From Mobula birostris (taxonomy: Eukaryota), in NCBI RefSeq assembly GCF_030028105.1, contig NC_092384.1:17243629-17307628 (forward strand): a stretch of 64,000 nucleotides of DNA. The letters are read 5' to 3'. This document shows, one piece after another, positions 1 to 64,000 of this stretch; within the stretch, counting starts at the first letter, position 1; every line of letters starts with the position of its first letter. Position numbers and translations under genes: made by a program. Under the pieces are notes generated by a model. It was not told the DNA's origin. It ran no database searches and saw only the letters and a program-made list of their open reading frames with translations.

Positions 1-1150
1 CCCTGCAAATCTATTTTAAAGCCTCCCCAATAGCACCAACAAACCTCCCTGAAAGAATATTGGTCCCCCTGTAGTTCAAGTGTAACCCGTCTCTCTTCTA
101 CAGGTCCCACCTGCCCCAGAAGAGGTCCCAATGATCCTGAAATCTGAAACCCTGCCCCCTACACCAGTTCCTCAGCCACTTGTTCATCCTCCAGAGCATC
201 CTATTCTTACTCTCAATGGCACATAGAAGAGGTAGCAATCCTGAGATTACCACCCTTGAGGTCCTGCATTTCAACTTTCTACCAAGGTCTCTATACTCTC
301 TCTCCAGGACCTCACTCTTCCCTGCTATGTAACTGGTACCGATGTGCACCAGGACATCTGGCTGATCACCCTCCCACTTCAGAATGTCATGCAAGCGATC
401 AGAGACATCCTTGACACTGGCACCCGGGAGGCAACAAACCATCCCGGATTCTTTGTCACGGCCACAGAACCTCCTATCTGTACCTCTAACTATCGAGTCC
501 CCTATCACTACCGCTCTCCTCTTTTTCCACCCTCCCTTCTGCACTGCAGAACCAGACTCAGTGCCAGAGATCTGGCTACTGCAGCTTGTCCCAGGTAAGT
601 CATCCCCCCAAACAGTATCCAATGCTGTATACTTGTTGTGGAGGGGAATGGCCATAGGGGATCACTGCTCTTCCTGTCTTTTACTCTTCCCTCACCTGAC
701 TGTGACCCAATTTCCTGCCCTCTGCTCCATTAACGTAACTACCTCCCTGTAGCTAATATCTATAATCTCCTCATTCTCCCGAATTATCCACAGTTCATCC
801 ACCTCCTGCTCCAGTTACCTAACGCGGTTTGTTAGGAGCTGCAGCTGGATGCACTTCTTGCAGGTGTCGTTGTCAGGGACACCGGAGGGCTCCCTGACTT
901 CCCACATCCTGCTAGAGGAGCATTCCAACATCCTGCCTGGCATTCCCTCTACTCTAAACAATCTGAACAAAAAAACTTACCGGAACCTACCCTGGCCTCT
1001 GCCTGTTCTCGCCGAAGCCTGTTGAGCCAAAGCCGTTCCACTCTGATTCAGTCCACTCCGACGATGGCCGCTGTATAGGGTAGTCTGCTTTTAAACCTTG
1101 GCGTGTTACGTCACGCGCCTGCGCAGTGCAGACCCTTCTCTCCGAGCAGT
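1..1150 (-). mobile_element. CR1 LINE 5' part with degenerate ORF1 (zinc finger, coiled coil, SGNH esterase)
   Basis: ORF 98-655 has VIGDSIVRG, CLPGA, VHIGT and HWDLFW motifs; the upstream TCKKCIQLQLL region contains stops. Confidence 0.85.
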
Positions 1151-1209
1151 GTTTAAAAAAAAAATGACTTTTTCTACCCAATTTCTTCATTCCCTTCTTC
1201 TCAGTTGCT

Positions 1210-2400
1210 TGCTTCGACTGGATGTAGATCGTAGATGTAGTATCTGTAGATTTCATAAAGGCAATTGACAAGGTATCCCATGCAAGGCTTATTGAGAAAG
1301 TAAGGTCTCATGGGATCCAAGGAGACACTGCTTTGTGGGTCAAGAAGTGGCTTGCTCACAGAAGGCAAAAAATGGTTGTGAACGGGTCATATTCTGCATG
1401 GCGGTCGGTGACCAGAGGTGTGCCTCAGGGATCTGTTCTGGGACCCCTACTCTTGGTGAGTTTGTAAATGACCTGGATGAGGAAGTGGAGGGATGTGTTA
1501 GTAAAGTTACTGATGACATAAAGGTTCTGAGTGTTGTGAATAGTGTGGAGAGCCGTCAGAGGTTACAGCCGGACATTGATAGGATGCAAAACTGGGCTGA
1601 GATATGGCAGATAGAGATCATCTAGGAAAGTGTGAGGTGGTTGATTCTGGTAAGGCAAATATGCTGGCAGAATATAGTATTAATGGTAAGACTCTTGGCA
1701 GTGTGGAGGATCAGAGGGATCTTCGGGTCCGAGTCCATAGGACACTCAAAGCTGCTGCGCAGGTCGAATCTGTAGTGAAGAAAGCATACGGTGTATTGGC
1801 ATTCATCAATCGTAGGATTGAGTTTAGGAGCCGAGAGGTAATGTTGCAGCTATATAGGGCCCTGTCAGACTCCACATGGAGTACTGTGCTCAGTTCTGGT
1901 TGCGTCACTACAGAAACGATGTAGAAACCATAGAAATGGTGCAGAGGAGGTTTACAAGCATATTGCCTGTATTAGGGAGCATGCCTGATGAGAATAGGTT
2001 GAGTGAACTCGGCCTTTTGTCCTTGGAGCGACAGATGATGGGTGACCTGATAGAGGAGTATAAAATGATGACAGGCATTCTTTGTGTCAGTGGCGTTTAC
2101 CCAGGGCTGAAATAGCTATCATGTGAGGACACAGTTTTAAGGTACTTGGAAGTATGTACTGAGGAACTGTCAGGGGTAAGTTTTTTTTTACGCAGAGAAT
2201 GGTGAGTGCGTGCAATTGGCTGCCAGTGGTGGTGATGGAGGCGGATACAATAAGTTCTTTTAAGACACTCCTGGTGTACAAGGAGTTTAGAAAAAATAGA
2301 GTGCTATGGGTAACCATAGGTAATTCCTAATGTAAGGACATGTTCGGCACAGTATTATGGCCTGTATTGTGCGGCAGGTTTTGTTTGTTTCTATGTTTCT
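1210..2400 (+). mobile_element. 5'-truncated CR1 LINE (RT C-terminus and 3' tail)
   Basis: GSVLGP, KVTDDIK, QFW..HYR and VQRRFT motifs; ends in a TTTCTATG-type tail near 2390. Confidence 0.85.
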
Positions 2401-2814
2401 AATTACACAATGAATTGCAAACAGACGTAATTTAGTTTTCATAAATGCCACTAAACTAGCATGGCGACCTGTCCTATATCGTGTTTCATCTTTTGTACAA
2501 GAAATCATGTTCCTAATCGGAATACATTTATCATCAATATACATTTTGACTCGTCATAGTTTATCTTCTGTTAATTTTTTTCTAACTTCTTACATAAGAA
2601 AAGCTGTTTAAAATCTTTTCCATTTTTGAGAAACTATACATATGACATTCGCAACGCCTTGCTGTCTCGCACAGTTGACTCATCCATTTGTATCCCAAAT
2701 TCTGTTATTTGTAGCTCATTTAGTAGTTCATAATCAATGTATTCAGTCATTTCATCAACACAACGAGCTGTAGAATTATTACTCACATGAATTGTTTTAA
2801 AATTACTGATATCT

Positions 2815-4406
2815 GGTCATGGTCCGGTCCCTGAAGTCCACGGTCCGGTTCACGATCTACTCCGTAGACTCCGGACTCCGGGTCTTCTGGCTGTCCCTTG
2901 TTTCATTTGGATTTAATCATAGGCACCTGATACTCGTTTTGGGCTGGGAATATAAGAGGCCCTGGGTTTGAGTGTGGTTGCTGGGTTTGTCTCGTCAGTA
3001 TCCCGTCTTCGCCTCGATGGGGTAAGTTAGGCCATCTTTGCCATTACCCTGCTGTTGGATCTGTCCCTTCCTGTCCTTGCCTCCGTTGGGTAAGCCAGGC
3101 CGTCTTTGCCGTTATCCTGAGGCTGGACTGCTCCTTTCCTTCCCATTCCTTCTGCAGCCTTGCCTTCAACCTGTGTCTGAAGCATTTGCCTGCAACCTGT
3201 GTCTGGAGCCTTGCCTGCAACCTTGTCTGGAGCTTTGCCCTGCAACTTCTGCCTGAAGCCTTGCCCGCAACGTGTGCCTGGAGCCTTGCCCGCAACGTGT
3301 GCCTGGAGCCTTGCCCGCAACGTGTGCCTGGAGCCTTGCCCGCAACGTGTGCCTGGAGCCTTGCCCGCAACGTGTGCCTGGAGCCTTGCCCGCAACGTGT
3401 GCCTGGAGCCTTGCCCGCAACGTGGGCCTGGAGCCTTGGCTGCAACCTCGTCTGTGTCCACACCTTCGCTAGGTAGGTCCAGCCGTTTACCACTACCTTG
3501 TGTTATGAACCGTCTCTGTGTCCACGCATCCGCTAGGTAGGTCCGGCCGTTTGCCGCTACCTGGTGTTGAGAACCGTCTCGTCGTGTTCAGCATTCTGTG
3601 TAGAGCCTCGGCCCCAAGTCCAGTTCTCAAGGAGGGGTCCTGGCTCTGTGTTCCATGTCCCTGTGTTCCTGTCTCTCAAGTTCAAGGCTCCGTGTTCCCG
3701 TACTCTAGACCAAAGCTCTGTATTTCCTGTCCTCCTCAAGACCAACGCTCTGTGCTCTGCGTTCCTGCGGTCCTGAGTCCAAGGTTCCGAGGTTCCTGTC
3801 GTCCCAAGTCCAAGGTCGTCTGTTCCTTAGTACCAAGTCAAGGCTTCGTGTTCTCGTCCTGTCCATGTGCTTTGTCCTGTGCTGGGGTTCCTTCGTCCTG
3901 CCCAGGAGTCTCTCATTCTGTCCTGCAGCCTCGCCTAGTCCTGTCTCCCAAGACCACGTCATGTATTCGCCTAGTTCCGGTGTCTGACCCGAGTCAAGAC
4001 CCAGGTTCTGGGCCCTTCTCCAGTCTCTGACTCGGAGTCCAAACCCAAGCCTCGTCGTGTCCTCGCCTCGAAGAACCCAAGCCTCGTCGTGTCCTCGCCT
4101 CGAAGAACCCAAGCCATGAAGAACCCAAGCCATGTCCAGTCCTGTAGACAAGTCATGTCCTCCCCTACTTCCGGGGTCCGAGCCTGAGTGAAGACACAGG
4201 TTCTGGGTCCTTGTCGAGTCTCCGGCTCGGAGGCCAAACCCAGGCTCCCAATTCCCAGTTCCTGGTCCTGGTTCTGCCTGCCTAGCCAATGTCCTAGGCC
4301 AAGTCTGTGTTCTTGTCCCAGCTCTCTAGTCAAGTCCTGTTCCTAGTACTTCAGTGTCTGTGTCTTGCATTTGGGTCCGCTCCCAGCACCCCCCACCCAT
4401 ATGACC
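2815..4406 (+). mobile_element. Solo LTR, about 1.6 kb
   Basis: Degenerate TGTCAT...ATGACA termini (ggtcat/atgacc); flanking TATCT/TATCC TSD; TATAAG near 2951; second copy at 42897-44421. Confidence 0.75.
3255..3447. repeat. 25-bp minisatellite (GCCTGGAGCCTTGCCCGCAACGTGT)n inside the solo LTR
   Basis: About 7 near-perfect units plus degenerate flanking units; explains the repetitive ORFs at 3027-3540. Confidence 0.95.
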
Positions 4407-5298
4407 TATCCGTTTTGAGAACATTGGCGAACACATGACACAGGTGGCATTATTAATCCTTCACGAATTGTCTGAGACTTTCCACGTTTTGCTATCGTTT
4501 TGGAAATGTTATCACAGGGAATGAGACCTCTATCAAGGTCATTTTTCGCTTCTTGGCAAGTGACTCAAGTGTGCAATGCTTTTCAGACGCTTCTTTCATC
4601 CTCTGGAATCAAGTAATACCACACGTAACCTCTTCAGAGGGTTTCCTTTACGGTTTCTCTGCAATCTCGATGGTGTCATGGTTTCATTAGGATCAGAAGT
4701 CAGGACTCACCGTCTCCAAACTCAGTACTTATCCGTCACTAATGAGGCTAAATTAAAATAAATAATTACACAAAGTGCGAATGCCTATCCTATGATGGCG
4801 ACGGCAGCGAGTTGACACGGATGGAACGATGGTAGCAGCACGCAAGGGAAACGTGAGGGGAAGATGAAGATCACAACAGCGAAAATTGCGTTTGCAAGGA
4901 TTCCGAATGGAATGTTAATGTTAGTCGGGATAGAGCTGGTGTTCGGCAGGCGACCTTTATACTATACCAGCTAGGCGACGGACCAATCAACGTAGGGACT
5001 CATAGACCCCAAAGATGTTTCTTGACCGCGCATAAGGTCATTTCAAAGATTTCAAGAGGAATCCTCGTGGTCGACAAGTTTTCTGATTCAGTCTATTTCA
5101 CCATTTGGTTCTTGCTAGCGCTGTGTCGTTGTGCGACTTGTTTCCCGTAGATATCTGTTTGATTGGTAAGGTCGGATGAGTTTGCCGGGTTTCAGACGCG
5201 TTGTGACGACGAGAGCTAATCACCTACAGAGCGATTATCCTTCGTGTGTTCCAGTGCCTCATCCTTTTATTGGGAAATATCTGCTTTATCGGTCGGTT

Positions 5299-7521
5299 CT
5301 AGTGGCAGTGCCAGAGATGTTTTCTTGCTGGTGATAGTGGGGCTGAATTAATCAGTGATGGTGCTGAGGGATGTACTGTATGGTAATATTTATTCGCAAA
5401 GCCAGGCGCGTGGCATTCAAAAGTCAGTTTCAAACATTATGTGCCTGCTATAAATGCCTCTGTTGGTTCACAAGCAACAGCAATTGATAGATCTAATATA
5501 GAAGTGAACTGTGACAGTGTCAACTGCATTGGAGACAACCCGGGCTACACAGAGCATAAACAAACAAACCAACAGAGCATCCGAACCACATCGGACAACG
5601 TGAATCACTCATAAATCCCGCAATCAGCGTCAATTGCGTGCTTTTCAACTGAAAAACACAACACTAACCCACAAAGCCCACTGCTATTCGCATTAGATAG
5701 ACAGACAATGCCGAAAGGTACACAGTTATTAAAGTCAAATAAGGCAAACAACAGATGCAAGGCTTTACCAGGAGTTGGACAAATCGTACTCTGACCATGC
5801 AATACCTTAATTAATTCGGCTACTGAATTTAAAACAAAAAATAACAGAATCACCGCTTGGAAATCTAAGTAAAAATTAAGCAAGCTTAATAGCAGCAAAT
5901 GTAGTATTTTAGGTTTTGCAGGAAACATAGGGACTATGGGGTATCCACCATAAAATAATAATAATCAGCATTTGTTTTGGCGCATTTAAAAAAAAAAACA
6001 CTGCACTCATCATTGATGTTTTAGAAGAAGCACAGTCCGTCTGTTGTTGTGACTGGTGGCGAAAACAGCAATGATATTCTGGATGTCTAGTGCTTTGGTC
6101 CTCCGGCTGTTTATTGCCAAAAGGGCCAAGCTGCTATTCCGAGCATCGCCGCTGCTGTTCCTTAGGTACTTTTGGAGGCGTCTGAGGCAAGAGAAACTCC
6201 GTTCGCATGAGGCAGATGTCACAGGTAGAGTCAGTGATATGCAGATTAATTTGTATAAATCTATAAATGCATCGCGGTAGGGTCTCATTAGAGCTAGAAA
6301 TTCCACTGTGTCATTCACTGTCTGTCCTTGCTTTTGTTTTGTTTCCAGCAGGCGCCGAACCTGATGTAGCTCTGCAGTCAGGTTCACTTCAGTCACTCCA
6401 TAGTATTGGGCCATTGGCCAAAGACAATTCTTGTCTCGAAAAAACTTGTATTTGGGACTCAATGCTTAGACTCCAGTCAGAACACCCCCAGTCTCAATTA
6501 AAACCGTCTTTTCCTTTCAGTGAGAAGCCTGTCTATAACCGGATAGAAACAATGCTTGCAAAGTTCACCAGAGGATGTGACAGGTGTGCGTTCAGTTTAG
6601 GCCTGAACAACAAAATCATGTAGGCGGCAGGGTGGCTGGGCCTGTCTCCTTTCTTGTGGTCTGCTTTGTATACCGGCCTTGACGCACAGGTCCCGAGCTC
6701 TTGCCTGAATTTCACTCCATGATTCCTCTCCCCGTTTTGCTGAGAGTGCTTCGATAATAGACTGAGCCAAGTCCACAGCAGATGAAAGCTCCAAACTGGG
6801 AGATTGTAGCTCATCTGACATAAACTTGATAACTCGGAATAAATTCTCAAGCAGAGTGAAAAGCATACTGCTCGTCAATCAGTCTATTTACAGCTCTGGC
6901 CTCCGTTTTACCCGTGCATTTGGTTTACCCATAATATCCTATAGTGCAGCTAGAATGGCAGGGAGTGATTTCCTTATAGCCTACAAAACTGTATACTGCC
7001 ATGCCCAGCGTGGATCTGACGATTTCTTCAACTCCACGGGCTGTGCAGTTGATTCCAGTTCTCTGTGTCTTCATGAAAAGATCGTGGGCATCAGAGTTTG
7101 AATATAAGTTGTAAAGCAGCTGCACAGTTTCAAAAAATTCACCAACCCGCGTGTTGTACATTGCTCACAACATCCACTAAAACAAGGCTACGTCTGTGAG
7201 CATGGCAGTGTGTATATAATGCCTGTGGGACCTCTTTCCTGAACCACTCTTGAAACCCGTTATTGCTTCATCCACGTTCTCTTCCAAATCCCGCTGCATT
7301 TCTTGTTCCTCTACTTCACCCTCACACTCCTTCACACTGCTGTCGTCCTCATCCCCACTTACTTCTTTCTGCATATCACTTTCAATTACGACAGGCTCAG
7401 GCTGAGACACAATTGATTCCTCTGGATGAGGTCGTTTTCTCACTAAAACTCGATGCATTTTTCACGCCGGCCAAGATAATGCACGTGCCAGGCCCATGCT
7501 AGCTTCTAAAAGCATAATGTG

Positions 7522-7560
<39 letters not shown>

Positions 7561-7832
7561 ATCCGTTAGTCTCGCGAGACCATGGATCTGCGCCTGGATG
7601 TATACTGTCAATCACTCTAGTGAGTGAGAGTGAGTGACATCACCACCTTAAGTGGTCTTAGATCAGCTTAACTGACCTGAGGACAGCAACGGCAAGACAT
7701 TGACAACGAACGAATAAGCAGAAGTGTAGAGTGGACAAATTTCAGTTGATTTCTTGGTGGTGCTAACGTGCTGCTATTGTAATTTCTACTGGTGCTATAG
7801 CACCAGCGAACACCACCTTAGCGCCGCCCCTG
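5299..7832 (-). mobile_element. hAT DNA transposon with ZMYM1/DUF4371-like transposase remnants, internally deleted
   Basis: Imperfect TIRs (ctagtggcagtgcc / cagggg cggcgct); 8-bp TSD GGTCGGTT (5291-5298) / GGTCGGTC (7833-7840); hAT dimerisation motif LPVTSASCERSFSCLRRL in ORF 6010-6462. Confidence 0.9.
7523..7559. repeat. (TG)n microsatellite
   Basis: About 18 perfect TG units, next to a roughly 40-bp probable RTE-type 3' tail. Confidence 0.95.
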
Positions 7833-10239
7833 GGTCGGTCCGCTCTCGTGCTGCATGTTAAGGTGCAGATTATCGTCTCCCCAGAGCCTTGAATTAGTCT
7901 ACTCTTGTGACTTTACCCTTCAGAGAAATAACAAGCGGATATTTGTGTTTTTTTATGAATAGACGAAGAAATGAATAGGGAAGATAAGAGTACAAAGATC
8001 CTGTCAACTACGAACAACATACAACTGTGCATTTTACTTGAAAGTAAATATCAAAACAACATTTAAAGGTGGAGAAATCGACGAGATTTGAGATGTGAAG
8101 TGAATCTGAGATTTGAGATCTGAAGGGAAATCTATCCCAGCCAGCATATCCAGCAGAACAGGTGTGAGTGGCTACTTTTTTTTCCAAGCGTGTACGTTTC
8201 TATTATTTTTGCCAATTTCTCTGCATTACCGAAACTCTTTCAGAGAATAGATTGTTGTTTGCATTACCAGACAGAGGATTTATTTCACTGCCGGTGTTCC
8301 CTGTACCTACTCCCCACCTTCTTTAGTCCCGCACCTTATCCACCAACCATGCTGACCTGATGACCAACAATAATGTATTATTATAAAAGGATGCTCACCC
8401 GGTTGTGTCACACATACATCTACCTGAACCGGAATTAATGCGTCAATTTACTGACTACTGCCCAAGTAAATGCTGGACATACTTCACATTTATTTAGCTC
8501 TTTTGGGCAATTGGGCAGTTATTAATCACTGAGGAGCTCTGTCCAAAGCACCATATTCTTCGAGAGTGCACATCTAGACACGTGATTCCTATAAATCGTC
8601 TTTCCAACGTCTACAATTTTCAGGCAAATGTTAGGCTAAACCCGATTTCCTTTAGTGTGACCATGTGCGCATCTCCTCTCTTTCAACGCGGGCTGGGACA
8701 GGTACACACGTTGCGATGCATTTCTCTCGCCTTTTGGGTGCCCTGGGATTTCTGTTACCGCTATGTGATAGTGCAATTGTATTTTACAGCTAATTTTGAG
8801 CAACAAGCCATGAGTACTGATTTTTTTATCATACGACATTTACTGATCAATATTCAAACAGAGGTGTTATCGCGAGAACATGTTGCGATTTTTTCACATC
8901 TTCAAATCTATATTTTCCTCGGTGGAATGTTGGCAGAAGTGAGCAAGAATAACTGTTCAGTTGCCGTTTTTTTTTTTTTTTACCCTGCAAACAAAGTTTC
9001 TCTCGCTGGTTGTGACGAATCTGTTTTTTTTTTCATCCTCTGAGGACTGTGGAGGGAATATCTTGGGGGTGGGGAGGTTCTTTAGGCAAAGTAGGCTTAT
9101 TTCCTGGAATGATCGGAGGCTGTCCAATGGGGATGATGACTGGGCAGGAGAGAGAAGCGGAATGGCTTATTCTCAATCTTATTTTAAAATTTTTTACCTT
9201 TATTTTTTTTCCAGTGATAATCGCTTCCAACAAATCGAAGACGAAACGGATCCCTTATCTTCCTAACTTATACATGTAACATCGATTAACAATCTTTGTC
9301 TGGAGGCAAGAAATAAAATGAGGCAATGCTTCGGGCATGCACTCATTGATAGTCTATAGCTCTTAACTGCAGTTGGATTCTCAGCTTCACAGTTTCTTTA
9401 ATGTATTTACATCTGCGTACAATGCATGTTTATTTTGATGTGTGGATGCTGGAGTGTTCTTGGAATCAGGAAGCTGCAGAACAGCGTAAGTCAGTTTGTC
9501 AGCCTCATTACTTTTATTCTGTGAAAATATTTAAAAATCCGTGGTTAATCGGGAATCTATTGAGTTGAATAAATTGAATCAAGAATTGTAAAATAAATTA
9601 GTGGTGCACTCATAAGTTATCAATTTTAGATTTCTGCAGTTTTACACAAAGTTTATGTCAACACTGTTTCAAAATTTCCCTTTTTGATTTATATGGTACC
9701 TGTATTCCAAGCCCAAGGGCCTGTGCTGTCCCATTGAACAATGAGTGTTTCTTTCCTTACTGAAAATGAACTTTAACAAAATCGAGTTGGGAGAGTAGGT
9801 AACTCCCTGATGCAGCAGGTATAGTACAAAATATTTTGTTGACTCAAAATACAAGAGCATTCTTGTGTTATATGTGTCTGATTGCCGCACACTGTTTAAT
9901 CTGTAGATCTTACGATGTTTCCTCAGTCACAACTGCCAACAGAACTCCAAATACACACAGACACTGTCATCAGTGGATACCGCACAACTGATAGATTGAA
10001 CGTTGGCACTTTGTTCATTCATGCCGCATGGTTACTCTTTTGTCATATTTCGGTATTTCCATCAATGACCCCAAAGTTCGGTTGGTTCAGAATTCCTCGG
10101 TTATTATCAGATATTCGAGCTCATTGTGGAGCTGATAATGGGCAATGGAAAGGATGGCTATTCCCAGTTTCATGCTTTTCAGTGTGTCCACATTACAGAT
10201 GAAATTAAATTCGTAAAAGCAAGGGTAAAAATAATATAA

Positions 10240-10750
10240 TCTCGATGGATTCTGCAGATGCTGGAAATCTTGAGGAATGCAAAAGAAATGCTGATGTAAT
10301 TCGTTAGGTAAGGCAACATCTGTGAAGGTAAATAAATTGTTGATATTTCTGTCCAGAAATCTTTACCAGGACTGCAAAAGAAGGCGGTCAGAAGCTAGAA
10401 TAGGAAGGTGGGGAAGGAATACAAGATGGCAGGTGATATAAGAAACTAGGTGAGAAAGATTGTGTGTTGATGATGGGGATGGAATGACTTAGAAGCTGGG
10501 AGGTAATGACTGGAAAAGGAAAAGGGTGCAAGAAGGACTCTGATAGGAGCAGACAGTGGACCCCGGAAGAAGGAAGGGTACCAGTGGAGGTGATGGGCAG
10601 ATGAGGAGAAAAGAAAAGATGAAAGGGAGCCAGAATTGGGAATGGAGAAAAAAAAAAGAGAAGGGGAATGATGAAATGAGCATTAAAAATTGGAGGAATA
10701 ATGTTCATGCCTTCAGGTTGGAGTCCACCCAGATGGAAGAAAAATGTGAT
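10240..10750 (-). mobile_element. Penelope-like element 3' fragment (orthologous copy about 47000-47530; shorter tails at 14637-14790, 16890-16935, 53545-53640)
   Basis: Minus strand encodes a degenerate HLGxLQPEGMN/ISIDxSN GIY-YIG C-terminus, then a pyrimidine-rich stretch ending in TTTCCAGCATCTGCAG. Family assignment from recollection. Confidence 0.6.
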
Positions 10751-10849
10751 TATATTTCGAGGATGTTTAGTCGTAAATGGTACCGTGACAAAGGTCTGCT
10801 CAAGTCTGTAAAATTAACATCCTTTGGGATATCGTTTATATTTATGTTG

Positions 10850-12230
10850 GAATCGATTGTTAGGAATGAGATTACGGAGTACCTGGAGGCACAATGACAA
10901 GATAGGCCAAAGCCAGCATGATTTTCTGAAAGGAAAATATGCCTGTCTGACCTACCGCTATTTTGGGGGGGGAATTGCAAGCAGTGTAGACAAAGGAGGT
11001 GCAGTAGATGTGGTGTACTTGGATTTTCAGAAGGCCGTTGACAAGGTACAGCGCATGAAGCTGCTTAGCAAGATAAGAGCCCATGGAATTAATGAGGCGT
11101 TACTAACATGGGTGGAGCATTGCTGATTGGCAGAAGACAGAGAGTGGAATAAACGGAATAAACGGATCCTATAATGGTTGGTTGCCGGTGACCAGTGGAG
11201 TACCACAGGGGTTGGTGTTGTGACCGCTGCTTTTTATGACGTATGTCAATGATTTGGACGATGGGATTAATGGACTTTGGCTAAATTTGCGGATGATACA
11301 AAGATAGGAGGAGGGGCGGGTAGTGCTGAGGAAACAGAGCCTGCAGAAAGACTTAGATAGTTTAGGGGAATAGGCTATAAAGGGCAAATGAAATATAATG
11401 TTGGAAAGTGTATGGTCATGCACTTTGGTGGAAAAATAAACGTGCGGCCCTTTATTTAGATGGGGAAAGAATTCAAAATGCAAAGATGCAAAGGAAATTG
11501 GGAATCCTTATGCAGGACATCGGAAAGTTACCCTCCAGGTTGAGTCGGTTGTGAAGAAGGCGAATGTAATGTTGGCGTTCATTTCTCGAGGTATAGAATA
11601 TATGAACAAGGTTGTGATGTTGAGGCTCTATAAGGCACTCGTGAGAGCACACTTGGAGTGTTGTTTGCAGTTCTGGGCTCCTTATTTTAGAAATGATATA
11701 CTGACGTTGGAGAGGGTTTGTAGAAGATTCACGAAAATTATTCCAGAAATGAAAGGGTTATCGCATGAGGAACGCCTGACAGCACTTGGGCTGTATTCCC
11801 TGGAGTTCAGGAGTATGGGTGGGGGGGGGGAGAATCTCCTAGAAATATTCCGAATATTAAAAGGTCTGATCAGATTGGATGTGGCAAAGCTATTTCCCAT
11901 GGCAGGTGAGTCCAGGTCAAGAGGCACCACTTCAGGATGGAATGGCGTCCATTCAGAAAGGGATGCGGAGAAATTACTTTTGTCAGAGGCAAGTAAATAT
12001 GTGGAATTTGTTGCAATGAGCGGCTTTGGGAGGCCAAGTCATTGAGTGCATTAAAGGCAGACATAGAGAGATAGATACATTCTTGATTATCCAATACTGT
12101 ACATCAAAGTGTATGGGGAGAAGGCAGGGGACGGGGGATGACTGGATGAATTGGATCAGCCCGTGATTGAATGACGGAGCAGACTGTATGGCCGAATGCC
12201 CTACTTCTGCTTCTATATTTTATGGTCTCA
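10850..12230 (+). mobile_element. CR1 RT and 3' fragment (orthologous to 47640-50020)
   Basis: YLDFQKAVDKV, FADDTK and QFWAPY motifs; TATGGTCT tail. Confidence 0.85.
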
Positions 12231-12242
12231 TATATATGTTTT

Positions 12243-12472
12243 GCGTGGCTCGGTAGCGTAGCGGCGAGCCTAACTCTATTACAGCAGCAGTGATCCAGGT
12301 TTAATTCCTACGAAATGGTGTGTTTCCAGGTTTTTCCATGATCGTATGACTTTCTTTAGGTGCTCGGGCTACCTCCCACGGTTCAAAGACGTACTGGTGA
12401 GTCTACTAATTGGTCACATGGGAGTAATTGTGTGGCACGAACTAGTTGGGCCGGACGGCTCTGTTACAGTGC
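12243..12472 (+). mobile_element. tRNA-derived SINE (orthologous copy 50036-50272)
   Basis: A-box-like TAGCGTAGCGG and B-box-like GGTTTAATTCC; same position after the CR1 tail in both duplicates. Confidence 0.7.
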
Positions 12473-12474
12473 TA

Positions 12475-14100
12475 GAATGGCATGCAAAAGTTGGGGCACC
12501 CCTGGTCAAACATTCTATTACTGTGAATAGTTAAGGAAGTAGAAGTTGAACTGATCTCCAAACGTCATAAAGTTAAAGATGAAACATTTTTTTCAACATT
12601 TAAGCAAGATTAGTGTATTATTTTTGTTTTGTACAATTTTAGAGTGAAAAAAAGGAAAGGAGCACCATGCAAATGTTTGGGCACCCCAAGAGATTTGAGC
12701 TCTCAAATAACTTTTACCAAAGTCTCAGACCTTATTTAGACGGTTAGGACAATGGCATGCTAACACTCCTCATTAGGAAAGGCCAGGTGATGCAAATTTT
12801 AAAGGTTTATAAATACCCTGACTCCGCAAACATTGTCTCAACAATCAGCAGCTCAGGGCTCCTCTAAGTAACTGCCTAGTACTCTGAAAATTAAAATAAA
12901 TGATGCGCACAAAGCAGGAGAAGGCTATAGGAAGATAGCAAAACATTTTCAGGCAGCTTTTTCCTCAGTAGGTATTGTATTTTGGAAATGGGAGTTAACA
13001 GGAGCGGTGAAGGAACAGGTCATTTGAGGTCTGGAAGAACAAGAAAACTTTTCGAGAGAACTGCTAGTAAGGATTGCTAGAAAGGCAAATCAAAACCCTC
13101 CTTTGACTGCAAAAGACCATCAGGAAAATTTAGCAGACTCTGGAGTGGTGATGAGCTGCCGTACTGTGCAACGACACCTACATAAATATGACCTTCATGC
13201 AAGAGTCATCAGAAGAAAACCTTTCCTGCGTCGTCAGCACAAGATTCAGCGTCAGAAGTTTGCAAAGGATCATCTAAACAAGCCTGATGCATTTTGCAGA
13301 CAGGTCCTGTGGACTGATGAAGTTAAAATAGAAATTTTTGTCCGCAATGAGCAAAGGTATCTTTGGAGAAAAATGGTGCAGAATTTCATGACAAGAACAC
13401 CTCTCCAACTGTTAAACACGGGCGTGGATCGATCATACTTTGGGCTTATGTTGCAGCCAGTGGCACGGGAAACATTTCATTGTTAGAGGGAAGAATGAAT
13501 TCAATTAAATACCAGCAAATTCTGGAATCAAACATCAAACCGTCTGTAAAAAAGCTGAAGCTGAAAAGGGGATGGCTTCTAGAACAGGATAATGATCCTA
13601 AACACACCTCAAAATCCACAATGGACGACCTCAAGAGGCGCAAGCTCCAAGTTTTGCCATGGTCCTCAGAGTCTCCCGATTTAAATATCGTCGACAATCT
13701 GTGGATAGACCTCAAAAGAGCAGTCCATACAAGACGGCCCAAGAATCTCACAGAACTAGAAGCCTTTTGCAAGAAGAAATGGGAGAAAATCCACCAAACA
13801 AGAATTGAAAGGCACTTTATTGCAGGCTACAGAAAGCGTTTAGAAGCTGTGATACTTTTCAAAGGGGGTGTTAGTAAGTACAGACCATGTAGGGCGCCCA
13901 AACTTTTGCTTCGGGACCTTATCCTTTTTTTGTTATTTTGAAAGTGTAAAATATGGAAATAAAGATTTCTTGCTTAAAATATTAAAGAAATGTGTCATCT
14001 TTAACTTTATGCCTTTTGGAAATCAGATCAGCTTTTACTCGCTTAGCTATTCACAGTAACAGAAATTTTGACCAGGGGTGACCAAATATTTGCATATGTG
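12475..14100 (+). mobile_element. Tc1/mariner transposon (IR/DR type), frameshifted transposase
   Basis: TA at 12473-12474; roughly 200-bp inverted repeats with internal GCACCCC direct repeats; WTDE, KHGRGSIILW, QDNDPKH and SPDLNIVDNLW motifs (catalytic E mutated to D) in ORFs 13103-13941. Confidence 0.92.
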
Positions 14101-14109
14101 CAGTTTTTG

Positions 14110-14565
14110 GCTGCTTATTTAATACTGACATTGGAGATGGTTCAGAGAAGATTCACGAGAATGATTCCAGGAATAAAAGGGTTACCGTATGAGGAACGTC
14201 ATACAGCCCTTGGGCGGTGTTCTGTGGAGTTCGGAAGAATGAGGGTTGATCTCATAGAACCATTCAGAATGTTAAAAGGCCTGAACAGATTAGATATGGC
14301 AAAGTTATTTTCCGTGGTAGGGGAGTCTGGGACAACAGGGCACGACTTCACGATGAAAGGACGTCAATTTAGAACAGAGATAAGGAAAAATTACTTTAGT
14401 CAGAGCGCAGAGATAGATAGGTTCTTGATTTGCCAGGGCAACAAAAGGGTCTCGAGAGAAAGCACGGTAGTGGGACTGACTGGAAGAATGGATCAGCTCA
14501 TGACTGAATGGCGGAGAAAACTCGATCGACCAATGGCCTACTTCTCCTCCTATATCTTATGGTCT
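14110..14565 (+). mobile_element. CR1 3' fragment
   Basis: VQRRFTRMIPG motif; TCTTATGGTCT tail. Confidence 0.8.
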
Positions 14566-15773
14566 GACGCAAAAGATATCGTTCGGTAAAATTGGAACAA
14601 AATGCGTTAAAATGGGTAAAGTGATTAATGAAACACGCAAACAGCAGGAATTCTGCAGATGCTGGAAATTCAAGCAACACACATCAAAGTTGCTGGTGAA
14701 CGCAGCAGGCCAGGCAGCATCTCTAGGAAGAGGTACAGTCGATGTCTCAGGCCGAGACCCCTCGTCAGGACGAAATGAAGGAAGAGTTAGTAAGTTAGTA
14801 AGAGTTGGTAATGAAACACGTTATGTTATCAAGTGAACGCAGGTGGGAAAAAAAAACTAATAACACCGAAGAGCTAGAAACCTGAAATAAAACACATCGA
14901 ACATACAAAGTCTGAGTAGATCAGCAATCATCCGTGTGAAGAGAAATAGTTAACGTTTACGTTGCGTTCTGGGGAGGGTTCTTCGATGTGAAATGTCAAC
15001 TGTTTCTCTCCCAAAGATGTCGCCAGTGCCTTTCGGTTATTGTCTGGGTTGAATCCAAATGGAGATGACAATCCTTTTACCTGTTTAAGGTATGTCTTTC
15101 CAAATTGAGGATGATATTCATTCAGCATAGCATCATGGAGTAGAAGGTGCCTTGTGGAGTTTCGTTTAACATGTGGTTATCATTGATCATCAGATGCTAC
15201 AAATGTTTTTTTGCAAGTATACTCGATTCCATTGCAGGTTATGCGCCGCTGCGTGGATCTTTTTTGCGAATCGGGGTTAAAACTGTCTATAATATTGCAA
15301 AGACCATTTCAACAAAACAAGAGTTCGTTACATTTTTACCTTGCGTACTGTCCGTCAGTTCAAATGTAACATACATTACGAATTGATTTGTACGCGTACT
15401 GTACTTTCCCATTGACCAGTACTCTGAGACTGTCGTAAACTGACAATTAGTAGTTCGTCACTGTCTCAGATTTTTTATTTAATTATTCGCCATGCGAAAA
15501 ATGATGAACAACTTAACTTCCATTAGAAAATGTTACCGTTCACCTTCCAGTGCAACCGGTTATGAACTGGTGTGGAACTGTGAAAGGATACAGGAAGCAG
15601 ATTCATCGGAACATTCAAATAAATCTTACAGATATACTTGAAAATAAAGATTTGACAGGGAAAATGAATCTTCTTTTTCCCCTACTACGTTCCAAAGTGT
15701 TATGGAATAAAATTGATTCATAATATCTTTGCTATGCGAATATTCCGCTCTGAAACAAGACGAGTCACTTCAC

Positions 15774-15820
15774 TTTTGGGTGTTCATTTTGGCATCCGTC
15801 TACCGAACATGTGTTCGCCC
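15774..15820 (-). pseudogene. Paralogue A cytoplasmic exon (GANTCSVDGCQNEHPK)
   Basis: 31/44 nt identical to exon 6; the original GT donor is lost, with an in-frame GT 3 nt further on (AAA|gtgaag); weak GAG acceptor. Confidence 0.7.
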
Positions 15821-16468
15821 CTCCAGAGAGTAAATTTAAAAGATATCAATTCCATTGTTTGAACATTATTTGAAAAAAATGAACATTATTCGTTTGATAT
15901 CAATCGAATTAATCGTGTAAGTGGAACTGTCAAAGATAAGGATCTTTCAGAAATTATTTGGTGGACACAGTCGTGATAATGTACTGTGTTGTGCAGTAAC
16001 CTGGTGCTATGCTCGAAAGGCTTTGACTTTCAACGAAGCTTTAAAGTGATAATAGCATATGAGTGGCCGTACTGCATTTAAATATGGTAACTAAAATGGA
16101 AATCAAAACCAGTGAGACGTGCATAAGTTCGTCAATGTTCTTCATACTATCCGAGGGAGAATAGATCTACGCCAAGTCGTTTATGTATCAAGATATGGAT
16201 CTGTCATCGTTTTAAAATATAACTCCAAAGGGATATAAAAGCATTAGTGAGTGCGATATGAAATACTTCGAGTGCACTGGTGAAATAGTTGAATTTTAAG
16301 ATCCAAATTGTATTATGCCAGAATATTATCTCTCAAATCAGACTTCTAAAATCGCGATCCATGTCCAATCATTCTGTAAATGTTATTTGCTGTTTTGAAG
16401 TCAAATATCATTAACGCTTTTATTTTGGACGAATAGAGATGATGTCTCTCAGCGATCAGTGTCCTTAC

Positions 16469-16567
16469 CGTACGATCTCTTTAACTCGGGTTTCAGCAAA
16501 ACTATTATCCGAACTAAAATTGCCGATCTGCCCACTGCACGCGCAAGAATCAATCTCGTATCAGCAC
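16469..16567 (-). pseudogene. Paralogue A transmembrane exon (GADTRLILARAVGRSAILVRIIVLLKPELKRSY)
   Basis: 83/99 nt identical to exon 5 by manual count; same donor context (G|gtaagg). The original acceptor is deleted, leaving an in-frame but weak ttttcgag|. No leader, V or C1 exon found upstream. Confidence 0.8.
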
Positions 16568-16934
16568 CTCGAAAAAGAAACCGTGAAGCGTTTATACTGT
16601 ACATCTAAAAGCAAATAAAGACATGAGAATCAACAATGCAAACTATTATATAGGCTCCTTTCAAATCTGAGTACAGAATGATTGGAAAATGACAAAATAT
16701 ACAGTATAGAACAAAGAAGCGTGTCTGGTATGTGCCTGGTTTCTCCAGACACATACGAGCTGCGTTTTGTCACTAACAATATGCTCGGGTGCATCTTTCT
16801 ATACTTCTCTTGACAATAAGTATTAACACATCTATTGGACGTGTAATCATCAAACTTTAGACGATTTTGAATTCGATTCAAACTATTAAGTAACGTCAGT
16901 CAATTTCCAGCATCTGCTGATTTCCTCGTGTTTG

Positions 16935-17400
16935 CGTTTTTAAAAGTATTGTCGACTCGCATTTGGATTCAAACCAGAACATAATCTGTTGTCACTGACG
17001 GATTTTGGAAATAGAACCAGTTGACATTCCAGATTGAAGACCCCTCCGCAGAATGCAACGTAAACGTTAACTATTTCTCTTTAACTGGTGGTTCCTGATC
17101 TACTAAAAATTTGCGTGTTCTATTTCCCTGTTTTATTTCATGTTTCCTGCACTTCAGTGTTATTGTTTTTTTTTTTCCTACCTGGATTCAATCTCCTGAT
17201 AACATTTGTCTTCTTGTGTTTCAATTAATCACTTTCCCCAGTTTAACGCATTTAGTTTTAATTTTGCCTAACGAATTTAGGTGCAAAAGAAGCGACTGCA
17301 GCAACTAAGCTAAGGTAGTCATACATACATCACTGATTTCATTATAGTAGAATTCCGCTGAAACTTCCACCAATGCTCATAACACCTCCGGATAGGGCAT
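16935..17400 (+). pseudogene. Paralogue C: inverted fragment of IgSF intron 6
   Basis: Reverse complement aligns to 14570-15080 (copy A) and about 51170-51640 (intact gene), including non-repeat flanks. It extends into sequence that copy A has lost. Confidence 0.75.
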
Positions 17401-17409
17401 GGCAAGAGT

Positions 17410-18958
17410 AGAAGTTACAGGCTTTGGCTCATTGAGACTTCGGCGAAAGCGGGCTTCGGCGAGGTCAGTGGGTAGGTGAATTTCGTTTTGTGTTTTCTTT
17501 GCAGTTTTCTAAAATAGAAAGCCTGTTGGTCGGGTTAGTTTTTTGCTCTGGGAGTCAGATGTGGGAATCCCGGGAATTTTCCAGTCTCCCGAAAGGCCAC
17601 ATCTACGCCAGGTGCACTGACCTGCAGCTCCTGACAGACTGTGTTAGGGATCTTAAGCTGCGGCTCTATGACCTACAGCTTATTAGGGAGAATAAAGAAA
17701 AAATAGAGAGGAGCTACAGGGAGTTAGTCACCCCGAGGCTGCAAGAGTTAGATAAGTGGCTGACGGTCAGAGAAGCGAAGGGAAGAGTCAGATAGTAGAG
17801 AGCACTCCTGTGGCCATTTCCCTCAGCAATCGTTATCTCGTTTTGGAAGTGGTTGAGGGGGATGACTTGACAGAGTACGACCACGGCGATCGGTTCTGTG
17901 GCACTGTGCCCGGTTCCGTGGTGCACAATGGAAAGAGGAAAATGAGGAATGCATTTAATCAAAGGTGATTCCATAGCGAGCGAAACAGACAGGAGGTTCC
18001 GTCAGCCTGATAGAGGTGCCTGCATGCTGCGTTGTCTCCCAGGTGCCAGTGCACAGGGTGTCTCGTATCGGGTATAGAGTATTCTGAAAGGAGAGGGTGA
18101 ACAGCCAGAAATCCTGGTACACGTTGGTACGAATGACAAATGTAGAAAAAGAGAGGAGGTCCTGAAGTGAAAATCAGGGAGTTTGGTAGGAAGTTGAAAA
18201 GCAGTACCTCTAGGATACAAATCTCAGTATTGCTGCCTGTGCCACCTGCAAGCGAGTGCAGGAATAGCATGATCAGGCGTATTAATGTGTGGCTGAAAGA
18301 CTGATGTAGAGGGCAGGGCTTCATATTCCTGGATCATTGGGGCCTCTTCTGTGGAAGGTACAACCTGTACAAAAAGGGCGGATTACTCCTGAACCAAATT
18401 GGGTCAAATATCCCAGCGGGCACGTTTAATAGAGCTGTCAGGGGCGTTTAAACTAATTTAACAAGGGGTTGGGAACCGGAGTGACATGGTCAAGGAAGGG
18501 GAGAACAGAAATAAATCAAATATAGACTGCAACAGAGATTATAGAAAGAATAGGCAGGAGATTGATATTGAAACCTATAGAATCCTGAAGGGATTAGACA
18601 GGCTAGTTGCAGGAAGATTGTTCCCAATGTTGGGGAAGTCCAGAACGAGGGGTCACAGTTTGAAGATAAAGGGGAAGCCCTTTAGGACCGAGATTAGGAA
18701 AAACTTCTTCACACAGAGAGTGGTGAATCTGTGGAATTCTCTGCCACAGGAAACAGTTGAGGCCATTTCATTGGCTATATTTAAGAGGGAGTTAGATATG
18801 TTTTTTTTTTTGGCTAAAGGGATCAGGGGGTATGGGGGGAAGGCTGGTACAGGGTTCTGAGTTAGATGATCAGCCATGATCCTATTGAATGGTGGTGCAG
18901 TCTCGAAGGGCCGAATGGCCTACTCCTGCACCTATGTTCTATGTTTCTGTTTCTATGC
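17410..18958 (+). mobile_element. CR1 with ORF1 remnants joined near 18560 directly to the 3' end
   Basis: CTDLQLLTDCV zinc finger/coiled-coil region and CLPGA/HVGTND esterase; jumps to IETYRILKGLD and a TTCTATG tail. Confidence 0.75.
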
Positions 18959-20946
18959 GATAAGGCTTAATCACAGCCACTGCACGATTTACAATTTCTT
19001 CAGCCAACAGGGAGGTTACTATCCTAATGGGATTTCTGAGAGGGTGTAATAAAATATCCTACCAAGTTTTTCCACCCGAATTCCCTCCATTTCAATGAAC
19101 TGGTACACTTCCATTGATACGTCCATATTATTCTGCATTCTTCTTCAGATATCATTATCTCTCCTTTCTTCTCACGTTTTGTTTTAATGTATGAAGTCGA
19201 ATGTGTTTTAAGATTTGACTAACCTTTATACACGCTTGAAGTTTTTCTACTACCGTTGTCTGAATTATATGCTTTTCTAAATATCTCTGTCAAATGTCTA
19301 CATGTCTTGGTTACATTCTTAAACGTCCTCGTAACATACTGTCGCATCTGTAAATATCGATAAAAGTCTTGTTTTTCTAATCAGTGTTTCTCTTTGAACA
19401 TTTCAAAACGGAACAGTGTTCCTTCTGTCATTATATTGCGAACAGCTATTATTCCTTTAGCTGTCCAGACCTTAAATCTAGCATCCAGTTTGTTCAGCGA
19501 AAAATCCGAGTCATGTGCACACCATTTAAGAATTGCATTATCTCTCTCTAGATTACTTTCTTTTACAATAGTTTGCCATATTTTAAGAGTCCTTTTCATT
19601 CATGGGTTATCAATAATATTTATGTAACTTTGTAGGCTGTTATCAGCCAAAATTGCCTGTATGCGGATGGAAAGTATCCTATCCTCAATGTGTTTCCGTT
19701 GAGCGTCACATGATGGATGCTGCAGCATATCGCACCTCTTAACTGTGCTGAAAAATAGCATTCTCTAACCCCCGTTTTCGTTGGCTAACTGCAATGTTTT
19801 GAGACGAATTCTAGGCCTTGTACTTTGTCATATATATCTTGATAGTATCTTGTTTCATTCATTGAATTGATTTTGGTGAATTTCTATTGGTAGGGTTTGA
19901 AAGGGATTTGGTAGTCTGGACAGTAGATTCATTTTAATAGATTCAATCCTTAAACTGAGACCAAAAAAAAGGTATTAGGTTCCATCTTATTATAGCTTCC
20001 TTATTTTTTTATATGTAGGCTGATAATTGCATTCTGATAATTTTGCCAAATCTTTTGGCATAATAATGCCCTAATATTTGACAGACACTGTTTGCCATGC
20101 CCATGTACATCTTCTTTCAATTTCTCTTGGTGGGCTATAGTTATATGAAAGTAGTTGGGTTTTATATATGTTGATCTTGTATCCTGATAATTGGCCATAT
20201 TGTTCAAAGGATTGCATCAATTTAGGTAAAGGGTATGTTGGTTGCCCTAGCTAGATCGAAATGTCATCCGCGTAACAGGCCAATATATGGTCTGTCCATT
20301 TAATAGTAATTTCCCTGATATCATTTTGTCTGATGTGTTGAGCTAATGGTTACAGATATAATGCGAAGAGTAGCGGTGACCATGCACAACCCTGTCTCCT
20401 GCCCCTTTCAAGGGTAAAACTATTAGATAAATATCCATTGATTTTATTCCTAGCAGTAGGAATGTCATATAGTGCCTGTATAGTTTTAATAATTGTGTCA
20501 TGAAGACCAAATCTATGTAAAACTCTGCAAAGAAAATTCCAAATAACCAAATCAAATGCCTTTTCAGCCTCCACGCTTATTACTATTGCTTCAATTTCAT
20601 TTTTTGTATGATCCATAATGTGAAGTGTCCTTCGTATATTGTCTTCTATTTGGCGTTGGAAAAACCTGTCTGATAAAACCTGTCTGATCATTATACATCA
20701 GTGTGGGTAGAAACTCTTCTAATCGTTTGGCAATAATGGAGGTAAGTAATCTATAATCCACATTGAGAAGAGATATTTGTCTAAATGACCCACATTCCAT
20801 TTTATCCTTGCCTTGCTTCGGTATAGCTAATATTATAGCCTCTTTCCAGCTGGGTGGCATTTTCGCCTTTCTTAGAGCCCAGTTCAGTGTGGGGAGCAAA
20901 AACAGGAATTAACTCATTTCTAAATTCCTTATACCACTCTGCCGTG

Positions 20947-20973
20947 TATATATATATATATATATATATATAT
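20947..20973. repeat. (TA)n microsatellite
   Basis: About 13 TA units at a discontinuity in L1 ORF2. Confidence 0.95.
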
Positions 20974-21044
20974 GATCGTAGTGACTTGCTTAATTCAAGC
21001 TTCCGGAACGTGTCAAAGGTGTCAATATGGGCTATGCTTCCCCC

Positions 21045-21555
21045 TGGAGCTTCTGTGGAGGAGGTGCAGCGTTGGTTCACTAGGTTAATTCCTGGGATGT
21101 CCGGACTGTTTTACGCAGAGAGGTTAGAGAGACTGGGCTTGTACACGCTGGAATTAAGGAGATTGAGGGGAGATCTGATTGAGACATATAAGATTATTAA
21201 GGGATTGGACAAGATAGAGGCAGGAAATATGTTCCAGATGCTGGGAGAGTCCAGTACCAGAGGGCATGGTTTAAGAATAACGGATAGGTCATTTAGGGCA
21301 GAGTTGAGGAGGAACTTCTTCTCCCAGAGAGTTGTGGAGGTGTGGAACGTGCTGCCTCAGAAGGCAGAGGAGGCCTATTCTCTGGATGCTTTCAAGAAGG
21401 AGCTAGATATGTATCTTATGTATAGGGAAATCAAGGCTTATGGGGACAAGGCAGGAACCGGGTATTGATAGTAGATGATTAGCCATGATCTCAGAATGGC
21501 GGTGCAGGCTCGAAGGGCCGAATGGTCTACTTCTGCACCTATTGTCTATTGTCTA
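21045..21555 (+). mobile_element. CR1 3' fragment nested in the L1
   Basis: VQRWFTRLIPG...DLIETYKIIKG; (ATTGTCT)n tail. Confidence 0.85.
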
Positions 21556-24469
21556 TTTTCTATTGTATTTCACTTAGCTTATCTTTTATCACTTTTGTTC
21601 TTGAATCCCCAATTCTATGAAAGTTTTTTTTCTCTGCTATCTCTTTTTCAGTTTCCACGCCAGTATTTTTAAAGATTTAAGTCAACTTTCCCTGTTTCAG
21701 AAACATAATTTTTGTTTCCAATTTCTTGTGTAGCCAAACTATTAATTTCATTCCTATTTTTTGTAATTTCCTATACTGTATCCTGTGCCAAATTCATTTT
21801 TTTCTTGTTCCTTCAGCTTATTTTGTATTTCCTCTAACGTTTTATTCCTTTTTTCTTGTATATGAAGATATCACTATAATTTTCCCTCTTAAGACAGCTT
21901 TCATAGTATCCCATAGAATGGTAGGTGAATCCTCTCCATTATCATTGAATTCTAAGTAAAGACAAATTTCTTTTTTAATTTGTTCCTTAAAATAGGAATC
22001 ATTGAGTAGACTTGAATTTTTTTTTCCAAATAGTGTTCTTTGGTTGTAGACAAAATCAACAGACAAATATATAGGTACATGTTCACTTACATCTATTGTC
22101 CCAATTCCACAGGTGTTTATCTTGTCTTTATCTTTTACAAATGTTATATATGCTTGTACATACGGAATGGGGTGCGGCAGAATAATGAGTGTAATCCCTT
22201 CTGTCGGGGAAAAGATCCTTCCATATATGAATCTGACCAACATCCTCAAAAAGAGTGTTAAATTTCTTATGTAAGGACTTTGTTTCATCAGTTTTCTATT
22301 GGAGGAGACTAACTTTGGTTGTAATATTAAATTTAAGTTTCCCCACATATCGGGAGACTTTCTGTTTCCTTTACCAGAATATTAGTAATTTTCTGTAACA
22401 AATTAACATCACTTCCTGGGGGTGCGTACATATTGAATATAGTAACTGGATTTCCGTCTACATTCCCCCTTACTAGAATATATCTGCCCCCCTTATCTGC
22501 CATTTCGAGTACTTTTTTTTCCAAAATTTGTCTTCCTTGAGATGAGAGTAGCAACTCCGCTTCTATGTCCTGATTAATATGAGGAGAAAACCAAATTAGT
22601 GAAGCCCATTCTCTTTAATTATCCATATTCATTATCACTTAAGTGAGTCTCCTGTGAATATACTACATGGATTTGTACTTTTTTTCATTTTTGATATAAT
22701 TTTACTTCGATTGATTGGATTTAACAGTCCATTGACATTAAACGAAATGAATTTTACTTTGTCCTTAGCCATGTGTATTTACCTGTTAGTATATCATTGA
22801 AATTTGCAGAAAATAACTTAATCGATCCACTCCCTCAACAAATAAGAACCAAGAAACGCGAATGATAATAAAAAAAATGCAACGAAGGTGTGATTCCAAA
22901 GCTGGGGTCTCCAGATGAACCGGGTTTGAGCTAGAAGAAACCTATAGCAGTGGGGGATAAGCCCTCCTACCTGTGAGTTCAGGGCCCCCGCTTCGGTACC
23001 TATAAAAGGAAGTAAAACATCTACGTCCATTACATAGAAATGATTTACCTGTGTAGTCCTCCTATATATATTCTCATTTAGGTGGGGAAAAAGGACCGAA
23101 TGAATGAATAAAAAAAATCAGTAATATCAAATCCACATTATATTACGGATTTGTTGAGGTAGGTGTATCACCGTCTATTTTTTGCTTCCGTTCAGTTTAT
23201 CAGCACTTTTAAAGTTAGTCAAACCTTATGGCTCTTCTGGAAGAGGTGAGGGCTGTCTTCGGATAACTCACAGTCTCTTTCTAATATCCTTCTCTCGTCC
23301 TCCTCCTGTCCCCTGCTTTCTCGGTTCTCTTACTATTTCCCAAGCGGATCGGGATAACTGCTCAGCCAGACTTCCCCTTGGTTTGACCTCGATGATGGGC
23401 AGTCCTCCATTGCTCATGTCTGTAGTTGCCTCTTCCACTGTGTGACAAAGCTGTCTCTCTACATCGTAAAATACACTCAGTTTAGCAGGGAACGAAGTTT
23501 GGAATTTAATCCTTTTTTTTCTTTAATATTCGTTTCGCTTCGAAATATTCCTTCCGTTTCTGTAGGACCGCCGGGGGTAATAACGATCGTTCCAAAACAC
23601 CTTCTTCTTACCCCAGGCCCCTCGTAGAATCTTGAAGCGAAGTTTACTTTCTCTGTCTCCGGGAGGCCTCGGGACGAGCGCTCGATGCGCCCTCTCAATT
23701 TCAATCTCCATAGTCGAGGGAATCAGCAGCGCTTCTCGCAGCAACTTTTCTACAAACTCCCTGATCGACAATCGCTCCGCTCCTTCGGGAACATTATAAA
23801 CCCTGATATTTTTTTCCGTCGCGATCTTTTCCTTCCTGGTCAAGCAATTTACTTTCCTGTTGATTTAATATTTTTATCGCCTTATCCGTTTTATCTGTTT
23901 TTATCCGTTCCAGGATTTGCACGTGATCTTCCACCCTCTCAGTTCGAGTCTCTGCCACCGCTATTTTCTGATTGACGTTGGCGAGCTCTGACTTGATATC
24001 ATTGAGTTGCTGTTTTGTTGCTTTCTGGACTTCCCTTGTCTCTTCCAAAATCCTTATCATATTTGCCGCTTCGCCTGAACGAGGCCCAGCGTCAGCTTCG
24101 CCACCACGCCCACGTGTAGGAGAGCCGCGCGTTGCACCGCTCTCTTCCATAGGCCCCGCAGAGATGCTTTTTTATCTCCATTCTTTTTCCCCATTCTTGC
24201 CCCCCTTATCAATTCAGATATTTTCGGAAGATCTTATACTTGATGGATTAACAGGGCAAAATATGTGTTTTTCCGGAGGAGCTGTCGATTTAACCTGCCA
24301 TTCTGGACGATGACGTTACCGGAACCCCTCAAATGTATTTTCCAACTCGTTTTATTCTCGAACACTTTAAAGTAATCAAATGACAATCCAGTTCTCAGTC
24401 ACATGAAGCGGATATTATTTCATCTAATCTATGAATTCTGGTATGATTTGCACCATTTAGAAAATTACA

Positions 24470-26100
24470 AGGCTGCCAGGTAGGAGTTTAAGATTGGAAT
24501 TACGAGAGATAGAAAGAGCCATGAGGAGACCTTGGCGAGCAGCATTAAGGCAAATTTCAAGGCATTCTACAAGCATGTGAAGAGCAGGAGGATGAGCTAT
24601 GAGAGAATGGGACCAATCAAGAGTGAGGGTGGAAATATATGCATGGAACCAGTGGTGGCATTGGGGGTACCTAATGAATACTTTGCTTTGAAATTCACTA
24701 GTGCAAAGGATCTTGGCAATTGCGGGGATGACTTACAGCGGACTGAAACGCCTGAGAGCATAGACATTAAGTAAGAGGATGTGCTAGAGCTTTTGAAAGG
24801 TATTGTCAGAGGGACCAGAGAAATTCCGGAGGATTGGAAGGTTGCAATTGTTGTTCACTTCTTTGAGAAAGGGAGCAGAGATAACCCAGAAAATTATACA
24901 CCGGTGAATCTGACTTCGGGGGTGAGCTAGTTGTTGGAGAAGATGCCGAGAGTCAGGATTTGTGAGCATTTGGAGAGACATAATCTCATTAGGGATAGCC
25001 AGCATTACTTTGTCAAGGGCAGGTTATGCCTTACGAACCAGATTAAATTCTTTGACGATGTAACATTGATAAAGGTAGAATTGAATTGAATTGATTTGAA
25101 CTCAGTATTTAAATACATGCTCATCTCAGTCTAAAGGTGCAATGCGCAAATTATAATGATTTGTTTAAAAAGTAGTATGTACAACAGGATAGTCAATATA
25201 TCATAAAAATACATTGTGTCAACATGAGTTAAGCAGTTTGATGACCTGGTGTAAGAAGCTGTCCAGGAGCCTGTTGGTCCTGGTTTTTATGCTGCGGTAC
25301 CGTTTCCCAGATGGTAGCAGCTGGAAGAGTTTGTTTCAAAAGCTTTCTTTACGACCCTAGTACCTGTGACGCCACTTTCAGCAAATTATGTATTTCCAGG
25401 TCCTTTTGTTCTGTCACACTACTCAATGCCCTGCCATTCACCGTGTAAGACCTACCCTGGTTGGACCCACCGAAATGCAGCATCACATACCTGTCTATAT
25501 TAAATTCCAACTGCTATTTTCAGCCTTTTTCCTGCTGATCCAGATCCCTCTGCAGCCGGAAAAGCCTTCCTCGCTGTCCACTACACCCATAATCTTGGTG
25601 TTATCCGCAAATTTGCTGATCTAGTTATTCACATTATCTTCCAGATTGGTAATACAGATGCAAACAGGAACGGACCCTGCACAGATCCCTGCGGCATGCC
25701 ACTAGTCCTCCAATCAGAGAGATAACCATACAATGCTATTTTTTGGCTTCTTCCACAATGTCAATGGCTAATCCAATTTACTACCTCGCCGTGAATACCA
25801 AGCGACTGAACCTTCTTGAGCAACCTGCCATGTGGGCCTTGTGAAATGTCTTACTAAGGTCGCTGTTGGCAACATGCACTGTCTTCTCTCCAACCACTTT
25901 ACTGGCTCAGAACACTATAAGATTAGTTAGATAGATATATAGATAGGTAGAAGATAGATATACTTTATTGATCCCGAGGGAAATAAGATCTATCATGTAC
26001 GAAGCCATGCCAACTCCCCTTAATCAGTCAATGTCTATCCAAATACTTCGATATCTAGCCCCCTAGAATAACTTCCAATAACTTTCCCACTACTGCTGTC
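24470..26100. mobile_element. Mosaic of CR1 RT fragments (+ 24470-25080; - 25340-26100) and Rex1-like 3' tails (25080-25330, 25930-25985)
   Basis: KAFYKHVKSRR and NYTPVNLTS on plus; GSVPVCI-type RT on minus; (TTGAA)n and (AGAT)n tails. The Rex1 label is tentative. Confidence 0.6.
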
Positions 26101-27020
26101 AAGTTGGTTGTTATTCAGTCTTGAAGTGGTGTCAGACTCTTCGTGACCTCATGGATTCCTGTACAACAAGTTCTCTTGTTGTAAACTGTCTCTCTAAGAT
26201 CTCCCCAACGTCATACGCATTGCCTGAGTATTATTATCTATCCATTGTAGCCTCTGTCGCCCTCTCCTTCTCTTACCCTCTGTTTTACCTAACATGACAG
26301 TCTTCTCCTAGGAATCCTGTTTCTCATGATGTGGCCAAAATATTTGAACTTTTGTCTCATGCTCACGTCTCCTAATGAGCAGTCTGGCTGTATTTCTTCA
26401 AGTATGTTCTTATCGGATCTCTTTGCTGTCCAACGACCTCTTAACACTATCCTCCAGCAGCAAAGTCAAAGGCTTTTGTATTCAGTCTTACTACTAGTCC
26501 AGCTCTCACAGCCATTCGTTACAACTGGATATACTATAGAATTGACTGTAAAGATCTTTGTAGACATTGTTATGTCTCTGCTCTTCAGTATTTTATCTCA
26601 ATTTGCCATTGCTGCCCTCCCCAGAAGTAAGCGCCATTTAATTTCGTGGCTGTAGTTACCGTCTGTAGAAATCTTTGTACGGAGGAAGACAAAATCCGTC
26701 ACTTCAAACCCAATTGCTTTCCAATTTAAAATTCAATTGCTTTCCACTTCAAAATCCAATTGCTTTCCATTTATTACCATGGAGTTGATAGGGATGGTCG
26801 ACAAAATCTTGGTTTTCTTCATATTGAGCCAAAGCCAGCTTTTGCACTTTCTTCTTTCACTTTAATTAGATGCTTCCTCAGATCCTTCTTAATTTCAGCC
26901 AGTGAGGTAGTATCATCTGCACATCTGAGGTTGTTAATATTTAGTCCGGCAATTTTGATTCCAACATTTGAGTCCTCTAGCTCACCATTTCTCATGATAT
27001 CTTCAGCATATACGTACATT
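26100..27020 (-). mobile_element. RTE-clade LINE fragment
   Basis: GIKIAGLNINNLRCADDTTSLAE...KVKEESAKAG is the typical RTE/BovB RT region. Confidence 0.85.
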
Positions 27021-29145
27021 GATGACCATGCTAATTTTCCAGAGGACCCATTTTGTCCATTGCAATCCTTTTACTCTTAACATATCTCCAGACTCCTTTA
27101 TGATTCTCCTCTTCCTTGTCTGCCATGGAAAACTCATGCCTTCTTTTATTCTTTTGGTCCTCGTAATTTCTTCCTTAAGTATTCTCTTGCATATTGTATA
27201 CTCCATAAGGACCCTATTTTTTCCTAGATGATCATACTTGCTATGCAGCTTTTTTCATAACTAGGGCCTCAATATCTCCTGAAAACGAAGGTTCCTGACA
27301 CCTGTTATCTTTACCTTTTATTCGGACAGGCATATCCAAGCTTTGTACTCTCAAAACTTCACTTTTGCAGGCTTTGCTTTTCCCAAGTATACTTTTGCAA
27401 GAATTTCCTGTCCTAATCCACACTTGCCAGATCCTTTCTGATACCATAAAAAAATGACCTCTCTAGAAATTAGAATAACAACACACGGACCAAAGCTATC
27501 ATTCTGCATATTTACTTTTAAACTAATGAAAATGTGATCACTAGATACAAAGTCTCCTCTGACACGCACTTATGTAACATGCCTCTTCTTTTTCCGTAAA
27601 AGCAGATTAAGTATCGTTGGGACGTCTGATAATGATGATGATAATGATGATATTCGTCTGTCTCGAATGTCAATGGATTTACGCCACTGGAGTGACATCT
27701 CGAGGATACGTCTGGGCCGAAGGTATGGAAATTTTCACATTGTCACGATCGGGCTTACCGGTGCAGTCCAAAGAAAATCGAAATTATATGTTTCACACCA
27801 GTTTGGTAGCAGGAGATGCCGGAAGGATGCTGAGTGACGTCCAGCCCCGTTAGTTGCTCCACTCTGGATTTTCTCCCTGTGTTTCATCACAATGGCTTTG
27901 TCCACACTGAGACTGCCTACAAGGCAGTGGATCTATTTGTCCCTATCTGGGGATCTGGTTCTCGAGCATAAGGACATGTCCACGCGCCGATGAGCCAGCG
28001 TGCAGGGGCCAGACCTCCTCCCCATCCTCTGTAGTTCAGCATGCTCCCGGAACGAGCTCAGATTCGGTTGTCATTAGCGAGGTGGCACCACATGAGGCTT
28101 GCTGTAGGGAGGCTATGCTTTGGAGTGGGGGAGACTTATACATTCAGTTCTACCTGACCAGTATCGTCACCCCTCTTCCTTTAATCCTTCCCGCTCTGTC
28201 CCGTCGAAACAACGGACCCCTGAATATTGAGCTGTCTGTCCTGCACCTCCTACAACTGCGTCTCACTAATGGCTACAATAGCGTAATTTCGGGCGTTGCT
28301 GCATGCCCTGAGCTCACCGCACTTTCCCAATATACGTCTTTTATTGACACATATGCTGATCAGTCATTAGTCACGCCATGCTCAACCTTGTGGTTCCTGA
28401 CTTTTTCTGAGGACTTAACAACATCTGTCTCCATAACCTCTCCATGAACACTTCCAGCATTATCATTCCCATCCCCCTGCAACTCTAATTGCAACCTCAC
28501 CGCACAGCACGAGCAAACCTCCGCGCTGGGATATTAGCCCTCTTGCAGTCCAGGTGCAAGCCGTCTCTTCTGTAAATGTCCCACCTTCCCTTAAAGACAG
28601 CCCAATGATCCAAAATTCCATCGCCTTCCCTCCTACACCAACTCATCAGCCAGATAAAAAGTGGACAATCTTTCTAATCTGCCCTCACTAGTACGTGACA
28701 CAGGCTTCAATCCTGAGATCACAACACTGGAGGTCCAGCATTTTAGTTTAGCAAATAACTCTCTGAACCCACTTTACAGCACGTTGTCACTCTTCCTAAT
28801 GATATCACTGGCAACTACATGGAAAAGGACCTCTGGCTGTTCACTTTCCCATTTAAGACGGCCAAGGACTCAATCCGAGATGTCCTGGACGCTATCACCC
28901 GGGAGGCAACATCAACAAAAAATCTCGTTCTCCTCCACAGAACCTCTTTTCTGTTCTCCTAAGGAATTCCCTACATCCACAGCTCGCCTTTTCTCTGCCC
29001 CCTCCCCCGCATCCCTTCTGAGAAGCTGAGTCAGGCTCAGTGCCAAAGACCCGACCTCTGTAACATTCCCCTGATAGGTCATTCTCTCCAGCAGTATCCA
29101 AAGTAGTATACCTGCTGTTAGGGGGGATAGCCACAGGGTACTCTG
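27020..29145 (-). mobile_element. CR1 fragments (27020-27610; 28080-29145 with ORF1) plus an RTE-related SINE-like repeat (27625-28070)
   Basis: ORF1 PPNSRYTTLDT/LPG motifs; ORF2 linker remnants; (ATC)n tail at 27625-27652. Confidence 0.6.
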
Positions 29146-29544
29146 CGCAGGCTGTTTAGATCCTTCCCCTTCCTGACTGTCATCAAAATATAAATTGCAA
29201 ATAAATATTCTGACAGAACAATTATATTACTTGATTCGTGCTTTCAATAAGAAACAGACAATGAAAGCCGTACCTTCAGCAGTACACGAATATACATGAC
29301 TTGCAGAGCCACAAGGCTGTGCTATAAGCACAAGACATGAATGGGAAGTCCATTAACCACATTCAGAAAAGCTTGAAATGAAAACTCCATGGATATCCTG
29401 GTTAGAATGCACAACTCAAAAAAAATCAGAAGGAAACAAGCGACATCGCATAACAATCAAAGCGCAGATAATGTAGATTAATGAGCAATTTTGTGTAATT
29501 AACTGAAATTCTAGTTTTCATGCAACATTGACCACTATTAGTGG

Positions 29545-30950
29545 TTCAAAGGTACAATTTAATGTCAGAGAAATGTATACAATAGACATCCTGAAATGCT
29601 TTTTATTCGCAACCATTGTCGTGGTTTCTCGTTTCTCACAAACGATAAGGAGACGCAGAAAACTCGTCAAGACGTTTTAAACTTTAATTTGCAAATCAAA
29701 GCTGAGACAATCAGAAAGCTAGTAGCTGACTGCCCATCGAGGCTTGTATACAGTACAGCATTTTTTATAGCAATTTCCTATCTTAGCTACATTATCATAT
29801 CTAGTCGGCCTGTGATTACATATCATCAATATATCCGTTCTCGACTTTCCCCTATTGTTTTACTCCCCAACTTAATTATGTCCTAGTTTACATTTTAGAC
29901 CAGGTGTCCTCTCATCCCTAACCACAGTTACTTCTTAATTAGTCTTGTGTTGACATGCTGCCACATATTTCATCACCTTACTCGTCACCGTTATCTTTCT
30001 ACTTAGTTTCATTCTAGTTCTCTTCATGAATTAATAGTGATTAGGTCAAAAGTCATGGTTACATAGTGAATACCCTCTATTCAGCTAGCAGTGGTGACAT
30101 ATTAAATATAGAAAATTCAATGTGTGCATTTGAGTAAATACTGAAATATTGTTGAGTAAATACTGTAATACATAGAAAATACAATGTATGCGTTTACATT
30201 TTCCAATACCATCCACGAAAACAGAGGATGGCCCCAAGAATGACCAACAGTTAAACGTTAGAACCGCAAAGACGCCCCCTTCCCCTCCCTCCCAAGCGTT
30301 AGCGAGCAACAATTTTCCTCTCCCCTATTGGGAAAAAATAAAGCGCACCCGCTTACCAGCACTTAAGCGTGAGGAAAGCAATAGCAAAGACACAGACCTG
30401 CAGTTAAACCAAAGAATACATTGTTCACCCGATGATTCGAAATGCTGCAGGCTCCCTCTTTCCTAATAAGGGAGAAAGAGGTAATTGTATTTTCCAACTA
30501 GCGGGGAGACATAGCAAACAACTCACTTGTTCACGATGTTAATATTCGGTTACGTCGCTTTTTCGAGCTCTGTGCCTGAAGATCGCAAAGATCCCGTGTC
30601 CCCAGGTACACAGCAGATGTTCCGAATCCGTCAACGACACACGGGTCTCCTATGGCGACATGTACCCTTGATTGGCCCGTCCCAGTTCCTGGAGATCCCA
30701 GACTTCGGAATCCGTGCCGAAATCTTAGGCCGAGACTTTGGCATGCGGAATAGCGGCCGATTGTTGAACGCCGAAAGCGGATCCCATTCCTGCAAAGAAC
30801 CGTAGTCAGCGTGTAACTCCAGGTCAGGTTCTTCAAAAGAACCAGAAAGGGAAACATAGAGACATTAAAGAGGGAAGTAGAACTATTTTCGAAAATGCAA
30901 GTAAATGAGTCGCCGTTGGGCGCCATAACTACGTAGCTCCGTCTCCTCCT
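29545..30950 (-). mobile_element. Unclassified interspersed repeat interrupted by a 592-bp LTR-like insert (29617-30208)
   Basis: Insert starts TGTC and ends CAATA (degenerate CA); 4-bp TSD CCAT at 29613-29616 and 30209-30212; host reads continuously across it. Host family recognised only from memory. Confidence 0.5.
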
Positions 30951-33583
30951 TACACGATCTAAACGTGTTATTTAAATATATAATCGTAAAGCCTCAGAGT
31001 AAAATATACCGTGTTTGCATGGAATTACTATTCAACTTCGTCGTTCCTCGGAATATTTACAAGCATCTTTGAAAATGTTAAATAATAATTGAAATAAAAT
31101 GAAACTACTTAACGGATTCAGTGAGCCAGGCAGTGCGGGTGAAGGCAAGCGGGTATATAATGTTTTAATTTGGAGACACGGGATTTAGTGTGTAGAGGGG
31201 AAAATAAGCAATATATTAATCTGAAAACGAGGTGTGTGACCGGTGATAGGTGGAACCAAGCTCCTGGGATGGAATGGTGGAGTGTTTGCTAGCGTAGCGT
31301 GAAAAGTTTGATTCAATTTACTCATTGCCGATTCCTGCAAGGACATATAACAACGGTCGAGTCAAACATGTTTTATTAAGATGGTTTAAAAGATATATAT
31401 TGGACAGTTAATGGGAGATTTCGTTATCATCGAAGAAAACGATACCGTGGGATTAATGCTGCTCATTCTGCAGTGCAAAGCGACCTTTATTCAACATGTT
31501 TAGTGAAACGCATTTTGCGTGAAATACACCCTCAGTGATTCTCCGAAGCATTTTTAACCGAGGTTCAGAATCACGTCTGGTGTTTAAAAAATAAGATATC
31601 GTTTATCGTTTTTTTTGGGATTATTTATCGGTAGAGGAGTGTTTCTCAATTAAGTGTAGCAACTCAAAGCGTAAGAGTTGGAGAGCGGGAGGAGGTGGCG
31701 TGGGGGAGAGGTATCGTCATAACAGCGTAGCAATCCGAGATGTCGCCTTCTCCAGGCCGGCGCAGTGACAGAATGCACTTGATTGGGATGATTCAGAGGA
31801 ATTTTCAAGTTTACAGATATTTAGAATCACTGAACCCGTTATCGTTTATGTTTTTTTTATTTATTTACTTTCTTTATCAGACAATAGTTAATATTTTTTT
31901 CCAAATAAATGTACTACACACGTCCTTTTGCATCAGTATTAGAGAGCACTTTTATTTTGCACAGCGCATTCACCAATGCGAGCAAATAATGATACAAGCT
32001 TGAAATGACGTCCTGAAAAACACTTCAGAAAATATCATCAGCACTTCGCACGCTTGAGAAATTGGTCTGCTCTTGTGACTTTGCCCTTCAGAGAAATGGC
32101 GAACGGTTATTTGTGTTTTTAATGAGTAGATGAAAAAAAATGAATAAGAAAGATAAGAGTACAAAGATGCTGTCAATTCCAAACGAGATAAACTGTGGAT
32201 TTTCACTTAGTCATAGTCATAGTCATCGTCATAGTCATATTCATAGTCATACTTTATTGATCCCGGGGAAAATAGTTTTCGTTACAGTTGCACCATAAGT
32301 AATAAATAGTAATAGAACCATAAATGGTTAAATAGTAATATGTAAATTATGCCAGTAAATTATGAAATAAGTCCAGGACCAGCCCAATATCAAAACAATA
32401 TTTAAAAGTGGAGATATTGACGAGATTTGAGATGTGAATTGACGTGGGAGAAGGAAGTGAATGAATGGTTCTCAAAGGGAAATCTATCCCAGCCAGCATA
32501 TCACACAGAATAGATCTGAGCGGCACACACTTGTTTCGAAGGGTGTACGTTTATATCATTTTCGCTAATATCTCTGGATTACCGAAACTCTGTCAAAAAT
32601 AGATTGTTGTTTGCACTATCAGACAGGGGATTTATTTCACTGTCGTTCCTCTCTGTGTGACAGGGCCCTGAATTACCCCTATGAACTGTGCTTTTGAAAA
32701 GCGAGAGAGAGGTGCCCAACACAAACACCTTGTTAAAAAGAGAGAGAAAGAGAGAGAGAGAGAGAGTGAGAGAGAGAGAGAGGGGCGAAGACTGCTCACA
32801 GCATGTTTATACTTCTTACAAGGACGCTGCCTGCTTAGAAATTCTTACAGAGAGGGAAGGGAGGAGCTGTTTGAGAGACAGCTGGTATGGAATTCAGCAC
32901 GGGGAGATAAATAGAAGGTCAGATGATAGACGTAGAGACACGTGATTTTGGACACTGAACGAACTTTGTTGTGCCCACAGAAAAGGTGGGTTTTTTGAAG
33001 ATTGATCAGGCGGATCGGTCAGTGGCTCTCGCAATGTGGCAAAGGCGTGACCGGTGGTGAGTTGTCTGTACCCAACCCTCGGCTGAGTTGATAATTCCAG
33101 GACAGAAGAACGGTCAACTTTGTTGTGATCCCAGTCGGTGACTTCTAAAGGATTTCGGAGGAGAACGGGAAGATCGCCGGCGTCAGCTCACCTGAAGACT
33201 CAAATCTTTCCCTCTGTCTCTCCATCACTACTCAACTCAATACCACGAACTGAACTGAACTTTAGTCATCTTCTTAAGACTATCTATTTACCTCTAGACT
33301 TGAAGGAGCTTGGTTTTCATATATTCTCACATTTATATATAATCATTGCTAACCTGTTTTATATATCTGGATTTATATTACTGTATTGCGTAGTTACTAA
33401 TAAATTCCATTAGTTAACAGCAAAACCGGATTCCAAAGTGTTTTCCATCTGTGCTGGGGCTTTAACCCGTCACGAGGTACGTGACAAAATTGGGGTCTGC
33501 TTCCGTGATATGAATAAATTGGGTGCGAGGCTTGTTAGGATCGAAAATCCCTTTTGATTTGTTTGTGTGACGAAACAGCAGAA

Positions 33584-33850
33584 ATGGATGTTAGGAAATT
33601 TCTGGCATCGCCAAACCATGTGGTCTTGAAGAGAGCTAAAAAGGATGAGTTGCGGACAATTGTTGAGGAATTGGAACTTAAGACGATAAAGAAGGGTATG
33701 AGTAAGGTAGAAATTCAAAGAAAAATAGTTGAATATTATGTTTCGACGAAGAAATTTACCGAGGATGTGTTGAAAATGTTTGCTGAAGGTAAAGTACTTA
33801 CTGAGACTGAGCTTCAGCTTCAGTTGGAAAAATTAAAAACTGGAACATGA
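33584..33850 (+). pseudogene. Gypsy gag N-terminal remnant
   Basis: ORF just after the PBS (MDVRKFLASPNHVVLKRAKKDELR..., coiled-coil end); the downstream gag/protease region is deleted or degraded. Confidence 0.6.
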
Positions 33851-35197
33851 GTTTCAACTTAAACCGCTTGAGGCTAGACAGCCAGGCATACAGAAAGAAG
33901 GGGCAGAAAGACAGAGACAGTTCGAGAGGGAGATGAGACAGCTAAGAGGTTTAGTGTTAGAATTTGATAATTTTTATAGGTCAGAAGGGCTTCTGTTTTT
34001 TGATGAATTTAACAGTTGTGTGCCTTATTATGTAGGGGCATAACTAGATGAAGAGGATACCGCCTCCCTGCGGGGGTCTGCTAAGACAGCGGACGAAGTT
34101 GTTTTAACCCACGAGGTTGCGTTTACTCCAGATGAGAGTTACCCACAGAGTAGCTGGGAGGTTCAGGGTGACCTTGAGTTTGAAACTTTGACACGTGATG
34201 AAATCCCAGAAGAGGCAGCTGTCCCGATTGCCTGTATTCAGGTTGTTGAAGTACCTGTGGATTCATAGGGTACTGAACATTGTGTTGAAACTCAGTAAAG
34301 TTCTTAGTTGTCTGACTTGGTTGGAAAGGAATGCAGTTCTTTTGTGTCAGATGGTTTTGGTTCAGTGAATAAGGGGTTAACCTTGATAACAGAGGAAATT
34401 GAAAATTCTCAGTCTATTGTATTAGACAGTGATCTAAAAGTTAGTGATGGGATAAAAATTGCTGAGGGAGCCGTTACTGAAAATATTGAGAAAAGGGTTG
34501 TTTCTGGTCTTTTGAATAAAGTACTTGTGAAGGTTGGATTGGTTTCGCGACATTTGGCCCTACTTGCAGGACAGGGGCCTGCTGAGGTAGTAAGTGCCAC
34601 TCTGTTGAATTTTGTTTTGACATTTAGAGGTAAACACTTCAAGTTTATGATGTTATTCACGATGATGTTGTGGAGAAGAAAGGGGATTGTTATGTTTTTG
34701 AGGAGACGTCACTGGTGGAAGTTGTTATGGAGACAAGTCGAAATAAGTGCCGTAGCAACGACATAAATGGATTGTGTGGCCTCTTCCACAATGTACACAT
34801 GGTTTTTATAAGTCTGGTGATGATGCTAAGTTTAGTAAACCATCTGGGGAGGTTGACACCTCTCCAAGGAAAGGTTGATTTAACAATTCAACTAATGAGC
34901 CAAACTGTGGCTAATGATCCACACAGGAAGGCTTATGTTTATCCCACATGCATAGTTATTCGAAGCATGTTTAGGAAGTCTGCTGAGGCCTATGATAGCA
35001 AAACCAGGGATTTAAAGTATGGCTTCTCTACCTTCCATGTTACAACAGGTATGGTGTATGAGAAAGTTTTGTCTTTATCGAGGAAGGAATTTATAGAGGA
35101 ACAGAATAAAGATTCTGAAATTGTGGCTGTAAAGCAGGCAGCTGTCACAGAAGAGGATGTTTAGAGAGAGTCATTAGGATATTAACTTAAATACGAG

Positions 35198-36050
35198 GTG
35201 TTAATGAGGAAGCCACTGTGCTTGCAAGTGAGGATTGGGCCATTGAACATCAGGCTGAAAGTTTACAGGGCTGAAATTTTAAACATGGCTTACAGTATGC
35301 CTTTAGTTCGACATGGAGTGAGAAAGACAGAGAACAGGATTATGAAGGAATTCTACTGGCCTAATTTAAGAAGGGATGTTGTGAATTGTCGGATTTGCCA
35401 TACCTGCCAGCTTGAGGTGAAACTTAATCAGGTTACTCAAGTAACACCACTTAAACCAATACCTGCTTTTGCTGAACATTTTCCTAGTGTCATGCTGGAT
35501 TGTGTAGGCCTATTGCTAAAGACTGCAGCTGGTCATCAGTATCTGTAAACAATTATATGTGCTGTGTCTAGGTTCTCTAAAACCTTGACTCTTGGAAACA
35601 TCAAGGTCAAGACTGTGGTAAAAGCATTCAGTAGGTTTTTCACACTGATAGGTCTTCCCAAAGAAATTCAATTTGACGAGGGTAGTAACATTACTTCAGA
35701 ACATTCCTAGGGAGAACTGGGAGCTAAGCACCTTGTGTCATCTGCATATCACGCAGAGTCCAAGGGAGCCTTGGAACTGTTCAACTCCACTTTTAAAACT
35801 ATGATTAAAACATATTGTGTGAAAAATGGGGACAACTGGGATGAGCGGCTCCCCTACTCTGATTTACTGTTAGAGACATAATTCAAGTACCCCTGGGGTT
35901 CAGTCCGTTTGAATTCATTTCGGCCATAGGTCCAAATAACCTTTGACCTTGCTCAGGGAGCAATTGTGTAACCCAGAAGTGTGTGTCAAAATGTTAGATT
36001 ATGTTTTAAAAGTCCGGATAAGATTTAATAAGGTTGGGGACATTGCAAAG
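35198..36050 (+). pseudogene. Gypsy integrase remnant (HHCC and core)
   Basis: RHGVRKT..RI..EFYWPNLRRDVVNCRICHTC and DCVG.L.KT..GHQYL, followed by degenerate FDEGSN and SAYHAESKGALE. Confidence 0.85.
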
Positions 36051-36281
36051 GAAAGTTTGCAGGATGTTCAAATTTAAAAAAAGACACTTGTTTGATGAGG
36101 TAGCCCTTGCGAGTACTGTTATGAAAACAAATCGAGTCGTGGAGGTTGGAAATCAGATGAAAAATCATTTTAACCCGCTGAATCTAGTTTGAACAAGATT
36201 TAAGAATTCCATTTTTTTGAAAAATATTACTGAGAAGGTCCATCAGTTGGAACCTACAGCGCAAAAACAATCAAATAATTA

Positions 36282-37487
36282 TTGAGCAAACATAAAGATG
36301 CATTTCCTGACATTCTAAGACAATGTGCATCTGCAGTGCATGACGTCATTGTAAATGCAGCCGAGCCCATCAAAGACCATCTTTACAGAATGAATTTAGA
36401 GGAAAGTAAAATGGTTGAACAAGAAATTGGAAACAATACAGAACAAGGAAAGAGAGTGGGTGACTCTATTGACAGAGTAGGAAAGGCTAAATACCTCACA
36501 AAAATTGACTTGTTAAAAGGATATCGGTGTCTTCCTTTGACAGAGAGGGCTAAAGAGATATCAGCATTTGTGATGCCACCTGGACTGTATGAGTACAATG
36601 TTTTACTCTTGGAGATAAAAAATGCTCCAGGGACATTTCAAAGAATGATCAATTCTGTGATTAGATGTTTAGAAAACAAAGGGGCTTATATCGATGATTT
36701 AGTGGTCTGGAATGACACGTGGGAAGAGCATATTGCTATGGTAGAAAAGCTGTCTGAAAGGCTGTCCAAAGCTAATCTTCCTGTGAACCTCGCTAAAAGT
36801 GAGTTTGGCCATGAGTCAGCTGCATATCTGAGCTACGTAGTAGGCCAAGGCCAACTGGCTCCTGTACAGGCCAAGGTTCAAGCAATTACTAAGGTTTTAT
36901 TCCAACCGGCAAGAATGCTTTAAGAAGATTTTTGGAAATGGTTGGGTATTATCGTAAGTTTTGAAAGAACTTTGCTGCCATCACTTTCCCCCTAACACAA
37001 CTTCTAGGGAAGAGTGAAAGAATTATGTAGAGTGATTTTTGCCAGGAGGAATTTGAATGCCTGAAAACCACCGTGTTATTATCCTGTGCTCAACGAACCT
37101 GATTTTTCCAAGCCATTTTCTATAGCAACAGACGCTAGTGGCGAAGATGCTAGGGCAGTTCTGTTACAGAAGTGAGTGGATGACTTTGAACACCCAGTAG
37201 CCTATTTATCAAAGAAATTTAATGTGCACCAGAAAAATCACTCCACTGTTGAAAAGGAATTACTAGCACTTATTCTGGCTTTACAACATTTTGAAGTCTA
37301 TGTTTGTCCTGCCCAGAGACCACTTGTGGTTTGCGCAGATCGCAATCCGTTGGTGTTTATAACTAAGATGAAGGATAAGAACAGAAGGTTATTAAATTGT
37401 AGTCTGATATTGCAAGAATATGACCTGAGAATCAAACGTATGAAAGGTACTGACAATATTAGAGCTGATTGTATATCCAGATGCTAA
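36282..37487 (+). pseudogene. Gypsy reverse transcriptase and RNase H remnants
   Basis: KIDLLKGY, KNAPGTFQRM and AYIDD (about 36687); TDASG, PVAYLSKKF, TVEKELLAL and ADCISR. Confidence 0.92.
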
Positions 37488-37633
37488 GTTAGAAATTGTA
37501 TACGTTTTTCGCTTTGTCATCCGCTGATTCTACATGTATTGTTTCAAAATCTGAAATCTCCAGTTAAACAAAAATTTTGTCTTCGTCAATTTTTTTTGAA
37601 GGAAGAGGGTGTGATGGGGTCCTGCATTACCCC

Positions 37634-38580
37634 TGTGACAGGGTTCTGAATTACCCCTGTGAACTATGCTTTTGAAAAGAGAGAGAGAAGGTTCTTTAAC
37701 TCCAGCATCTTGTTTTCAAAAGAGAAAGAGAGAGGAAGTCTAACTTTTAGAATCTCACTTTATGCCACGGAGAATAACTTTTGGATTTCTGCTGATTTGG
37801 AGAGAGATAACACCGAACAGCTCCTAAGTCGCTATGGTGACCGAAGGCGGCGTTATTTGATGGACAATCGACGTTACGGTTTTTCTGGAAGTACGTTTAT
37901 ACTTCCCCAAGGACATTTGCCTGCGTGTGCATTTCTTACACAGAGAAAGGAAGGAGGAGTTATATGAGAGATGGTTGGTACTCAGTACGGTGAGATAAAT
38001 AGGAGGTCAGATGATCGACCTCAGACACATGTTTTGGACACTGAATGAGCTCTGTTGTGCCCACATAAAAAGTGGATTATTGCAGGATCGATCAGTGGCT
38101 TTTGCAGTGAGAAAAAGAAGTGACAGGTGGCGAGTTGTCCCTGTGTCTATCCTTGCCTGGATTGATGATTCTACCACAGAAAAACGGGCCCCTTTGTTGT
38201 GGTCACAGTCGGTGACTTTTAAAGGATTTAGGAATACAACGAGAAGATTGACGGGGTCAGCTCAACTGAAGACTCAAATCTCTCCCTCTCTGTCTCTCCA
38301 TCACTAATAACTCAATACCACGAACTGAACTGAACTTTACTCATCATCGTAAGACTGTATCACTTTTACCCCTAGACTTGAAGAAGCTTGGTTTTCAATA
38401 TATATTTCCACACTTACTGATTTACTTACTTATGTATAATCGTTGCTAACCTGTTTGATTTGTCTACATTTATATTACCGTATTGCGTAGTTGCTAATAA
38501 ATATTATGTTAATATCAATACTGGACTCCAGAGTTTTTCCATCTCTGCTGGTTCTTTAATCCGTCACGGGGTACGTGACA
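37634..38580 (+). mobile_element. Related-subfamily solo LTR inserted 24 bp into the 3' LTR
   Basis: TGTGACA...GTGACA; preceded by CCCC and followed by CCC; carries about 170 bp absent from the 5' LTR. Confidence 0.65.
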
Positions 38581-41500
38581 CCCATAAGACCATAAGACCA
38601 TAAGAGAAAGGAGTAGAAGTCGGCCATTCGGTCCATCGAGTCGGCTCCGCCATTTGATCATGAGTTGATCCATTCTCCCATTTCGTCCCACTGCCCCGCC
38701 GTCTCACCATAATCTTTGATGCCTTGGCTACTCAGATACTTATCAATCTCTGCCTTAAATACACTCAATGACTTGGCCTCCACTGCTGCCCGTGGCAACA
38801 AATTCCGTAGATTCGCCACCGTCTGACTAAAAAAATTTCTTCCCATTTCTGTTCTGAATGGGCGCCCTGCAATCCTTAAGTCATGCCCTCTCGTACTAGA
38901 CTCCCCCATCAAGGGAAACAACTTTGCCACATCCACTCTGTCCATGCCTTTCAACATTCGAAATGTTTCTATGAGGTTTCCCCTCATTCTTCTAAACTCC
39001 AAGGAATACAGTCCAAGAGCGGACAAACGTTCCTCATATGTTAACCCTCCCATTCCCGGAATAATTCTAGTAAATCTTCTCTGTACCCTCACCAACGTCA
39101 GCACATCTTTTCTTAAATGAGGAGATCAAAACTGCCCGCAGTACTCCAAGTGAGGTCTCACCAGCGCCTTATAGAGACTCAACATCACATTCCTGCTCCT
39201 ATACTCTATTCCTCTAGAAATGAATGCCAACATTGCATTCGCCTTCTTCACTACTGACTCACCTGGAAGTTAACCTTATAGATATCCTGTACGAGGACTC
39301 CGAAGTCCCGTTGCATCAAACTTTGATTTTTTTCTCCATTTAAATCATAGTCTTCCCGTTTATTTCTTCTACCAGAGTGCATAACCATACACTTTCCAAC
39401 ATTGTATTTAATATGCCGCTTCTCTGCCCATTTTTCCAATCTATTCAAGTCTCTCTGCAGACTCTCCGTTTCCTCAGCACTACCGGCTGCTCCACCTATC
39501 TTCGTATCGTCAGCAAACTTAGCCACTAAGCCATCCATTGCATAATCCCAATCGTTGATGTACAATCTAAAAAGAAGCGGCCCCAACATGGACACCTGTG
39601 GAACACCACAGGTAACCGGCAGCCAACCAGAATAGGATCCCTTTATTCCCAGTCTCTGTCTCCTGCCAATCAGCCAACGCTCCATCCACGTATGTAACTT
39701 TCCCGTAATTCCATGGGCTCTTATTTTGTTAAGTAGCTTCATGTGTGGCACCTTGTCAAAGGCCTTCTGAAAATCCAAATATACAACATCCACTGCAACT
39801 CCCTTGTCTAGCCTACTGGTAATTTCCTCAAAAAGTTGTAATAGGTTTGTCAGGCAGGATTTTCCTTGAAGGAATCCATGCTGAGTTCTGCCTATCTTGT
39901 CGTATGCCTCCAAGTAGTCTGTCTTCTCATCCTTGACAATCGACTCTAACAACTTTCCAGCCACCGATGACAAGCTAACAAGCCTATAATTTCCTTTTCG
40001 CTTCTTTTCCCCCTTCTTAAATAGCGGAGTGACATTTGCAATCTTCCAGTCCTCCGGAACCCTGCCAGAATCTATTGACTGTTAAAAGGTCATCGGTAAT
40101 GCATCCCCAATCTCCACAACGACTTCCTTCAGAACACGCATGTGCATTCCATCGGGTCCCGGAGATTTATCTACCTTTAGACTATTCAGCTTCCTGAGTA
40201 CTTTCTCTGTCGAAATTGTGACTGCACACACTTCTCTTCCCTATGACCCTTGAGTGTCCGGTATACTGCTGATGTCTTCCTCAGTGAAGACTGATGCAAA
40301 ATACCAGTTCAGTTCCTCTGCCATCTCCTTATCTCCCATTACAATTTCCCCAGAGCATAATTTTCTATCGGTCCAATATCTACTCTCACCTGTCTTTTAC
40401 TCTTCATATACTTGAAAAAGCTTTTAGTATTCTCTTTTGATATTATTTGCAAGCTTCCTTTCATAGTTAATCTTTTCCCTCTTAATGATCTTCATAGTTT
40501 CCTTTTGTAAGGTTTTAAAAACTTCCCAGTCCTCCGTCTTCTCCCTAATTTTTGCTTCCTTGTATGCCCTCTCCTTTGCTTTAACTTTGTCTTTGACTTC
40601 TCTTGTCAACCACGGTTGCGCCCTTTTTCCATTCGAAAATTCCTTCTTTTTTGGAATATACCTGTCTTGCACCTTCCTCACTTCTCGCATGAACTCCAGC
40701 CACTGCTCCTCTACTGTCCTTCCCGCCAGTGTCCCTTTCCAGTCAACCTTGGCCAGATCCTCTCTCATGCCACTGTAATTTCCTTTACTCCACTGAAATT
40801 CCGACACATCAGATTTCGGCTTCTCTTTTTCAGATTTCACAGTGAACGCAATCATATTATGATCATTGCATCCTAAGTGTTCCTTCACCTCAATCTCTCT
40901 AATCACCTCCGGTTCATTACACAATACCCAATCTAGTACAGCTGATCCCCTAGTGGGCTCAACAACAAGCTGTTCTTAAAAACCATCTCGCAGACATTCT
41001 CTCTCTCGAGATCCAGTGCCGACCTGATTTTTCCAATCCACTCGCATGGTAAAATCTCCAGCAATTATCATAACACTGCTCTTACGACAAGCCTTTTCTA
41101 TTTCCTGTTGTAATTTGTAGTCCACATCACTGCAGCTGTTCGGAGGCCTATGAATAACTGCCATCAGGGTCCTTTTACTCCTGCGATTTCTTAGCTCAAA
41201 CCATAAAGATTCTGCACCTTCCGATCCTATATCACCTCTTTCTAATGATATAACATCATTTCTTACCAATAAAGCCACGCCTCCCCCTCTGCCTACCTTC
41301 CTATCCTTCCCATAAACCGTGTATCCTTGGACGTTCAGCTCACAGAGACATACATCCTTTATCCACGTCTCAGTGATTGCCGCAATATCATACCTGCCAA
41401 TTTGTAGCTGTACGACAAGGTCATCCACCTTATTCCTTATGCTGCGTGCATTTAAGTGTGACATCTTAAGACCAGTATTTGGTACTTCTCGCTTTGATTT

Positions 41501-42550
41501 CACTGCAACTTTATCGCACTGCAACTCATCCCATTGGCTACAAGTTTGCCCCATCACCTGCCTGTCTTTCCTGACATCTTTACTGCTCACTATCTTCGAT
41601 TTATTTCTGTTTTCACCTTCCTCCGCTCTGTCATTCCGGTTCCCATCCCCCTGCCAAATTCGTTTAAACCCTCCCTAACAGCTGTACTAAACTTTCTCGC
41701 CGGGATATTGGTCCCCTTCGGTTTCAGGTGTAACCTGTCCTTTTTAAAATGGTCGAATTTCCACCAGAAGAGATCCCAATTATCCAAGAATCTGAAGCCG
41801 TGCTGCCTGCACCAGTCTCTCAGCCACGCATTCATCTGCCTGTTCCTACTATTCTTGCCCACGCTAGCACATGGCATAAGTAGCAATCCCGAGATTACTA
41901 CCCTGGAGGACCTGCTTCTCAGTTTCCTTCCTAACTCCTGGAAATCTCTCTTAAGGACCTCCTCCTTTGTCCTATCTCTGTCACTGGTACCAACATGTAC
42001 CAACCAGACAACTGGCTGCTCACCCTTCCCCTTCAGAATATTCACGACCCGATCCGAGATATCCTGTGCCCTGGCACGTGGGAGGCAACACACCATGCGG
42101 GTATCTCTATAAGGCTCACAGAATCTCCTGTCCGTTCCCCTGACTATGGAATCCCCTATGACTATCGCATTCTTCTTCTCCCTCCTTCTCTCCTGTACAA
42201 CAGCGGCAGGCTCAGTGTCAGATACCCGGTCACCGTGGGCGTCCCCTGTCAGGTCATCCCGCTCAACAGCATCCAGAACAAGATATTTGTTGCTGAGGGG
42301 GCAGCTACAGGTGTGCTCTCCGCTATCCAGGCAGTTTCCTTCCCTCTCTTGACAGTGACCCAGTTATCTGACCCCTGTAGCCTAGGGATGACTACCTCCC
42401 TGTAGTTCCTGTCTATCACCTCTTCACTTTCCCTGATAAGCAGTAGGTCATCAAGCTGCAGCTCTAGATCCCCAACCCGGTCTCTGAAGAGCTGCATCTC
42501 GCTGCACCTGGCGCAGATATGGCCATCAGGGAGGCTGGAGGTCTCCCAGG
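38581..42550 (-). mobile_element. CR1 LINE, about 4 kb, with ORF1 esterase, endonuclease and RT remnants
   Basis: ORFs 41590-42096 (CLPRA, HVGTSD), 40976-41590 (HLNARSIRNK, AITETW, AGDF), 39251-39973 (YLDFQKAFDKV, FADD); (CTTATGGT)n tail at 38581. Confidence 0.92.
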
Positions 42551-42896
42551 ATGAACTATGAACTGTAAAAGTACCCCTATGAACTCTGTTTTTAAAAAGA
42601 GAGAGAAAGAGTTGCCCAACACAAACATCTTGTTAAAAAGAGAGAGAAAGAAAGAAAGAGAGGCGAAGACCGCTCACAGCATGTTTATACTTTCTACAAT
42701 GATGCTGCCTGCTTGGAAATTCTTACAGAGAGGGAAAGGAGGAGCTGTGTGAAAGACAGCTTGTAATCAGCACACGGAGATAAATTGAAGTTCTTATTAT
42801 AGACCTGGAGACACATGTTTTTGGACACTAAATGAGCTTTGTTGTGCCCACAGAAAAAGTGGGTTTTGGAGGATTGATCAGTCGGATCTATGAGTG

Positions 42897-44421
42897 TGTC
42901 ATAGAAGTGAGGTCAGTGAAGTCCGCATTCCGGTTCACGGTCCAGTCCGGGGACTCAGGACTCCGGGTCTTCCAGCTGTCCATTGTTTGAGTTAATCATA
43001 GGTACCTTATTCCCATCTTGGGGCTTGCAATATACAAACGTTTGTAAGTAGCCTTGGGATTGAGTGTGGGCTACTGGTTTGTTTTGTCAGATCCCCTTGA
43101 AGCAACATTCTGATGGAAGGCTAGTGATACCATTCGTGATCTCTAGACCTGGTTGTAGGACCACCGCTTCATGGAGCCTTCTTGCCACTTGTTGGAATAG
43201 TCTTTGCAGTATGGATTCGGCTGTTTCCGGCCCAGCTGAGTGGCCGTCAGTCAATCCGAGCTAGGTGGGGATCCGGCTGTTTCCGTACCCAGCGGAGGTT
43301 GCTGGCTGTAACTGCGACTTGGAGCAACCCTGAAGAAGAGGTGGATCTGTCTGTCATTCTTTGGTGTTTGTCCCTTCTTGTCCTCTCCTCCGTGGGGTAC
43401 GTCAAGCCGTTTTCCCGTTGTTCTGCGGGGGCATCTGTCTTGACTTGTCCTCGCCTCCGTAGGGTAAGTCAGGTCGTCTTGCCGTTGCCCTGCGGGAGGA
43501 CAATTCTGGTCTTGTCTTTGCCTCTGTTGGGTAAGTCTGGCCGTCCTGCCGTTACCCAACAGGTGGATCTGTCCCACCTTGGTGGGGAGAAGTTGAGTCC
43601 CGGCTTGTCTTAGGATAAGTCCCGGCTCTATGTCTATGTTCCGCCCTGTCTCATGTTAGTGCCGTGTTAAAGATGAGTCCCGGCTTGTCGAAGGCTAGGT
43701 CCCGGCTCTAAGTTGATGTTTGGTTCCCAGTCTGTCTCTGAGCTCCAAGAACCCAAGCTTCGACGATCTCGCAGCTAAGATCCAAGAACTCAAGCCTCGA
43801 AGATCCCGCAGCCAAGCTCCAAGAATACAAGCCTCGAAGATACTGCAGCCAAGCTCAAGACCCAAGACCCCAGCCTCTAGCCAAGCTCAAGACCCAGGAC
43901 CCAAGCCTCTAGCCAAGCCTTAAGACCTAAGACCCCAGTCTCTAGTCAAGCCTCAAGACCCAAGACCCCAGCCTCTAGCCAAGCCGCAAGACCCAGGACC
44001 CCAGCCTCAAGCCACGTCATATCCTTGCCTGGTTCTGGGGTCTGAGCCCGAGGCAAGACCTAGGTTCTTTTCCAGTCTCGGGCTCGGAGTACCAAACCTT
44101 GTCTTGTCTCCAAGCTCAGGCCTCTAGACCCCAGCCACGTCCTGTCCTGAAGCTATGTCATGTCCTTGCCTGGTTCTGGGGTCCGAGCCCGAGACAATGC
44201 CGAGGCTATGGGTCCATGTCCAGTCTCGGGCTCGGAGTCCAAGCCTTGCCTTCTAGTCGCTGGTTTCTAGGCCTGGTCCCTCTTTCCCTAGCCCAAGTCT
44301 GCGTTCTTGTCCCTGATCCTGGTCTGAGTCCTGTCATGTCTCTACTCTAGTCACGTCCTGTTCCTTGTACATCAGTGGCTGTGTCTTGTATTTGGGTCCG
44401 TTCCCAGACCCCATTGTGACA
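42897..44421 (+). mobile_element. Solo LTR of the 2815-4406 family, inserted in the Gypsy 3' LTR
   Basis: TGTCAT...GTGACA; 5-bp TSD GAGTG/CAATG (CAGTG in the 5' LTR); internal degenerate CAAGACCC/AGCCTC repeats. Confidence 0.8.
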
Positions 44422-44579
44422 CAATGGCTCTCGCAGTGTGAAAAGGGCGTGACCGTTGGGGAGCTATTTTTATATCCAACCCTCGCCTGGGTTGATACTT
44501 TCACCTCTGAAAAACGGTCCCCTTTGTTGTGGTCACAGTCGGTGAGTTCGAAAGGATTTCGGAGGATAACGGGAAGATC

Positions 44580-44666
44580 AATTGAAGATAATGGGAAGAA
44601 ATTGGTAACGAAAACCAATCTCCCTCGGGATCAATAAAGTATGACTATGACTATGACAATGAGTAT
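44580..44666 (+). mobile_element. Short Rex1-like LINE 3' tail in the 3' LTR (reverse-oriented relative at about 32208-32386)
   Basis: GGGATCAATAAAGT(ATGACT)n flanked by GATC/GATC; absent from the 5' LTR. Confidence 0.6.
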
Positions 44667-47639
44667 GATCGACGGCGTCAGCTCACCTGAAGATTCAAAT
44701 ATCGCTCTCTCTCTCTCTCTCTCTCTCTCTCCACCACTACTCAGCTCAACACCACGAACTGAACTGAACATTAGTCATCTTCGTAAGACTACCTATTTAC
44801 CCCATACACTTGAAGAAGCTTGGTTGTCATATATTTCCACACTTACTTATACATAATCATTGCTAACCTGTTTTATATATCTGCATTTATATTACTGTAT
44901 TGCGTAGTTTTTAATACATTCCATTAGTTAATAGTGCTTTCTATCCCTGCTGGCTGTTTAACCTGTCACGGGGTACGTGACATCTGTACCTACTCCCCAC
45001 CTTTTTTAATCCCGCACGTTATCCACTAAACACGTTGACCAGATGACCAACAATAATGTATTATTCTAACAAGATGTTCACCCTGTTGTGTCACACATAC
45101 ATCTACCTGAACCGGAGTTAATGTGTCAATTTACTGACTATTGGCCAAATAATTGCTGGGCATATTGCTGACTTATTTTGCTCCATCGGGCAATTGGGAA
45201 GTTATTAATTACTGAGGAGCTCTGTCCAGAGCACCATATTCTTCGAGGGTACACATCTAAAGACGTGATTCCTATATAAATTTACATTCTAACGTCCACG
45301 TTTTTCAGTCAAATGTTATGGTTAGGCTAAACTTGATTTCCTTTAATTTGACCATGTGCTTATTTCCTCTGCGCAGTGTGGGCTGTGAACGTAAACAGGT
45401 TGTGATGCATTTATCTTGCCTTTTGGCTGCCTTGGCATTTCTGTTACGACCATATGATAGTGCAGTTATATTTTACAACTAATTTTGAGCAGCAAGTCAT
45501 GAATGTATATGAAACCGAAGAGTACTGCATTTTCTTATCATACGACATTTACTGATAAAAATTCAGGCACAGAGGTGTTATCACGAGAATACTTTGCGAT
45601 CTTTTTTTTTCACATCTTCAAATCTGTATTTCCCTCAGTTGAACGTTGACATCAGTGAGCAAGAATAACTGTTCAATTGGTGGATGTTACCCTACAAACA
45701 ACGTTTCCCTCGCAGGCTGTGACGAATCTATGATATTTTTTTCATCCTCTGAGGACTGGGGAGGGAATAGCTTGGTGGGGGAGGGGTGTTTAAGGCAATG
45801 TAGGTTTATATCATGGAACGACTGGTAACTGTTCAATTAACCAGAAAAGGAGGTTATTGTTGAACATATCAGGCATTATCCTCTTGAATGACCGGGCAGT
45901 AGAGAGAGTTGGAATGGCACAATGTATTCTCAATCTTATCCATAAGCTTCGTTCTTTTATTTTTTTTCCAGTGATAATCGCCCCCAATAAATCGGAGACG
46001 AAATTGATCCCTTATCTTCCAAACTCATACATGTGATATCGATTAACAATCTATTTCTGGATGCAATAAATGGAACGAAACAATGCCTCGGGATAGCATT
46101 CATTGACAGTCTGTGGCTCTAAACTGCAGCTGGATTCTCAGCTTCACAGTTTCTTTGCTGTATTTACATCTGCATACAATGAATGTTGGTTTTGATGTTT
46201 GGATGCTGAGGTGTTCTTGGAATCGGGAAGCTGCAGACTGGCGTAAGTCAGTTTGTCAGCTCCAATTCTTTTCGTCTGTGGAAATATTTCAAAACCAGCA
46301 GTTAATCAAGAATCATCGATTGAACAAACTGAATCAAAGATTGTAGAATAAATTAGTGATGCGCTCATAAGTTATCAAACTAGATTTCTGCTGTTTTACA
46401 CAAAAATTTTGTCAATATTTTTTCAACTTTTTCTTTTTGATTCATATGGTATTTCTACTCTAAGAGCCTATGTTGGCCCACTGAACAATAAGCGTTTCTG
46501 TCCTTATTTGAAATGAAGTTCAACAAAATCGAATTGGTAGTGTTGTTAATTCCTTGAAGCAGCAGGTATACTGTATACAAAATATTTCGCTAACTGAAAA
46601 TACAAGCACATTTTTTTGTGTTATATGTGTCTGATTGCCGCAAGCTGTTTAGTCTATAGACCTTACTGGTATTTCCTCAGTCACACCTGAAAGCAGAACT
46701 CCAAATGCACATAGATACTGCTAACAGTGGATACCGCACAACTGATAGAATGAAGTTTGGCACTTTGTTCATTCATTCCGTATGCTTACTGTTTTGTCAC
46801 AGTTCAGTCTTTCCATCAATAACACCAATGTTCGTTTGGTTCAGTGTTCCACTGTTATTATCAGATATTCGTGTTCATTATGGAGATGACAATGGGCTTT
46901 GGAGAGGATGGCTTTCGCAGGTTCATGCTTTTTAGTATTTCCTGGTTTGCAAATTACATATGGGAAATTAAATTCGTAAAAGCAAGAGAAAAACCTAATC
47001 TTGAGGGAGTTTGCAGATGCTGGAAACCTTGAAGAATGCAAAGAAAAATGCTGAAGAAATTCATTAGGTAAGGCAGCATGTATAAATAAACTGTTGATGT
47101 TTTTGGCCGAAGCGCTTTAACAGGACAGTAAAAGGAGTCAGAAGTTAGAATAAGAAGGTGGGGAAGGGGTACAGCATGGCAGGTGATAGGAAAAACCAGG
47201 TTGGTAAGAAGGTGTGTGGATGATGGGGGATGGAGTGACGTAGAAGCTAGGAGGTGGTGGGTGGAAAAGGAAAATGGTGGAGGAAGGAGTCTGATTGGAA
47301 GAATCAATGGACCCTGGAAGAAATGGAAGAAGGAGGGGCACCAGTGGAGGTGATGGACAGATCAGAGAAGAGAAGAGAAGAGAAGAGAAGAGAAGAGAAG
47401 AGGTGAAAGGGAGCCAGAATTGGGAGCAGAGAAAAAAAAGAGAGGAGGTGGTGATGAAGTAAGTATCAAAAGTTAGAGAGATCAATGCTTATGCCTTCAG
47501 GTTGGAGTTCACCCAGATGGAACAAAAAGGTAATGATATTTCGAGGGTATTCAGTTGCAAATGTCATAGTGACAAAGGTCTGCTCAGTTCGGTAAAATTA
47601 ACCTCCTTTGGGATAATGTTTATATAAGGATACTATAGA

Positions 47640-50020
47640 CCTGTTAGCTTGACATGAGTGGTTCGGAAGTTGTGGGAAGCGATGGTAGGGAAGAGAATAC
47701 GGAGTATCTGAATGCAAATGACAAGATAGGCCAAAGCAAGCATGGTTTTCTGAAAGGAGAATCCTGCCTGACTAAACTATTTCAATTTCTGAGGAAAGTA
47801 CAAGCAGAGTAGACAAAGAAAATGTAGTAGATATGGTGTACTTAGATTTTCAGAAGGCCTTTGACAAGGTGCTGCACATGAGACTGCTTGGCAAGATAAG
47901 AGCCATTGGCATTACATAGGAGTCAGTAGCATGGGAGTAGCAGTGGCTGATTGGCAGAAAACAGAGAGTGGAATAAGACCATAAGACAAAGGAGCAGAAG
48001 TCGGCCATTCGGCCCATCGAGTCTGCTCCGGCATTTGATCATGAGCTGATCCATTCTCCCATTTAGTCCCAACCCCTGCCTTCTCACCATAACCTTTGAT
48101 GCCCTGGCTACTCAGATTCCTATCAATCTCTGCCTTAAACACACCCAAAGACGTGGCCTCCACTGCTGCCCGTGGCAACAAATTCCGTAGATTTACCACC
48201 GTCTGACTAAAAAAATTCTTCGCATTTCTGTCCTGAATGGGGGCCCTTCGATCCTTAAGTCATGCCCTCACGTACTAGACTCCCCCATCATGGGAACAAA
48301 CTTTACCACATCCACTCTGTCCATGCCTTTCAACATTCGAAATGTTTCTATGAGGTCTCCCTCATTCTTCTAAACTCCAAGGAATACAGTCCAAGAGTGG
48401 ACAAACGTTCCTCATACGTTAATCCTCTCTTTCACGGAATCATTCTCGTGAATCTTCACTGTACCCTCTCCAACGTTAGCACATCCTTTCTTCAATATAG
48501 AGACCAATCTGCCGACAGTACTCCAAGTGAGGTCTCACCAGCGCCTTATAGAGCCTCAACATCACATTCCTGCTCCTATACTCTATTCCGCTAGAAATGA
48601 ATGCAAACATTGCATTCACCTCCTTCACTACCGATTCAACCTGGAGGTTAACCTTAAGGGTATCCTGTACGAGGACTCCCAAGCCCCGTTGCATCTCAGA
48701 ACTTTGAATTCTTTCATCATTTAAATAATAGTCTGCCCGTTTATTTCTTCTACCAAAGTGGATAACCGTACACTTTCCAACATTGTATTTCATTGGCCAC
48801 TTCTTTGCCCATTCTTCCAATCTATCCAAGTCTCTCTGCGGACTCTCCGTTTCCTCAGCACTACCGGCCCCTCCCCCTATCTTCGTATCGTCAGCAACTT
48901 AGCCACAAAGCCATGTATTCCATAATACAAATCGTTGATGCACAATGTAAAAGAAGCGGCCCCATCACGGACCCCTAGGTCCCCTCATAAAGGGATCCTA
49001 TTCTGGCTGGCTATTGGTTGCCCGTGGAGTTGCACAGGGGTTGGTGTTGGAGACCGCTGCTTTTTACCATGTATGTCAATGATTTAAACTATGGAATTAG
49101 TAGACTTGTAGCTAAATTTGCCGATGATACAAGGGTAGGTGGATGAGTTAGTAGTTTTGAGGAAAGAGAGAGTCTGCAGAAAGACTTAGCTAGTTAAGGG
49201 GAATGGGCAAAGAAGTGGCAAGTGAAATACAATGTTGGAAAGTATATGGTCATGCACCTTGGAGGGGGAAATAAACGGGCAGACTATTGGAAAGATGGGG
49301 AGATAAGTCAAAATGCAGAGATGCAAAACGACTTGGGAGTCCCTGTGCAGAATGCACTAAAGTTAACCCCCAGGCTCAGTCGGTGTTGAAGAAAAGCGAA
49401 TGTTGGCATTTCATTTCTAGAATATAAGAGGATGGGTGTGAGGTTGAGGCTCGAAGAGGCACTCGTGAGTCCACACTTGGAGTAGTGTTTTCATTTTTGG
49501 ACTCCTTATATTAGAAAGGATAAACTGACACTGGAGAGGTTTCAGAGAATATTCACGACAATGATTCCAGGAATGAAAAGGTTACCGTATGAGGAACGTC
49601 TGGCAGCTCTTGGGCTGTATTCCTTGGAATTTAGGGGCATGCAGCGGGAATCTCATAGAGACATTCCAAATGTTAAAAGGCCTGAACCCATTAGATATGG
49701 CGAATCTAATTATTTCCCATGGCAGGAGAGTCTGGGACAGGAAGGCACGACTTCAGGATTGAAGTACGTCCATTTGGACAGTGATGCGGAAAAAGCACTT
49801 TAGTCAGACGGTGTTAAATATGTGGAATTAGTTGCCGCGAACGGCTGTGGAGGCCGAGTCATTTAGTGGATTTAAGGCAGAGATAGATATGTTCTTAATT
49901 AGCCAGGGCATCAAAGGGTATATGAAGAAGGCAGGGGAGTGGGGATGACTCGAAGAATTGGATCAGCCCATGATTGAATGGCGGAGCAGACTCTGCTTCT
50001 ATATCTTATGGTCTTATGGT
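47640..50020 (+). mobile_element. CR1 RT and 3' fragment containing a nested antisense CR1 (about 47977-48978)
   Basis: The host matches 10850-12230; the insert is absent from duplicate A and has its tail (ACCATAAGAC) on the left. Confidence 0.85.
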
Positions 50021-50295
50021 TATATATATATGTTTTGCGTGGCTCGGTAGCGTAGCGGCTAGCGTAACACTATTACAGCTGCAGTGATCCAGGTTTAGTT
50101 CCCATACATGACTAAATAGTGGGTTTTTACGTTTTCCCATGACCGTATGCCTTCTTTGGGCGTTCGGGTTTCCTCTCACATTTGAAAGAGTACGGCGAGT
50201 CGGCTAATTGGTAACATGGGTGCAATTGGGCGGTACGAACCTATTAGGCCGGACGCCTCGGTAACAGTGTTAAATATCTGAAGAAAATTCATATG

Positions 50296-50433
50296 TTATT
50301 CTTGGCAATCTCTCTGCTTTACCTGAGAATAGATAATGCGCTCTTCTTGTTCTCGATCTTTCCGAAATCCTATGCCGTCCCGCATATTTAGTGAAACATA
50401 GGCGGTGGTGAGATCAACCGCAGCCTGTTCAGC
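50296..50433 (-). CDS. IgSF receptor exon 7, cytoplasmic tyrosine motifs (AEQAAVDLTTAYVSLNMRDGIGFRKDREQEERIIYSQVKQRDCQE*)
   Basis: Acceptor gtgttttcccaacag|, phase 0; TAA at 50298-50296; contains TAYVSL and canonical ITIM IIYSQV. An internal donor CAG|gtaaag (exon end 50323) could lead to a different last exon. Confidence 0.8.
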   Translation of the reverse strand, partial: AEQAAVDLTTAYVSLNMRDGIGFRKDREQEERIIYSQVKQRDCQE

Positions 50434-52301
50434 CTGTTGGGAAAACACATTTAATACTGATAACTGATACAAAGGTCAGTGACCATGAACTACATTTGAT
50501 TCGGAATATCTAATCATAGAAAAGTATTTAAAATGGTTGGAATGATATTTTGCGCGCGTATACTATCGTTGTTCGTATAGCATACGGGAGGTGGGATACC
50601 AAACCCATTTCAGGCTAGAAGTTGCCACGTTTATTTTAGATTTCTGAACAACCACGTAAAACCATTCTATCAATCCGATGGATTTCTCAGGTCTGGCCAT
50701 CTTTTTTTTTTCCATCTCTTCTGTCATATCCCTTACGCCCCTCCAAGTTTTGTTCATGGGCTTTATCCGATGCGATTATCTTATGCACCCCATCAAATCA
50801 TTATAATTATTGGCGTGACCAGATTTCGTCCCCATGGTGCATTTAGAACTTGTGACCCTTAAAACTCGTAATATCTACGTTGAGGACATTGGAACAAATG
50901 GCAAGACCTGATGTATTGTTCCAGCCTGGTTGAACTGAGGTAGCGAATACGGAAGGGGCATCTTGCCCGCTGTTGAACTGATTGGTGTTGCTGGTGAATC
51001 AATTAAACTACAATAAAATTAAATAGAGCAATTGGACATGGCAGCAGTAAGTCGTTAAAACAGCATTTGTTATGGCTGAAGCAATGACATAGCATTCCAG
51101 AGGAATAAAGTGACAGTGCAAAAACAATCTTGAACGATCCAGTTTCAACTTAGATTTTTCTCTCAGAAGCCGTCCTTCTTTTCGGGAAGTGATACGAACA
51201 CTGATGGAAGTTTTAACGGAGTTCTACTATAATGAAGCCAGTGATATATGACAACCTTGTTTTGGTGATATGAAAAGTTGCTGCAGCAAATATCGTTAGG
51301 TAAATGTAAAATAATGCGCAAAAATTGGGAAGATGATTAGTGGAACACAAGAAGACATTTTCAGTTTTAGTCAGATAAAATCGACAAAGATTTAATATAT
51401 TCTAAAAGGAGAATCCAGGTGGGACAATTTTATTAACATTGAACTGCTGTAAATTTAAAGTAAATTCAACAAATAAAACACACAGTAGATCAGGAAACAC
51501 GAGAGCAAAGAGAAACAGTTGAAGTTGACACTGCTTTCTGTGGAGGGGTGTTCAATCTGAAACGACAAATGTTACTCTTTCCCAAGATGCCGTTAAGATT
51601 TTTAATTTCTGGTTTACATCGAAAATGAGAGATGACAATACATTTATAGATTTCATGTACTTCTTTCAAAATTGAGGATGATAAACATTCAGCGTAGCCT
51701 CGTGGAGCAGAAGGAGCCTTGAGAAGTTTCGTTACCACCTGTGTTTCATTGTGCACCAGATAGTACACGGTGTTATTGGAAGCATATTCGATTCTATACA
51801 CTGCTGTGTGGATCTTTGTTGGGAATCCAGGTTAAAAACTGCATATGAGTTCCAAAGCAAGACTTCGTTGCAGTTTTTTATCTTGCTTACTGTGCGTTCA
51901 AATCAATTGTAACATATATTGCGAACTGATTCATGTGTGTAATGTATTTTCCCAATGACCACTACACCACGATTCTCGTAAACCGACATTTGACTTCTAA
52001 AACATCCCAGTCTTAGATTTGGATTTAATCATTCGTCACACGAAGAATTATTAACAGCCTAACTTCCCTTAGTCTACATTACGGTTCATCTTAATGTAAC
52101 TGATATGGAATCCTGAAAGACTATAGGAAGCAGATTCAACAGGAATATTCAAATAGATCTTGGATATATGCTTCAAAATAAAGAGTTGTCACAGAGTTTC
52201 ATTCTTCTCTACTGCGTTCCAAATGTTAGAACAAAATAAATTCATAATGTATCTGCTATATATATACGTCGTTCTGAAAGAAGAGGAACCACTACACGTA
52301 C

Positions 52302-52345
52302 CGGCTCTGCATTCTGACATCTGTCCACAGAACTTGTGCTAACCC
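52302..52345 (-). CDS. IgSF receptor exon 6, cytoplasmic (GVSTSSVDRCQNAEP)
   Basis: 44 nt, phase 1-0; acceptor tttcttttatttcttaag|, donor CCG|gtacgt; supplies the phase change needed to reach exon 7; homologue at 15774-15820. Confidence 0.8.
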
Positions 52346-52978
52346 CTTAAGAAATAAAAGAAATTATTTGCATTGTAAAAACTGGACATTATTCGTTTCA
52401 TACCAATCGAGTTCAACGCTTAAGAGGAAATACCTAACGTACGGATCCTTCACAAATCATATTTTGGTATCAGTTGCCTTAGACTGTGCATCAACACCAT
52501 GGCACTATGCTCAAGAGTCTTCGACATTTAACGAAGCTGTAAAGTGATAATAGCATATGTATGGCCGTACTACGTTTAAATACTGTCGCTAAAATAGAAA
52601 TTAAAATCATTGAGACATGCACGAGTTCGTCAATGTTCTTTACACATTCACAGTAAGTCCAGACCTACGCCAAGTTGCATACGCTTCAGAATATGGATCT
52701 GCCATTGTATTGTAAACGACATTTGAAGTACCCCAAAGGGATATGACGGCATTTATGAACAAGATACAGCCTGTAAATACAGCGAGTGGACTGGTGAAAT
52801 TAATGCACTTAACATCCAGCTTGTGTTGTGCCTGATGGTTAACAATGTAATCATGTTCGTGCATCTCAATCTATGTCTAATCATGCTGTAATGACACATT
52901 CTTTTTGAAGTTAAATATCTTTAGCGCATCTATTTTGCACGAATAAAGCTGATATTTCTCAGCGATCAGGGTCCTTAC

Positions 52979-53086
52979 CGTGCGATCTCTTTAACTTGAC
53001 TTTCACCAAAACTATTATCAGAGCTAAAATTGCCGATCCGCCCAGTGCACCTGCCACAATGAATTTAGTATCAGCACCTTGTGGCC
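52979..53086 (-). CDS. IgSF receptor exon 5, transmembrane (GPQGADTKFIVAGALGGSAILALIIVLVKVKLKRSH)
   Basis: 108 nt, phase 1-1; acceptor ttcttgttttacccctgtag|, donor CACG|gtaagg; 20-residue uncharged hydrophobic stretch with GxxxG, then a basic stop-transfer (KVKLKR). Confidence 0.9.
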
Positions 53087-53319
53087 CTACAGGGGTAAAA
53101 CAAGAAACTGTGAAGCATTTATACATCTAAAAACAAATCCACACATGAGAATCTACAACGTAAATTACTTCATAGGCTCCTTTCAAATCTCACTGAACAT
53201 ATCGTAAAATATATCATGAGACAGGAAATGCAGATTCCCACCTTTGTTATATCAAGATAAGGTAAAGAGTTTAAGTGTTGCATTATCACAGTTTTGCCAA
53301 ATGATCAGAAGTTTGTTAC

Positions 53320-53349
53320 CTTCCAAATACTGCACGAATTCAATTCGTC
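53320..53349 (-). CDS. IgSF receptor exon 4, candidate 30-nt stalk microexon (GRIEFVQYLE)
   Basis: Acceptor ttaagtagtgtag|, donor GAAG|gtaaca; phase 1-1 and open between the C1 and TM exons. It can be skipped without a frameshift. Confidence 0.55.
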
Positions 53350-53662
53350 CTACACTACTTAATATAATGGAAAAACACGTCAGTTCTTGAACATCTTTCA
53401 CACTGAATATTAATTATCAATATTAGTCATTCTTCCTTGTTTGAGTAGCTGTTCAGTTACCGTTCTTAACAAAGTCACATTGACCCCACCATTATGACTA
53501 ATAAGCCATTCCAACTTACACTGAGCGCAAAAGATTCTGAACATGCTGAAATCCAGAGTAACACATAAAGTCCTGGAGGAACTCAGCGGATCAGACAGCT
53601 CTAAAGTGTCGACATTTATGTCCGAGATCCAACATCATGACCTCATCGAGACACCATCTTAC

Positions 53663-53956
53663 CTTGGTCCAGGAAGTAGCTGAAACTGGCGGGCACCTTG
53701 AGGGAGACGTGCGATACCAGACAGGTGTAAACATCTTTTCCCCAAGTAGACTTCCTGATTTCCAATAAACTAAAAGCTTCGTACAAGCCATCCATGCTCC
53801 GGTTTGTCACACTTTCTATTCCAGTGCGAATTTGCTTGTTATTTCTTTGCCAGACGATTTCTACTTTCTCCGGGTAGAAGGCAGCCGTTTTACAAAGGAG
53901 CTTTCGAGGAGACGAAAACTCTCCAACAGGAACAATTTCCAAAGGAGTTGGAGGAG
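53663..53956 (-). CDS. IgSF receptor exon 3, C1-set domain
   Basis: 294 nt, phase 1-1; acceptor ttgtttttttcccaag|, donor CAAG|gtaaga. Motifs LLCKTAAFYPEKVEIVW, DGLY, YTCLVSHVSL match the C1-set signatures CxxxxFYP...W and YxCxVxH. Confidence 0.93.
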
Positions 53957-54989
53957 CTTGGGAAAAAAACAAAGTTATTTTGGGTACTTTCAATCCATTT
54001 CAGAGTAGGTAGGTTCCCTTAATTCCCCGCCAACTGGCATGACGCTCTAACTCTAATTCTTTCAATTTTACGTTCAGTTTATTGTTGCTCAAGCGTTGAC
54101 ACACACCTCTAAGCGAAACATTGCTCTTCTGGGGTAAATTGCAAAATACAGTACATATCATCACACATAGCACATGTAGTTACCATCCAGCACAGACAGT
54201 CACAAAACAAGCAAAATAAAATGGAGTCACCTTAGGGAACGGATGAAAGGAATAGTTCAGAGAATACATATCGATGGCGAATCTAAAAGGTTCGAAATGA
54301 GGAAGACATTCTCTTTGAATGGTATTTGAGCTTCATTGCACAGTTGGTTTGCGGCGGGCATTGGCTTTGGAAACCTGGCTACTTTTGGATTTTTCATTTC
54401 GTATAAGACTGAGCTACAAAACCCAAATATCACAGATTTCTATAGCACATGGAGTATAATATTCTAGCAGCTCAATTGCTAAGGGAGTGTTTCAGGTCTT
54501 GGGGTTGAGCTTTCAAGTAATAAAAATTCAGTAATAGAGTTTCCCTCGAAATGTAAACCATTCCTGCAACAGTTCCTCGTATTGAATGTTGTAAATTATA
54601 TCCTCCGTGAAACAACCAGGAACGCAAATGCACATTGATGTTAAGTTCATTGATTCTGTAGTTCTATTCTTGCTAAAGCCTGCAGAAACATAGTCGACAG
54701 TGACTTGGCACTGCTATAGGATCGTTTGTGAAAATCATGCCTTGCAGAGTGTCAAACAGGAACTGAACAACTTCAATTGCACCATACACAGAGTTTTCTA
54801 AAACATGAGCCCAATTTTAAGGTTTTGTAATCATAGACTGCTTCGGCTGCAGCTATGGTCGGTGTCTAACGGGGGGATTCAATAGTTATACTGCTTTATC
54901 TGTTTATAACATCAGTTAGGATTTCGCTCTGCTTGCAATGGCCATCCCGCGTTCACGGTTGCCCGATTCCATCTCCCACGCCTATACCG

Positions 54990-57900
54990 ACGTCAACGAT
55001 TTTGGCCTTGTTAAATTTTTGGTGAAGGGCAATCCCAAGGTGAAAAAAATCGAAGGCTTTCACAGATACATTAAGCGCAAAGGGATAGCGACAAACAAAA
55101 TTGATCCATTTGAAGATCAGCGTGTTCAACAATGCATGGAGGCGAAAGAGATGGAGGGAGATCTTATCTATTTCCATTTGTTTTTACTTGGGAGACGTGC
55201 ACAGAGACTATACAACTCATGCAAAACAGAAGCAATGTCATTGCCCACATACGGATTACTGCCTTGAGGCAAATTAGGGTGCAGAAGTTTCCCGAATATG
55301 GCAAGGTGTCCCACTGGACCTCGCTGGAGGCTAGTGCAGAAAGTGAAAGGGCCCCGATAGACGTATTCAAGATATCCTTACTCATTGGTGAAGTGCCGGA
55401 GGACTAGGGTATAACTAATGTTTTAAGACCATATGACTATTGGATATAGGAGCCGAGTTAGGCCATTTGACCCACCAAGTTTGCTCTGCCATTTCATCAG
55501 AGTTAACATTTACCTCTCAGCCCCAATCTCCCGCCTTCTCTCCGTAGTTCTTCATGCTCTGACAAATCAAGAACCTAGCAACTACAGCTTTAAATATCCA
55601 TAAACACTTTGTCTACATAGCAGTCTGTGGCAAAAAAATTCCACGGGTTCACCATTCTCTGGCTATAGGCATTCCTCTTTATTTCTTTTTTTTAAAAGGA
55701 TGCCCCTCTATTGTAAGGCTGCGTCCTCTGGTCTGAGACTCTCCCACCATAAGAAACATCCTCTCCACATCCACACTAAACAGTATTTTCACCTTCAACA
55801 GGTTTCCATGCCATCGCTCCTAATTTATTTTTTTTCTGAATTCTAGTGAAAACAGTCCCAGAGCCATAAATCCTCTACATATGACTAGTTATTTAATTCT
55901 GGAATCATTGTCGTGAACCTACTTTGAACCTACTCCAGTTCCAGTACATTCACAGAGAGGGCCTAAAACTGCTCACAATATGCCATGATGCCTCACCAGT
56001 GCTTTACAAAGTCTCAACATTACATCTTTGCTTTTATATTCTAGTCCTCTCGAAATAAATGCAATCATTGCATTTGCCTTCCTGATCTCAGACTCAACCA
56101 GCAAATTAACCTTTGTGGAATACTTCACACGGACTCCCAAGTCCCTTTGTGACTCAAAGTTTTTTGTATTTTCTCTCCAGTTAGAAAATAGTCAAAACTT
56201 TTATACCCTCCACCAAAGTGGATGGCCACACTGCATCCCATCTGCTATTTGTTTGCCTATTCTCCTAATCTGTCTAAATCTTGCTGTAGTCTCTCTACCT
56301 GCCTGTCCATCTATTTTCATATCGTCTGCAGCTTTGCAACAAAGCCATCAATGCCATCAACCATATCACTGACATATAACCTTAAACGAATAGGTCACAA
56401 CACAGACCCCTTTGGAACACCATTAGTGACGGGCAGCTAACCAACAAGTATTTCCTTTATTCCCACTCTTTGTCTTCTTACCAACCAGCCACTGTTTTAT
56501 CCACCCTAGAATCTTTCCTGTAATGCTTTGGGCTCGTAGCTTGTTAAACAGCCTTGTGTGTGGTACTATGTCAAAGGCTTTTTGAAAATCCAAGTACACA
56601 ACAACAGATTCTCCCTATCTTTATCTATCCTTTATTCCTTTCTTCAAATAATTCAATCGGATTTGTCTGGCGAGAGTTTCCCTTCAGGAAATCTTGATTA
56701 ATATGGCGTATTTTATTATGTTCCTTCAAGTAACCTAAGACCTGATCCTTAATAATGGACTCCAAAATCTTGTCAACCAGTTAGGTGAGACTGACTGGCC
56801 TATAGTTTCTCTTTTCTGCCTCTCTGCCTTCTTGAAGAGTGGAGTGACATTTGCAACTTTCCAGTCTTCCAGAACCATTCCAAAATCTATTAATTTCTGA
56901 AAGACCTTTACTATTGCCTCCACAATCTCATCAGCAACTTTTATAAGAACCCTGGGATGTACATCATCTGGTCCAGGTGAAATACCTACCTTCAGACCAT
57001 TTAGTTTCCCAATAACTTGCTCTCCAATTATGTCTCTAGTTTGCCGCTGTTCAAGATAGACTCTGGGAATAAACCAGGATATTATAGACCAGTGGGTATT
57101 ACAGACAAGTGGGTAGTTTATTCGAAGCTATTCTAAAGAATGTGACATATACCGTAAATTTTAAGATAGACTGGGCTTGTTTGGGAATAGGCAATATTGT
57201 TTTGTGCAATGTAGGCTGTGTCTAACCAATCTCAAAGAGCTTATTGAACCGGTTACCAATGCTCCTGATGAAGGATAACAGTGGATGTGGTCAACATGAC
57301 TTTTAGCAAGAGCTTTGTAAAAGTTCTTCATGGGGGTGGCGGGCTGATCATGTACGTTCGCTTGGCATTCAGAACGAATGAGTAAATTGTATCTAACGTT
57401 GGTTTCACGGGAGAATCCAGAGTATGGTAGTGGATGGCTGATCTTTGAATGAAGGCCTTTGACTAGTGGTGTAGGCATTGCTATGAAAGTTTGCAGAGGG
57501 TCATGGAGCAGGTGGGCTGAAAATGGCAGATATAATTTAATGAAAGTAATTGTAAGCTGTTGCACTTTGAGAAGACAAACCAGTCTCGGATATACACAGT
57601 CAAAGAGACTGGCATTGAGGAGTGCGGTAAAAATAATCTTGGAATATAGATCGATAATTCATTGAAAGTGGAGTCAATGACGGATAGTATCGTAAAGATA
57701 GCCTTGGTTATACAGGCCTTCATATATCAGAATATTGAGTGTAGAAGTTGGGATGTTATGCTGAATTTGTATTAGATATTAGTGAGAACAAATTTGGAGT
57801 ATTGTTTGCAGTTCTGGTTACCTATCTGCAGGAAAGTTATCAATATGATTGAATGAGTACAAAGAAAACTTACAAGGAAGTGGCATGAATTTGAGGACAT

Positions 57901-58200
57901 GAATTATGAGGAAAGGTTTAACAGGTTAGGATTGTTTCCATGATTCGTATGAGAACGAGCGAACTTTTGATTGAGGCATACAAAATTATGAGGGATGTAG
58001 ATATGGTGCATGTAAGCCTGCTTCATCCACTGAGGTTGGGTGAGAATGGAATTGGAAGTCATTGCTTAAGAATGAAATGAGAAGTATTAAATACGAACCT
58101 GAGGGGAAACGTCTTCACTCAGACGGTGATGCTACTGTGCAATGAGCTGCCAGCGGAAGTTTTAAATGTAGGTTTGCCCTCGACTCTTTACACTTTACTA
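54990..58200. mobile_element. CR1 fragments in the V-C1 intron (+ 54990-55435; - 55435-57040; + 57045-58200)
   Basis: GFHRYIKRK, DWKVANVTPLFKK, FSKSFVK and LEYCLQFW motifs; CATATGAC tail at 55435. Confidence 0.8.
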
Positions 58201-58963
58201 TTAGCCCTATCAAAATTCACCTCGATTTTGAGAGGTTTATATTTCTCCCCATTTTGTATGGTGAAAGAAATATAGATTTTGCTAATCCTGCATGACAGAA
58301 GTTGGAATGACAATTGCAGTGCATGCGACAAATTGTTACTTGATGTTGTGATTAACTGGTTTGGAGCTGGGTATTATTCCTCTCTACTAGTTGATGCGTA
58401 AATGGAGCATTGTGTTGCTGCATACAGACCCTTTGATAGTGATTATTCTATTAAAGTATTAATATTTTGCCTCCTCGGTGATGACGAATCGAGTTATCCA
58501 ACTCCAACTATTCACATTAACATTAACATTATTTCAGCCTTTTGCTTGCAAAACAATCCTAACCTTGCTTGAATGTTAATTCGTTGCATTCAAAAAGTAC
58601 CTTCGCGATAATGAGGGTAAAATCGAAAGGTTTCACGAACCTTGGACATTAGCTTTAACTGGGAGATCGCTGATGAAGAGGGCTGGACTAGAGCAGAGGG
58701 AAAGAGCCGGTGAAATACGATACAATGAACAGAACCAACTCTATTATGCGCCGAATGGTTGCTACATGAAATGTGATTAATTCTTCTGTTCTTTTTAAGT
58801 CTGAATTTAGAATCTCTGGACTGGGATGTATTTTAACGCGGGAAACAAATATATTCTAGCCGTTTGTTTTATCCAGTAGAAACTTTTCGTTTTATCCTCA
58901 GCACTAAGTTTAAGTTTGATGTAAAATGCACAGAACCGAAAATCTCCAAGCAGCCACACTCAC

Positions 58964-59269
58964 CGAACACAGTCAGCTTGGTACCACCTCCAGTCCCGAA
59001 AGGTTGTTCCTGATAGTTTGCTTCACAGTAATACAGTCCGGAGTCGGCCAATTTGACATTCCAGAGTGCAAGTTCTCCCCTTCCCCTTTCTACGGTAAAA
59101 TGACTTCTGTTGTCCCTTTCTAAGAATGCTTTCTCGCCTTCCCTCCACCAACGAACGTCAACAGTACCTTCTGATATTGGAAATTTGCAGAACATAGTAA
59201 CATTCTCACCACCCAGGACTTCCAGTTCCCTTGGTAATTGAGATACTTCGCTTGCAGTTACTTTGACCG
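58964..59269 (-). CDS. IgSF receptor exon 2, germline-joined VJ-type V domain
   Basis: 306 nt, phase 1-1; acceptor ttctttatttttccggaag|, donor TTCG|gtgagt. Translation VKVTASEVSQLPRELEVLGGENVTMFC...VRWWRE...DSGLYYCEANYQEQPFGTGGGTKLTVF has both Cys, the C-strand Trp, DxGxYxC and a J-like GxGTKLTV in one exon. Confidence 0.93.
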
Positions 59270-59472
59270 CTTCCGGAAAAATAAAGAACAGTATTAATAA
59301 CAGTTAAATACAGTGAATTAAAAAAAAAACTGAAGACGTAAGTCACTGGATATCTAAGAGCCAAAGACGATCGAATAGCTGAACCACTGTAACCGAATAT
59401 GCTGCAGGCACTCAGGGTTTAATATTCTAAAATATTATTCCGTTCGGAAACGGCGTGTATAAATCAGCATAC

Positions 59473-59527
59473 CTAGCCAAGTAATAGCCAGAAGTGCCAA
59501 GTACGAAACCGTAAATTTCTCCGACAT
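59473..59527 (-). CDS. IgSF receptor exon 1, signal peptide (MSEKFTVSYLALLAITWL + phase 1)
   Basis: ATG at 59527-59525; 55 nt (18 codons + 1); hydrophobic core; donor CTAG|gtatgc; phase 1 joins the V exon as GCG (Ala). Confidence 0.85.
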
Positions 59528-59559
59528 CTTACAGAAACCAATCGACAAATTCCTGCAAT

Positions 59560-59640
59560 GCAAGTGGTATTTTAAAGCAAGTGCTGGAGGAGAAGTTCTT
59601 CATGAGGAAATGTATCAATATGACGTGGGATGACGCCACA
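59560..59640 (-). promoter_or_regulatory. Candidate proximal promoter of the IgSF gene
   Basis: TATA-like TTTAAAA on minus near 59570; GAGGAA (Ets-type core) at 59604-59609; two CRE half-sites TGACG at 59621 and 59631, 10 bp apart. Motif match only. Confidence 0.4.
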
Positions 59641-60311
59641 GCAAGGCAGAATAATATAGTTCAAATTTAAACTCTGCGTCGGCTGGAAGGGAGAAACGAA
59701 CTCTTACAATTCTAATTTTTACATGGCCCAGCTAGTGCTTTCGTGATTATGCTAGAAATTTTGCCCTCTTACTGAATTTAGGGATTATCGATATCTTTAT
59801 TGAGATATAAATTCAAATCTGCATTCTGCGAATTTTGATGGTAAAGGTGGATCCTTATTACTTCAGCAATTTTCATGAAACAAAAGCATATAATGTGAAA
59901 ACTTCATAAATTTATTCCAGTGACAGATTTCAGTCTGTTTTCTGAAAGTAGGCCGCATAGTACTCAGGTTCCATACACTCTGCAGCGAGCAGCTCGCACG
60001 TAGAACTCAGCATAATGCAGCAACAAATGCTGACTGTGTTGGAGATAGATTCCGGGTATAGAATATTGATCACACGAAGAGAGAGTTAGTTTTCAAACAC
60101 AACTTATTCAGTTTAATGATGACAGATATTCAAGAGGTACTGCGATAAAATCCATAAAGGGTGCATCGACGAAGGTTCAAATAATTGATTGCAGTTCCGA
60201 GGCTCCATTTTAAATTCAATAAACACAAGCAATTCCATTGAGGAAAAGGCTGCTCTTTCAAATATCTCCTACATTTCCACAAAGCAAACAGGAGACAATA
60301 GGATAGTCCAT

Positions 60312-62345
60312 CGAACATAAAACATAGAACATAGAATACTACAACACATTACAGGCTTTTCGGCTCACAATGTTGTGCAGACCCTCAAACCCTGCCTCCC
60401 ATATAACCCCCCACATTAAATTCCTTCACATACCTGTCTAGTAGTCTCTTAAACTTCACGAGTGTATCTGCCTCCACCACTGACTCAAGCGGTACATTCC
60501 ACGCACCAACCACTCTCTGAGTAAAAAACCTCCCTCTAATACCCCCCTGGAACTTCCCACCCCTTACCTTAAAGCCATGTCCTCTTGTATTCAGCAGTGG
60601 TGAACTGAGGAAGAGGCGCTGGCTATCCACTCTATCTATTCCTCTTATTACATTGTACACCTCTATCATGTCTCCCCTCATCCTCCTTCTCTCCAAAGAG
60701 TAAAGCACTTTCTCCCTTTATCTCTGATCATAATGCATACTCTCTAAACCAGGCAGCATCCTGGTAAATCTCCTCTGTACCTTTTCCAATGCTTCCTCAT
60801 CCTTCCTATAGTGAGACGACCAGAACTGGACACAGTACTCCAATTGTGGCCTAACTAGAGCTTTAGAGAGCTGCATAATTACATCGCAACTCTTAAACTC
60901 TGTCCCTCGACTTCTGAAAGCTAACACCCCATAAGCATTCTTGACTACCCTATCTAACTGTGAGGCAACTTTCAGGGATCTGTGGACATGTACCCCGAGA
61001 TCCTTCTGCTCCTCCACACTAGCGGGTATCCTGCCATTTACTTTGTGGTCTGCCTTGGAGTTTGTCCTTCTAAAGCGTACCACCTCACACTTCCCCGGGT
61101 TGAACTCCATCTGCCACATCTCAGCCCACTTCTGCATCCTATCAATGTCTCTCTGCAATCTTCGACAATCTTCTACACTGTCTACAACACCACCAACCTT
61201 TGTGTCGTCTGCAAACTTGCCAACCCACCCCTCTAGGCCTACATCCAGGTCGTTAATAAAAATCACGAAAAGTAGAGGTCCCAGAACAGATCCTTGTGGG
61301 ACACCACTACACACAATCCTTCAATCTGAATGTACTCACTCCACCACGACCCTCTGCCTTCTGCAGACAAGCCAATTCTGAATCCACCTGACCAAACCTC
61401 CGTGGATCCCATTCCTTCTGATTTTCATAATAAGCCTACCGTGTGGAACCTTGTCAAATGCCTTTTTTAAAATCCATTTAGATCACATCTACTGCACTAT
61501 CCTCATCTATATGCCTGGTCACCACCTCAAAGAACTCTATTAGGCTTGTTAGACACGATCTGCCCTTCACAAAGACATGCTGACTGTCCCTGATCAGACG
61601 ATGATTCCCTTAATGCCCATAGATCCTATTTCTGAGAATCTTTTCCAACAGCTTTCCAACACAGACGTAAGTCTCACTGGTCTATAATTACCCGGACTAT
61701 TCCTACAACTTTTTTTGAACAAGGGGACAACTTTCGCTTCCCTCCAATCCTCCGGTACCATTCTCGTGGAAAACGAGGACATAAAAATCCTAGCCAGAGG
61801 CTCAGCAATCTCTTCCCTCGCCTCATGGAGCAGCCTGAGGAATATTCCGTCAGGCCCCGGGGACTTATCCGTCCTAATGCATTTAACAACTCCAACACGT
61901 CCTCTCCCTTAATATCAATATGCTCCAGAGCATCAGCCTCACTCATATTATCATCAGGTTCACTCTCATTGGTGAATACCGAAGAGTATTTATTGAGGAC
62001 CTCGCTAACTTCCACAGCCTTGAGGCACATCTTCTCTAATCGGTCCGACCTTCACTCCTGTCATCCTTTTGTTCTTCAGATAATTGAAGAATGCCTTGGA
62101 TTTTTCCTTTACCCTACTCACCAAGGCCTTCCCATGCCCCCTTCTTGCTCTTCTCAGCCCCTTCCTAAGCTCCTTTCTTGCTTCCCTATATTCCTCAATA
62201 GTCCCATCTGATCCTTGCTTCCTAAACCTCATGTATGTTGTCTTCTTCCACCTGACTAAATTTTTCACCTCACTTGTCACCCATGGTTCCTTCACCCTAC
62301 CATTCTTTATCTTCCTCACCGGGACAAATTTATCCCTAACATTCT
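60312..62345 (-). mobile_element. 5'-truncated CR1, relatively intact RT
   Basis: ORF 60718-61314 (GVPQGSVLGP, FADDTK, LEYCVQFW); (TTCTATG)n tail at 60312-60335. Confidence 0.92.
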
Positions 62346-63708
62346 GCATCCATCGAGCAGAAATTTTAACCCGATACAGAAGAAAAGGGTTAACACGCAC
62401 ATAAGTGTCTAACCTGACAGGGCATAAATTGTTATCCACTGAATATTTAAATGCTTCTTGGTTGGTGATGAAACAATAATGACCTTTTCATGTGCTTCCC
62501 ACGTTTGGAGTTAAGATTCTGATTACCATGTCAAACGGCTCACCATTTTGATCGGTTATGTTTCCCAATTTCCACGAAGCGGTGGGGATGTTATGCCGTT
62601 TTCACAGAAGCTTTGTCACCATTATAAAATTGTATCTCCCGTGCTCTCAGATCTGAAATTATGTGCCTGCTTGGAACGTAAAGTTGGTCAGAGGTAACAC
62701 AAATTTTGTCTCTTAGGTCCCACGAGATGTAATTGAGGTCTGTTTGTTGAGGACTTTAGTCGAGAAATGATATCGACATTTGGAACATTATCCTGCTGTG
62801 GATCTGGATGAATCGTAGGAGGTAATTCTAATGAGAGATAGCTTAGTTTTACGTTACAGGCAATTTGAGATGCCGAATACAAAAATGTGTCTGCAGCAGA
62901 AAACACTATTTCCAGAAGATACGTTTTCTGTCGTGATTTCTGCCTTGATCATCTGATATTCCTTTTTCTCGACACGTAAGTACCAAAGATAAGAGTACTG
63001 CGATTTGTTCCCCAAGAACTACTCTCTGTTCTCCATCAGTCCATCCTTCATGGTGTGTAAGAATGGAGCAGTAAGTTGGACCGATTACTAAGCACTTAAA
63101 AACAAGCTGGCTGATGAAAATTGGCTTCGTTTGAGTACGGTTGGGATTGTCGTGCTAGCTCTCAGGTGCCAATTGATTAAGAATGCCCATACATTTTTAG
63201 TTTTAATTCCTTTAGAGATAAACCCTACATCTCTATGTTTTCACCAGCATATCGTTAACTGGGGCAGAAACACACAGGAAAGACTTTTTTTTTTCTTTTT
63301 TTAAGCATTCAGTTTACTGGTTTTTTTTTTTTAATTTTAAATGCTTGAATACATGACAATTTCAGAAAAATTAAGAAGTGTATAAATGTCAAACACAGCT
63401 CTGGTTATGCCAAAGGATTGACTGTAAATCTAGATTTCTAATTTGTGAGACAATTTTGTCCACCGGACGAGATAATCTTTTATAATATCGCGCATTTACA
63501 TGCCTCTATCTTCATTAAAGACATATTCCAAAATGTTTTCAGCAAGGTTCTTTTAGGATGAATGTTTCAACTGAATGCAGATTATCTTTAATAGATAACA
63601 GGGAGCTGAATTGTAGTTAGTCGACTGCAAAATTAAAGCTACTATTTGATATTACTGGGTGGAAGTCATAGGAAACAATTAGCAAGCCAGGCAGCGTCTG
63701 CTGAGAGA

Positions 63709-64000
63709 AATAGAACATAGAACACAGTACAGGCCCTACGGCCCACAATGTTGTGCAGACCCTCAAACCCTGCCTCCCATATAAGCCCCTGCCTTAATTT
63801 CTTCCATATACCTGTCTAGTAGTCTCTTAAACTTCACTAGTGTATCTGCCTCCACCACTGACTCAGGCAGTTCATTCCACGCACCAAACGATCGGAGTAA
63901 AAAAGCCTTCCTCTAATATCCCTCGAACTTCCCACCCCTTACCTTAAAGCCATGTCCTCTTGGATTGAGCAGTGGTGCCCTGGGGAAGAGGCGCTGGCTA
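63709..64000 (-). mobile_element. CR1 3' end, same subfamily as 60312-62345, running off the window
   Basis: Closely similar to 60320-60625; ATAGAAC tail. Confidence 0.9.

Follow-up and report, generated by a model that had tools for sequence, protein, structure and literature searches.

Gene organization and annotation

A gene of seven coding exons runs from position 59527 to position 46144 on the minus strand of a 64,000-nucleotide stretch of the Mobula birostris genome (contig NC_092384.1), referred to here as the window. The exons add up to a coding sequence of 55 + 306 + 294 + 99 + 44 + 111 + 132 = 1041 nt that stays open, is bounded by canonical splice sites, and encodes 346 amino acids. 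Downstream on the same strand lies a degenerate relative. The features are as follows (a slash marks a splice junction).

59473..59527, minus strand: exon 1 (55 nt, phase 1), ATG and most of the signal peptide; donor GTATGC; 18/18 residues match RefSeq P0172
58964..59269, minus strand: exon 2 (306 nt), V-set domain with its J-type G strand in one exon; Pfam V-set 2.4e-11
53663..53956, minus strand: exon 3 (294 nt), C1-set domain with the hallmarks FYPE and YTCLVSH; Pfam C1-set 5.4e-14
52979..53077, minus strand: exon 4 (99 nt), short stalk, uncharged transmembrane (TM) segment (GALGG), and stop-transfer sequence KLKRSH
52302..52345, minus strand: exon 5 (44 nt), cytoplasmic, placed by homology; reading through its donor leads to a stop at 52244-52242 and yields the 285-residue RefSeq isoform, whose C-terminus (P0172) lies here
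50323..50433, minus strand: exon 6 (111 nt), cytoplasmic, with TAYVSL and IIYSQ/T; donor CAG/GTAAAG; 34/37 residues match the M. hypostoma orthologue
46144..46275, minus strand: exon 7 (132 nt), last coding exon, with LTYASL, SLYADV, and a TGA stop; tblastn 80% to P0002; family HMM E-value 2.4e-19
9243..16668, minus strand: 5'-truncated relic of a tandem paralogue, found with tblastn, family HMMs, and blastn

The original prediction for this DNA described seven exons totaling 975 nt and a 324-residue protein. Its leader, VJ, C1, and 44-nt exons hold, with AG/GT sites and phase 1 in all four, while its 30-nt exon, 108-nt TM exon, and last exon do not. Six AG..GT candidates exist for the 30-nt exon, none of which occurs in P0172, P0213, or any relative. 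The 108-nt TM exon would start at an alternative acceptor, 53086, which adds three residues and is used in the paralogue isoform P0168; homology supports the 99-nt form, whose junction DQ/GADTKF is identical in P0172 (M. birostris) and P0213 (M. hypostoma), and the acceptor is therefore most likely 53077. The 138-nt exon predicted as the last, with its end at 50296, reads past a consensus donor at 50323, and the gene continues for another 4.2 kb to exon 7, which is entered through the acceptor TTTCCACAG. Candidates for the 44-nt exon elsewhere, such as 51800-51757 with its ITIM-like IEYASN, were dropped because homology favors 52345-52302. The elephant shark gene follows the same seven-exon plan, including an identical size for the 111-nt exon.

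The locus is a real gene that is already annotated automatically in RefSeq. Residues 1-266 of the 346-residue product are 100% identical to M. birostris XP_072135229.1 (P0172), a 285-residue short isoform without ITIMs that is RefSeq's sole model of the gene. The corrected model brings back the exon with both canonical ITIMs, which the RefSeq model lacks. Because RefSeq offers the short form only, the ITIM-bearing product rests on conservation and on the gene model of the orthologue: Mobula hypostoma XP_062923464.1 (P0213) also has 346 residues and aligns without gaps over its full length at 94.5% identity. The three tail exons are conserved as well as the ectodomain in this comparison (15/15, 34/37, and 41/43 residues, the last value being that of exon 7).

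A germline VJ-C1 ectodomain

The V domain carries its own G strand. A J-type motif, GGGTKLTV, follows YYC within the V exon, and the pattern GxGTxLxV is conserved in 26 V domains of the family. As noted earlier, no heptamer of a recombination signal sequence (RSS) accompanies it: neither CACAGTG nor CACTGTG occurs in 58700-59400. With a germline-encoded J-type motif in its G strand, the V domain requires no rearrangement.

An AlphaFold2 model of a 79%-identical paralogue places both V and C1 above a pLDDT of 90, shows a TM helix, and gives the tail low confidence. The V domain in this model is compact, with no strand between C and D; it has no C'' strand and therefore no CDR2-like loop. All ectodomain cysteines fall into two intradomain pairs. 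Pfam matches the second domain far more strongly to C1-set (5.4e-14) than to CD80-like C2-set (0.14). A second C1 exon was found neither in the gene nor in the window with tblastn and family HMMs, and the 346-residue product and its orthologue both consist of V plus one C1 domain. The TM segment is uncharged, and its GALGG confirms the GxxxG motif noted earlier.

The tyrosine-motif tail and its predicted signaling

The cytoplasmic tail spans about 100 residues with four tyrosines, rather than the 68 residues and two tyrosines proposed earlier, and is presumably disordered on the structural model. Its last exon holds two canonical ITIMs, LTYASL and SLYADV (LxYxxL and SxYxxV), 23 residues apart. 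Of the two upstream motifs, TAYVSL fits an ITSM only in relaxed form, and the second, IIYSQT, is no canonical ITIM; the earlier reading IIYSQV was a read-through artifact that becomes IIYSQT upon splicing. The core of the earlier description, a V-C1-TM protein with a tyrosine-motif tail, is thus borne out, and the inhibitory part of that tail lies mainly on an exon that had been missed. A search of the Atlas with the tail by itself scored at most 0.79, toward the tyrosine-motif adaptors C1orf162, LST1, SIT1, and SCIMP, and was uninformative.

From ligand and cell type to phosphorylation and SHP recruitment, we infer the following scheme. The V domain would bind a ligand, Src-family kinases would phosphorylate the tail tyrosines, and SHP-1/SHP-2 would then attach to the paired ITIMs with their tandem SH2 domains, dampening cell activation. 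SIRPα and other ITIM receptors inhibit by the same ITIM-SHP-1/SHP-2 route. A second product, with a short tail and no ITIMs, comes from reading through the donor of the 44-nt exon, and it is the form that RefSeq annotates. Taken with the family described below, the gene probably encodes a functional type I immunoglobulin superfamily (IgSF) receptor of M. birostris that joins VJ-C1-TM to a paired-ITIM tail, is putatively inhibitory via SHP, and belongs to a paired-receptor family.

A tandem family in cartilaginous fish

Relatives of the gene were found only in chondrichthyans. An exhaustive HMMER search and three word-index searches agree on this for all named members, and the HMMER search recovers V-C1 proteins with C1 at about residues 122-218. 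In one of the word-index searches, E-values leap from 7e-42 to 1e-4 beyond the family. Family genes lie in tandem clusters in C. milii, and consecutive RefSeq accessions suggest the same arrangement in both mantas. The 10-kb flanks of seven family genes contain family members or nothing. The family appears to be old and tandemly clustered, and its exon plan is shared with elephant shark.

The window contains a trace of such clustering. Six-frame family HMMs returned only the truncated relic, which rules out a second complete gene in the window. Three pieces make up the relic, namely a TM-like exon (16571-16470) in which three codons specify Arg, a sequence like the 44-nt exon (15827-15777), and a copy of the last exon with both ITIMs (9530-9390), which match the gene at 78%, 68%, and 84%, respectively, by blastn with intron flanks included. 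V, C1, and the 111-nt exon are absent from it.

Five members (P0174, P0176, P0066, P0138, and P0202) have a basic TM core (R/K) and a short tail without tyrosine motifs, and the ectodomain of one of them, the Arg-TM protein P0174, groups with that of an ITIM-bearing member at 100/99 support. From these short-tailed R/K-TM members beside ITIM members we conclude that the family most likely acts as paired inhibitory and activating receptors. Two C1 domains appear in one skate model and one bamboo-shark model (P0035 and P0164).

Automatic naming has obscured these relationships. RefSeq applies at least eight labels within the family, among them SIRPα-like, NCR3LG1-like, and Ig lambda-1 light chain-like, and applies them inconsistently across near-identical genes; mislabeling of this kind had been anticipated. 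The M. birostris gene itself is called NCR3LG1/B7-H6-like. In the literature searched, no study of the family, or of SIRP-like genes in cartilaginous fish, was found, in agreement with the earlier view of a poorly characterized chondrichthyan family. Cartilaginous fish thus keep a large tandem family of single-chain VJ-C1-TM receptors hidden under at least eight names. Its placement relative to SIRP, UrIg, IgL, and TCR matters because it would indicate either SIRP-type pairing at the base of jawed vertebrates or a third non-rearranging lineage resembling antigen receptors.

Relationship to SIRP

SIRP proteins consist of one V domain along with a pair of C1-set domains, and they signal through SHP-1/2 (PMC12975943). 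The manta gene resembles SIRPα and SIRPβ in its V domain, which is germline-encoded and has a G strand of the J type, its C1-set domain, its single TM segment, and its four-tyrosine tail with ITIMs, and the short-tailed members with a basic TM segment extend the likeness to SIRPβ-type receptors at the level of the family, not of this gene. It differs from SIRP in having one C1 domain instead of two and a compact V domain that lacks C''. The mammalian SIRPs (signal-regulatory proteins, PTPNS1/SHPS-1) are known as "don't-eat-me" receptors, and the V domains of SIRPα and SIRPγ bind CD47. The novelty of the locus is smaller than had been claimed, because VJ plus C1 plus ITIMs with activating partners is the known SIRPα/β design.

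The likeness raises the question of whether the family is the chondrichthyan SIRPα/β (co-)orthologue, a "shark SIRP" whose second C1 domain was lost or never gained. Whole-protein comparisons lean this way: the nearest named Atlas clusters by embedding are SIRPα (scores of 0.97 and 0.96), SIRPα provides the top two Foldseek matches in Swiss-Prot, and it is third best among PDB chains for the family profile (4.8e-24). The family profile matches both D1-D2 (48 bits) and D3 (39 bits) of SIRPα, and the start of the family C1 domain, VPPTPL, is similar to that of D3, VPPTLEV. In SIRPα, the tail follows the pattern (L/I)TYAxL then xxYAx(V/I), twice, which the four-tyrosine arrangement of the manta tail fits. 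The SIRPβ-like Arg/Lys-TM members and the two-C1 models P0035 and P0164 would also suit a SIRP lineage.

Domain-level comparisons lean elsewhere. Over contiguous V+C1, Ig lambda scores 65 bits against the 48 bits of SIRPα, with UrIg2 V+C1 at 45; with V-only and C1-only profiles, Ig/TCR V, Ig C, and UrIg2 rank first, and no SIRP occurs in the best 60 PDB chains. Thus, the whole protein appears closest to SIRPα, while its domains, taken one by one, appear closest to Ig, TCR, and UrIg2. Nearly all members, including that of elephant shark, are V-C1 and not V-C1-C1, and the modeled V domain is devoid of a C'' strand. The database searches, three of which were word-index limited, brought up no SIRP from a bony vertebrate, and the exhaustive search with C1 returned no SIRP, IgL, or TCR sequence with a SIRP-type tail. 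Together, these results make SIRP (co-)orthology possible, if rather unlikely.

Transcripts and the short isoform

RNA contigs, which indicate presence and not absence, were mapped over 50250-54000 and 53650-59600 of the window and show partial transcription. A run from the same species yields an exact 159-nt contig of the V exon, short contigs, likewise exact and from the same species, cover 52978-53042 in the TM exon, and an exact same-species contig, 52207-52397, is unspliced across the 44-nt exon. Of the splice junctions that the original prediction implied, V-to-C1 is seen in RNA contigs of one related species, where 58964 is joined to 53955/6, and a contig from a 93%-identical paralogue stops at the C1 donor, 53663. 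Spliced reads of the exact gene were not seen in same-species contigs over 50250-59600, in which the V-exon acceptor is unspliced. The 111-nt exon has zero depth in the single run covering it.

These data bear on the idea that the main product is the short-tailed 285-residue isoform, serving in adhesion or as a decoy or co-receptor like SIRPγ, with the ITIM exons rarely or never used. RefSeq's single model is this form, and for several batoid paralogues the short form is likewise the sole annotation. The contig at 52207-52397 crosses the donor of the 44-nt exon, and the run that produced it shows no depth over the 111-nt exon. However, 52 nt of sequence ahead of the 44-nt exon on its upstream side are kept in this contig too, which therefore looks more like RNA before splicing than like a mature isoform. 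Both downstream exons are intact, have consensus splice sites, and are 92-95% identical to the orthologue, which RefSeq annotates in the long form. A predominantly short product is therefore unlikely, and the long, ITIM-bearing receptor is the reading carried forward.

Relationship to rearranging receptors and UrIg

Germline VJ-C1 genes are material for models of how antibodies and T-cell receptors originated. PRARP and NKp30/NCR3, non-rearranging IgSF genes of the VJ type, are discussed as related to the pre-RAG receptor; NKp30 lacks C1 and has just one V domain, and PRARP, a receptor family with a VJ-type V domain, was reportedly defined in chicken by Fu et al. in 2019. The manta gene shares its V-C1 module with Ig and TCR, and a TCR chain is likewise built as V-C1-TM. 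Its best structural match in the PDB is to Fab light chains, and its best contiguous V+C1 sequence match is to Ig lambda. It departs from Ig and TCR in having no V/J split, no RSS, no C'' strand or CDR2-like loop, no interchain cysteine in its ectodomain, and an ITIM tail of its own.

UrIg and UrIg2, elasmobranch genes that do not rearrange, also come from cartilaginous fish and share with the manta gene an unsplit VJ exon, a separate leader exon, and C1-type exons; the manta C1 domain has UrIg2 among its best PDB matches. In the UrIg2 paper, UrIg is described as secreted with three C domains and UrIg2 as having at least nine, forming an antibody-like homodimer (PMC12227049, PDB 9dmx). The same paper treats the two as the best surviving candidates among germline VJ-C1 genes and contains no mention of ITIMs (PMC12227049). 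The manta gene differs from both in its single C1 domain, its ITIM tail, its large tandem family, and its activating counterparts.

The family might be no derived SIRP but a separate, ancient line of membrane-bound germline VJ-C1-TM chains, as close to IgL and TCR as UrIg and UrIg2 are, and kept since before the split between holocephalans and elasmobranchs. We regard this as doubtful. If true, its inhibitory and activating forms would offer a living model of a pre-RAG chain wired to signaling.

Members of the B7 family combine a V domain lacking a J motif with a constant domain and serve as ligands of CD28/NKp30-type receptors. A B7-family ligand (NCR3LG1/B7-H6-like), as the RefSeq name has it, is highly improbable: Foldseek does place NCR3LG1, PD-L1, CD276, and butyrophilins in the range of about 1e-13 to 1e-12, but SIRPα, TAPBPR, and TCRβ score equally well or better, the name is one of at least eight given to the family, C1-set is a much stronger Pfam match than CD80-like C2-set, and the J-type G strand in V and the receptor-type ITIM tail speak for the paired-ITIM receptor.

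Gene structure and RefSeq models

The receptor gene on the minus strand (59527 to 46144) comprises a leader, an unsplit VJ exon, one C1 domain, a transmembrane (TM) segment and a tyrosine-rich tail. Exons were read from the three minus frames of 50200-59600 together with a splice-site scan, and the C1 exon served as query in an exhaustive HMMER search, whose full-length relatives were then placed on the window by tblastn. The resulting model has seven exons:

59527-59473, minus strand: leader exon, 55 nt (splice-site scan)
59269-58964, minus strand: V exon, 306 nt (splice-site scan; Pfam V-set, 2.4e-11)
53956-53663, minus strand: C1 exon, 294 nt (splice-site scan; Pfam C1-set, 5.4e-14, versus 0.14 for the CD80-like C2-set)
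53077-52979, minus strand: TM exon, 99 nt, junction …DQ/GADTKF… (tblastn of relatives)
52345-52302, minus strand: 44-nt exon (splice-site scan)
50433-50323, minus strand: 111-nt tail exon, donor CAG/GTAAAG (consensus donor, tblastn of relatives)
46275-46144, minus strand: last exon, 132 nt, acceptor TTTCCACAG, stop TGA (tblastn of relatives)

The corrected coding sequence (55+306+294+99+44+111+132 = 1041 nt) encodes 346 amino acids. Frame reading and the splice-site scan bear out the leader, V, C1 and 44-nt exons of the original prediction, all four with AG/GT sites and phase 1, the usual phase for exons of IgSF genes. A predicted 30-nt exon is unsupported: six AG..GT stretches, the predicted one among them, are equally plausible, and relatives have nothing between their C1 and TM exons. 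The predicted TM exon exists, with its acceptor placed by homology at 53077 and not at 53086; the latter is used in an isoform of the paralogue P0168 and may be an alternative for the window gene. The exon predicted to be the last overran the consensus donor at 50323 and is truly 111 nt long, and the further exon at 46275-46144 had been missed. The view taken of the kind of gene nevertheless holds, so that the original prediction as a whole is partly confirmed.

In the V exon, the stretch that starts at the second cysteine (YYC) leads without a break into a J-type G strand (FGTGGGTKLTVF). As had been claimed for the sequence after the V, no RSS heptamer occurs anywhere in 58700-59400; the gene does not rearrange. 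The TM segment contains GALGG and is uncharged, as predicted.

RefSeq already has the window gene among its Mobula birostris proteins, under the name 'natural cytotoxicity triggering receptor 3 ligand 1-like' (XP_072135229.1, P0172, 285 aa), and residues 1-266 of this protein are 100% identical to the window model. In P0172, the sole RefSeq model of the gene, the frame continues past the donor of the 44-nt exon until a stop at 52244-52242, so that the protein lacks any ITIM. Several batoid paralogues are likewise annotated in this short form, which may be a regulated isoform. Clustered with P0172 at 90% identity is a Mobula hypostoma orthologue of 346 aa (XP_062923464.1, P0213), named 'tyrosine-protein phosphatase non-receptor type substrate 1-like', which aligns to the 346-aa model with 94.5% identity and zero gaps. 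Per-exon identities (leader 16/18, V 97/102, C1 96/98, TM 28/33, 44-nt exon 15/15, 111-nt exon 34/37, last exon 41/43) show the tail exons to be just as well conserved as the ectodomain.

All four tyrosine motifs of the spliced tail are retained between the two species. The first, TAYVSL, is ITSM-like, and the second, IIYSQT, is no canonical ITIM; it had been predicted as IIYSQV from intron bases. The third and fourth, LTYASL and SLYADV, are both canonical ITIMs and lie 23 residues apart, a spacing that, to judge by SIRPα, PECAM-1 and similar receptors, suits the tandem SH2 domains of SHP-1/SHP-2. AlphaFold2 (pLDDT below 40) suggests that the whole tail is disordered.

A receptor family of cartilaginous fish

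In database searches, named relatives are limited to cartilaginous fish: Mobula, Hypanus, Hemitrygon, Pristis, Narcine, Amblyraja, Leucoraja, Heptranchias, Heterodontus, Chiloscyllium, Hemiscyllium, Scyliorhinus, Mustelus, Carcharodon and the holocephalan Callorhinchus. In a profile search the last family member has an E-value of 7e-42 and is followed by CD4-1, embigin and pIgR at 1e-4. Automatic names within the family are inconsistent (among others SIRPα-like, SIRPβ1-like, NCR3LG1-like, Ig lambda-1-like, TCRβ-like, tapasin-related-like, MHC class I-like, class II-like, PD-L1-like, CD276). The window gene and its relatives stand in RefSeq under misleading names and are not unknown; a literature search found no paper on the chondrichthyan family.

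At least four family genes lie in tandem within 15.25-15.39 Mb of one Callorhinchus milii scaffold (MU249845.1), and both mantas show series of consecutive RefSeq accessions; their clusters are placed on chromosomes of 86.2 Mb (M. birostris) and 80.6 Mb (M. hypostoma). The gene for the elephant shark protein P0162 has the identical seven-exon plan, in which the VJ exon is again unsplit and a tail exon again measures 111 nt; the design is therefore older than the holocephalan-elasmobranch split. A tree of 31 ectodomains resolves two clades (97/88), and the window gene falls in the elasmobranch-only clade, within a myliobatiform expansion and sister to P0213 (100/99).

In several members (P0174, P0176, P0066, P0138, P0202) the core of the TM contains Arg or Lys, and the tail is short and without tyrosine motifs. 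One of them, P0174 of M. birostris (XP_072135221.1; Arg in the TM, 33-aa tail), pairs by ectodomain (100/99) with P0165, a cluster-mate at >=90% identity of P0217 (XP_072135222.1), a M. birostris protein whose long tail has an ITIM. From their consecutive accessions, the P0174 and P0217 genes probably adjoin. As read from these predicted proteins, the combination of basic-TM short-tail members with ITIM members is the pattern of paired activating and inhibitory receptors.

Some family entries depart from the V-C1 plan. P0035 (Amblyraja radiata) and P0164 (Chiloscyllium plagiosum) have two nearly identical tandem C1 domains, which could go back to a recent duplication of the exon or to an error of assembly or annotation; were the V-C1-C1 arrangement genuine, it would converge on the SIRP architecture. 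The elephant shark protein P0221 ('NCR3-like isoform X2', 266 aa) has a tail of the family type, 76% identical to that of P0162. Pfam records a V domain and no C1 domain in it, making P0221 either an isoform that skips C1 or a member with V alone.

Relation to SIRPs and antigen receptors

Whole-protein measures point to SIRPα. The named Atlas clusters nearest to the window protein are SIRPα (scores 0.97 and 0.96), and the best two Foldseek matches in Swiss-Prot are the SIRPα proteins of cattle (2.7e-15) and humans (6.9e-15), with TAPBPR, PD-L1, TCRβ, CD276, Skint, NCR3LG1 and butyrophilins close behind. Against PDB sequences the family profile scores 65 bits with Ig lambda V+C, 48 and 39 bits with SIRPα D1-D2 and D3, and 45 bits with the V-C1 of UrIg2. 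V-only and C1-only profiles are led by Ig/TCR V domains, Ig constant domains and UrIg2, with no SIRP among the top 60 PDB matches, and Foldseek matches in PDB are Fab light chains. Taken together, these scores therefore describe an antigen-receptor-type ectodomain on a SIRPα-like tail, a combination long said of SIRPs too.

An AlphaFold2 model of the paralogue P0002, which aligns gaplessly to the window protein at 79% identity, was built with a 40-sequence family alignment and has pLDDT above 90 in both Ig domains, followed by the TM helix. The modelled C1 domain has a full strand set including D. No strand lies between C (56-61) and D (74-80) of the V domain, which is thus predicted to lack a C'' strand and hence a CDR2-like loop; this would be why I-set proteins appear among the sequence-search matches. 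The D1 domain of SIRPα is presumably about 10 residues longer between the conserved Trp and the second Cys.

Membership in the SIRP family itself fails on architecture, as the window gene has one C1 domain and SIRPs have two (PMC12975943). Membership in UrIg/UrIg2 fails on C-domain number (PMC12227049). The design is of a known kind, that of paired VJ-C1 ITIM receptors of the SIRPα/β type, and the chondrichthyan family may be a 'shark SIRP' or an independent antigen-receptor-like lineage.

Transcription

RNA data comprise Logan contigs from one same-species run (X2) and two runs of a related species. In X2, an exact contig of 159 nt takes in 30 nt of intron 1 and the adjoining 5' part of the V exon, the TM exon has short contigs, and an exact 191-nt contig (52207-52397) spans the 44-nt exon unspliced. 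A further X2 contig, from a 93%-identical paralogue, stops at the C1 donor (53663), and its next 64 nt do not fit the mapped stretch. Contigs from both related-species runs connect 58964 straight to 53955/6, the one-letter difference matching the Val codon of the P0002-type paralogue. Parts of the window gene are therefore transcribed, and close relatives do splice V to C1. Among the Logan contigs, no spliced read of exactly the window gene is seen from the leader to the 111-nt exon, and the latter has no depth in the one run that covers it.

The 5-kb V-C1 intron holds repeats with RT-like ORF fragments (55441-58226). Their k-mers reach summed depths of thousands to tens of thousands in the RNA contigs of all three runs, with many internal joints, and the repeats probably belong to an active or recently active retroelement family.

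Other features of the window

Outside the gene, transposon debris makes up most of the window. Downstream of the gene and on its strand, a tandem paralogue survives as a 5'-truncated relic:

36282-36923, plus strand: reverse transcriptase ORF
39251-39973, minus strand: reverse transcriptase ORF
60718-61314, minus strand: reverse transcriptase ORF
40976-41590, minus strand: endonuclease ORF
13363-13941, plus strand: DDE transposase ORF
9243-16668, minus strand: paralogue relic
16571-16470, minus strand: TM-like exon of the relic, with three Arg codons
15827-15777, minus strand: degenerate copy of the 44-nt exon
9530-9390, minus strand: well-kept copy of the last exon, with both ITIMs

Similarity between relic and gene reaches the intron flanks (78%, 68% and 84% nt). 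The relic lacks V, C1 and 111-nt exons, and none is present in the interval separating it from the gene. A 185-aa ORF at 98-655 (minus strand) may be part of a transposon; its Pfam matches, to the OSK domain (1.3e-5, 25 bits versus a cut-off of 27) and to GDSL lipase, are weak and below threshold.
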